From Eledone cirrhosa (lineage: Eukaryota), in assembly GCA_964016885.1 (NCBI GenBank), contig OZ024749.1, positions 6,386,001 to 6,450,000 of the forward strand: a DNA stretch of 64,000 nucleotides, written 5' to 3'. Positions 1 to 64,000 of the stretch are shown here, in pieces. Below the pieces are notes generated by a model. That model had not been told where the DNA came from and made no database searches. It saw only the letters and a list, made by a program, of their open reading frames with translations. Each line of letters opens with the position of its first letter. Position 1 is the stretch's first letter. The position numbers and the translations under genes are program-made.

Positions 1-3000
1 TACACTCACAGAACCACACACTCACAGAACCATACACTCACAGAACCATACACACACAGAACCATACACACACAGAACCACACACACACAGAACCATACA
101 CTCACAGAACCACACACTCACAGAACCATACACTCACAGAACCATACACTCACAGAACCATACACACACAGAACCACACACTCACAGAACCATACACTCA
201 CAGAACCATACACTCAAAGAACCATACACACACAGAACCATACACTCACAGAACCATACACACACAGAACCACACACACACAGAACCATACACTCACAGA
301 ACCATACACACACAGAACCACACACACACAGAACCACACACTCACAGAACCATACACTCAAAGAACCATACACACACAGAAGCACACACACACATAACCA
401 TACACTCACAGAACCATACACTCACAGAACCATACACACACAGAACCATACACTCACAGAACCACACACTCACAGAACCATACACTCACAGAACCACACA
501 CACACAGAACCATACACACACAGAACCACACACACACAGAACCATACACTCACAGAACCATACACACACAGAACCACACACACACAGAACCATACACTCA
601 CAGAACCACACACACACACAGAACCATACACACACAGAACCACACACACACACAGAACCACACACACACAGAACCATACACACACAGAACCATACACAGA
701 CAGAACCATACACACACAGAACCACACACTCACAGAACCATACACACACAGAACCACACACACACACAGAACCACACACACACAGAACCACACACTCACA
801 GAACCATACACTCACAGAACCATACACACACAGAACCACACACTCACAGAACCATACACACACAGAACCACACACACACACAGAACCACACACTCACAGA
901 ACCATACACACACAAAACCACACACACACACAGAACCACACACTCACAGAACCATACACTCACAGAACCATACACACACAGAACCATACACTCACAGAAC
1001 CACACACACAGAACCACACACACACAGAACCATACACACACAGAACCACACACTCACAGAACCATACACTCACAGAACCATACACTAACAGAACCATACA
1101 CACACAGAACCACACACACACAGAACCATACACTCACAGAACCACACACACAGAACCACACACACACAGAACCATACACTCACAGAACCATACACTCACA
1201 GAACCATACACACACAGAACCACACACACACAGAACCATACACTCACAGAACCACACACACACAGAACCATACACTCACAGAACCATACACTCACAGAAC
1301 CACACACTCACAGAACCATACACTCACAGAACCATACACTCACAGAACCATACACACACAGAACCACACACACACAGAACCATACACTCACAGAACCACA
1401 CACACAGAACCACACACACACAGAACCATACACTCACAGAACCATACACTCACAGAACCACACACACACAGAACCATACACACACAGAACCACACACTCA
1501 CAGAACCATACACACACAGAACCATACACTCACAGAACCATACACTCACAGAACCACACACACACAGAACCATACACTCACAGAACCACACACACAGAAC
1601 CACACACACACAGAACCATACACACACAGAACGACACACTCACAGAACCATACACTCACAGAACCACACACTCACAGAACCATACACTCACAGAACCATA
1701 CACACACAGAACCATACACACACAGAACCACACACTCACAGAACCATACACTCACAGAACCATACACTCAAAGAACCATACACACACAGAACCATACACT
1801 CACAGAACCACACACTCACAGAACCATACACTCACAGAACCATACACACACAGAACCATACACACACAGAACCACACACACACAGAACCATACACTCACA
1901 GAACCACACACTCACAGAACCATACACTCACAGAACCATACACACACAGAACCACACACTCACAGAACCATACACTCACAGAACCATACACTCAAAGAAC
2001 CATACACACACAGAACCATACACTCACAGAACCACACACTCACAGAACCATACACTCACAGAACCATACACACACAGAACCACACACACACAGAACCACA
2101 CACTCACAGAACCATACACTCAAAGAACCATACACACACAGAAGCACACACACACATAACCATACACTCACAGAACCATACACTCACAGAACCATACACA
2201 CACAGAACCATACACTCACAGAACCACACACTCACAGAACCATACACTCACAGAACCACACACACACAGAACCATACACACACAGAACCACACACACACA
2301 GAACCATACACACACAGAACCACACACACACAGAACCATACACTCACAGAACCATACACTCACAGAACCACACACACACAGAACCACACACACACAGAAC
2401 CATACACACACAGAACCATACACTCACAGAATCATACACACACAGAACCACACACTCACAGAACCATACACACACAGAACCACACACACACAGAACCACA
2501 CACTCACAGAACCATACACTCACAGAACCATACACTCACAGAACCATACACACACAGAACCATACACTCACAGAACCATACACTCACAGAACCATACACT
2601 CACAGAACCATACACACACAGAACCATACACTCACAGAACCATACACTCACAGAACCATACACACACAGAACCATACACACACAGAACCACACACACACA
2701 GAACCACACACTCACAGAACCATACACTCACAGAACCATACACTCACAGAACCATACACTCACAGAACCATACACTCACAGAACCATACACACACAGAAC
2801 CACACACTCACAGAACCATACACACACAGAACCACACACACACAGAACCACACACTCACAGAACCATACACTCACAGAACCATACACTCACAGAACCATA
2901 CACACACGGAACCATACACACACAGAACCATACACTCACAGAACCATACACACACAGAACCATACACTCACAGAACCATACACACACAGAACCATACACA

Positions 3001-5593
3001 CACAGAACCACACACTCACAGAACCATACACACACAGAACCATACACTCACAGAACCATACACTCACAGAACCATACACTCACAGAACCACACACTCACA
3101 GAACCACACACTCACAGAACCATACACTCACAGAACCACACACTCACAGAACCATACACTCACAGAACCACACACAGAACCATACACTCACAGAACCATA
3201 CACACACAGAACCACACACTCACAGAGCCATACACTCACAGAACCACACACTCACAGAACCATACACTCACAGAACCACACACACACAGAACCATACACT
3301 CACAGAACCATACACTCACAGAACCATACACTCACAGAACCACACACACACAGAACCATACACACACAGAACCATACACTCACAGAACCATACACACACA
3401 GAACCACACACACACAGAACCATACACTCACAGAACCACACACTCACAGAACCATACACTCACAGAACCACACACACACAGAACCATACACTCACAGAAC
3501 CATACACTCACAGAACCACACACTCACAGAACCATACACTCACAGAACCATACACTCACAGAACCATACACACACAGAACCACACACACACAGAACCATA
3601 CACTCACAGAACCACACACACAGAACCACACACACACAGAACCATACACTCACAGAACCATACACTCACAGAACCACACACACACAGAACCATACACTCA
3701 CAGAACCACACACACAGAACCACACACACACAGAACCATACACACACAGAACCACACACTCACAGAACCATACACTCACAGAACCACACACTCACAGAAC
3801 CATACACTCACAGAACCATACACACACAGAACCATACACACACAGAACCATACACACACAGAACCATACACTCACAGAACCATACACACACAGAACCATA
3901 CACTCACAGAACCATACACACACAGAACCATACACACACAGAACCACACACTCACAGAACCATACACACACAGAACCATACACTCACAGAACCATACACT
4001 CACAGAACCATACACTCACAGAACCACACACTCACAGAACCACACACTCACAGAACCATACACTCACAGAACCACACACTCACAGAACCATACACTCACA
4101 GAACCACACACAGAACCATACACTCACAGAACCATACACACACAGAACCACACACTCACAGAACCATACACTCACAGAACCACACACTCACAGAACCATA
4201 CACTCACAGAACCACACACACACAGAACCATACACTCACAGAACCATACACTCACAGAACCATACACTCACAGAACCACACACACACAGAACCATACACA
4301 CACAGAACCATACACTCACAGAACCATACACACACAGAACCACACACACACAGAACCATACACTCACAGAACCACACACTCACAGAACCATACACTCACA
4401 GAACCACACACACACAGAACCATACACTCACAGAACCATACACTCACAGAACCACACACTCACAGAACCATACACTCACAGAACCATACACTCACAGAAC
4501 CATACACACACAGAACCACACACACACAGAACCATACACTCACAGAACCACACACACAGAACCACACACACACAGAACCATACACTCACAGAACCATACA
4601 CTCACAGAACCACACACACACAGAACCATACACTCACAGAACCACACACACAGAACCACACACACACAGAACCATACACACACAGAACCACACACTCACA
4701 GAACCATACACTCACAGAACCACACACTCACAGAACCATACACTCACAGAACCATACACACACAGAACCATACACACACAGAACCACACACTCACAGAAC
4801 CATACACTCAAAGAACCATACACACACAGAAGCACACACCAACAGAACCATACACTCACAGAACCACACACTCACAGAACCATACACACACAGAACCACA
4901 CACACACAGAACCACACACTCACAGAACCATACACTCAAAGAACAATACACACACAGAAGCACACACACACAGAACCATACACTCACAGAACCATACACT
5001 CATAGAACCATACACTCACAGAACCATACACACACAGAAGCACACACACACATAACCATACACTCACAGAACCATACACTCACAGAACCATACACACACA
5101 GAACCATACACTCACAGAACCACACACTCACAGAACCATACACTCACAGAACCACACACACACAGAACCATACACACACAGAACCACACACACACAGAAC
5201 CATACACACACAGAACCACACACACACAGAACTACACACACACAGAACCACACACACACAGAACCACACACACACAGAACCATACACACACAGAACCACA
5301 CACACACAGAACCATACACTCACAGAAACACACACACACAGAACCATACACACACAGAACCACACACACCCAGAACCATACACACACAGAACCACACACA
5401 CACATAACTACACACACACAGAACCACACACACACAGAACCACACACTCACAGAACCATACACACACAGAACCACACACACACAGAACCATACACTCACA
5501 GAACCACACACACAGAACCACACACACACAGAACCATACACACACAGAACCATACACTCACAGAACCATACACTCACAGAACCACACACTCAC
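1..5593. repeat. 16-bp minisatellite array (CACAGAACCAYACACW), truncated by window start
   Basis: Continuous tandem units with occasional 12/14/18-bp variants; the overlapping ORFs are repeat translations. Confidence 0.97.
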
Positions 5594-5766
5594 ACGCAGC
5601 GTAGCAAATGGAACACCAGCCGCTGTTTTGCTATAGTTTTTTTCACCATCACTTTCCTGCCTTTTACGCACACATACATTTACACAAACACACTCATACA
5701 CACACTCACACACAATGTGTGATGGACGGATGGCAGGAAGTCACACAAATTTATGTATAGATGGAT

Positions 5767-5820
5767 GTCCCACCCTTGTAAGCAGGGAAAAGCGGATATA
5801 AAATGATGATGATGATGATG
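5767..5820 (+). mobile_element. 3' tail fragment of SINE family A / RTE-type tail
   Basis: GTCCCACCCTTGTAAGCAGGGAAAAGCGGATATAAAA(TGA)n matches the 3' end of the SINE A copies. Confidence 0.75.
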
Positions 5821-6429
5821 GATATATAATGTAAATAATGTGCAATATATGCAGAAAGTGGCATGAGATCATGGATAGATTGAAATAAAAGTAAACATTG
5901 TAAGTGACAGGTGCACAGAAATAAATTAATTGTAATATTTGTTGTGAAATAAGCTCTCTCAAAAGCTTAGTAGTAGATAGCTTTTGTTGTTGAAATGACT
6001 TCATTCATAGTGGGGGTGCATGAACTGATAGCATTGTATAGAATGAGTTGGTGTAGCTCAATATGTTTGTACAGTAGGTTGTGTAGTTATTTGAAGTGAT
6101 TGTGGTTCAAGACAATGAAAGAAGACTAAGCTAAATGGAGAAGCTAGAATATAATAAATCCAATAAACAAGATAAAATTTGTTTAAAAGTGGATTACATT
6201 TTGTGTTATATTGCTTGCTTAGGAAGAGGTAGAGGTGGGAGGAATGATTGTATGAGTAAATGTGAGAATTACAATTAGAGTTAGCATTAGGAGTAGCATT
6301 TCAACAGGCTGTATCTGGCCACAATTATTTCACCTCTTTCTGTTCAAACAGGCTGTAACCAGTCACTCATACTAATGTTAAGGTATTCTTCTAAAAAATA
6401 AATGATATCAAAATGTCATAGATTCGATA

Positions 6430-7346
6430 TTATGTGAGATAATTATGTAAGGCAAAGCCTTTACCATGAAAATACAATAGTAAATATAGAGTAATGTAAA
6501 TGTTATGTGAGATATTATGTGAAGTAAAGCCTTTACTGTGAAAATACAATAGTAAATATAGAGTAATGTAAATGTTATGTGAGATATTATGTGAGGTAAA
6601 GCCTTTACTGTGAAAATACAATAGTGTATATAGAGTAATGTAAATGTTATGTGAGATATTATGTGAGGTAAAGCCTTTACTGTGAAAATACAATAGCATA
6701 TATAGAGTAATGTAAATGTTATGTGATATTATGTGAGGTAAAGCCTTTACCATAAAAATACAATAGTATATATATAGAGTAATGTAAATGTTATGTGAGA
6801 TATTATGTGAGGTAAAGCCTTTACTGTGAAAATACAATAGTGTATATAGAGTAATGTAGATGTTATGTGAGATATTATGTGAGGTAAAGCCTTTACTGTG
6901 AAAATACAATAGTGTATATAGAGTAATGTAGATGTTATGTGAGATATTATGTGAGGTAAAGCCTTTACTGTGAAAATACAATAGTATATATAGAGTAATG
7001 TAAATGTTATGTGAGATATTATGTGAGGTAAAGCCTTTACTGTGAAAATACAATAGTATATATAGAGTAATGTAAATGTTATGTGAGATATTATGTGAGG
7101 TAAAGCCTTTACTGTGAAAATACAATAGTATATATAGAGTAATGTAAATGTTATGTGAGATATTATGTGAGGTAAAGCCTTTACTGTGAAAATACAATTG
7201 TATATATAGAGTAATGTAAACGTTATGTGAGATATTATGTGAGGTAAAGCCTTGACTGTGAAAATACAATAGTATATATAGAGTAATGAAAATGTTATGT
7301 GAGGTAAAGCCTTTACTGTGAAAATACAATAGTATACATAGAGTAA
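6430..7346. repeat. 72-bp tandem repeat, about 12-13 copies, derived from MITE sequence
   Basis: Period 72 (GCCTTTACTG at 6601 and 6673); 24-aa repeat in the spurious ORFs. Confidence 0.92.
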
Positions 7347-7690
7347 GAGTAAAGTCCCCCTTCGGTCACAAATGACCATGGGATTTGCACCTATAAAGTT
7401 TCTCTCCAAGGCACAAGTCCGGGCAAGGCTGTTTATGGAAGACCAGCAGTCACCCATGCATACCAGAGTCCCCTCTCCACGCCACCGATGTTGTCCAAGG
7501 GAAAGGCACTGACCAATACAGCTTGGCACCAGTGACATCGCAACTCATTTCTACAGCTGAGTAAACTGGAGCAACACGAAATAAAGTGTCTTGCTCAAGG
7601 AAACAATGCAAAGCCCGGTCTGAGAATCTAACTCACAACCTCATGCTGCTAAGCCCAATACTGTAACCACTAAGCCATGCACATTCACAT
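7347..7690 (-). mobile_element. tRNA-derived SINE sharing head/core with family A but with a different 3' part
   Basis: Shared core CATTTCTACAGCTGAGTAAACTGGAGCAA..GAAATAAAGTGTCTTGCTCAAG and tRNA-like head; apparent target-site duplication ATAGAGTAA on both sides. Confidence 0.8.
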
Positions 7691-7734
7691 ATATAGAGTA
7701 ATGTAAATGATAAAGGGTTAATATAGTTAGCATG

Positions 7735-8170
7735 GCTTCGGTTGTTAGAGGAGTGTGAATGACGTGGAAGAAGTTCGGGCTGCTATTACCTCTGTTGTTA
7801 TCAAACATCTTCTGTGTTAGAGTGTAGGGCAGATTATATGATACATGTGTTCGAACTGCTATACAGTAGGGCAGTGGGATGTGGGTCTTCAATGTAGAAG
7901 ATTTGTGACAGAAATGAAGTAGGTATGTTCTGCGGGATGTGTAATGTTAGTGAGTAAGAATGACAAATGAACTGAGAGAATAGCTGAATATAAAAAGAAT
8001 TAGATGTAGTATGTATGAGAGATGGCTGCAGTGGTATGACATGTGATGTGTATCGAGAATGAAATCTGCATAAATAAATGACACGCACTTGATGTGGGCA
8101 AAGCCTGTGAAAAAAAAAAAAAAAAAGATGAAGGAAGTCATGTGACCAAATGAGGAAGATAACAAGAAGA
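7735..8170 (+). mobile_element. Degenerate RTE LINE 3' ORF fragment
   Basis: Broken translation ..WKKFGLLLPLL..GRLYDTCVRTA..RNEVGM..MCN aligns to the C-terminus of the intact RTE ORF in this window. Confidence 0.75.
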
Positions 8171-8464
8171 AGAAAGATGACCATAATAACTGGCATTATG
8201 CTACCTAACATAAGATATATCCTCCTTTATAAGTGATGGCTAAAAGTAAATTGTGATGAGATATACAATGTTACAGGCATTGGAGCGGGTCAGCCTAGCC
8301 TTACTGTCGACTAAACAACCTCTTTAATATTGACTAATGGGACCCGAGGAAATCCCACAGACAAAAGAAATCTTCATTTATTTCCTCACGTCTCTGTACA
8401 CACACATACACACACACAACTCATTACGTGTGTGTGTGTGTATATATTTATGATTATTTTTATT

Positions 8465-8595
8465 AAACAGTCCGTTATGTTCTGAGTTCAAATCCCACCA
8501 AGGTTAACTTTGCCTTTCATCCTTATGGAGTCGATACCAGTAATGCACTGGGGGACAATTGCTGGCCTTGTGCCAAAAGTAGAGACAATTATTAT
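8465..8595 (+). mobile_element. SINE family B, partial
   Basis: B-box GAGTTCAAATCC, ACTTTGCCTTTCATCC..GTCGATA core, GGCCTTGTGCC..AAGTAGA tail. Confidence 0.75.
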
Positions 8596-8604
8596 ATATA
8601 TACA

Positions 8605-8840
8605 TTTAGGCGTGTTGGTTCTCCTAGGCTGGCCACCTTCAGGTCTTAAACATTTCCCTCTACTTTTCAGCCCCTTGGATTGTGTCTACCATTATTAGAT
8701 TCCTTTATTAGATAAATTTTGTAACACCCAATGATGTCACCGGATTCCTACAGAACCCAGTCATTGAAATGTGCATAATGTTTATAATAAACCTTTAAAG
8801 AATTTCACCAGTCCAGCCTCCTGTCATTTTACTCAATAAT
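8605..8840 (+). mobile_element. Short Penelope-like/retrozyme-like element with a degenerate hammerhead; same family as 56832-57052
   Basis: Shares TTTTCAGCCCC, TCACCGGATTC..GAACCC.GTCATTGAAAT and AGTCCAGCCTCCTGT with the 56.9-kb copy; core reads CCAATGA; followed by (TA)n. Confidence 0.6.
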
Positions 8841-8861
8841 ATATATATATATATATATATA

Positions 8862-8975
8862 TAATTGTTTCTACTTTAGGCACAAGGCCAGCAATTACCC
8901 AGTGCATTACTGGTACTTTATTTTATTGACACCGTAAGGATGAAAGGCAAAGTCAACCTCGGCGGGATTTGAACT

Positions 8976-8978
<3 letters not shown>
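8862..8978 (-). mobile_element. SINE family B, 5'-truncated
   Basis: Reverse complement of the family B core and tail. Confidence 0.8.
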
Positions 8979-9028
<50 letters not shown>

Positions 9029-9106
9029 CAATAATAATGAGTTCAAAACTCAGGCAGTCTTTTACAATGAAATAGCTCAAAGAAAGAAGTATTTCTGAGC
9101 CGTGTA

Positions 9107-9267
9107 ATACAAGTTAATATAAATTAATATATTTGATAAACACAAATACCAACATATTCATGTTTGTATTGTAAATGACCAAGTTAATAACTTGGTCATT
9201 TACAATACAAACATGAATATGTTGGTATTTGTGTTTATCAAATATATTAATTTATATTAACTTGTAT
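9107..9267. repeat. Perfect palindrome, 80-bp arms with a 1-nt spacer (centre 9187)
   Basis: ATACAAGTTAATAT...GACCAAGTTA-A-TAACTTGGTC...ATATTAACTTGTAT. Confidence 0.95.
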
Positions 9268-9280
9268 ATATATATATATA

Positions 9281-11673
9281 CAAGTAGGAGGAGAGTGACT
9301 TGGTGGTGGAACAATAAGGTAGATGAAGCAGTCAAGGCCAAGAGACAGGCATGGAAAGAATGGAAGAACGGGGGGAGCAGGGTACATTACATAGAGACCA
9401 AGAGGGAAGCTAGGCGACAAGTATGCTTAGCTAGGAGGGAAGCAGAGGATAGAAAATTCAAGCATGCTTTACAACGTGAGGACCAGAAACAGGAGGTATT
9501 CAAGATTGCGAGGCAGTGTGTCAGAGATAGTTGTGATGTCATTGGAGAGAAGTGTATCCGGAATGATAAAGGTGAGCTTGCCCTCACAAGTGCTGAGAAG
9601 AAAGATGCATGGAAGAGTCATTATGATAGATTACTAAATGAGGAGAATGCATGGGAAGAAGAGACCCTACCCCACGTAGACCCTATAGAGGGACCAGCAG
9701 TACAAGTCAGCGGCAGCGTAGTAAGTAAGGCAATCAGAGATATGAAGATAGGGAAGGCAACCGGTCCATCGGGGATAGCTGCCGAGATGCTGAAGGCATC
9801 TGGGTCTGTAGGTCACACTATAACCACACGTATCGTTAACCAGGTAATACTAGAGGGGGCCATACCAAAAGATTGGTGCAGTAGCATCATTGTCAACTGC
9901 TACAAAGGTAAAGGCGATGCACTAGATAGAGGAAACTATAGAGGTATAAAGTTGATGGACCAGGTCATGAAAGTAACAGAAAGAGTTATAGCACAGCTGA
10001 TTAGGGACCGGGTGAATATAGACGAGATGCAATTTGGGTTTGTTCCAGGGAAAGGCACCACTGATGCGCTCTTCCTTGTGAGGCAATTACAGGAAAAGTA
10101 CCTAGCTAAAAGTAAGCCACTCTACTTGGCATTTGTCGACCTTGAGAAAGCCTTTGACAGAGTTCCACGTGCAGTAATCTGGTGGGCTCTTAGAAAACTA
10201 GGAGTAGATGAATGGCTTGTGAAAGCGGTACAAGCCATGTATAGGGGAGCAGTCAGCAAAGTTAGGATTGGCAATGAGTATAGCGAGGAATTTAGCGTAC
10301 AGGTTGGGGTCCACCAGGGCTCTGTTCTTAGCCCTCTCCTGTTCATCATAGTCCTGCAGGCAATAACGGAGGAGTTTAAGACCGGATGCCCATGGGAACT
10401 CCTGTATGCTGATGACCTCGCACTCATAGCTGAATCTATGGTAGAACTAGAGAATAAATTCCAAACCTGGAAGCAGGGACTAGAGAGAAAGGGCCTCAAA
10501 GTCAACATGACAAAGACTAAGGTCCTTATAAGTAGACGAGAAAACAGAACCCAGATCCCCTCAGGGAAATGGCCTTGCTCAGTATGTAGGAAAGGTGTAG
10601 GTAGGAACTCCATTCTCTGCCCCAAATGCAAACAATGGGTACACAAGAGATGTAGCGGGATCTCAGGAAGCTTAATTAAGAATGTAGGATTCACATGCAG
10701 CAGCTGTGCTGAAACAGCAAGCAAACAGCCACAGGAAACAAGTACCACCAATCTCTGGGAGGGCCCTGTAGAAACAGTAGACAGCTTCTGCTACCTAGGT
10801 GACCGAATTAGCAACGGAGGTGGGTGCTCAGAAAGTACAATAACTAGGGTAAGAACGGGATGGAAGAAGTTTAGGGAACTACTACCACTGCTAGCTGCAA
10901 AAGGCTTCTCCCTCAGAATGAAAGGCAGACTGTATGATGCGTGTATCCGAACAGCGATGTTGCATGGTAGTGAGACCTGGGCGCTGAAGGTGGAAGACTT
11001 ACGTAGATTAGAGAGAAACGAAGCCTGCATGCTCCGATGGATGTGTAACAGTAATATACGTGAACGACAAAGCATAAATGAATTGAGAGAGAGACTGAGC
11101 ATAAGAGGAATCAAATGCTGCGTGCAGCAGAGGCGGTTACGCTGGTATGGACATGTGATGCGTATGAAGGATGACAGCTGCATAAAAAGGTGCAGAGCAC
11201 TAGAAGTTGATGGAAACCGCGGAGTGGGGAGACCCAAGATGACTTGGGATGAGGTGATAAAAGCCGACCTTACCCAACTACACCTCTCAAAGTCAATGAC
11301 ACACGACCGTGACTTCTGGCGTCACGCAGTAATACAGGGTACCCGACCTCCCATGGGTACATGCTGAAGCATATAAACAATATGCCCCCCCCCCCCCCCC
11401 ACCGCAAGGTGGCCGTGGAGGTGCCACGGCAAAAAAGCACCCAGCCCACACTGTAAAGTGGACGTGTAGGCGCCACGAAAAAGCACCCAGCACTCACTGT
11501 AAATGAGGTTGGTGTTAGGAAGGGCATCCAGCTGTAGAAATCAAGCCAGATCAGTTCCTGTATGAGCAAGGCATGGTCAGCCGACCAGACACTGCCCACA
11601 ACAGGACAACCCGTCTAACCCATGCTAGCGTGGAAGAACGGACGTAAAACGGTGATGATGATGATGATGATGA
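9281..11673 (+). mobile_element. RTE-clade non-LTR retrotransposon, 5'-truncated, young
   Basis: Uninterrupted RT ORF, ~300-bp 3' UTR, (GAT)n tail, (TA)n on both flanks. Confidence 0.95.
9283..11367 (+). CDS. RTE LINE ORF (partial): reverse transcriptase plus C4HC3 zinc-finger-like motif; endonuclease lost by truncation
   Basis: KATGPSGI, NYRGIKL, QFGF, FVDLEKAFDRV, GVHQGSVLSPLLF, YADD, CSVC..CPKC..H..C..CSSC, RRLRWYGHVMR, GRPKMTW; the first ~17 aa of the tracked ORF come from flanking DNA. Confidence 0.93.
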   Translation, partial: SRRRVTWWWNNKVDEAVKAKRQAWKEWKNGGSRVHYIETKREARRQVCLARREAEDRKFKHALQREDQKQEVFKIARQCVRDSCDVIGEKCIRNDKGELALTSAEKKDAWKSHYDRLLNEENAWEEETLPHVDPIEGPAVQVSGSVVSKAIRDMKIGKATGPSGIAAEMLKASGSVGHTITTRIVNQVILEGAIPKDWCSSIIVNCYKGKGDALDRGNYRGIKLMDQVMKVTERVIAQLIRDRVNIDEMQFGFVPGKGTTDALFLVRQLQEKYLAKSKPLYLAFVDLEKAFDRVPRAVIWWALRKLGVDEWLVKAVQAMYRGAVSKVRIGNEYSEEFSVQVGVHQGSVLSPLLFIIVLQAITEEFKTGCPWELLYADDLALIAESMVELENKFQTWKQGLERKGLKVNMTKTKVLISRRENRTQIPSGKWPCSVCRKGVGRNSILCPKCKQWVHKRCSGISGSLIKNVGFTCSSCAETASKQPQETSTTNLWEGPVETVDSFCYLGDRISNGGGCSESTITRVRTGWKKFRELLPLLAAKGFSLRMKGRLYDACIRTAMLHGSETWALKVEDLRRLERNEACMLRWMCNSNIRERQSINELRERLSIRGIKCCVQQRRLRWYGHVMRMKDDSCIKRCRALEVDGNRGVGRPKMTWDEVIKADLTQLHLSKSMTHDRDFWRHAVIQGTRPPMGTC

Positions 11674-11690
11674 TATATATATATATATAT

Positions 11691-12502
11691 ACTAGCATTA
11701 AAGCCAGGCGTTGCTCGGGGTCAGTAAGTTACCAAAGTTAGGTTGCACCACCCATTTTATGGCAGCACTTTTTTGTCTGCCAGGCACTGGGTGAATGAAT
11801 TGCAGACCTGGACTGCCGAAGCAGGAGCTGCACCAGCAGTGACAATTGTAGTTTCGCCTATGGATATTATCTCTGTGCAAAGAAGTGTTGAAATTTATTG
11901 TTTCACAGTACTTGCGCAACACGCGGGTAGACGATGCCAGCCGAACAACAGAGCTGCGATGGAGTTGTTCTGCATGGTTGTCTAATGTGTGTTTTCTAAA
12001 TTTAAAACAGTAGGGAGGGGTGAGATATGGGGGAGAGTTAGCTGCTGTTTCTAGCAGGTTTAGTGAACCCATAGAGTATATTATTGTGAATAATTGTTGT
12101 TTCATATGAAATGTAATAATCTTTGTTGTCATTGAAGTAAATAAATGTTTGACCATTTCACACTCAAAAACAAACGCTCTCTCTCTCTCTCCTCTCTTCG
12201 GTGTTCCTAAAGGAAGTTTGTAAGTTTAAGCGTATATAAGAGAAAGTTGCAGCATGTATGTAGTGTTATCGAATTTTAGAGAGAGGTAAGCAGATTCTAT
12301 TAGAGGGGTAAAGGATCATGTATTTAGTTTTATCGATTATTTTCGTAATTGTGGGTGAGTTTGAAATAAATAAATAGTCGTTCACCTATGTTAGACCATT
12401 TACAACATTCTTACAGACATTCAGTCGAATCGGTTTGAAATTGTGCAAATGTATAAAATTGAAACATACATACAGACACAAAAATCTGCCTTTTATAGAT
12501 AA
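11691..12502 (+). mobile_element. Helentron-associated (HINE/DINE-1-like) non-autonomous element
   Basis: Starts ACTAG..CCAGGCGTTGCTCGGG hairpin and ends AATCGGTT..CATACAGACA..TTTTATAGAT; same termini as 32196 and 47126. Confidence 0.55.
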
Positions 12503-12522
12503 TGATATATATATATATATAT

Positions 12523-12628
12523 ATCAATTGATATTAAATAATAGAAACTATATATATAAAATCTGTTGAGTGCTTTGAATCGGTTGTAAACATCTATATT
12601 TGTTGGATTTCCAACAAATTAAATATCT

Positions 12629-12631
<3 letters not shown>
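12523..12631 (-). mobile_element. Terminal fragment of the hammerhead-bearing family at 55970 and 57636
   Basis: Reverse complement matches GATATTCAATTTGTTG..CAACAAATATA.ATGTTTA.AAC.GATTCA.AGCACTC; (TA)n flanks. Confidence 0.65.
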
Positions 12632-12677
<46 letters not shown>

Positions 12678-12726
12678 CAGGAAAGAAGAGTGACACGGTT
12701 TGCTATACAAAAATTGTTACCCCGTA

Positions 12727-12779
<53 letters not shown>

Positions 12780-12780
<1 letters not shown>

Positions 12781-13110
12781 GACTGGGATCTCTGGCAATA
12801 TACGGTAATACAGCAGACCCGACTTCCCACGAGCACAAGCTGAACCAGATGTACAGTATGCCCCGCCCCCCTCCCACCCACCCCAGCCCACTCTGTAATG
12901 TGGAAATGTAAAAGACACGGCAAACAACACCCAGCTCACACAATAAATGTGGTTGACGTTAGGAAGGGCATCCAGCCATAGAAAACCAGCCAGAATCACC
13001 CCTATTTGAGCGAGACAAGGTCACCCGGCACAACTTGACTTAAAATAGGCCACGTCTAACTCATGCTCATGCTAGCATGGAAGATGGATGTTAATCAATG
13101 ATGATGATGA

Positions 13111-13112
<2 letters not shown>
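12780..13112 (+). mobile_element. RTE LINE 3' end, diverged subfamily
   Basis: Similar to the ORF end and 3' UTR at 11300-11673; TTAGGAAGGGCATCCAGC; (GAT)n tail. Confidence 0.8.
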
Positions 13113-13144
<32 letters not shown>

Positions 13145-13316
13145 CTTCATCCTCATCAGTCAATGTCCATTTTCCCTGATAGCAAAGTTTGGACAAGTCA
13201 TCTCAGTCTAAATCAGTTTATAAGTGGATCTACTGACCGCCGCACAGAGGAGCCAAATGCTCACATCTTGCTTATCTTCTTGAACTTTTCCAAGTGCACT
13301 GATACCTGTATATATA

Positions 13317-13384
<68 letters not shown>

Positions 13385-13819
13385 TACATACACACAGACA
13401 CACATATACTCATAAATACACACACAAACACAACCCACTCACAAGACAAGCACACTCATACATACACACATATACACCTATAAAAACACATATAAATATA
13501 TATATATATACAAACATAGAAACACACACACACACACGCATGCATGCATACACACAAATGCACATACGAAAACAAACACACTCGAACACACATAGACACA
13601 CATATACATATATATCATTACAACGCGTCTAATTCATTTTTTTCTTTATTATTTACAACAATTTTGTTAATGGATATAATTAATTAGTGCTAATCAAACG
13701 ACGAAATATTAATAATGCGAAGATTTAACAAAATAATTCTTTGCTTCTTGTCCGTTACTTTAATTAGTAGTAAGACACACAGACAAAAATGGCTGTTATC
13801 TTGCTATGTTTGATGCTAT

Positions 13820-14155
13820 TATTACTGTTGTTGTTGCTGCTGTTGCTGTTGTTATTATTGTTGCTGCTGCTGTTGGTGGTGTTGCTATTGTTGTTGTTGT
13901 TGTTGTTGTTGCTATTATTGTTGTTGTTGCTATTGTTGTTGCTGTCGCTATTATTGTTGTTGTTGCTGTTGTTGTTGTTGTTGTTGTTGCTATTATTGTT
14001 GTTGCTGTTGTTGTTGCTATTGTTGCTGTTGTTGTTGATATTGTTGCTGTTGTTGTTGCTATTGTTGTTGTTGTTGTTGTTGATATTGTTGCTGTTGTTG
14101 TTGTTGTTGCTGTTGTTGGTGGTGTTGTTGTTGCTGCTGTTGTTGGTGTTGGTGT
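13820..14155. repeat. (GTT/GCT)n trinucleotide repeat
   Basis: Direct reading. Confidence 0.9.
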
Positions 14156-14259
14156 TTTTTTAAGATATCACTCTACTACTTTGATAATAATTTTAGATAA
14201 TTAATTGTCTATTACACACATGCAGAGTGAGATTATGTGTGTATGTATGTATAATTACA

Positions 14260-16052
<1,793 letters not shown>

Positions 16053-16238
16053 AGGAGAATATTTATGCAGAACTGATGAGAAATCTGCAGATACTCCACC
16101 CTGATTACACCTTCAGATTTATGCCTGTGATTATTGGGGCACTGGGGTATGTTAGTAACTGCCTCAATACAAATCTTTGGAAGCTAGGCTTCACAGGAAC
16201 AGAAAGAACACAACTAGTTAGGAAACTACAAGTACAAT
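16053..16238 (+). mobile_element. Fragment of a restriction-like-endonuclease non-LTR element (R4/Dong-like C-terminus)
   Basis: ENIYAELMRNLQILHPDYTFRFMPVIIGALGYVSNCLNTNLWKLGF resembles the Y..L....PVVIGALG.V...L...L..LG motif of R2/R4-group ORFs; abuts (TACA)n. Confidence 0.65.
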
Positions 16239-16317
16239 CGGGTGATGTGCTGTTTCATTGAGCAAGACACTTTATTTCACATTGCTCCAGTTTACTCAGC
16301 TGTAGAAATGAGATGAT
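16239..16317 (+). mobile_element. SINE A core fragment, inverted duplicate of 16822-16900
   Basis: 79-bp exact reverse complement, including variants private to that copy. Confidence 0.85.
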
Positions 16318-16625
16318 GGAACAGTAAAAAATATGTAAAACATTCCAAAAATGTTGCATCTAATAACTGCATATACACATGTACAGATGCAAAGCATATA
16401 CACATGCACACATACAACTCAAAACATACACATCCACACATACTATAACATCCATATCTACACATGCATGCATGCAGACATACATACATACATATCTACC
16501 TAGCTGATGTGTAAATTCCAATGAGAGAGTCTTGTGTCTATGTTAGAAACTGACTTTCTCTCTATTGGTAAAACTTTGTGAAAGTATAAAACCAGAAGAA
16601 CATACATATATATATATATACATAT

Positions 16626-16970
16626 ATCATCATCATCATCATTTCATTTTACGTCCGCTTTTCCTTGCTTGCAAGGGTTGGACGGGAACTGATTTTGGCT
16701 TGATTTCTACAGCTGGATGCCCTTCCTAACACCAACCTCATTTACAGTGAGTGCTGGGTGCTTTTTTGCCGTGGCACCTGCACGACCACTTTGCAGTGGA
16801 ATGATAGGGACCCCAGTCCCTATCATCTCATTTCTACAGCTGAGTAAACTGGAGCAATGTGAAATAAAGTGTCTTGCTCAATGAAACAGCACATCACCCG
16901 GTCCGAGAATTGAACTCACAACCTTTCGATTGCAAGGCCAATGCTCTAACCACTAAGCCATGTGCCTCCA
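16626..16970 (-). mobile_element. SINE family A (tRNA head + core + RTE-derived 3' part)
   Basis: Sense reads TGGAGGCACATGGCTTAGTGG (A box)..GAGTTCAATTC (B box); 3' half matches the RTE 3' UTR; (GAT)n tail. Confidence 0.9.
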
Positions 16971-17394
16971 TATATACACTAACTTGTTTGCATTATGAAA
17001 ATCAACCTTTTCTGTCTTAATATACTTAATCAATAATGATTAATATCAAAACTTATTAATTAGACTTCTCTTATGAACATAAGCTAATTAAAAAACATCT
17101 ATTTGACGATTTTACTGAGGAAATCAACAAATATTGCAAAAAACAGCAGATAAACCACGAGAAACATTAAGAATCCATAGAATATAGGAATATTCTAGAT
17201 GCAGGTGCTTAGCTTAATCATGTATTTCGCTCCAAGACACAATATTTACATATTTTATAAACTAAAATATACAAAGAAAAACTGGTGTACACCAAATATA
17301 AAATATAACAAAAAAGAAAAACTGGTGTACACCAAATATAAAATATAACAAAAAGAAAAACTGGTGTACCAAATAAACCAAATAGACCCCGACC

Positions 17395-17576
17395 CCAATA
17401 CCACCACACACCAACACCACCCCATACCACCCTCACCACCACCACCACCACACACCCCACCCGCACCGTCACCATACCACCACCACCCCTACCCCCATAA
17501 CCCCCCACACACTACCCCCACCAACACCATACAACCACCACCACCAAACCACCACCACCACCACCACCACCACCCC
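17395..17576. repeat. (ACC)n-rich low-complexity tract
   Basis: Direct reading. Confidence 0.8.
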
Positions 17577-17762
17577 AAAAAAGGAAATATGATAATATCA
17601 TACACTTAAGAATCTAATTATTATTTTTTCAACAGATAAATATTGTATAATTTGTCTGTAAATAAAATGTGAGTGAGTATGTGGATAGGTATGTAAGTGT
17701 GGGTGTGCTTTTGTATGCATGTGTGTGTGTGTGTGTGAGAGTGTGTAAGTGTGTGTGTAGAT

Positions 17763-18094
17763 ATCATCATTTTACGTCCAATTTTCCCTGCTTGCCAGGG
17801 TGGGACGGGAACTGATTCTGGCTTGATTTCTACAGCTGGATGCCCTTCCTAACACCAACCTCATTTACAGTGAGTGCTGGGTGCTTTCTTTGCCATGGCA
17901 CCTCCACGACCACTTTGCAGTGGAATGATAGGGGCCCTAGTCCCTATCGTCTCATTTCTACAGCTGAGTAAACTGGAGCAATGTGAAATAAAGTGTCTTG
18001 CTCAAGGAAACAACACATCACCCGGTCTGAGAATTGAACTCACAGCCTTTCGATTTCAAGGCCAATGCTCTAACCACTAAGCCATGTGCCTCCA
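17763..18094 (-). mobile_element. SINE family A
   Basis: Full-length copy of the same consensus. Confidence 0.9.
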
Positions 18095-18324
18095 TATATA
18101 AGTCTGTGTTTATATGTGCATGAGAAAGTGTGTGAGTAAATGTGTGCATAAGTGTGTGCATGTGTGAGTAAGTGTGTGCGCGTGTGTGTATGTGTGAGTA
18201 AGTGTGTGTGTGTGTGTGTGTATGCGTGTGCGTGTGCGTGTGTGTGTGTGCATATATGTTTATATATGTGAAGGTTTTTTTAAAAAATTCATCTTACATA
18301 TCGTGTAGGAGAACATCTAAAGGT

Positions 18325-19330
18325 GTTGGACGGGACAGTTTGTTGGTTGGGACAGTTTGGTGGTTGGGACGGTTTGTTGGTTGGTTTGTTGGTTGGGACG
18401 GTTTGTTGGTTGGGACGGTTTGTTGGTTGGGACAGTTTGGTGGTTGGGACAGTTTGTTGGTTGGGACGGTTTGTTGGTTGGGACAGTTTGTTGGTTGGGA
18501 CAGTTTGTAGGTTGGGACGGTTTGTTGATTGATACAGTTTGTTGGTTGGGACAGTTTGGTGGTTGGGACAGTTTGGTGGTTGGGACAGTTTGGTGGTTGG
18601 GACGGTTTGTTGGTTGGTTTGTTGGTTGGGACGGTTTGTTGGTTGGGACAGTTTGGTGGTTGGGACGGTTTGTTGGTTGGGACAGTTTGTAGGTTGGGAC
18701 GGTTTGTAGGTTGGGACGGTTTGTTGGTTGGGACAGTTCGTTGGTTGGGACAGTTTGGTGGTTGGGACGGTTTGTTGGTTGGTTTGTTGGTTGGGACGGT
18801 TTGTTGGTTGGGACGGTTTGTTGGTTGGGACAGTTTGTTGTTTGGGACAGTTTGTTGGTTGGGATGGTTTGGTGGTTGGGACAGTTTGTTGGTTGGGACA
18901 GTTTGTAGGTTGGGACGGTTTGTTGGTTGGGACAGTTTGTTGGTTGGGATGGTTTGGTGGTTGGGACAGTTTGTTGGTTGGGACAGTTTGTTGGTTGGGA
19001 CGGTTTGTTGGTTTGTTTGTTGGTTGGGACAGTTTGGTGGTTGGGACAGTTTGTTGGTTGGGACGGTTTGTTGGTTGGCACAGTTTGTTGGTTGGGACAG
19101 TTTGTTGGTTGGGACAGTTTGGTGGTTGGGACGGTTTGTTGGTTGGGACAGTTTGTTGGTAGGGACAGTTTGTTGGTTGGGACAGTTTGTTGGTTGGGAC
19201 AGTTTGGTGGTTGGGACGGTTTGTTGGTTGGGACAGTTTGTTGGTTGGGACAGTTTGGTGGTTGGGACGGTTTGTTGGTTGGGACAGTTTGGTGGTTGGG
19301 ACGGTTTGTTGGTTGGGACAGTTTGTTAGT
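18325..19330. repeat. 17-bp minisatellite (GGTTGGGACRGTTTGKT)
   Basis: Roughly 55-60 tandem units. Confidence 0.93.
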
Positions 19331-19454
19331 TCGTTTCTTCTTCTCTCAGATTGTTGCCTACAGTAACCACTACCATCTTATATCCACATGTATATCTGGT
19401 GTATTATAGGTACACTGTATCACCCCATGTCACAATAACCACTACCATTTTATA

Positions 19455-19972
19455 TCATCATCATCATCGTTTAACGTCTATCTTCCACACTAGCATGGGT
19501 TCGACAGGTTTGTCCCATTGGAGGCAAGATTGGTCGGAAGACCGTGTCTCGCCCGTACAGAACTGTTTCTGGCAGGTTTTCTATGGCTGAATTCCCTTCC
19601 TAACACCAACTACATTTAGAGTGTGGATGGACTGGGAGCCTTTTTACCATGTCTCCTACATGACCACTTTACAGTGTGGACTGAGAATCTTTTTACCATG
19701 TCTCCTACACGACCACTTTACAGTGTGGACTGGGAGACTTTTTACCATGTCTCCTACACGACCACTTTACAGTGTGAACTGGGAGCCTTTTACTGTGTCT
19801 CCTACACAACCACTTTACAGTGTGGATTGTGAGACTTTTTACCATGTCTCCTACATGACCACTTTACAGCGTAGACTGGGAGCCTTTTTACCATGTCTCC
19901 TACACAACCACATTACAGTGTGGACTGGGAGCCTTTTTACCATGTCTCCTACACAACCACTTTACAGTGTGG
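19455..19972 (-). mobile_element. RTE-type 3' UTR with its 49-bp repeat expanded to about 7 copies (19621-19972)
   Basis: (CAT)n, CGTTTAACGTC..CTAGCATGGGTT, CCCTTCCTAACACCAAC, then period-49 units. Confidence 0.8.
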
Positions 19973-21579
19973 ACATGTATATCTGGTTTAGTATGGGTAC
20001 ACTGTATCACTTTGTGTCATATAAAGCAACTAAAAGGGTTGGTATCAAGAAGGGCATCTGGCTGTAAAACGTTGCTTCAAAATGTCCTGTCCAACGCAGG
20101 GCATTATGGGAAAGTGAATATAACAATGTTCATGATGATGATATATATACATAATTGTTTTTAGTAGGCAGAGTTGTTAGGACATGGATTAAATGCCCTT
20201 ATATCTTTTCTGTTTCACTGTGCTCTGTGTTCAAATGCTACAGATGTCAACTTTCCCTTATACCATCATCATCATCATCATCATTTTTACATCTGCTTTT
20301 CCATTCTTGCATGGGTTGGATGGGGCCTTCTCAGCACAGCATCTCTCCACTAAACTCGTTTCTTCATCAGCTCCTCAGCCAGTCATAGCGATTTGAGGTC
20401 TGCTCTCACAACCTCTGCCCAGGTTTTTTATTGGTTGTCCTCTATTGTGGCTTCCTTCCATTAGGATTTCCTGGCATTTCTTCACCCATCAGTGTCTCAA
20501 ACCAATGCAGTCTTTTCTCCTGCACACCATTTCAGATTCCCCTTAAACTCAGCTTCTCCATAGATCACCTAGATAGCAGAAGCTATCAACCACATCCATG
20601 GATCCTTCATTGAAGTTGATAAATAAAATAAAATAAATCAGCCTGTGCATTGGTACTTTACGCCCAGCTCACAGATTGCTTTTTCCTGTCATCATCTAAA
20701 CATCTTCAGGGCTCACAATAATCTATCCCCAGTTCCTTCTCATCATAATGTCATATTTCAGGAACTGTCTCCCCCCACCTGCTATGTCCTTCCCACAGAA
20801 TTGGTAAAGAGTTGGACAGGATTCTTTACAGTATCTGTTTTGTCCTTGTGCATTCTGAGTTCAAATCCTGCCTCCTGCTGCCAAATTCTAGGAGTTGCAA
20901 CTGGCAGAGAGTATCAGCAATGGAACAACCAATAGAAACGCAACATCCTTTATCTGATCTGCTGATTGGTTCCTTTAGTTTTTTTTTTCTTTTCTCTCCA
21001 AAGGGAAATTTCAATTAATAAAGAATTATTTGCATAAGTCATTCAGTGCCTAACCCTTCAACTTATTTACTGAACTACCATATCATTTATGGGGGAAGTT
21101 TAATTAGACTTAATCAACTCTATAGCTCAGCTTTTGACACTATAATCATCATTGCTGTATATAGCAGGACTTATAGCAGTACTTTGTCCCAGTAATAGTG
21201 GATTTATATTCTTTAAAATAACTTGATACTTGGAAATTACACAATGGTTTGATTGGTTTTCCTATCTTTGGAAACGGTAATAAAATTTTATTTCAATTGA
21301 TTTCACTCTATTGATTTCTAATATAGGTGCACAATTTCAGATATTTGATATTGGAGAGAGAAAATGAGATTGCCTGTCTAGGTTTTTCCCTTCTCAACAG
21401 CATTGATCATTTCAAGGGCATTAACAGATGCACTACAATTACTCTGCATCTTACAAACTCTCTAATATTCTTCTTTCATCTCTTGCTTCCATGTTGCTTT
21501 CATTTTGACCAGAATAGCCTCTGTTCCATTCAATTTAGCTATCAGTAAATTACATTTATCCCAGTTGTACCCAGGTACA

Positions 21580-24500
21580 CTCTCTGACATTTGGCCTCAG
21601 TACACTCCATGACATCTGGCTTCAATATAAACTGTGACATCTGACCTGAATACAGCCTGTGACATCTGGCCTCAGTACACACTGTGACATCTGGCCTCAG
21701 TACACACTGTGACATCTGGTCTCAGTATAGTCTGTGACATCTGGCGTCAGTACAGTCTGTGACTGCTGACCTCAGTACAGTCTGTGACTGCTAACCTCAG
21801 TACAGTCTGTGATATCTGGCCTCAGTATAGTCTGAGAAATCTGGCCTCAGTACACTGTGTGACATATGACCTCAGTACAGCATAACATCTGGCCTCTGAA
21901 CACACTGTGACATCTGGCCTCAGTACAGCCTGTGACATCTGCCCTCAGAACAGCCTGTGACATATGGCCTTAGTACAACCTGTGACATCTGGCCTCAGTA
22001 CACCATGTGACATCTGGCCTCTGTAAACCCTATGACATCTGACATCAGTACAACCTGTGACATCTGGCCTCAGTACAGTCTGTGACATCTGGCCTCTGCA
22101 CACCCTTTGACATCCAGCCTCTGCACACCCTGTGACATCTGGCGTCAGTACAGACTGTGACATCTGACCTCAGTACAGTCTGTGAAATCTGACCTCAGTA
22201 CAGTCTGTGACATCTAACCTCAGTACAGTCCGTGACATCTGACCTCAGTACAGTATGTGACATCTGACCTCAGTACAGTATGTGACTGCTGACCTCAGTA
22301 CAGTCTGTGACATCTGACCTCAGTACAGTCTGTGACATCTGACCTCAGTACAGTCTGTGACTGCTGACCTCAGTACAGTCTGTGACATCTGACCTCAGTA
22401 CAGTCTGTGACATCTGACCTCAGTACAGTCTGTGACATCTGACCTCAGTACAGTCTGTGACATCTGACCTCAGTACAGTATGTGACATCTGACCTCAGTA
22501 CAGTCTGTGACTGCTGACCTCAGTACAGTCTGTGACATCTGACCTCAGTACAGTCTGTGACATCTGACCTCAGTACAGTCTGTGACATCTGACCTCAGTA
22601 CAGTCTGTGACATCTGACCTCAGTACAGTCTGTGACTGCTGACCTCAGTACAGTCTGTGACTGCTGACCTCAGTACAGTCTGTGACATCTGACCTCAGTA
22701 CAGTCTGTGACATCTGACCTCAGTACAGTCTGTGACTGCTGACCTCAGTACAGTCTGTGACATCTGACCTCAGTACAGTCTGTGACATCTGACCTCAGTA
22801 CAGTCTGTGACATCTGACCTCAGTACAGTCTGTGACATCTGACCTCAGTACAGTCTGTGACATCTGACCTCAGTACAGTCTGTGACATCTGACCTCAGTA
22901 CAGTCTGTGACTGCTGACCTCAGTACAGTCTGTGACATCTGACCTCAGTACAGTCTGTGACTGCTGACCTCAGTACAGTCTGTGACTGCTGACCTCAGTA
23001 CAGTCTGTGACATCTGACCTCAGTACAGTCTGTGACATCTGACCTCAGTACAGTCTGTGACATCTGACCTCAGTACAGTCTGTGACATCTGACCTCAGTA
23101 CAGTCTGTGACTGCTGACCTCAGTACAGTCTGTGACATCTGACCTCAGTACAGTCTGTGACATCTGACCTCAGTACAGTCTGTGACTGCTGACCTCAGTA
23201 CAGTCTGTGACTGCTGACCTCAGTACAGTCTGTGACTGCTGACCTCAGTACAGTCTGTGACTGCTGACCTCAGTACAGTCTGTGACATCTGACCTCAGTA
23301 CAGTCTGTGACATCTGACCTCAGTACAGTCTGTGACATCTGACCTCAGTACAGTCTGTGACATCTGACCTCAGTACAGTCTGTGACTGCTGACCTCAGTA
23401 CAGTCTGTGACTGCTGACCTCAGTACAGTCTGTGACTGCTGACCTCAGTACAGTCTGTGACTGCTGACCTCAGTACAGTCTGTGACATCTGACCTCAGTA
23501 CAGTCTGTGACATCTGACCTCAGTACAGTCTGTGACATCTGACCTCAGTACAGTCTGTGACATCTGACCTCAGTACAGTCTGTGACATCTGACCTCAGTA
23601 CAGTCTGTGACATCTGACCTCAGTACAGTCTGTGCCATCTGACCTCAGTACAGTCTGTGACATCTGACCTCAGTACAGTCTGTGACATCTGACCTCAGTA
23701 CAGTCTGTGACATCTGACCTCAGTACAGACTGTGACATCTGACCTCAGTACAGTCTGTGACATCTGACCTCAGTACAGTCTGTGACTGCTGACCTCAGTA
23801 CAGTCTGTGACATCTGACCTCAGTACAGTCTGTGACATCTGACCTCAGTACAGACTGTGACATCTGACCTCAGTACAGTCTGTGACATCTGACCTCAGTA
23901 CAGTCTGTGACATCTGACCTCAGTACAGTCTGTGACATCTGACCTCAGTACAGTCTGTGACATCTGACCTCAGTACAGTCTGTGACATCTGACCTCAGTA
24001 CAGTCTGTGACATCTGACCTCAGTACAGTCTGTGACATCTGACCTCAGTACAGTCTGTGACATCTGACCTCAGTACAGACTGTGACATCTGACCTCAGTA
24101 CAGTCTGTGAAATCTGACCTCAGTACAGTCTGTGACATCTGACCTCAGTACAGTCTGTGACATCTAACCTCAGTACAGTCCGTGACATCTGACCTCAGTA
24201 CAGTCTGTGACATCTGACCTCAGTACAGTCTGTGACATCTGACCTCAGTACAGTCTGTGACTGCTGACCTCAGTACAGTCTGTGACATCTGACCTCAGTA
24301 CAGTCTGTGACATCTGACCTCAGTACAGTCTGTGAGATCTGACCTCAGTACAGTCTGTGACATCTGACCTCAGTACAGTCTGTGACATCTGACCTCAGTA
24401 CAGACTGTGACATCTGACCTCAGTACAGTCTGTGACATCTGACCTCAGTACAGTCTGTGACTGCTGACCTCAGTACAGTCTGTGACATCTGACCTCAGTA

Positions 24501-27500
24501 CAGTCTGTGACATCTGACCTCAGTACAGTATGTGACTGCTGACCTCAGTACAGTCTGTGACATCTGACCTCAGTACAGTCTGTGACATCTGACCTCAGTA
24601 CAGTATGTGACATCTGACCTCAGTACAGTATGTGACTGCTGACCTCAGTACAGTCTGTGAGATCTGACCTCAGTACAGTCTGTGACATCTGACCTCAGTA
24701 CAGTCTGTGACTGCTGACCTCAGTACAGTCTGTGACATCGGACCTCAGTACAGTCTGTGACTGCTGACCTCAGTACAGTCTGTGACATCTGACCTCAGTA
24801 CAGTCTGTGACATCTGACCTCAGTACAGTCTGTGACTGCTGACCTCAGTACAGTCTGTGACATCTGACCTCAGTACAGTCTGTGACTGCTGACCTCAGTA
24901 CAGTCTGTGACATCTGACCTCAGTACAGTCTGTGACTGCTGACCTCAGTACAGTCTGTGACATCTGACCTCAGTACAGTCTGTGACATCTGACCTCAGTA
25001 CAGTCTGTGACATCTGACCTCAGTACAGTCTGTGACTGCTGACCTCAGTACAGTCTGTGACATCTGACCTCAGTACAGTCTGTGACTGCTGACCTCAGTA
25101 CAGTCTGTGACATCTGACCTCAGTACAGTCTGTGACATCTGACCTCAGTACAGTCTGTGACATCTGACCTCAGTACAGTCTGTGACTGCTGACCTCAGTA
25201 CAGTCTGTGACATCTGACCTCAGTACAGTCTGTGACTGCTGACCTCAGTACAGTCTGTGACATCTGACCTCAGTACAGTCTGTGACTGCTGACCTCAGTA
25301 CAGTCTGTGACATCTGACCTCAGTACAGTCTGTGACATCTGACCTCAGTACAGTCTGTGACATCTGACCTCAGTACAGTCTGTGACTGCTGACCTCAGTA
25401 CAGTCTGTGACATCTGACCTCAGTACAGTCTGTGACATCTGACCTCAGTACAGTCTGTGACATCTGACCTCAGTACAGTCTGTGACATCTGACCTCAGTA
25501 CAGTCTGTGACATCTGACCTCAGTACAGTCTGTGACTGCTGACCTCAGTACAGTCTGTGACATCTGACCTCAGTACAGTCTGTGACTGCTGACCTCAGTA
25601 CAGTCTGTGACATCTGACCTCAGTACAGTCTGTGACTGCTGACCTCAGTACAGTCTGTGACATCTGACCTCAGTACAGTCTGTGACATCTGACCTCAGTA
25701 CAGTCTGTGACTGCTGACCTCAGTACAGTCTGTGACATCTGACCTCAGTACAGTCTGTGACTGCTGACCTCAGTACAGTCTGTGACATCTGACCTCAGTA
25801 CAGTCTGTGACTGCTGACCTCAGTACAGTCTGTGACATCTGACCTCAGTACAGTCTGTGACATCTGACCTCAGTACAGTCTGTGACATCTGACCTCAGTA
25901 CAGTCTGTGACATCTGACCTCAGTACAGTCTGTGACATCTGACCTCAGTACAGTCTGTGACATCTGACCTCAGTACAGTCTGTGACTGCTGACCTCAGTA
26001 CAGTCTGTGACATCTGACCTCAGTACAGTCTGTGACTGCTGACCTCAGTACAGTCTGTGACATCTGACCTCAGTACAGTCTGTGACTGCTGACCTCAGTA
26101 CAGTCTGTGACATCTGACCTCAGTACAGTCTGTGACATCTGACCTCAGTACAGTCTGTGACATCTGACCTCAGTACAGTCTGTGACATCTGACCTCAGTA
26201 CAGTCTGTGACATCTGACCTCAGTACAGTCTGTGACATCTGACCTCAGTACAGTCTGTGACTGCTGACCTCAGTACAGTCTGTGACATCTGACCTCAGTA
26301 CAGTCTGTGACTGCTGACCTCAGTACAGTCTGTGACATCTGACCTCAGTACAGTCTGTGACATCTGACCTCAGTACAGTCTGTGACATCTGACCTCAGTA
26401 CAGTCTGTGACATCTGACCTCAGTACAGTCTGTGACATCTGACCTCAGTACAGTCTGTGACTGCTGACCTCAGTACAGTCTGTGACATCTGACCTCAGTA
26501 CAGTCTGTGACATCTGACCTCAGTACAGTCTGTGACATCTGACCTCAGTACAGTCTGTGACATCTGACCTCAGTACAGTCTGTGACATCTGACCTCAGTA
26601 CAGTCTGTGACTGCTGACCTCAGTACAGTCTGTGACATCTGACCTCAGTACAGTCTGTGACATCTGACCTCAGTACAGTCCGTGACATCTGACCTCAGTA
26701 CAGTCTGTGACATCTGACCTCAGTACAGTCTGTGACTGCTGACCTCAGTACAGTCTGTGACATCTGACCTCAGTACAGTCTGTGACATCTGACCTCAGTA
26801 CAGTCCGTGACATCTGACCTCAGTACAGTCTGTGACATCTGACCTCAGTACAGTCTGTGACATCTGACCTCAGTACAGTCCGTGACATCTGACCTCAGTA
26901 CAGTCTGTGACATCTGACCTCAGTACAGTCTGTGACATCTGACCTCAGTACAGTCTGTGACATCTGACCTCAGTACAGTCTGTGACATCTGACCTCAGTA
27001 CAGTCTGTGACATCTGACCTCAGTACAGTCTGTGACTGCTGACCTCAGTACAGTCTGTGACATCTGACCTCAGTACAGTCTGTGACATCTGACCTCAGTA
27101 CAGTCCGTGACATCTGACCTCAGTACAGTCTGTGACATCTGACCTCAGTACAGTCTGTGACTGCTGACCTCAGTACAGTCTGTGACATCTGACCTCAGTA
27201 CAGTCTGTGACATCTGACCTCAGTACAGTCCGTGACATCTGACCTCAGTACAGTCTGTGACATCTGACCTCAGTACAGTCTGTGACATCTGACCTCAGTA
27301 CAGTCCGTGACATCTGACCTCAGTACAGTCTGTGACATCTGACCTCAGTACAGTCTGTGACTGCTGACCTCAGTACAGTCTGTGACATCTGACCTCAGTA
27401 CAGTCTGTGACATCTGACCTCAGTACAGTCCGTGACATCTGACCTCAGTACAGTCTGTGACATCTGACCTCAGTACAGTCTGTGACATCTGACCTCAGTA

Positions 27501-27596
27501 CAGTCTGTGACATCTGACCTCAGCACAGTCTGTGACATCTGACCTCAGTACAGTCTGTGACATCTGACCTCAGTACAGTCTGTGACTGCTGACCTC
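21580..27596. repeat. 25-bp satellite array (GACCTCAGTACAGTCTGTGA-CATCT/CTGCT), about 240 units
   Basis: Period 25; diverged units at the left edge, homogeneous after ~22150. Confidence 0.98.
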
Positions 27597-27739
27597 TTGA
27601 ATACTTCAGACCTAGGCTTGTATATCTGCCAATCAAAATATTAATTTGTTGTTGTTGTTGGTGGCATTGGTGTAATTTGTTGTTGTCGCTAATATTGTTG
27701 TTTTTGTCATTGATCTTGTGTTTAGTGTTGTCACTGATG

Positions 27740-28500
27740 CTGGTATTGTTGTTGTTGTTGTTGTTAGTGTTGTCACTGTTGTTGGTTGTTGCTGTTGTTG
27801 TTAGTGTTGTCACTGTTGTTGGTTGTTGCTGTTGTTGTTAGTGTTGTCACTGTTGTTGGTTGTTGTTGTTAGTGTTGTCACTGTTGTTGGTTGTTGCTGT
27901 TGTTGTTAGTGTTGTCACTGTTGTTGGTTGTTGCTGTTGTTGTTAGTGTTGTCACTGTTGTTGGTTGTTGTTGCTGTTGTTAGTGTTGTCACTGTTGTTG
28001 GTTGTTGCTGTTGTTGTTGTTAGTGTTGTCACTGTTGTTGGATGTTGCTGTTGTTGTTAGTGTTGTCACTGTTGTTGGTTGTTGCTGTTGTTGTTAGTGT
28101 TGTCACTGTTGTTGGTTGTTGCTGTTGTTGTTAGTGTTGTCACTGTTGTTGGTTGTTGCTGTTGTTGTTAGTGTTGTCACTGTTGTTGGTTGTTGTTGTT
28201 GTTGTTAGTGTTGTCACTGTTGTTGCTGTTGTTGTTAGTGTTGTCACTGTTGTTAGTGTTGTCACTGTTGTTGGTTGTTGCTGTTGTTGTTAGTGTTGTC
28301 ACTGATGTTGGTTGTTGTTGTTGTTGTTAGTGTTGTCACTGTTGTTGGCTGTTGCTGTTGTTGTTAGTGTTGTCACTGATGCTGGTATTGTTGCTGTTGT
28401 TAGTGTTGTCACTGTTGTTGGTTGTAGCTGTTGTTGTTAGTGTTGTTAATGTTGTCAATGACATTGGTATTGTTGCTGTTGTTGTTAGTGTTGTTCAAAT
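27740..28500. repeat. (GTT)n-based ~37-bp minisatellite (GTTAGTGTTGTCACTGTTGTTGGTTGTTGCTGTTGTT)
   Basis: Direct reading. Confidence 0.88.
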
Positions 28501-28749
28501 TGTTGTCATTGCCTTTTAGTCCTTGGTTAGTAGTGATGAAGGAGACACATCATCATAGGTGTTCCAGCCATGACCATCCAGTTCTTTTTTCCATGCATGC
28601 AAGCCTGGGTTGGAAGAGACAACTTGTAGCACTATTTTAAAGTCAGATGCCCATCCTGAGCATAATGCAACTATTAATGATACTACTTGGGGGCACGGCT
28701 ACAAATATTTCTAGGGAATATTGTAATTAGTTAATTGCATGCATGTGTG

Positions 28750-29028
28750 CCCTCATGCTTTGCAAGCAGTACATTGAGCAGGCGCTTATGCCGTTTCATG
28801 GCATGAAGCAACTAAGAGTACAAGAATCTCTCATGGACAGGATGGCAGTCCATCGCAGGGTTAAATCCCCAGCCATTGCTGGTATTCATTTTCAGCTGAG
28901 TATACTGGAGCCACATGAAATGAAGTGTTTTGCTCAAGAACACAACATGCAATCCAGCCCAGGAATTGAACACATGGCATTACGATTGTTGTTCTAACAC
29001 TCTTACCACTAGGCCACGTGCCTTCACA
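28750..29028 (-). mobile_element. Old tRNA-derived SINE
   Basis: Sense head GTGAAGGCACGTGGCCTAGTGG..GTTCAATTCC; core GTGTTCTTGAGCAAAACAC. Confidence 0.7.
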
Positions 29029-29139
29029 ATTAGTTTATTAGTGAGCAGGTAATCTGATTTAAGTATAGGTACGGCAACATTTTAACCAATTGGAGATGGA
29101 TAAATAGTTAAAGTATGTCCCATGCCCTGAAACACCTGA

Positions 29140-29630
29140 AACCAGAGTTTACCTTGGTTTCATTGATGTTAAGTGACAGTACATGATTACCCCCTAGACA
29201 GGACATTTCAGGGTTACAGTCAGTTCTAACCCTGGCAATTCCTCAGGCAAGAGCATACCTTGGTTTCATAGGTGTTAAGTGACAGTACGAGATTACTCCC
29301 TAGACAGGACATCAGTTCATTTCAGGGTTAAAGTCAGTTCTAAGCTCGGCAATTCCTCAGGTGTTAAGTGACTATGGGTACAAGATTACCCCTGGACAAG
29401 ATACCAGTCTACTGGAGAGGTAAAGTCCGCTTCAAGCCCTGTAACACCCCAGGCAAGAGCTTATCTTCATGTTATTGTTATTAGATAATTGAGAGTACAT
29501 GACTTCCACCATGGACAGGACACCAATCCACCAGCGTTTACCCTGGTTTTAATCTTGTTTGGTAACAGTGCAGGGGACCTTTTTCTGAACAAGATACCAA
29601 CCTATCACAAAGTTACCCTCCACTTCTGTT
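29140..29630. repeat. Degenerate ~100-120-bp tandem repeats, probably derived from the SINE body
   Basis: Recurring GTTAAGTGAC..GTAC..GATTAC.CCCT.GACA.GA unit, similar to 28805-28870. Confidence 0.5.
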
Positions 29631-29645
29631 GGTATTCGTTATTTT

Positions 29646-29861
29646 TTAATCCTTTAGCATTTATATTACTCTATATATACTATTGTATTTTCAGGGTAAA
29701 GGCTTTATCTCACATAATATCGAAGCTATGAGATTTTGATATTACTTATTTTGAGAACAATAACTAAACATCAGTATGAGTGGCAGGTTATGGCCAGTTT
29801 GAACAGAATAAGGTGAGAGAATTCTGGTCGGATACAGCCAGTTTAAATGCTAAAGCATTAA
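29646..29861 (+). mobile_element. piggyBac-type MITE (~210 bp)
   Basis: TTAA-TCCTTTAGCATTTA...TAAATGCTAAAGCA-TTAA terminal inverted repeats with TTAA target. Confidence 0.8.
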
Positions 29862-30902
29862 ACCTAGTGAATTGTAGCAACATGAAATAAAGTGCCTTGA
29901 AGAGAACATTTTCTGCTCAGTCTGAGGAATAAACCTACAAACCTATGATTATGAGCCCAGCACTTTATCACAGACCATGAGCTTCCATTAATTGTCAAAT
30001 GAAAAGCATATATAATCCCATGTAGGATTTGAACATGGCAGCTATCTGGATAAAACTGGTTGTTGTGAAATGTTTAAAACTGGCTAAACTATATTTTCCA
30101 TCCCATGTAAACATCTTTACTGTAGAATCTTATTTAACATTCTAATCAAAACAAACAACGTTTTTGTTTGAGCTTTTTACACAAAAATATGCTTGAAACC
30201 TTTCCTTTATGTTTCAAAATACAAATTTACATTTTGGTTAAAAACAAAAAAAAAGATAAAAACATTGCCCTTTTTAATATATATATATATTTTTATGTTT
30301 CTATTTATTTACTGGCTATATATATAATTCTAATATAATTTAATGAATAGAGACACTCAATTAATCTGTTGGATAAATATCATTTACCTTTTGAAAATTT
30401 AAATTGAATTTTCAAATAGAAAAAAAAAAAGAAAAAAAAAAGAAATTTATTTTTGATTACAGTTCTGTTATAATTTAAAATATTCGAGAGAGAAAAGTGA
30501 TACTTCGTTAAAATAAACGAGTCAATTACAGCCAAACACACTTAAGCAATATGTTGTCTCAAAAACAAATGTTTAACAATAGTAAAAACATATAACAAGA
30601 AAATAAAACTATTTTGGTTACTAATTAATTAATTCAAGCAACAGAATAATAAGATTTTGAAGTGAAGACATTTATTTCTCTAGAAACTAATCCAAAATCC
30701 AACATTATTATTATGGCAGTCTCATTGTATATCTGTCTGTCAGTCTATTTCTTTGTTTCGGGTTTTAGTGGCTGTTTTTGTTAACAATTCCTAATTTACA
30801 GCAAAATTATAAAAAATAAAAATACTTGAAAATTTCCAACCAATGAAGTTTCAATAACCATTTCTTCCTTTAAAATTTTTAAATTATCAAAATATTCTAA
30901 GT

Positions 30903-31342
30903 CATATATATATATATTCATACATATGTATATATATATATAAATATATATATATTCATATATATATATATATAAATATATATATTCATATATATATATA
31001 AATATATATATTCATATATATATATACATATATGTATTTATATATATTCATATACATATATACATTTATATATATTCATATACATATATACATTTATATA
31101 TATTCATATACATATATATATTTATATATATTCATATACATATATACATATATATCTATATTTACATATATACATATATATATATTCAGATATATACACA
31201 TATATATATATATATTCATATTCATACATATAGATATATATATTCATATACATACATATATATATATATATATATTCATATATATACATATATATTTATA
31301 TATTCATATACATACATGTATATATATATATATATATTCATA

Positions 31343-31400
<58 letters not shown>

Positions 31401-31413
31401 TATATATATACAG

Positions 31414-31456
<43 letters not shown>

Positions 31457-31486
31457 ATTAATTTATATATATATATAGAGAGAGAG
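30903..31486. repeat. AT-rich microsatellite tract
   Basis: Direct reading. Confidence 0.9.
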
Positions 31487-31787
31487 CAAACATGGCAAGT
31501 ACATTGCTGTTAACAATAAACTAAAGCAAATTAATCAGGATAAAATATAATTAGATTTAAATTTTAGTTAATTTCTATAAAGCATGGCAATATTTGTTTC
31601 CTATTGAAGTGAGATATCGACAGAGATAAACATTTTAATTAGAAAATCATTATAAATATAGTGCATTGGCAGAAGAGTTAGACCATCGGGCAAGATGCTC
31701 TCCAATCTTCCTGTTTTGAGTTCAAATCCCCCAGAGGTAACCTTTACCATCCATCCATCCAGTGTTAACCTTTTAGCATTTACATCA

Positions 31788-32141
31788 ATCATCATCATTT
31801 CATTTTCATCATTTCATTTTACGTCCGCTTTTTCCCTGCTTGCAAGGGTGGCACGGGAACTGATTGTGGCTTGCTTTCTACAGCTGGATGCCCTTCCTAA
31901 CACCAACCTCATTTACAGTGAGTGCTGGGTGCTTTTTTGCCGTGACACCTCCACGACCACTCTGCAGTGGAATGATGGGGAGCCCAGTCCCTATCCTCTC
32001 ATTTCTACAGCTGAGTAAACTGGAGCAATGTGAAATAAAGTGTCTTGCTCAAGGAAACAACACATCACCCGGTCCGAAAATTGAACTCACAACCTTTCGA
32101 TTGCAAGGCCAATGCTCTAACCACTAAGCCATGTGCCTCCA
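31788..32141 (-). mobile_element. SINE family A
   Basis: Full-length copy. Confidence 0.9.
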
Positions 32142-32195
32142 TATATACTATTGTAGTTTCAATTGTAAACACTTTATTTCACAGAATTATCTCAC

Positions 32196-32399
32196 ACTAG
32201 CAGAACAGCCCGGCGTTGCTCGGGATTTGCTCTCGGGTTCTTATATATTTTATATATATTTATACCTATCGAGCCTCATGAATTAAATACGTTTTTTTTA
32301 TATCTTGTTATTGCGTATGAAAACATATCTGTACACAAATATATAATTATATATGGATATATATATATATATAATTATATATATATATATATATATATA

Positions 32400-32448
<49 letters not shown>

Positions 32449-32883
32449 TAAAATAACAGATTAACATTTAACGGGATCTTCTGAAACTAAAAAAGTCAAT
32501 CTGTGAATGCAGAAGTAAATATTTTGAAAAATGTTACAAACTATATATATATATACACACACACTATATACACATATATACACACACACACATATAGCGA
32601 CGTCATAATGTCAATGCAGACATACAGACAGATATTATAAGGGCGCAACGTTATATCTATGTATCTATCTGAAAAGAAAGAATAAGAATTATAGAGAGAG
32701 ATCGCTAAATCGCCTAAAGCGGTCCCTAGGGCATTGAACATTTGAAATATGTTTTGCTCAAAACACTCACACGGCCATAAGTATTACATGTGTAAAGTTT
32801 GAAAACAATCGGTTGGGTGGTTCTCAAGCTTTAGGGAGTCAGACAGACAGACAGACAGACATTCTTTGTTTTGGATATATAGA
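32196..32883 (+). mobile_element. HINE/DINE-1-like element
   Basis: ACTAGCAGAACAGCCCGGCGTTGCTCGGG start; (CAGA)n and TTTTGGATATATAGAT end. Confidence 0.65.
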
Positions 32884-33287
32884 TAATATTAATCTATGAG
32901 ATGTTGATGATATTTATTTTGAGAAGAATACCTTAACATAAGTATGAGTAGCCATTTACAGCCAGTTTGAACAGAAAATGGTGAGAGAATTCTGGCCGGA
33001 TACAGCCGGTTTGAATACTAATATGATAGCTTTGTGTATTTGTCGGTAACACACTAGAAATAACTGAGGAAGGAAGGGGTGATTATGTCGACTGAGGAAG
33101 GAAGGGGTGTCTAATACACACACATCTATGTGATGACTGACGAAGGAGTGGAGTGAGAAACTATAGGAGTCCAGTTTTTTAAAGATTTGTCACGGCTGTG
33201 TGTTAGTGTGTTTGTATCACTAGTGTGATTGAGCATGAAGGAACCAACCAAGCAACAAACCAACAAACAAACATCTCTTTATTATAT

Positions 33288-33686
33288 TCATCATCATCAT
33301 AATCATCATTTTACGTCCGTTTTTCCCTGCTTGCAAGGGTGGGGCGGGAACTGATTCTGGCTTGATTTCTACAGCTGGATGCCCTGCCTCACACCAACCT
33401 CATTTACAGTGAGTGCTGGGTACTTTTTTTCTGTGGCACCTCCACGTCCATTTCACAGTGAGTGGTGGGTGCTTTTTTGCCGTGGGACCTCCACGACCAC
33501 TTTGCAGTGGAATGATATGGACCCCAGTCCCTATCATCTCATTTCTACAGCTGAGTAAACTGGAGCAATGTGAAATAAAGTGTCTTGCTCAAGGAAACAA
33601 CACATCACCCGGTCTGAGAGAGAATTGAACTCACAACTTTTCGATTGCAAGACCAATACTCTAACCACTAAGCCATGTGCCTCCAT
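33288..33686 (-). mobile_element. SINE family A with two copies of the 49-bp UTR repeat
   Basis: Full-length copy with an internal duplication like that in the LINE UTR. Confidence 0.88.
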
Positions 33687-34304
33687 ATATGTATAGATAT
33701 TATGTATAGATATTACAATTAGCTGTCACGGCTGATGGTTCGGGGTCAGCTAGTATATATATACACATTTCTACAAGTCTGTCACAACACGTAAAGAGAG
33801 AGGAGTAGTTTGACTACCTCATACTATTCCTCTCTCTATATGCCAGCTGCTTGTGTGAATGTATGTGTGTCTTAAAGGAAGGAAGGGGATGGTGAAAAAA
33901 CTATGCTGTGTGTGAGTGTATGTTTATGTGTGTGCGTTTTTGTGAATGTATGTGTGTTTGTGTGAATGTATGTCTGAGAGAGTATTTGTCTAAATGTGTC
34001 TAGGTTTGCATGTTTATATTTATATACTCATACATATAAATATATGCATATGCACACACACGTCAGCATGCGGAAAAAAATTCTAGTAAAATAAAGTACC
34101 GGTCACCTACTGGGGTTGGTTTAACTTTTAGCACACTAGAAATCTTTATGAATTGCTTCCCTTGACATTGCATTATGTATTAAGGGGAGATTATCGGCGA
34201 CTTAATGGGCCAGGAGCATCCAGAAGGTTAAAAGACTTTCCAGTCTGGCCCCTAAATTGCTAGATTTCTGCCTAAATTAGAAACCATTATTATTGTTATA
34301 TTTA

Positions 34305-34838
34305 TGGCGGTGGATTGGCAGTATCGGTAGAGGGTCGGACGCCATGCTTTCCAGCATAGTTACGTCCCTTTATGATCTGAGTTCAAATCCCGCCGAGGTT
34401 GACTTTGCCTTTCATCCTTACGGGGTCGATAAAATAAAGTACCAGTAATGCACTGGGTGATGGCTGGCCTTGTGCCTAAAGTAGAAACAATTATTGTTAT
34501 ATTTATTATTAGGGCAGTGCATTGGCAGTGTCGGTAGAGCATCGGACTCTATGCGTTGCAGCACAGAGTTGTGGCCCTTTACGTTCTGAGTTCAAATCCC
34601 TGCTAGACTTGTGCCTAAATTAGAACCCTGTATTATTCTCATTACTAGCAATATTAGTAGAATATTGGATAACAATGCTCTGTGAAATATGGTTACAGTC
34701 TTTTATATTCTAAGTTCAAATACTGCTAAGGTTAGCTTTGCCTTTCATTCTTAAGGAGTCAATGAAATAAAGTACCAGTAATGAACTGGGTTTCATCCTC
34801 TCTCACAAAATTGGTGGCCTTGTGCCTAAATCAGAAAT

Positions 34839-34870
<32 letters not shown>

Positions 34871-36060
34871 AGGCAGTGTTGTATGAGAATCAGACAAATG
34901 TTTAGCAATATTTGCATTCTGTGTTCAAGTCCCAATGATGTACCAGTAAAGAATTGGGGTTGATACAATCAATGTTCTCCTACCCCCAAAACTGCTGACC
35001 ATGTGGGCGTAAGTTAGAAATGATTTGTTATTATTGTTCCTAGTTTGGCAGGTATTGGATCATCATCATCATCATTTTACGTCCGCTTTTTCCCTGCTTG
35101 CAAGGGTGGGATGGGAACTGATTCTGGCTTGATTTCTACAGCTGGATGCCCTTCCTAACACCAACCTCATTTACAGTCAGTGCTGGGTGCTTTTTTGCCG
35201 TGGCACCTCCACGACCACTTTGCAGTGGAATGATAAGGACCCCAGTCCCTATCATCTCATTTCTACAGCTGAGTAAACTGGAGCAATGTGAAATAAAATG
35301 TCTTGCTCAAGGAAACAACACATCACCCGGTCTGAGAATTAAACTCACAACCTTTCGATTGCAAGGCCAATGCTCTAACCACTAAGCCATGTACCTCCAT
35401 CATATCTCTTTAAAGTATTTGTTCTGAGTTCAAATCCTACCAAGGACAATATTATCTTTCAACTTTCCTCGTTCGATAAAATTAAGTACCAGTTATGTAC
35501 TTGTGACGATATAACTGACATTTCACCCAAATTACTGGCCCTATGACAATCATAAAAAGAATTATTATTGCTAGGGTGGTGGACTGGCAGTATCGGTAGA
35601 GTGTCAGACACCATGGTTTGCAGCATAGAGTTATGGCCCTTTGTGTTCTGTGGCAGTATCGGTAGAGTGTCAGACACCATGGTTTGCAGCATAGAGTTAT
35701 GGCCCTTTGTGTTCTGAGTTCTAATCCCACCAAGGTCAACTTCATATTTCATCCTTACTTGTTCGATTAAATAAAGTACTAGTTATGTACTAAGGTGAAT
35801 ATGACTGACATTACATTTCACCCAAATTACTGGCCTTATGATAATCTTAGAAAGAATTATTATTATTAGAAGGATGGTGGATAAGCAGAATTGGTAGAGC
35901 ATCTGACAAAATAGTTTGCGACATTTAGTTATGGCACAATATTCTCTTGGCTTGTCAACCTTCAGGTGTCTACAAAATAATGTACCAGTAATGTAATGGT
36001 GTTGATGTAATTGAATTTCCTTACCCCAAATTGCTGGCCTTGTAACAGTTTTAGAAATCA
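34305..36060 (+). mobile_element. Cluster of about 7 same-orientation SINE family B copies of different ages
   Basis: Repeated TGGCAGTATCGGTAGAG (A box), GAGTTCAAATCC (B box) and AAATAAAGTACCAGT core; 66-bp tandem duplication at 35585-35716. Confidence 0.8.
35058..35399 (-). mobile_element. SINE family A, inserted into the SINE B cluster
   Basis: Full-length copy. Confidence 0.9.
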
Positions 36061-36400
36061 TTCTATCAAGGGTAAGAAGGACGATTTAATTGTTAGTTAT
36101 ATTTAACAGCATGAGGGATTGATTCTAATTGGTCCATACCTCTTAACACACACTCCTATCAACAAAGTTATCACGGAGTGATGGAGGGAGGAATAGTTTC
36201 CTATAATATTTACTAAGTAGGAGGGATAATGATAAAAAAAAGTTTTAAAGAAAAATAAACAAATGATTTGCATATTGTGCACGATTGCTGAAATTACAGC
36301 AATAATTAGCAAACATTAACAGCGAAAGAAATAACCCCACTTTACATGAACAATAACAACAGTTCCCAACAATGTTACACACACATATATATATATATAT

Positions 36401-37598
36401 AGCAGGGACTAGAGAGAAAGGGCCTCAAAGTCAACATGACAAAGACTAAGGTCCTTATAAGTAGACGAGAAAACAGAACCCAGATCCCCTCAGGGAAATG
36501 GCCTTGCTCAGTATGTAGGAAAGGTGTAGGTAGGAACTCCATTCTTTGCCCCAAATGCAAACAATGGGTACACAAGAGATGTAGCGGGATCTCAGGAAGC
36601 TTAATTAAGAATGTAGGATTCACATGCAGCAGCTGTGCTGAAACAGCAAGCAAACAGCCACAGGAAACAAGTACCACCAATCTCTGGGAGGGCCCTGTAG
36701 AAACAGTAGACAGCTTCTGCTACCTAGGTGACCGAATTAGCAACGGAGGTGGGTGCTCAGAAAGTACAATAACTAGGGTAAGAACGGGATGGAAGAAGTT
36801 TAGGGAACTACTACCACTGCTAGCTGCAAAAGGCTTCTCCCTCAGAATGAAAGGCAGACTGTATGATGCGTGTATCCGAACAGCGATGTTGCATGGTAGT
36901 GAGACCTGGGCGCTGAAGGTGGAAGACTTACGTAGATTAGAGAGAAACGAAGCCTGCATGCTCCGATGGATGTGTAACAATAATATACGTGAACGACAAA
37001 GCATAAATGAATTGAGAGAGAGACTGAGCATAAGAGGAATCAAATGCTGCGTGCAGGAGAGGCGGTTACGCTGGTATGGACATGTGATGCGTATGAAGGA
37101 TGACAGCTGCATAAAAAGGTGCAGAGCACTAGAAGTTGATGGAAACCGCGGAGTGGGGAGACCCAAGATGACTTGGGATGAGGTGATAAAAGCCGACCTT
37201 ACCCAACTACACCTCTCAAAGTCAATGACACACGACCGTGACTTCTGGCGTCACGCAGTAATACAGGGTACCCGACCTCCCATGGGTACATGCTGAAGCA
37301 TATAAACGATATGCCCCCCCCCCCCACCGCAAGGTGGTCGTGGAGGTGCCACAGCAAAAAAGCACCCAGCCCACACTGTAAAGTGGACGTGTAGGCGCCA
37401 CGAAAAAGCACCCAGCACTCACTGTAAATGAGGTTGGTGTTAGGAAGGGCATCCAGCTGTAGAAATCAAGCCAGATCAGTTCCTGTATGAGCAAGGCATG
37501 GTCAGCCGACCAGACACTGCCCACAACAGGACAACCCGTCTAACCCATGCTAGCGTGGAAGAACGGACGTAAAACGGTGATGATGATGATGATGATGA
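36401..37598 (+). mobile_element. RTE LINE, second 5'-truncated copy, nearly identical to 10472-11673
   Basis: Only a few substitutions by eye; (TA)n flanks; (GAT)n tail. Confidence 0.95.
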
Positions 37599-38076
37599 TA
37601 TATATATACATATGTATATACATATACATACATTATAAAGAGTTGGAAGCTGATGGGTGATGTGTATATATATATATAATTGGTGTTGGATGCTTAAAGC
37701 GTCCGTATGCGGTTGGACATATATATATACTAGTAAATACAATTCCAAATAAATGTTTTTCTCTATATATTAAGAATTATTTCAAGAGTAACTTACTATT
37801 TTGAAAATTTGGACTGTGAACAACAATTATAATTGAGTGGCTGCTATTTGCAGTATAGCAATATAAGGTTGCACTTACCAATGAAACGGTCGTAAATACC
37901 TGGATAAAATCCTTCTCTTAATGCTTACCTGTGTTTTCTCTTTTATACTTAATACTCCAAGATTGAACGAAATTCTTACAAACTTGTGGAGTTACCCCTA
38001 ACCGTACGTTGAAACCATCCATGAAACTGGCTTTCTTAACCAAGAACTGGATCACAATAAGCAATTATTTGCTTCT

Positions 38077-38140
<64 letters not shown>

Positions 38141-38241
38141 GTTGAAATAAAATGAAAACGAAATTTCATTTCTCACTCTTAGTACGGCACTTGCTTATAC
38201 ACACATATATACACACATACTTACATATATATATATATATA

Positions 38242-38527
38242 TTAGAAAATGTGTTTTTTTTTACAAAATGAAAAATAACCGAAGTGTCCTACACGAGTGA
38301 AGGTATAAGGAAAAAAGATGAAATCGAAAATGCTACTGCAGTCTTTTTTTTTTTTTAAATATATTTCAGATAGAGGGTTTGTGGTTTTTCTCCACAAACC
38401 CTCCATCTCAATTCTACTTTTGAAAAGCAAAAGAACTGCGAAACCGGTAAAGGAACCAAATAAATATATATTTAAAAAAAAAAAAGACTCCAGTTGTATT
38501 TTCGATTTCATCTTTTTTTTCCTTATA
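38242..38527 (+). mobile_element. Penelope-like fragment with an inverted repeat (38304-38366 / 38462-38527) and a hammerhead 3' half
   Basis: GAAACCGGTA at 38440; same family as 40631-40860; (TA)n flanks. Confidence 0.55.
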
Positions 38528-38710
38528 TATATATATGCACAAATAGTTCTATGTTTATGAGTATATATTAATTAAAGGATAAGAAATTGTCAAGACAAAG
38601 TTTATCTATATATTATATGTGTTTGAACATTTATATAGACACAATGTGTGTTCATATTCTCTTTTGAATCTATGGTTGTTAGTCATTTCTAATGCAGTTT
38701 ATAAAACTAA

Positions 38711-38802
38711 TTTCTACTGATGAGTGGGTGATTAGTCTCATGGTGCCACTAATTTGGTGTTTAGTACCAGTTCTCTTACACCCTGAAGCAGGTGTATAGA
38801 AA
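38711..38802 (+). ncRNA. Degenerate type I hammerhead ribozyme
   Basis: TTTCTA-CTGATGA-GTGGGTG..CACCCT-GAAG(mutated)-C-AGGT-G-TA-TAGAAA. Confidence 0.55.
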
Positions 38803-38873
38803 TATAGAGATCTCAGAATTTTACCATCTTTATGTAGGTTCTTTTACTTGCCATCTGTTTTCTTTGGCAATGC

Positions 38874-38915
<42 letters not shown>

Positions 38916-39006
38916 ATATATATATATGTTAGGTAATTCCAAAGGAAAAGCAAAGGATAAAAGAGTGCTCTATGTATAGAACAGAGCTATTTATAATGAT
39001 ATATGA

Positions 39007-39185
39007 TAATTGTTTCTACTTTAGGCACAAGGCCAGCAATTACCCAGTGCATTACTGGTACTTTATTTTATCGACCCCGTAAGAATGAAAGTCAACCTCG
39101 GCGGGATTTGAACTCAGATCATAAAGGGACATAACTATGCTGGAAAGCATGGCGTCCGACCCTCTACCGATACTGCCAATCCACG
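39007..39185 (-). mobile_element. SINE family B
   Basis: Near full-length reverse-complement copy. Confidence 0.85.
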
Positions 39186-39186
39186 T

Positions 39187-39296
39187 GACAATGATATATG
39201 ATAATGATATACGTCTGGATTGGTCGTCAGACAGAGATGTTAACAGATGATAACATATCTGTCTGACGACCGAGCCAGACGTATATTATTATTGTC
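39187..39296. repeat. Imperfect hairpin, ~40-bp stem
   Basis: ATATACGTCTGG..GGTCGTCAGACAGA.ATGTTA / TAACAT.TCTGTCTGACGACC..CCAGACGTATAT. Confidence 0.85.
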
Positions 39297-39353
39297 TGTG
39301 ATCCAGAAACCTGTGGTAATGGAGTAGTTGGATTTTGTGTTGTTCAATTTCTA

Positions 39354-39413
<60 letters not shown>

Positions 39414-39761
39414 GTATATATTTACCGTCACAAAAGTGTATATGTTTTGTAGATTTACGGCTATAAATTATTGTTTGTTTTTCGTCTCTTACTTCTTTGG
39501 ACAGCGTTTAGCTTATGTTAGATGCTGTGACCCTGGATGGTCCAGTAGCACCGTTGGTAGGGGTCAAAACTGCCTAAGTCCACCTCCATTGCCAATAACC
39601 ATGGAAATGTGTCCTTCATTTCTATATTTATTTTAAAAAAATAATTTTTTAAAGTTTTCCCCTGAAAAAATTGTTTTTCCTTTTTTGTCCCCGTTTGTTG
39701 TCTTGCCCTTCTTTGTTAATTTTATTAAGTTTAAATATCTATATATATCTAGGGGGGGGGG

Positions 39762-39945
39762 TTAAAATCTCCGAGATCCATGGACGAGTTCTCTCCAGTG
39801 GTCTCTGTCCCTCATTATCACTGCCATGTCCTGCGTCTCCAACAGGCCACTGTTTGTCCGTAGGGCATCAACATATGTTAACCTCAGTCTTCCTCTTCCA
39901 GTGTGTTCATGCAGGGGCTCCCACAGGAGCACTGAGTGCAGTGTC
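39762..39945 (-). mobile_element. 3' fragment of a different RTE-like LINE
   Basis: LLWEP..GRGRLRLTYVDAL..MRDRDHWR is typical of RTE ORF ends. Confidence 0.65.
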
Positions 39946-40451
39946 AACTCTGGATGTCGGTGAGCATATCCAGCTATATATTAGTATTGGGGCTCTGAAA
40001 TAGCGATGTATACATGAATGTATGTATAGTATATTTGGCAATATACTGTATGTTTAATTAAAAACATTTTGAAGACCATTCGCTTTGAGTTTTTAAGTAG
40101 TGACTATGTCATTTACTTATTCTCGGCAAAAACATATACATAAATAAATTTATATATATGGATGGTAAAAATCAATCTTTCAACAGCTTTATGTAAGTCC
40201 ATTCACTTACTTTCAGCTCTTCTTATGTAATTGAACCTATATAAATATACAAACACACATAATATGTAGATAAATTCTGTCTTAACCATGTCTTACCCTT
40301 GAATTATTGTTACTGCTCCTAATTAAAATTAAGTTTTTAATAAATAAAGTTGACTTAAGGTTCTAACAGTGACTATGTTTAGCACTATGGTTGACCTATG
40401 CATTTGTCAGACAATATGATTAATAATTCCACATATTAATCTATACTTTAT

Positions 40452-40520
<69 letters not shown>

Positions 40521-40588
40521 ACAGTCAATCGACTTTTGTCCTATCTGATCAAGAAATAACGTGTCTTGCTCAAGGAAGTACACAAGAC

Positions 40589-40630
<42 letters not shown>

Positions 40631-40634
<4 letters not shown>

Positions 40635-40854
40635 AAAATGAGTTTTTCTTTAATAAAAAAAAAACAAGATGCCCTACACAAGGGAAAGTATAAGGAAAAG
40701 AAATCGAAAGGAAAGTAGAATTGAGATGGAGGGTTTGTGGATTTTCTTGCATCTCACGAGAAAAACCCCAAACGCCACATCTCAATTCTACTTTTGAAAC
40801 CGGTAATGGAAACAAATAAATATTCTTAAAAATACTCTAATTGCATTTTCTATT

Positions 40855-40860
<6 letters not shown>
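40631..40860 (+). mobile_element. Penelope-like fragment with a long hairpin followed by GAAACCGGTA
   Basis: AAAGTAGAATTGAGATG..CATCTCAATTCTACTTT-T-GAAACCGGTA; homologous to 38242-38527. Confidence 0.55.
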
Positions 40861-40890
<30 letters not shown>

Positions 40891-40931
40891 CAAAATATTA
40901 ATAAATGAAAAATATTCCCAAAATCAAGATA

Positions 40932-40998
40932 TATATGTTATTATACATATTTCAAAGGTACACTGGTGTTTAAGTACATTTTCATCAGACAAAATATA
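40932..40998 (-). ncRNA. Minimal type I hammerhead ribozyme
   Basis: TATATTTTGT-CTGATGA-AAATGTAC..GTACCTTT-GAAA-T-ATGT-A-TA-ATAACATATA. Confidence 0.65.
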
Positions 40999-41106
40999 AA
41001 ATTTGATATGCGACTTACCACTATGGTTTTGATTATTCAATTCCAGTATTGGCAGTCAATGGAATTGAATAATCAAAGCTGTGAAAGTAAGTCGCATATC
41101 AAATCT

Positions 41107-41173
41107 TATATTTTGTCTGATGAAAACGTTCCTAAACACCAGTGTACCTTTGAAATATGTATAATAAAATATA
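41107..41173 (+). ncRNA. Minimal type I hammerhead ribozyme
   Basis: TATATTTTGT-CTGATGA-AAACGTTC..GTACCTTT-GAAA-T-ATGT-A-TA-ATAAAATATA. Confidence 0.65.
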
Positions 41174-41472
41174 TATTTTGATTATGAGAATATTTTTCAT
41201 TTATTAATATTTTGAATAATATTAAATACTCCAGGAAAATCTATTGTAAAATTGTATTCGTTGAATAATCAACGAACCATATTAATTTTTGGTTATATAT
41301 ATAGTGATTGCTTCTATCAATGTTGACCTATGAGTATGTGAAGAGCCTATTCAGTTGACTACATTTGAACCTATGTATCAGTCATAACATTTTAGACCAG
41401 ACTCTGCTAGAGTGAGGTTTACAGGATAATGTTATTGGTGCATTTGATAAGGCTTCTCTTCTATAATATATA

Positions 41473-41697
41473 ATCATCATCATTATCATCGTTTAACGTC
41501 CATCTTCCACGTTAGCATGGGGTAGACTGTTTTGTCCATTTGATGCGGGAATGGTTGGGAGACGATGTTTCACTCGCACGGAAGCGTCTCTGGCAGGTTT
41601 TTTTTACAGCTGGATGCCCTTCCTAACCCCAACCACATTTACAGTGTGGACTGGGGGCCTTTTCACCGTGTTCCCTACACGGCCACCTTACAGTGTA
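41473..41697 (-). mobile_element. RTE-type 3' UTR fragment
   Basis: (CAT)n, GTTTAACGTCC, CAGCTGGATGCCCTTCCTAAC. Confidence 0.75.
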
Positions 41698-41721
41698 ATA
41701 TATATATATAATATATATATT

Positions 41722-42160
41722 GAAGCTCCAACATCTGGCAATGGACTTGGTAAACACCTACAAAGTTATTAACCATCTCGCCAACAACAACCCTGAGCAC
41801 CTTTTTGATCTCCATGTGTCTAACACATCTGGACATGCCTACAAAATCAGAAAACAGCACAGCTCCCATGACTTTCAGAAACATTTTTTCACGCTCAGAG
41901 TTGCTGAAGCATGGAACAAACTACCTGCGTCAGTTGTTAGTTGCCGAGACACTGCATCCTTTAAAACCCTCATGCTTCCCGAAATTCGCCAGAACTACAC
42001 CTGATGTACCCCTTCCATACACATGCACACATGTGTATATCATGACTCATGCACTGTTCATTTTCCTGACGTTTGAACATTACCCTATGTTCTATACATA
42101 CACTTTTGATGAGTTGTAGTGCACCTGAGCACTGTACACAATATTTTCATTATTATTATT
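41722..42160 (+). mobile_element. CR1-group LINE 3' fragment
   Basis: DLVNTYKVI..TSGHAYKI..FFTLRVAEAWNKLPASVV..SFK motif; (ATT)n tail. Confidence 0.8.
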
Positions 42161-42167
42161 TCATTAC

Positions 42168-42358
42168 GGGCGGTGGATTGGCAGTATCGGTAGAGGGTCG
42201 GACGCCATGCTTTCCAGCATAGTTACGTCCCTTGCCATTCTGAGTTCAAATCCCGCCGAGGTTAACTTTGCCTTTCATCCTTACGGAGTCGATAAAATAA
42301 AGTACCAGTAATGCACTGGGTAATTGCTGGCATTGTGCCAAAAGTAGAAACAATTATT
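42168..42358 (+). mobile_element. SINE family B, full length
   Basis: A/B boxes, core and tail; flanking direct repeat ending TTTCATTAC. Confidence 0.9.
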
Positions 42359-42723
42359 ATTTCATTACACATACACACATGCAAACAAATGCTCGCTCAA
42401 TGAGAAAATATAATCATTTCCTCCCACACAAAATTTTACAATGCTAATGAAAATTATGTGACTATAAATGTAAGCATAAGAATATGTATCTCTGCTCATA
42501 AGTAGAGCACAGGGATATAAAAATTATATCAATCTAAAAAATCTCTATATTTCTTTATATCAGAAGGATTAACTTATTCTTTACTACATCAAACAGCTGC
42601 TAGGTTCAGTTACAAATATATATATATATATATATATAACAAATAAATATATATATAACCCATGCGCACACACACACACACACACGCACACATACATACA
42701 TACATACATATATATATAAACAT

Positions 42724-42785
<62 letters not shown>

Positions 42786-43444
42786 ACATATATATATATA
42801 TAAACACTCATACACACATATACATATAAAAACACTTATACACACACACATATATATATATAGATATGTTTTTTTTTATTAAACATATATTTGACTAATA
42901 ACCTCTGGAACTCATGAAGAAGAAAAAATAACTTAAGTAAAACAATGTTTTTCATCGCCTTTATATGGAGTCATTCTTGTACATATGCATAGTACTTACA
43001 CTATGTACACATACACAAACCTATATATTCATACATGCATATACATATATGAATATATGTATATACACACACACACACACATATATATGTGTGTGTGTGT
43101 GCGTATATATATGTATATATATATGTATAGATATATATGTATATATATATATATATACATACACACACACATACATATATATATATATACATATACATAC
43201 ACACACATGCACACACACACACACACATATATGTATAAATATATATATATACATACACACACACACATACACATATATGTATACATATATATATATACAT
43301 ACACACACACACATAGATATATGAACACGCACATATATAATATATATGTAAACATATATATACATATATGTACAGAACATACATACATGCAAACATATCC
43401 ATGGGCATGCATATATGCAAATAGTTACATTAAATCAAGCATAT

Positions 43445-43615
43445 ACAATGGAGAGGCAGCTTAAAATAACAGCCAATGAGAATGCATGACCCGCACTTAA
43501 ATCACGGTGAAATTGATTTAGTTCCATTCCATTTAACAAGCAATATATTAAGATACAAATAAGAGTTATTGCCTGAAGAGCAATGTTATGGTGAAACTAG
43601 TAGTTGCAATATAAC
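43445..43615 (+). mobile_element. Penelope-like 3' remnant with a minimal hammerhead (43565-43615)
   Basis: Degenerate GIY-YIG-like end (ERQLK..RMHDP.LN) followed by TATTGC-CTGAAGA-GCAATGTTATGGT-GAAA-C-TA-G-TA..GCAATA. Confidence 0.5.
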
Positions 43616-44314
43616 AGCAGAATATCCAGGTAATATCATCATTAAACATCAGTTTTTTTTTTGCAGGCTGGTAATATGGCTGTGCAATTAAGAAGTTCTA
43701 TTCACACCAATGGAATTATATTACTAGAGACATGCAGTTAACTATGTCCCTGAATCTGAAAGAGTGTATATGTTGAGGGAACCACACTTTAAAATCATTG
43801 GCTGTTTGTATCAAATAAGAGCTCAAGATACACTCCAGTGGAGTGAGGGTTGCTTTTTTGTCCATTGTGTTGGAAAAGCAAAATGGTTTACCTCAATTTC
43901 TTTGCCATGCAGTTTTCACACAGGCAGTTTGACATAAACAGTTAACATCAATTTTTCTTGCTGAAATTTAGTATATATCAGGTGAGATTTAAGCTGTTAG
44001 TGCCACAATTTCTCCCAATATCATACATGACTTACTAATGTTGTTTTAGTTCTTTTTTTCTTTATTTGGCCTACATATCTGAATATAGAATTATGTATCA
44101 GCTCTTAAATCTGTCCTTACACATTACAATATTTGATTTGAGATGTTGATGATGATGATGATGATGATGATAAGAAGCTGAGACACTAAGGTGATAGATT
44201 AGGAATTCAGTTCAGCATATATTGTCGAGGGAACAACTATTTCCAAAATTGTAATCATCTAACTTGTTATTTAAGTTTTTTTGCAGTAATCCTCATCAGT
44301 TGATAACTACAGAA

Positions 44315-44675
44315 ATAATTGTTTCTACTATTTGCACAAGGCCAGCAATTACCCAGTACATTACTGGTACTTTATTTTATCGACCCCGTAAGGATGAAAG
44401 GCAAAGTTAACCTCGGCGAGATTTGAACACAGAATGTCAAGGGCCGTAACTCTATGTGTCAAAGCATGGTGTCCGACACTCTACCAATAATGAACAGGTT
44501 ACTAGGGAAATAATTATTTCTACTCTTGGCACAAAGCCAGCAATTAACCCAGTGCATTACTGGTACTTTATTTTATCGGCCCTGTAAGGATGAAAGACAA
44601 AGTTAGCCTCAGTGGGATTTGAACACAGATTGTAAAGGGCCGTAACTCTATGCTGCAAAGCATGGCGTCCGACTC
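44315..44675 (-). mobile_element. Two tandem SINE family B copies
   Basis: Two reverse-complement copies in series. Confidence 0.85.
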
Positions 44676-44759
44676 TTTAGATGTCCACTGTAAATGTGAG
44701 AGAAAGGATGAACTGTAGGAGAAATGGTGTTTAAAAGGAATCTGAAGTGGTGTGAAAGA

Positions 44760-45318
44760 GAGACATGTGATGAGCATGGATAATGATGGCTGCTTGAAGA
44801 TGTAGTAAGAAATACCAGTGGTTGGATGCTGCAGGCCAATAATATTTTCTAGGATGTTTACTACCTGTAATGAAGCTCCTTATATTTGCTATGCAGCTAT
44901 AACTTACCTTTACATTTTGCCAGTTAAATATTTTGGAATATTTTTTAGAACTAGGTTCTATTAGGAGGTGGGGGGCATAATAGGATTTAACATGGAGCCT
45001 GGTTGGATCAAGATAACTTTGTGATTAGACTTTTAGGCCTACCAAATATAAACAAAATCTTTGAGTACATGGAAGCTATGAAAAGATTCAACAACAGAAA
45101 CTTCTAGCTCTATTACAGCTTCCCTTGTTTCATCTTTTTACTCTTTTTGTTTTCTTAGGCATCATCTGCCTCCTATCGGCCTTCCATATTTGAAATTTTA
45201 TGTTTATTTTATTTCATTTTTTTTTTTACTACTTGTCTCACTAGCTCTTTTTGATCACCAACTGTAAGGAGTACTAGTCTGTCATGGCTTACTAGTTCTA
45301 TACGGACGTTTAAATTGA

Positions 45319-45378
<60 letters not shown>

Positions 45379-46050
45379 AAAAAATAAATAAATAATAAAG
45401 AACATTTTTTATCATTTTTCTTACCTAAATGTGGTTCCGGATTGGAGACTAATTTATTTATATATTAAAGTCCTTCATACTCCAGCACTTTATTATCATA
45501 TTGTAGTTTGCAGTTCCTCATTAAACATCTAATTATGATTTTGTTCTTGAATTATGAAATAATATGGCTTATATACAATGATAATAATAATAATATTTGA
45601 TTCATTTGCGAGCAAACTGCCTCACTTATGCCACGCTTTGTTTTTGATGGCTATCATCATCCATTTCTTCAACAGTAACATCGAGGAATGGATAAAATGT
45701 TTCTGGCACGTTTCCCTTCATTAGGACTGTAAACCTCTCTGCTATCCGATTGAACGGTTGAAAATATATAGTTGTTTCTACTTTTGGCACAAGGCTAGCA
45801 ATTACCCAGTGCATTACTGGTACAATGATGAAAGGCAAAGGTAACTGTAGCTGGATTTGAACTCAGAATGGAAAGGGCCATAACTCTATGCATCAAAGCA
45901 TGGTGTCCGACCCTCTACCGATACTGCCAACCCACCGCCTGAAAATATATAGTATTCTCTAGACATCGGTTCATTAGCCATCACTTGCATACAGAGAGAT
46001 TTTATGGCAAGCCTTGCTGAAAAGTAAAAACCAAATTAGAATCTGAATTT
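44760..46050 (-). pseudogene. Heavily decayed piggyBac-like (PGBD) transposase remnant
   Basis: Motifs in the expected order across frameshifts: MSRE, FYP..VTVEEM (cf. YxP..VTVDE), VRQF, EYEG, DRRQMMPKK..MKQG, NILENIIG..HWY. Confidence 0.45.
45771..45939 (-). mobile_element. SINE family B with a 14-bp target-site duplication
   Basis: TGAAAATATATAGT at 45759 and 45940. Confidence 0.88.
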
Positions 46051-46065
46051 TCACTCTAATCTATA

Positions 46066-46330
46066 CATCATCATCATCATCATCATCATCGTTTAACGTC
46101 TATCTTCCACGCTAGCATGGGTTTAGACAGGAACTTTCCCACTTGAGGCAAGATTGGTCGTCTCGCTGGTATAGGACTGTCTGGCAGGTTTTCTACGGCT
46201 GGATGCCCTTCCTAACACCAACCACGTCTACAGTGTGGACTGGGAGGTTTTTACCGTGTTACCTACACGACCACATTACAGTGTGGACGGTGTGTTCTTT
46301 TGTCGTGACACCTACACGACCATTTAGGAC
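46066..46330 (-). mobile_element. RTE-type 3' UTR fragment
   Basis: Same tail family as 19455 and 41473. Confidence 0.78.
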
Positions 46331-46867
46331 TGGATATTGTGGTACCAACATAACTTTACAGAGAAAGGGGTGGTGTTGATAGGGGTGGGGGTAGGGGAGT
46401 TGGGGTAGTGGGATTGGGGTGTATATTTGATTAAGAGGTGCCTACTGACTGAACATTTATGTATCTGCGGTAAATTAGTCGTTAGAACATCAGATTGAAT
46501 GCTGTATCGTATTCATTCCGGCTCTCTGCTCTTAGCATTCAAATCCTGCCGAGGTCAACTTGCATTTCATCTTTTTGAGTTCGATAAAAAAAAAGTACCA
46601 GTATTGTACTGGGGGTCGATTCTTCCTCTATATCTCTTTCCCATTTCATCATCTCTCTCACTTTTTATCTTTCTCTGGAAGAAATCTGCTGTACTCAGGT
46701 CTGGAGAGGAATGGGTTCCGTCAGGTTTAAAATGACCAAGAAACGCTGTATGTCAATACAGCGTCCCTACATCTCGCCCAGCAGTTACGGGACCATACAT
46801 ACATGTGCTATGCTAGAGCGACAATTCAAATGCTAATTTTATAAAATAATAGCAAATCTATAAATAC

Positions 46868-47005
46868 CTGATTATCTCTAATAGTCTTCTTCAACAACTT
46901 GTCTGAAACTTCATTGTATAATGTTATCTCATCAATCTTCTTGGTTAGCTCACTCGTTTCAGTAGTGTTCTTTGCTATATCTGATTCAATTTTAAATGTA
47001 TCATC
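46868..47005 (-). CDS. CCDC39: Internal coding exon (138 bp, phase 0-0) of a CCDC39-like axonemal coiled-coil protein gene
   Basis: Acceptor tgtgtttcag|GAT and donor CAG|gtattt; encodes DDTFKIESDIAKNTTETSELTKKIDEITLYNEVSDKLLKKTIRDNQ, which aligns without gaps to a 46-aa human CCDC39 segment recalled from memory (..SKNSDEKQSLMTKINELNLF..SEKELDK..Q); needs BLAST confirmation. Confidence 0.72.
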
Positions 47006-47125
47006 CTGAAACACACATAAATATATAGAAACATTAAATACATAGAAACAAATATATCAAATACATAATAACAAATGCTAAATGTATAACAAATATTCAT
47101 TACATAGAAACAATTATTATATAAA

Positions 47126-47360
47126 ACTAGCAAAAGAGCTCAACTTTCGCCACTGTAAATAAAGACCCCCCTCACTTCTCAACACAGCCGTCTTTGAATA
47201 ACTTGAATAACACCAGAACTCTGCTATTTTAGGGGAGAAGAAGATTTAAACTATATGTTGACCTACTCTGGGAGCTAATTAACCTGTATATCAAATTTGA
47301 ACAAAATCGGGTGGAACTGTGAAAATGCATCACCTACATACATACAGACAAACATTTTCG

Positions 47361-47365
<5 letters not shown>
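47126..47365 (+). mobile_element. Short HINE/DINE-like element
   Basis: ACTAGCA start; AAATTTGAACAAAATCGG..CATACAGACAAACATTTT end. Confidence 0.5.
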
Positions 47366-47392
<27 letters not shown>

Positions 47393-47610
47393 CAAAGATT
47401 AATATGGTTTGTTGATTAATGAACGAATACAATTTTACAATAGATTAGAAGCACGCTCCTTCTATATTTCTACCTTGCTCTACTTCCTTTTCTTCTCTAA
47501 GTTTATCATATTATTTGTGGTATAAACACGTTGAGATTTGGTGAAATAAATCACTGCCAATACTGGAATTGAATAATCAAAACCGTAGCAGTATGTCACA
47601 TATCAAATCT

Positions 47611-47677
47611 TATATTTTGTGTGATGAAAACGTACTTAAACACCAGTGTACCTTTGAAATATGTATAATAAAATATA
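47611..47677 (+). ncRNA. Hammerhead copy with a mutated core (GTGATGA)
   Basis: Same family as 41107; C3G change. Confidence 0.55.
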
Positions 47678-47725
47678 TATTTTGATTATGAGAATGTTTT
47701 TCATTTATTAACATTTTGAATAATA

Positions 47726-47834
<109 letters not shown>

Positions 47835-48129
47835 CGAGAGAGAGAGAGAGTGAGAGAGAGAGAGTGTGAGAGAGAGAGTGAGAGAGAGAGAGAAAGAGAG
47901 AGAGAGAAAGAGAGAGAGAGAGAAAGAGAGAGAGAGAGGAGAGATAACTGTGTTTATTCAGCTTAGAATAGGCACACATTATTCTTATGTGTTTCAGAAG
48001 CAACTAAAAGCGTGAGTTTGAGAAAAGCTACCTGGCTGTCAAAGATTGCCTCAAAATGTCCCGTCCAACCCATGCCAGTATAGAAAACATTGATGTGATG
48101 ATGATGATAGCAATAAATGTTAAATATAT

Positions 48130-48352
48130 AATGATTTCTGATGTAGGCACAAAGCCAACAATTTTGGGGTAGAGGGGGGAAAGTCGATTAAATTGCCCCC
48201 AGTACATTACTGGTACTTTATTTTATCAACCCCGTAAGCATGAAAGGCAAAGCTAACCTTGGAGGGATTTGAACTAAGAATGTAAAGGGCAGTAACTCTA
48301 TGCTGCAAAGCATGTTGTCCGACGCTCTACTGATTCTGCTAATCCACCACCC
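48130..48352 (-). mobile_element. SINE family B
   Basis: Reverse-complement copy. Confidence 0.82.
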
Positions 48353-48399
48353 TCATGTTTAATATATAATAAAAACATATTAAATATATCTTCTTCTTT

Positions 48400-48635
48400 G
48401 CCCACTTATTCCTGAGAGGGTATGGAGGCAGAGTGCTCAAACACTCCCAGCAGCGGGTCCTGTCAGAAGCAACCATCTCCAACAGATTCAGCTGGATCCC
48501 GAAGCATGATGGGCCAATCTCATGGAGGTTGTCCAACCATCTTGCTTGGAGTCTACCCCTGGGTCTCCTGCTGACTGGTTTTGCCTGTAAAATCTGTCAA
48601 GCAATTCTTTCCTGAGACATTTTAACCACATCTAA
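48400..48635 (-). mobile_element. RTE (Expander/Rex3-like) 3' fragment
   Basis: AKPVSRRPRGRLQARWLD..DRTRCWECLSTLPP. Confidence 0.65.
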
Positions 48636-49070
48636 ACTATAATAAAGTAAAGAGCTCGGGACTGCGTACGGTTTATAATTTGTTATCCCATTAGTAAAAT
48701 AAGTTGGATTACTTTGAATAAATAATGAATGAATATTACATAATTTATCTACTAAATTTTGTGGCTGTTGATTAAATATATTTTATTTATTTAAACATTC
48801 ACTTCTTTAAAATTTCTGAAATGTCAAAACTTCCGGTTGGCCATCGCTTAAATAAACATACTAATTTTCTGTCACTAATTTTCTCCTAATGCAGTTTATA
48901 TATAATATTGTCTTTTTTAATGTATCATGGATTACGTTACTGATTAAATAAGACTGTGTAACGCAGTTTTCGTTCAATTTCTATGTATTATATATTGTCA
49001 ATTACGATTTTATTTGATGTATCATATCTACATGTATATATACCTGCATATAATATCAATATACACAGTA

Positions 49071-49118
49071 GACATGCTAGCAGAAAACCACCCGAAGGGT
49101 GGTTTTTCTGCTAGTGTC
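49071..49118. repeat. Short near-perfect hairpin
   Basis: CTAGCAGAAAACCACCC-GAA-GGGTGGTTTTTCTGCTAG. Confidence 0.85.
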
Positions 49119-49353
49119 CATAATAATGCTGTGATCTCTCAATTTGGAGAAATAGTGGCTCTACCTGGAATATTGCTCTGATTTCCGAGCTACGCTCTCT
49201 GTCGAGTAAAATTACTCCAAAGACCTTTCTATCAAATATACATCACCTAATATTAAACTGCAATGAACAAACATTCGATATATAACAAACAAACTTTGTC
49301 TGAAATTCTGAATTTCTGAAATTATCATAATTATACCACATATATTGACAACC

Positions 49354-49569
49354 TTAACCCTTTAGAATTTACATTACTCTATATTTAATGTTGAAATTTT
49401 ACGGTAAACACTTTGTCTCACCTGATATTAATTCTACGAGGTCTTGATATTATTTATTTTGAGAACAATACCTTAAAGTCAGTATGAGGAGCCAGTTATG
49501 ACCAGTTTGTACAGAAAGAGGTGAAAGAATTCTGGCCAGATACGGCCGGTTTAATTGCTAAAGGGTTAA
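49354..49569 (+). mobile_element. piggyBac-type MITE
   Basis: TTAA-CCCTTTAG...CTAAAGGG-TTAA. Confidence 0.85.
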
Positions 49570-49979
49570 GCAGGATACTAGTCTGGAATTTATCCAGGAA
49601 CTGAAGATAGCAATAGCTGACAGAAAAGTGTGGGAAAAGAACTTAGCTGCCTTAGAATGAACAGGAGTCTAGCCTAACTGGTTTCATTTATTTTATGTGT
49701 TTTACCATTTAAATCAGGAAGACTAGCAGTATCTATGATATTTTTTGGCAAAAACTCCAAGGTCAGAGGGAGAAGAGAGGGAAGAATTTATCCTCGAAGC
49801 AGAGGCATGGCCTGAAAGATATTAAAAGAATGAACTCCACTAAAGACACCCAAGAACCAAGTGGTGGTGTTAAACCAGTTGAGGGACTAAATCTACCACA
49901 CAAGAACTCAGAACACTAATACCAAAAGGCATCTCATTTGATGTTCTAACATGTCTGTCAGTACTCCAATATACCAATA

Positions 49980-50210
49980 TTAACCCTCTAGCATTTAAAC
50001 CAGCCGTAACCAGTCAGAACTACCTCACCTCTTTCTCTACAAACTGGCTGTAACCTACGACCTCATACCTACATTAAAATATTATTCTCAAAATAAATAA
50101 GATCAAAATCTCATAGATTTGATATTATTTGAGATAATTATGTAAGATAAAGCTTTTACCAAAAAAAACACATCAGTAAATATATAGTAATGGAAATTGT
50201 AAAGAGTTAA
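49980..50210 (-). mobile_element. piggyBac-type MITE, opposite orientation
   Basis: TTAA-CCCTCTAGCATTTA...TAAAGAG-TTAA. Confidence 0.8.
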
Positions 50211-50468
50211 ACTATGGTTAACTTTGAATAATGATTAAATTTTCAGACGCACCAGAAATACTTGAATCAAGAAAGTCATTTAAAAATATTTATGGCTAAA
50301 CTATTGCAGTATGTTAAGAGTTAAACTATAGTTAACATTATAGAATGGCTAAATTATCAATCGTTTAGATATTGTTGTTTTAAATTACATGTCACATCTT
50401 ATAATGAGTTCTTATGAAATTGCTGCTTATGTGTGTTGGTATGAGTGTGTGTGTGTATATATGTGTGA

Positions 50469-50497
<29 letters not shown>

Positions 50498-50506
<9 letters not shown>

Positions 50507-50550
50507 GTGTGATGTTAGTATATATATATAATACAATGTAGTTTGCTTGA

Positions 50551-50590
<40 letters not shown>

Positions 50591-50634
50591 GTGTGATGTT
50601 AGTATATATATATAATACAATGTAGTTTGCTTGA

Positions 50635-50676
<42 letters not shown>

Positions 50677-50720
50677 GTGTGATGTTAGTATATATATATA
50701 ATACAATGTAGTTTGCTTGA

Positions 50721-50760
<40 letters not shown>

Positions 50761-50804
50761 GTGTGATGTTAGTATATATATATAATACAATGTAGTTTGC
50801 TTGA

Positions 50805-50835
<31 letters not shown>

Positions 50836-50895
50836 CATATGTGTGATGTTAGTATATATATATAATACAATGTAGTTTGCTTGAAGCATTGTATA
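50498..50895. repeat. ~85-bp minisatellite with embedded (TA)n, 5 copies, followed by a (TA)n tract to ~51310
   Basis: Repeated CATATGTGTGATGTTAG..ATACAATGTAGTTTGCTTGAAGCATTG. Confidence 0.88.
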
Positions 50896-50985
50896 TATAT
50901 ATATATATATATAATATATATATATATATATAATATATATATATATATAATATATATATATATATAATATATATATATAATATAT

Positions 50986-51054
<69 letters not shown>

Positions 51055-51055
51055 T

Positions 51056-51088
<33 letters not shown>

Positions 51089-51094
51089 ATATAT

Positions 51095-51126
<32 letters not shown>

Positions 51127-51132
51127 ATATAT

Positions 51133-51164
<32 letters not shown>

Positions 51165-51172
51165 ATATATAT

Positions 51173-51245
<73 letters not shown>

Positions 51246-51253
51246 ATATATAT

Positions 51254-51295
<42 letters not shown>

Positions 51296-51310
51296 CTATA
51301 TATATATATA

Positions 51311-51702
51311 GTTTTGCGAGGTTTTTGATATGAAATCGTGTGTTGAAACAAATATTGTTATACTTGGGGAGGGTCATATTTGTGTAATATTGCCAGAATT
51401 AATAACAGAAAGATGGCGTAGAAAATACAATGCAATGGGAGGAAACAATAGCACCACTGACGATGTTGCAGATGTGCAACGAAATTTTTTGATAAACTAT
51501 ATATATGTGTTTGTGTCTATATTGTATCTGTATTATTTTTGACCGTTGGTCAGTCAATGGCAACATTGAGAACCGAATAAATTAGATTACCGATATAAAA
51601 GACACAGAAGCGAAAAGCGAAAACCAACCAAACAGTGAGTGTGTTCTGTTATTAATTCTGGCAATATTACACAAATACGACCCTCCCCAAGTATAACAAT
51701 AT
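51311..51702 (+). mobile_element. Penelope-like element with an inverted repeat and a partial hammerhead; family of 57085-57610
   Basis: Arms ~51353-51410 and ~51644-51702; CTGACGA-T-GTTGCA-GATG-TGCAAC-GAAA at 51457-51484. Confidence 0.7.
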
Positions 51703-51719
51703 ATATATATATATATATA

Positions 51720-52373
51720 TAATATTGAAACAGATAGAAGTCTAAACAATGCAAAATGGACTGTAAGATAAGGGTAAGTTATATGGTAATCTTTGTTTTG
51801 TTGTTGTTTTATCTGTCCAATATTGACAAATGTAGAAACATCAAGCAACATAATACCGTTACTATTAAAGCCAGTGATAGAAATATGGGTAACTTAAGAA
51901 TTAAGGAAGCCTTGCTCATACGTACACTCAACCCACAAATAAATAATAGATTAGAACTCAGCACACAGTACTTGACATAAGAAGACACACCCACAGGCAC
52001 ACAAACTAAACATCTTATACAAAAAGAAAATTGATTTCACGAAATACTATATTGGCAATTGACGTCATTCACGTGGAATGTGAAGTAATCATCGAAAACA
52101 AATTTGCAAACGTCTTAGAAAAAATTTAAATTAAAATCAAAATTTAATCCTGAAGAGAGGAAATTGGGACATTATCCACTGAAAGTTCCTTAAACACTGA
52201 TGAAGGGACTTTTAGGTCCCGAAATATTGAACAGATAAAAGAACAAAAAAAAAACAAATAAAAAAAAAAACAAACAAACAAATAAAGATTACCAGGTAAC
52301 TTGATTTTACTTTTCGTTACCTTACCTTACAGTCCACTTTGCATTGTTTAGCCTTCTATCTCTTTCAACATTA
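51720..52373 (+). mobile_element. Penelope-like 3' fragment: GIY-YIG C-terminus, partial hammerhead, inverted terminal copy
   Basis: TIKASDRNMGNLRIKEALLIRTLNPQINN; CTGATGA-A-GGGAC-TTTTAG-GTCCC-GAAA at 52198-52224; 51724-51824 is an inverted copy of 52223-52372. Confidence 0.75.
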
Positions 52374-52505
52374 TATATATATATATATATGCATAATTAA
52401 TACTTTGTAGATAGCAGCTGTTTTCAGGTCATATAACTGTTATTGAAACACGTGTCAATAAATTCCTTTTACTGAACTGTATCCATTTAAATCCTTCTAT
52501 ATATA

Positions 52506-52536
<31 letters not shown>

Positions 52537-52848
52537 AATGTGGAGAGGAAGCACACGAGTTAGGATATATATGAAAACAGGGAGAAAGAGACGATTATGA
52601 AGAAGAAAAAAATTTTTGTTTTCCTTTTTTGTTTATCTCTCTCTTTTCTGGGTTAGAAAATGATTAAGACGAAATGTTTTACTTTGTGTGAAGTGTTAAG
52701 GTATTAGTTGATTTATTTATTATTTAACAATGGCATTTATTTATCTATTTATATATTTAATTATCACTTCTTAAACCTTGTTTGTATATAACATTATTCT
52801 TTCTGCACCTTCTGTTTAACATGTGCGACACCACACTAATACATTTCA

Positions 52849-52890
52849 CTATCATTTGATAATGCATAAAAATGCTGAAACCGGTAATAG
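52849..52890 (+). ncRNA. Minimal hammerhead, U3-A8 variant, inside a 39-bp inverted repeat (52726-52764 / 52894-52932)
   Basis: TTGATAA-TGCAT-AAAA-ATGCT-GAAA-C-CG-G-TA; weak stem I. Confidence 0.5.
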
Positions 52891-52966
52891 ACAATAATTA
52901 AATATATAAATAGATAAATAAATGCCATTGTTTCTCTCTGTTTTCACATATATATATATGTATATA

Positions 52967-53905
52967 TCACCGAGTTTATATTCATAGAGATCTGGGACTT
53001 GTCTATTTCTTCTCACTTTCCGTTGCTTAAACCATTTTGTTTGTTACCCTAACGTCCCCTTTATTTACGTGTCCCAACGACTTTTTTTAGCCGTTGTTCG
53101 CACCAAACTGAGGCATATGGCCCTTCAAGCGATGAAATGCCTGGGACGGTTGGAGGGTCACTGATGAAGGACTTACTTTTTCATATGCACCACCATTTGC
53201 AACGCGCAGCCATCATTATTATCATATTTACACATAATTTTTCTTCTGCTGCCAACCGTCTGTTTCGTTCTTTGTACCTTTACCCTTTCTCGTTATTTGT
53301 ACCTTTTACCCTTTCTAGCAGTCTCTCTCTCTGTTAGCCTCCTCCTCAACTTTCACTCACTCATTCTCTGTCACTACCTCCCCTCCTCCTCTTTCCTCCT
53401 CCTCCTTCAAGTTTGACCTGTGTGTAATTCTTTTCTCGCGCGTTCCTGGTCAAGCTGGTATAGAATTTTTTTCTCTCTTTCGTCTGTGACTTCACAAAAC
53501 TTATGTTTACCGAATTCGTAGACCAGACCCCTTCTTCTTCTTCTTCTTCTTCCTTTTCTCCCCCCCCCCGTCAGACCTGTGCGAAATTCCTTCCTTGCTC
53601 ACATTTCAACCAGGTTTGATGGTCTTTTTCTCTTGTTCACGATTTCACCGAGTTTATATTCATAGAGATCTGGGACTTGTCTATTTCTTCTCACTTTCCG
53701 TTGCTTAAACCATTTTGTTTGTTACCCTAACGTCCCCTTTATTTACGTGTCCCAACGACTTTTTTTAGCCGTTGTTCGCACCAACCTGAGGCATATGGCC
53801 CTTAAAGCGATGAAATGCCTGGGACGGTTGGAGGGTCACTGATGAAGGACTTACTTTTTCATATGCACCACCATTTTCAACGTGCAGCCATCATTATTAT
53901 CATAT
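52967..53905 (+). mobile_element. Element with 261-bp direct terminal repeats (period 678), pLTR/retrozyme-like
   Basis: 52967-53227 repeated at 53645-53905; each contains CTGATGAAGG; (TA)n on both flanks. Confidence 0.7.
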
Positions 53906-53924
53906 ATATATATATATATATATA

Positions 53925-54260
53925 TCATCATCATCATTTTACGTCCACTTTTCCCTGCTTGCAAGGGTGGCACGGGAACTGATTCTGGCCTGATTTCTAC
54001 AGCTGGATGCCCTTCCTAACACCAACCTCATTTACAGTGAGTGCTGGGTGCTTTTTTGCCGTGGCACCTCCACGACCACTTTGCAGTGGAATGATAGGGA
54101 CCCCAGTCCCTATCATCTCATTTCTACAGCTGAGTAAACTGGAGCAATGTGAAATAAAGTGTCTTGCTCAAGGAAACAACACATCACCCGGACTGAGAAT
54201 TGAACTCACAACCTTTCGATTGCAAGGCCAATGTTCTAACCACTAAGCCATGTGCCTCCA
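53925..54260 (-). mobile_element. SINE family A
   Basis: Full-length copy. Confidence 0.9.
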
Positions 54261-54279
54261 TATATATATATATATACAT

Positions 54280-55140
54280 AGTGAAAGAGTGAAGAATAAT
54301 ATGGTTGGCTGTACAAAAAAGGTTTTATTTACAGTATTAATTGTTTCATTGATCAGGTGAGTCTAAAGGCCGCTGCTCACTCAAAATTGCACCACTCGAC
54401 CTTAAATACAGTGAGTGTCTCTGATCAAATCATCAGAATACTGGAAGGTGTAGCACATGGCACTAGTATTTATAGATACATCGGATAATCAAGGGAATGA
54501 AAACAATAACACCAATAATAAAAGATAATAAAATAAAGTATTAAAAAATAAAAATGTTAAAAAAGTAAAAAAAACATGGTTACTGATAATAGTAGTAGTG
54601 GTGGTGGTAGTTGAAGTTATAATGGTGAGTAAGTGGATGTTTGAAATAGTGATGATGGTAATGATAACAATAACATGAGAAGAAACACAGTTTATGGTAG
54701 CCGAAATGTAGTGTATTGAGTTCAGGGATTAGGCGAAATAAAAATGCAAAAAGTACAAACAAATATCAGAGGATTTAAAATAAAAAATAAAAAGTAAGCG
54801 AGAAAGAGAGTAAAGAATAAGGATTCAAGGATAAGACATAAAGGATAGGATTAAGGACCGGAGGGGTGGTGGGGAACAGTAAATAGATAAATAGAGAATA
54901 AAAAGGGAAAGGGCAGTGATGATATATGGGTGGTTAAGGTCTGGGAGATTGATTGTTTTATCTTAATGGACCGTGATCTAACTAGAAAGAGAAAGAAAGG
55001 TTGATTTATTGATCGGTTGGTCTGTTGACAGCTAATAACAGTGGAGTGGTGTGAAGTTAGGACATTTAAATCTGGGAGGTTCTGACTGAATACTGAGATT
55101 GGTGGATCGAATCATGCCAGTCGTGGTTTGAAGTTGGAGA
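54280..55140 (-). mobile_element. Penelope-like 3' remnant with a hammerhead at 54332-54443
   Basis: CAGTATT-CTGATGA-T-TTGATCAG..CTGATCAA-T-GAAACAATT-AATACTG (cleavage triplet apparently deleted); upstream degenerate ..SI..IK..PDLN. Confidence 0.6.
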
Positions 55141-55159
55141 ATATATATATATATATATA

Positions 55160-55354
55160 TCATCATCATCATCATTTTACGTCCACTTTTCCCTGCTTGC
55201 AAGGGTGGGACGGGAACTGATTCTGGGAACTGATTCTACAGCTGAGTAAACTGGAGCAATGTGAAATAAAGTGTCTTGCTCAAGGACACAACACATCACC
55301 CGGTCTGAGAATTGAACTCACAAACTCTCGATTGCAAGGCCAATGCTCTAACCA
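55160..55354 (-). mobile_element. SINE family A, internally deleted
   Basis: Tail joined directly to the core. Confidence 0.85.
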
Positions 55355-55557
55355 CGAGAAAGAGAAAAAAAGGGGGGATAGGTGATACATATAGTTATTT
55401 GCCAAGTAGCGTATGCTAAAGGTGCTCGATACTAGTGCCGGCAGTATTAAATATTCGAAGTGTTAATATTTAGTGGGCTAGAGAGTTAGCAGAGCGTAAG
55501 CACGTGGGAAAGTAAAAAATCGGAGAATAGACCGTTAAAACATGTTTATTTAAAACA

Positions 55558-55597
55558 GCACCTACGTACGTTTCGCCCAGTTGGGCTTCTCAAGGGC
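55558..55597 (-). ncRNA. Minimal hammerhead, U3-A8 variant
   Basis: GCCC-TTGAGAA-GCCCAACTGGGC-GAAA-C-GTAC-G-TA-GGTGC; palindromic stem III. Confidence 0.7.
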
Positions 55598-55723
55598 ATA
55601 AATAATCACAAGTGTTCCTTATATTGCTCGGAAAGAGTTTTTGGGGTTAAATATATATATATATATATATAAGTTATAAATATATAAGTTATAAGAATCA
55701 AAGTTCTGTTCAAATCATTTATA

Positions 55724-55770
55724 TGCCTACAATTGTTTCCTCCAAACCGAGGTTTGGATTCTTCGGAGCA
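55724..55770 (-). ncRNA. Minimal hammerhead with a U4C core change
   Basis: TGCT-CCGAAGA-A-TCCAAACC-TC-GGTTTGGA-G-GAAA-C-AATT-G-TA-GGCA. Confidence 0.6.
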
Positions 55771-55925
55771 ATTTATTAATGGATGATCACATATATGACC
55801 TCCTTTTCAACCAAAGAGACATACAGATACACATGCCAATATTATTGCTTGGTGGGTCGACATCCATTATAACATTTAGCGTGGCAGTATACATTTAAAG
55901 ATTACATTCATATCAAATACCTTAA

Positions 55926-55964
<39 letters not shown>

Positions 55965-56113
55965 CATATATAAGCAAACGGGATATTCAATTTGTTGCTA
56001 ATTCAACAAATATAAATGTTTATAACTGATTCAGAGCACTCGACAGGTTTTCTGGAGTATAATATTCAATGATATTAAATAAATAAAACACTAAATTTAT
56101 AAAACATACTTTG

Positions 56114-56175
56114 TATTTTATCTGATGAAAGCGTACCAAAGTTTTTGGTACCCTTGAAATATATATAATAGAATA
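56114..56175 (+). ncRNA. Minimal type I hammerhead ribozyme in element 55970-56240
   Basis: TATTTTAT-CTGATGA-AAGCGTACCAAA-GTT-TTTGGTACCCTT-GAAA-T-ATAT-A-TA-ATAGAATA; predicted cleavage after 56167. Confidence 0.8.
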
Positions 56176-56237
56176 AATATGGTTTTATAAATATATATAT
56201 ATAGAGAGTTTCCATTTATTTAATATCATTGAATACA

Positions 56238-56291
<54 letters not shown>

Positions 56292-56294
<3 letters not shown>

Positions 56295-56500
56295 TCATCA
56301 TCAGCAACATCAGCATCATCATCATCACCATGTTATGTCCATTCTTCCAAACTAGCATGGGTTAGACGGGTTGTCCTGTTGTGGGCAATGCCAGGTCGGG
56401 CGACATTGTCTTGCTCATACGGGAACTGATTCTGGCTTGATTTCTTCAGCTGGATGCCCTTCCCAACAGTGAATACTGGGTGCTGTTTACTGTGGCGCCT
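56292..56500 (-). mobile_element. RTE LINE 3' UTR fragment
   Basis: Reverse complement of the 11470-11673-type sequence. Confidence 0.8.
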
Positions 56501-56519
56501 ACATATATATATATATATA

Positions 56520-56811
56520 TCATCATCATCATCATTTTACGTCTGCTTTTCCCTGCTTGCAAGGGTGGGATGGGAACTGGTTCTGGCTTGATTTCTACAG
56601 CTGGATGCCCTTCCTAACACCAACCTCATTTACAGTGAGTGCTGGGTGCTTTTTTGCCGTGGCACGACCACTTTGCAGTGGAATGATAGGGACCCCAGTC
56701 CCTATCATCTCATTTCTACAGCTGATCACCCGGTCTGATCACCCGGTCTGAGAATTGAACATCCTTTCGATTGCAAGGCCAATGCTCTAACCACTAAGCC
56801 ATGTGCCTCCA
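56520..56811 (-). mobile_element. SINE family A with small deletions
   Basis: Same consensus. Confidence 0.85.
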
Positions 56812-56924
56812 TATATATATATATATATATATTGAGGGTTACCGGCCAAAGTGGAAGATGCTAGATGGTCGGTCGTCCTCGGGTCTATGATTTTCAGCCC
56901 CATGGATTTCATCTGCTACATTCA

Positions 56925-57003
56925 TTTATTATATTTCGAATACCTGATGATATCACCGGATTCATACGGAACCCGGTCATTGAAATGATCATAGTATAAT
57001 AAA
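56925..57003 (+). ncRNA. Minimal type I hammerhead in element 56832-57052
   Basis: ATAC-CTGATGA-TATCACCGGATTC..GAACCCGGTCATT-GAAA-T-GATC-A-TA-GTAT; predicted cleavage after 56993. Confidence 0.68.
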
Positions 57004-57084
57004 CCTTTCAAGGATTTACACAAGTCCAGCCTCCTGTTATTTTATTATAATTATATATATATATATATAGATATGTATATATAT

Positions 57085-57604
57085 ATATTTCGTTTCTGAA
57101 TTTGTTTAGCAAGATTCTTTATCTGAAATCGTGTGTTGAAACCGATATTGTTATACTTTGGGAGGGTCATGTTGCCAATAAGAAACACACGCACCAGTTG
57201 CTTTCACTTCAATTTATTATATATTTATAAATTTATAAATTTACAAATCTACAAACTTATAAATTTCTGGTTGGTTGGTTGGTTCCACAACCACAAAAAT
57301 GTGGCGCATGCGCAAACTGAGCACACAACACACACACAGAAACAAAATGGCGTAGGACAGAAGAAAGGAAAGGCACAGAAACAAAGAAAGGAATCCCCAG
57401 TCACTGAAGAGGTCACAGAGTGTGTGACGAAAGGACTATGACTATATATAAACAACTATCTGGTTGTGGAACCAACCAACCAACCAGAAATTTATAAGTT
57501 TGTAGATTTGTAAATTTATAAATTTATAAATATATAATAAATTGAAGTGAAAGCTACTGGTGCGTGTGTTTCTTATTGGCAACATGACCCTCCCAAAGTA
57601 TAAC

Positions 57605-57610
<6 letters not shown>
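57085..57610 (+). mobile_element. Penelope-like element: 149-bp inverted repeats (57145-57293 / 57461-57609) enclosing a hammerhead
   Basis: Arms differ at one position by eye; (TA)n flanks. Confidence 0.85.
57399..57443 (+). ncRNA. Minimal type I hammerhead ribozyme
   Basis: AGTCA-CTGAAGA-G-GTCACA-GAGTG-TGTGAC-GAAA-G-GA-C-TA-TGACT; predicted cleavage after 57438. Confidence 0.8.
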
Positions 57611-57635
<25 letters not shown>

Positions 57636-57875
57636 GCAAAAGTTTTATTTAAAATTGTTGGGTTACAACAAGTAAATATTTTATAACTGATATAAAGCAC
57701 TCGACAAGTTTTTGGAGTAGATATACGATATTAAACAAATGGAAACTATATTTATAAAACCATATTTATTTCATTATACATGAAATATGGTATATAATAT
57801 GCATATGGTATCCCTGAAATATGTATAATGAAATAAATATGGTTTTATAAATATAGTTTCCATTTGTTTAATATC

Positions 57876-57882
<7 letters not shown>
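57636..57882 (+). mobile_element. Second copy of the 55970 family; 61-bp perfect inverted repeat with a hammerhead 3' half
   Basis: Arms 57721-57781 / 57821-57881; GGTATCCCT-GAAA-T-ATGT-A-TA. Confidence 0.75.
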
Positions 57883-57910
<28 letters not shown>

Positions 57911-58162
57911 AATAAATTAACGGAGGCATAGGCCGTCGTTATTCCCTGTAAATAATGTGCTCAAAGGGGAAGAGATCCTGAGCCCTTTAAAATATAATAT
58001 GTTGAGAAGGTAACACACCAGAGAGAGATATATAGTGCGTTATCAATAATACAGGGAAAAAACCACCAGTGTATGGAATCTATAACCTATGAAAGGCAGA
58101 CTATAGACACGATAATTAAAAATATAAATTAAAGCGTAAATAAATACCTCTATAACTATATA

Positions 58163-58242
58163 ACACACGTACAAATCCAAAGATATGTTTCACCAGAAAT
58201 TTGTTGAAAGAAATGGGTTAGCCTCGGTTCATCAGCGTGTGT
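58163..58242 (-). ncRNA. Type I hammerhead ribozyme with a full stem III, in element 57907-58398
   Basis: ACACACG-CTGATGA-ACCGAGG..TTTCTGGT-GAAA-CATATC-TTTG-GATTTG-TA-CGTGTGT; GUA cleavage triplet. Confidence 0.82.
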
Positions 58243-58426
58243 AAGGCCATACATTTCAGACAACACTAAGAGAATTTTACAATTGACTGTCCAGCTACAC
58301 GTGGGAGAGAGAAGTCACAGCGTGTTTAAGGGCAGTGATCCAGTGGCCTCTGAGAGACGAACTGCTAGAAAGGGCAGCCCAAAGCCACTCAGAGAAGTGT
58401 ATATATATATATATATGATGATGATG

Positions 58427-58457
<31 letters not shown>

Positions 58458-58627
58458 CATATATGAAAAGATTCAGGATGCCGACAGCTGAGCTCTGGTC
58501 ATTACGGCAGCTAGATCTGAACGTTGCATAGTCTGGTGCATCATGGTTGAACTGGTATCCTAACACTCCCTCGCTGTTATATAGAAATGCATTATGCAAT
58601 CGCAGCATATTTCTTAACATCATTCTT

Positions 58628-58679
<52 letters not shown>

Positions 58680-58777
58680 TCATTTTACATCCGCTTCTCC
58701 CTGATTGCAAGGATATATATATATAGACTATATATATATATATATATATATATAGACTATATATATATATATTAACT

Positions 58778-58812
<35 letters not shown>

Positions 58813-58869
58813 TATATATATATATATTAACTTGTATATATATATATATATAAGCAAGAATGTGTACAG

Positions 58870-59225
58870 ATGTTTGTTTGGTTGTGTGAGTGTGGTTGTA
58901 TGTGTGTGTGTGACTGTGGTTATGTATGTGTATGTATGTATGTATATGTGTGGTTGTGTATGTATGTATATGTGTGGGGTTGTATGTATATATGTATATG
59001 TGTGAGTGTGTGGCTGTATGTGTGCATGTATATGTGTGTGTGTGGTTGTATGTGGGTATGTATATGTATATGTGTGTATGTATATGTGTGGTTGTATGTG
59101 TTTATGTATATGTATATGTGTGGTTCTATGTATGTATATGTGTGAGTGTGTGGCTGTATGTGTGTATGTATATGTGTGTGTGTGGTTGTATGTGTGTATG
59201 TATGTGTATATGTGTGGTTGTATGC
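58870..59225. repeat. GT/AT low-complexity repeat
   Basis: Direct reading. Confidence 0.8.
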
Positions 59226-59332
59226 GTGTCCACCCTGCACTAAAACAAGGAAGTCAGCAAATGGGAAGAAATGGATGAGATAATGTAATACAATCGAAAG
59301 TACTAAGACAACACACACATATACATATATAG

Positions 59333-59363
<31 letters not shown>

Positions 59364-59847
59364 CACACACACACATGTATAGATATATAGATATATACAT
59401 ACATGTCTATATATATAGATGGTGGCTGCCAACTCGTTTTCGAGTACGGCCACTACTTTATATCCATGTAGGAGAACCCCTACTGATGCGCTGAACGAGT
59501 GTGACTTTTTAGTCCAGCCAGCGACTTGAAAGCTCTGGTACAAACACTACACTTGTGACAATTATTGACACATAGTGCTGGGCCCATGGTACCATGTGAC
59601 GACAAATGCAGAGAGATCTCCAGATACAAAGCAATGCCTGTGCCGTGAAGCTTTTATAGTGAGCAAAGGCACTGCACAAAGCCAGTCCCACTCTCTTAAC
59701 CAAGATGATATTTACCAAAAAGAAGAACAAGTCAACATCATTGGATACCATCAGGGTTGCAGGTGTTATATCAGAGTTTTCCTTCTCCTAGAATTCTGCC
59801 TTGACAAAGGCTAAGGGGTCATCTCTTGACAAAGGCTAAGGGGTCAT

Positions 59848-60455
<608 letters not shown>

Positions 60456-60819
60456 ATGTGTGCAGTTTGCAGGAAGGAAGTATGAGAGATGGCAGTGACA
60501 ACATGGCAGCCTGCACTAGCAAACTGCAGAATTGCTATCATAAAAGTGTCAGTATTTCCTTTGAAATAAATGGCATAAAAATGCAAGAATGGCAGGTGAT
60601 GTGTTCCAATCAATTTATATAAGGAACCATGTTGAAACAATTCTCTTGTCTAGCAAACTATCAGAAGAGAGAGACTATCTCCTCTACTCCATTATCCATG
60701 CTGGGCCAAATTGTAAATTATTACCGTACACTGCCTCTCTTAATATTTAAACATGCTCTTGTGTTCTCAGGCAGTGTCACTCTCATTGGTTTGGTCTTGT
60801 TGTCCTGTCCTCGGCCATA

Positions 60820-61395
60820 ATGGTGGTGGTTGGTGGTGGTTGGTGGTGGTGGTGGTGGTGGTGTTGGTGGTGGTGGTGACTGTGGTGGTGGTGACTGTGG
60901 TGGTGGTGGTGGTGTTGGTGGTGGTGGTGGTTGGTGGTGGTGGTGGTGTTGTTGGTGGTGGTTGGTGGTGGTTGGTGGTGGTGGTGGTGGTGGTGTTGGT
61001 GGTGGTGGTGACTGTGGTGGTGGTGAATGTGGTGGTGGTGGTGGTGGTGGTGGTGGTGGTGTTGGTGGTGGTGGTGGTTGGTGGTGGTGGTGGTGGTGGT
61101 GTTGGTGGTGGTGGTGACTGTGGTGGTGGTGACTGTGGTGGTGGTGACTGTGGTGGTGGTGGTGGTGTTGGTGGTGGTGTTGGTGGTGGTGGTGGTTGGT
61201 GGTGGTGGTGGTGTTGTTGGTGGTGGTTGGTGGTGGTGGTGGTTGGTGGTGTTGTTGTTGTTGTTGTCACTGTTCCTGTTGTTGTTGTTACTGTCACTGT
61301 TCCTGTTGGTGGTGTTGTTGTTGTTGTTACTGTTCCTGTTGTTGTTGTTACTGTCACTGTTCCTGTTGGTGTTGTTGTCACTGTTGCTGTGGTTG
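60820..61395. repeat. (GGT)n grading into (GTT)n repeat
   Basis: Direct reading. Confidence 0.9.
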
Positions 61396-61454
61396 CAATC
61401 ATTGTAGTCACTGCATAACAACCATGACAATGACCACAGTAGTCACTGCATAGT

Positions 61455-64000
61455 CAATGCGTGGTCAATGTATGGTCAATGTATGGTCAGTGTATGGTCA
61501 ATGTGTGGTCCATGTATGGTCAATGTATGGTCAATGTGTGGTCCTAGTATGGTCAGTGGATGGTCAATGTGTGGTCCTAGTATGGTCAGTGTATGGTCAA
61601 TGTGTGGCCCTAGTATGGTCAGTGTGTGGTCAATATGTGATCCCAGTGCGGTCAGTGTATGGTCAATATGTGGTCTTTGTATGGTCAGTGTATGGTCAAT
61701 TTGTAGTCCATGTATGGTCAGTATATAGCCACTATGTAGTCACTATGTGGTCAGTGTATTGTCACGGTGTAGTCACTATGTGGTCAGTATATAGCCACTG
61801 TGTAGCCACTATGTGGTCAGTGTATCGTCACTGTGTAGCCACTGTATGGTCAGTGTATGGTCAATTGGTGGTATATGTATGGTCAGTGTATGGTCACTGT
61901 GTGGTCAGTGTATGGTCACTGTGTAGCCACTGTGTGGTCAGTGTATCGTCACTGTGTAGCCACTGTGTGGTCAGTGTATGGTCACTGTGTAGCCACTGTG
62001 TGGTATGTGTATCGTCACTGTGTAGCCAATGTGTGGTCAGTATATAGCCACTGTGTAGTCACTATGTGGTCAGTGTATGGTCACTGTGTAGCCACTGTGT
62101 GGTCAGTGTATGGTCACTGTGTAGCCAGTGTGGTCAGTGTATCGTCACTGTGTAGCCACTGTGTGGTCAGTGTATGGTCACTGTGTAGCCACTGTGTGGT
62201 CAGTGTATGGTCACTGTGTAGCCACTGTGTGGTCAGTGTATGGTCACTGTGTAGCCACTGTGTGGTCAGTGTATCGTCACTGTGTAGCCACTGTGTGGTC
62301 AGTGTATGGTCACTGTGTAGCCACTGTGTGGTCAGTGTATGGTCACTGTGTAGCCACTGTGTGGTCAGTGTATCGTCACTGTGTAGCCACTGTGTGGTCA
62401 GTGTATGGTCACTGTGTAGCCACTGTGTGGTCAGTGTATCGTCACTGTGTAGCCACTGTGTGGTCAGTGTATGGTCACTGTGTAGCCACTGTGTGGTCAG
62501 TGTATGGTCACTGTGTAGCCACTGTGTGGTCAGTGTATCGTCACTGTGTAGCCACTGTGTGGTCAGTGTATGGTCACTGTGTAGCCACTGTGTGGTCAGT
62601 GTATCGTCACTGTGTAGCCACTGTGTGGTCAGTGTATGGTCACTGTGTAGCCACTGTGTGGTCAGTGTATCGTCACTGTGTAGCCATTGTGTGGTCAGTG
62701 TATCGTCACTGTGTAGCCACTGTGTGGTCAGTGTATGGTCACTGTGTAGCCACTGTGTGGTCAGTGTATCGTCACTGTAGCCACTGTGTGGTCAGTGTAT
62801 CGTCACTGTGTAGCCACTGTGTGGTCAGTGTATCGTCACTGTGTAGCCACTGTGTGGTCAGTGTATGGTCACTGTGTAGCCACTGTGTGGTCAGTGTATC
62901 GTCACTGTGTAGCCACTGTGTGGTCAGTGTATGGTCACTGTGTAGCCACTGTGTGGTCAGTGTATGGTCACTGTGTAGCCACTGTGTGGTCAGTGTATCG
63001 TCACTGTGTGGTCAGTGTATGGTCACTGTGTAGCCACTGTGTGGTCAGTGTATCGTCACTGTGTAGCCACTGTGTGGTCAGTGTATGGTCACTGTGTAGC
63101 CACTGTGTGGTCAGTGTATGGTCACGGTGTAGCCACTGTGTGGTCAGTGTATCGTCACTGTGTAGCCACTGTGTGGTCAGTGTATCGTCACTGTGTAGCC
63201 ACTGTGTGGTCAGTGTATCGTCACTGTGTAGCCACTGTGTGGTCAGTGTATCGTCACTGTAGCCACTGTGTGGTCAGTATATCGTCACTGTGTAGCCACT
63301 GTGTGGTCAGTGTATGGTCACTGTGTAGCCACTGTGTGGTCAGTGTATGGTCACTGTGTAGCCACTGTGTGGTCAGTGTATCGTCACTGTGTAGCCACTG
63401 TGTGGTCAGTGTATCGTCACTGTGTAGCCACTGTGTGGTCAGTGTATCGTCACTGTGTAGCCACTGTGTGGTCAGTGTATCGTCACTGTAGCCACTGTGT
63501 GGTCAGTATATCGTCACTGTGTAGCCACTGTGTGGTCAGTGTATGGTCACTGTGTAGCCAATGTGTGGTCAGTGTATGGTCACTGTGTAGCCACTGTGTG
63601 GTCAGTGTATGGTCACTGTGTAGCCACTGTGTGGTCAGTGTATCGTCACTGTAGCCACTGTGTGGTCAGTATATCGTCACTGTGTAGCCACTGTGTGGTC
63701 AGTGTATCGTCACTGTGTAGCCACTGTGTGGTCAGTGTATCGTCACTGTGTAGCCACTGTGTGGTCAGTGTATCGTCACTGTGTAGCCACTGTGTGGTCA
63801 GTGTATGGTCACTGTGTAGTCACTATGTGGTCAGTGTATGGTCACTGTGTAGCCACTGTGTGGTCAGTGTATGGTCACTGTGTAGCCACTGTGTGGTCAG
63901 TGTATCGTCACTGTGTAGCCACTGTGTGGTCAGTGTATGGTCACTGTGTAGCCACTGTGTGGTCAGTGTATGGTCACTGTGTAGCCACTGTGTGGTCAGT
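61455..64000. repeat. 33-bp satellite (3 x 11-bp subunits), truncated by window end
   Basis: CACTGTGTAGC-CACTGTGTGGT-CAGTGTATSGT. Confidence 0.96.

What the first reader, a model, noticed from the sequence alone, without database searches (positions are those of the whole stretch)
51311..58398. Hammerhead-ribozyme hotspot: at least ten motifs from unrelated short elements in 7 kb
Seen: complete or partial type I hammerhead motifs (stem I-CUGANGA-stem II-GAAA-stem III-UH-stem I) at 51457(+), 52198(+), 52856(+), 54332(-), 55558(-), 55724(-), 56114(+), 56940(+), 57399(+), 57816(+, half) and 58163(-). The stems have different sequences yet keep pairing. Each element is ~200-900 bp and almost all are bounded by (TA)n. 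Known: Penelope-like elements and metazoan non-LTR retrozymes carry minimal type I hammerheads whose short, palindromic stem III works as a dimer; two neighbouring remnants here retain GIY-YIG-like C-termini. Inference: a diverse, (TA)n-targeting ribozyme-retroelement system piles up at one site, and these cephalopod families may be undescribed.
Basis: partly seen in the sequence, partly recalled or inferred. Interest (0 to 1): 0.85.

Follow-up and report, generated by a model that had tools for sequence, protein, structure and literature searches.

The report
Rearranged hammerhead ribozyme among Penelope remnants
This 7-kb stretch is a pile of short leftovers of several mobile-element families sitting in TA repeats, each with a hammerhead ribozyme motif; most are an ordinary feature of Penelope-like retrotransposons, but one non-coding family with thousands of copies holds the motif's parts in a shuffled order that we found reported only from environmental RNA, and it is predicted (untested) to be a self-cutting RNA with a new fold variant.

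Summary
The motifs are real: 9 pass a descriptor in 7.1 kb (shuffles 0.06), and all 11 claimed sites match hammerheads of repeat families, though four copies are damaged. They are the 3' ends of Penelope-like elements (PLEs). Three families link to RT + GIY-YIG ORFs, and 51457 and 57404 are relatives, not unrelated. The 'hotspot' is about 9-fold local enrichment in a genome with roughly 250,000-540,000 such motifs; 3 of 54 sampled loci hold 6-8. That part is known biology.

It holds every hammerhead core base in the order site-GAAA-CUGANGA (type SGC), which our searches found reported only from metatranscriptomes. Stems I and III covary across subfamilies, a blind test held in 12 of 13 copies, and among subfamilies the core varies only at N7 and H17. 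A second family with different stems has the same layout. In both, stem II appears to be supplied by an upstream strand, with two helices inserted after A9, a layout not found in our searches. Cleavage is untested.

The parts
50470..51310 (.). (TA)-rich array on which the cluster abuts (likely target tract)
51311..51698 (+). PLE family F1 end: inverted arm with tail 51311-51410, direct copy with type I hammerhead (core 51457; stem III damaged in this copy)
   Evidence: (8326 matches, tandem period about 4147)
51722..52371 (+). PLE family F2 end: inverted arm, GIY-YIG C-terminus 51822-51980, minimal hammerhead (core 52197; stem I damaged in this copy)
52565..52947 (+). family F3 with inverted arms; U3-A8 core variant at 52856, palindromic stem III, weak stem I
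52960..53914 (+). non-coding tandem family F3b, 1.4 units of a 678-nt unit, PLE-type ends
53071..53172 (+). rearranged (SGC-order) hammerhead motif, copy 1; predicted cut 53117/53118; one mismatch in the interaction helix
53749..53850 (+). rearranged hammerhead motif, copy 2: IIa 53749-52/53847-50; hairpin 53753-74; stem II 53776-79/53807-10; interaction helix 53781-86/53826-31; stem III 53789-94/53815-20; predicted cut 53795/53796; stem I 53796-802/53832-38; GAAA 53812-15; CUGAUGA 53839-45
53926..54259 (-). tRNA-like SINE, no hammerhead found; further pieces 55161-55355, 56293-56502, 56521-56810
   Evidence: 98 hits in 24 of 54 background loci
54277..55140 (-). family F4; type I hammerhead with long (about 85 nt) stem II, core 54436, 3-nt loss in stem III
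55356..55650 (-). family F5; U3-A8 core at 55593, 8-nt palindromic stem III
55672..55928 (-). family F6; U4C core at 55766, palindromic stem III
55961..56240 (+). family F7; complete type I hammerhead, core 56122
56833..57051 (+). family F8; complete type I hammerhead, core 56944
57089..57607 (+). PLE family F9 end: inverted arm ending at +222, direct copy ending at +162; hammerhead core 57404, predicted cut 57438/57439
   Evidence: (3125 matches)
57628..57876 (+). second F7-family element; hammerhead lacking its 5' core at the inversion junction
57908..58399 (-). family F10; type I hammerhead with a full hairpin stem III, core 58235

Best explanation
The region is a stack of about a dozen short insertions from at least ten repeat families, three of them shown to be ends of coding Penelope-like retrotransposons, and one non-coding family carries a hammerhead in rearranged order that likely self-cleaves (untested). 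Shown: copies end at two fixed points 69-273 nt past the predicted cut site, followed by (TA)n; in F9 these points are at ATAT inside the ORF start, and head-to-head pairs use one of each. Inferred: reverse transcription starts at those points on a longer-than-unit or circular RNA, so even very short copies keep the ribozyme. Each insertion leaves (TA)n on both sides, which would renew the target and let families pile up. Most type I motifs would work as dimers through palindromic stem III. In family F3b the order is cut site, GAAA, CUGANGA (type SGC). Stems I and III cross as a pseudoknot. Stem II is likely formed with an upstream strand, the strand after CUGANGA closes an extra helix around a hairpin, and a sixth helix ties the far ends of stems I and II. 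Two such motifs 678 nt apart would release a monomer able to circularise and be copied by a PLE protein in trans.
For: PLE link: F9 tandem period 4083 with RT and C-terminal GIY-YIG-type ORF and CxxC linker; F1 period about 4147; F2 RT above Pfam cut-off. Ends: F9 27 at +162, 23 at +222, 3 at +203/+207, and 19 of 19 divergent pairs mix a short and a long end; F3b 13 at +69, 7 at +119. Motif count tracks (TA)n tracts, rho 0.51, n=54. Type I covariation: 12 of 18 pairs change on both sides. SGC motif: stem I paired in 100% and stem III in 98.8% of cells, 6 of 34 pairs change on both sides. Blind test: of 16 copies picked by the stem I 3' strand, 13 reach the 5' strand and 12 of 13 are fully complementary; H17 is A or C, N7 is U or C. 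Second family F12 has the same six helices with other sequences, a GUC triplet and G10.1-C11.1. Controls with the same core pattern: 0 of 116 and 0 of 38 form stems I and III; 4 hits against 0.17 in shuffles. Family also present in two other organisms' runs.
Against: No cleavage, RNA end or circle was observed. Stem II, IIa and the interaction helix show no two-sided change within F3b; their support is position plus the F3b-F12 comparison, two possibly homologous families. F3b has U-U or C-U at 10.1-11.1. PMC10085705 states that no known alignment has more than 1-2 nt between CUGAnGA and its stems, so a helical insert is unprecedented there. RNAfold's nested optimum forms only part of the model. 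Subfamily changes are inherited, so few independent events. No coding partner was found for F3b (0 of 52 hits with an ORF upstream), nor for F3-F8 and F10. Rows of alignment A2 were chosen by the descriptor. PMC11167929 found the ribozyme dispensable for insertion in vitro and saw no RNA-seq reads ending at the cut site.
Confidence: 0.72

Rival explanations
1. F3b is a plain type-SGC hammerhead with a minimal, non-canonical stem II made by the strand after CUGANGA; the upstream pairings are incidental or regulatory.
For: F12 can form 2 G-C pairs directly; the bases next to both boxes are conserved between families; stem II and IIa do not covary within F3b.
Against: Direct pairing is only -0.6 and -0.5 kcal/mol against -5.9 and -11.5 for the upstream partner; both upstream strands flank the hairpin at matching places in both families.
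Confidence: 0.2
2. The rearranged motif works only across tandem units, on a circle or between two RNAs (site and CUGANGA from one unit, GAAA from the next), as a multimer-sensing switch like dimeric type I motifs.
For: The family forms arrays with periods of 630-756 nt (56, 94); three mutually crossing helices are demanding; dimer dependence is the rule for PLE hammerheads (PMC4209133).
Against: Linkers of 8-12 nt are kept in both families, which fits an in-cis fold (inference); known SGC RNAs cleave as monomers (PMC10085705).
Confidence: 0.2
3. The F3b structure is a protein-binding or priming signal next to the reverse-transcription start sites, and its hammerhead bases are an inactive relic or a coincidence.
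For: It lies 20-70 nt upstream of the ends; PLE protein binds near the start sites and needs no cleavage in vitro (PMC11167929).
Against: All core bases are fixed across subfamilies while only the two free positions vary, H17 never G; controls 0 of 154.
Confidence: 0.12
4. The locus is a special, selected ribozyme hotspot with a host function.
For: 9 motifs and 8 families exceed all 54 background loci (max 8 and 4); 60 kb of flanks hold 2 (89).
Against: 4 of 11 copies are damaged; SINEs without ribozymes pile up in the same tracts; clusters of 6-8 occur in 3 of 54 loci; the region was picked after the fact.
Confidence: 0.05

Closest known systems
C-terminal EN+ Penelope-like elements with a Zn-finger linker (Neptune/Nematis type; PMC8557442)
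   Same: RT then GIY-YIG, Cys linker, pLTR hammerhead, partial tandems, inverted 5'-truncated copy, tail at one end, (TA)n targets
   Different: Clade not resolved by a tree; tail is 60 nt in F9 rather than 30-40; very high motif load
PLE minimal type I hammerheads (PMC4209133)
   Same: 1-nt insert before stem II, palindromic stem III, U3-A8 variant, many families per genome
   Different: Estimated 250,000-540,000 motifs here against about 9,000 in Xenopus (descriptors differ); U4C family; F4 with an 85-nt stem II
Poseidon PAc of Anolis (PMC11167929)
   Same: Two start sites inside the ORF start, downstream of the hammerhead, define the tail
   Different: Here both ends fall at AT-type microhomology to the target; that paper reports initiation at a non-homologous site
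Metazoan non-LTR retrozymes (PMC7229834; 10.64898/2026.07.22.740005)
   Same: Non-coding tandem units of a few hundred nt with one hammerhead per unit; PLE link
   Different: F3b and F12 carry an SGC-order motif, not type I
Type-SGC hammerheads, HRIMA-1 (PMC10085705)
   Same: Block order site-GAAA-CUGANGA, short linker from stem I to stem II, a helix joining stems I and II
   Different: Those come from metatranscriptomes, none from genomes of known organisms, and their stem II follows CUGANGA directly; here it is a high-copy animal repeat and stem II appears to come from an upstream strand

Membership tests
EN+ PLE (F1, F2, F9) | ORF with RT followed by GIY-YIG endonuclease | tested here: met
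   Open frames up to 731 aa in broken copies; RVT_1 above cut-off for F2, below for F1 and F9; GIY-YIG below cut-off for F2; motifs read by eye
EN+ PLE (F1, F2, F9) | pLTR or partial tandem, inverted copy, one-sided tail | tested here: met
   (tandems shown for F1 and F9)
EN+ PLE (F1, F2, F9) | hammerhead in the pLTR | tested here: met
   ORF match within 900 nt upstream for 37 of 62, 13 of 23, 7 of 14 hits
Neptune or Nematis clade | CX2-5CxxC linker before the endonuclease | tested here: inconclusive
   Present in F1 and F9, reduced in F2; no tree against reference clades was made
EN+ PLE (F3-F8, F10) | coding partner | tested here: inconclusive
   None in the few copies held
Type I hammerhead | core boxes and three stems in CGS order with covariation | tested here: met
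   four window copies damaged
Type I hammerhead | self-cleavage (monomer or dimer) | not testable with these tools
   No raw RNA reads were offered
Type-SGC hammerhead (F3b, F12) | all core bases in order site, GAAA, CUGANGA | tested here: met
Type-SGC hammerhead (F3b, F12) | stems I and III abutting the core, covarying | tested here: met
Type-SGC hammerhead (F3b, F12) | stem II formed by the strand directly after CUGANGA | tested here: not met
   0-2 pairs, about -0.5 kcal/mol; an upstream strand pairs instead. So it works like SGC but is not filed as a plain member
Type-SGC hammerhead (F3b, F12) | helix joining stems I and II | tested here: inconclusive
   6 bp and 5 bp candidates in the two families; no two-sided change within F3b
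Type-SGC hammerhead (F3b, F12) | cleavage at the predicted site | not testable with these tools
   bench assay needed
Non-LTR retrozyme (F3b) | non-coding tandem unit with a hammerhead in each unit | tested here: met
Non-LTR retrozyme (F3b) | type I hammerhead | tested here: not met
   None inside units of 6 of 7 loci scanned; the one hit lay outside the unit (57, 75)
Non-LTR retrozyme (F3b) | expressed circular RNA | not testable with these tools
   Only contigs; the one RNA run gave 0 records

The most novel reading that the evidence does not exclude
Octopod genomes carry thousands of copies of retrozymes whose active ribozyme is a new hammerhead architecture: non-circularly permuted (SGC order), with stem II donated by an upstream strand and a two-helix module inserted between A9 and position 10.1. 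It would be the first non-circularly permuted hammerhead in an animal genome, evolved inside Penelope-mobilised elements.
Probability: 0.55. Interest if true: 0.87.

Novelty: new variant of a known kind. Interest (0 to 1): 0.72.

Why it matters
Type-SGC hammerheads were reported from metatranscriptomes with no known host genome (PMC10085705). A high-copy animal retroelement with that order, and with helices inserted where only 1-2 nt were thought allowed, would widen the fold's rules and explain why standard descriptors and Rfam miss some PLE-associated ribozymes. It is a roughly 105-nt RNA that can be tested in one transcription assay. The genome also offers dozens of PLE hammerhead families and young copies with two exact ends, useful for the open question of what the ribozyme does in PLE transposition.

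Tried and rejected
Rfam scans showed no hammerhead (150 of 161 rows shown, 15 rows, 132 rows). The first strict descriptor found only 2 motifs in the region because it barred the 1-nt insert. A DNA search of the own genome with 57303-57460 returned nothing although the family has over 3,000 copies (10 against 34). Type II reading of F3b (cut just before the inner hairpin) was rejected because position 16.1 varies. HDV-, pistol- and C/D-box-like readings were considered from recalled consensus features and did not fit. The idea that 5' truncation points map to the cut site was not supported: F9 5' ends are scattered. A second GIY-YIG remnant was not found. The test for lower mutation at F12 core columns was inconclusive (0.33 against 0.78 per column, 21 copies). 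Run X1 (share 0.06) gave 0 records on F3b and X5 is of unknown kind, so there is no expression evidence. Counting exact palindromes in stem III is not independent of the descriptor. ARAGORN found no tRNA. Earlier-findings look-ups were empty.
Full report
OBSERVATION. The window is G000:C9:6386001-6450000 of a 3.0-Gb assembly. A type I descriptor (core boxes, 0-1 nt insert, stems I-III) found 4 complete and 2 partial motifs in 51311-58398; 300 local shuffles gave a mean of 0.06. Adding the U4C core and a rearranged order gave 9 (5 complete, 2 partial, 2 rearranged); 200 shuffles gave a mean of 0.06, max 2. Hand checks and alignments to other copies tie all 11 claimed sites to family hammerheads. 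Four are complete (56122, 56944, 57404, 58235), three have family-wide variant cores (52856, 55593, 55766) and four are damaged copies (51457, 52197, 54436, 57816). In 12 descriptor-selected relatives of the 56122 motif, 12 of 18 pairs change on both sides and 97% of cells pair. Rfam does not see them.

IS IT A HOTSPOT? I fetched 54 ten-kb loci at round positions on 19 contigs. They hold 79 motifs against 6 in shuffles, 0.146 per kb; the region has 1.27 per kb. Three of 54 loci reach 6-8 motifs in their best 7-kb window; none has more than 4 families by a crude key, against 8 here. Complete type I motifs extrapolate to about 390,000 per genome (bootstrap 250,000-540,000, about 4% false). Counts follow (TA)n tracts (rho 0.51, p 8e-5). 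tRNA-like SINEs without ribozymes sit in the same tracts. The site is a local high in a genome full of these motifs.

WHAT THE TYPE I ELEMENTS ARE. The 45-nt motif at 57404 has 3,125 exact matches. [quoted passage not shown] The 51457 motif has 8,326 matches and a period of about 4,147 nt; its ORF is 66% identical to the first. The 52197 element keeps a GIY-YIG C-terminus (151 matches listed from 5,900 candidates; RT and GIY-YIG in longer copies). F9 copies end at +162 (27) or +222 (23) from the predicted cut, 3 at +203/+207, always before (TA)n and inside the ORF start; 19 of 19 head-to-head pairs combine a short and a long end. This is the inverted-copy-plus-tail anatomy with (TA)n preference of PMC8557442 and the two internal start sites of PMC11167929. 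No coding partner was seen for the other seven type I elements.

THE MISSED ELEMENT. 52960-53914 is 1.4 units of a 678-nt non-coding repeat. Two disjoint patterns give 5,454 and 1,689 matches, with arrays of up to 9 listed units. Copies end at +69 (13) or +119 (7) before (TA)n. No type I motif lies in the unit. Instead: stem III 5' strand 53789-94, H17 at 53795, stem I 53796-802, GAAA 53812-15, stem III 3' strand 53815-20, stem I 3' strand 53832-38, CUGAUGA 53839-45. This is the order site-GAAA-CUGANGA, type SGC of PMC10085705, whose authors found it only in metatranscriptomes and none in genomes of known organisms. In 16 copies stem I pairs in 100% of cells with 3 two-sided changes and stem III in 98.8% with 1 (inherited changes count many times). 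As a blind test I picked 16 copies by a third allele of the stem I 3' strand: 3 were truncated, and 12 of the other 13 had the complementary 5' strand; H17 was A or C and N7 U or C, the two free core positions. Contigs of two other organisms carry the family.

SECOND FAMILY AND STEM II. The descriptor also found F12 (L175; 204 exact 35-mer matches, 40 of 1,306 candidates scored), with different stems and a GUC triplet; 13 of 21 BLAST-chosen copies keep an intact core with stem I of at least 5 and stem III of at least 4 pairs by the scan's table or (12 pass; 15 have those stems). Controls matching the same core pattern formed these stems in 0 of 116 and 0 of 38 cases; unbiased loci gave 4 hits against 0.17 shuffled. 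In neither family does the strand after CUGANGA pair well with the strand before GAAA (-0.6, -0.5 kcal/mol). Each has an upstream module, strand-hairpin-strand, whose second strand pairs with the pre-GAAA strand (-5.9, -11.5) and whose first pairs with the post-CUGANGA strand (-6.0, -5.8); a further helix (-10.2, -8.9) joins the linkers leading to stems I and II. Inference: stem II comes from upstream, and two helices are inserted between A9 and 10.1. These three helices show no two-sided change within F3b, so this part is weaker than the SGC order itself.

MECHANISM. Shown: anatomy, ends, copy numbers, pairings. Inferred: PLE protein nicks (TA)n and primes at two AT-ending sites downstream of the ribozyme on a longer-than-unit or circular RNA; truncated cDNAs join head to head; the renewed (TA)n flanks draw further insertions; ribozymes cut multimers to monomers. 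For F3b, cuts at 53117/53118 and 53795/53796 would free a 678-nt monomer. Against: PMC11167929 found the ribozyme protein-assisted and not needed for insertion in vitro. Odds: cluster as PLE debris 0.9; SGC-order motif real and conserved 0.85; active 0.65; upstream stem II 0.6.

LITERATURE SEEN. PMC10085705 parts 1-5 of 8 and a term search of its supplement; PMC4209133 parts 1-2 of 4; PMC11167929 parts 1-2 of 4; 10.64898/2026.07.22.740005 parts 1-2 of 5, supplements closed; passages of PMC8557442, PMC7229834, PMC13282606 (PLE families annotated in O. vulgaris, no mention of ribozymes), PMC8967140 and PMC13725137. Lunse 2017 and Weinberg 2015 were not held; anything about them is recalled. Searches behind 'not found in print': 'type-SGC' (1 paper), 'hammerhead' + 'non-circular permutation' (8 papers, 6 listed), 'hammerhead ribozyme' + 'octopus', extra-stem terms. 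The library lacks most subscription journals, and Dfam and Repbase were not available.

VERDICT. The finding as written is known biology at unusual density, worth about 0.35. The rearranged motif inside it is a new variant of a known kind, well supported by sequence and untested at the bench; overall interest 0.72.

Noticed in passing
L175 2245-2355 (G000:C1 about 36.393 Mb): Family F12: non-coding unit of about 750-820 nt with the same SGC-order motif, GUC triplet; the cleanest test candidate
   Followed up: yes
54 background loci (L007-L020, L051-L090): About 0.13 complete type I motifs per kb, some 30 different stem II types; far denser than the published counts for coral, mussel, Xenopus or axolotl that I read (descriptors differ)
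   Followed up: partly
window 40988(-), 41117(+), 43573(+), about 47620 and 8700: Further hammerhead motifs or decayed copies in the window outside the finding
   Followed up: partly
L011 6165-7877: 311-nt tandem unit with a type I hammerhead, arrays on both strands: a classical non-LTR retrozyme candidate; other periods of 466-592 nt in L019, L053/L069, L064, L152
   Followed up: no
window 55766(-) and copies in L082, L088, L094, L102, L020: Family with a fixed U4C change in the core box
   Followed up: partly
window 52856, 54436, 56944, 53811: U-U or similar mismatch at position 10.1-11.1 recurs in unrelated families
   Followed up: no
L121-L123, L145: F1 and F9 ORFs (about 1,200 aa across frameshifts) contain a long Asn/His/Thr-rich low-complexity insert before the RT
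   Followed up: no
L017 8016/8056; L085 2436/2462: Head-to-head pairs whose inversion point lies at the hammerhead, giving overlapping motifs on both strands
   Followed up: no
window 36403-37296: 297-aa LINE-like ORF fragment with a PHD-finger Pfam hit (RTE-like label recalled, not tested)
   Followed up: no
window 1-5594, 21575-27596, 61462-64000: Long satellite arrays of 16, 25 and 33 nt
   Followed up: no
window 52391-52497: 107-nt TA-bounded piece with no match in the loci held
   Followed up: no
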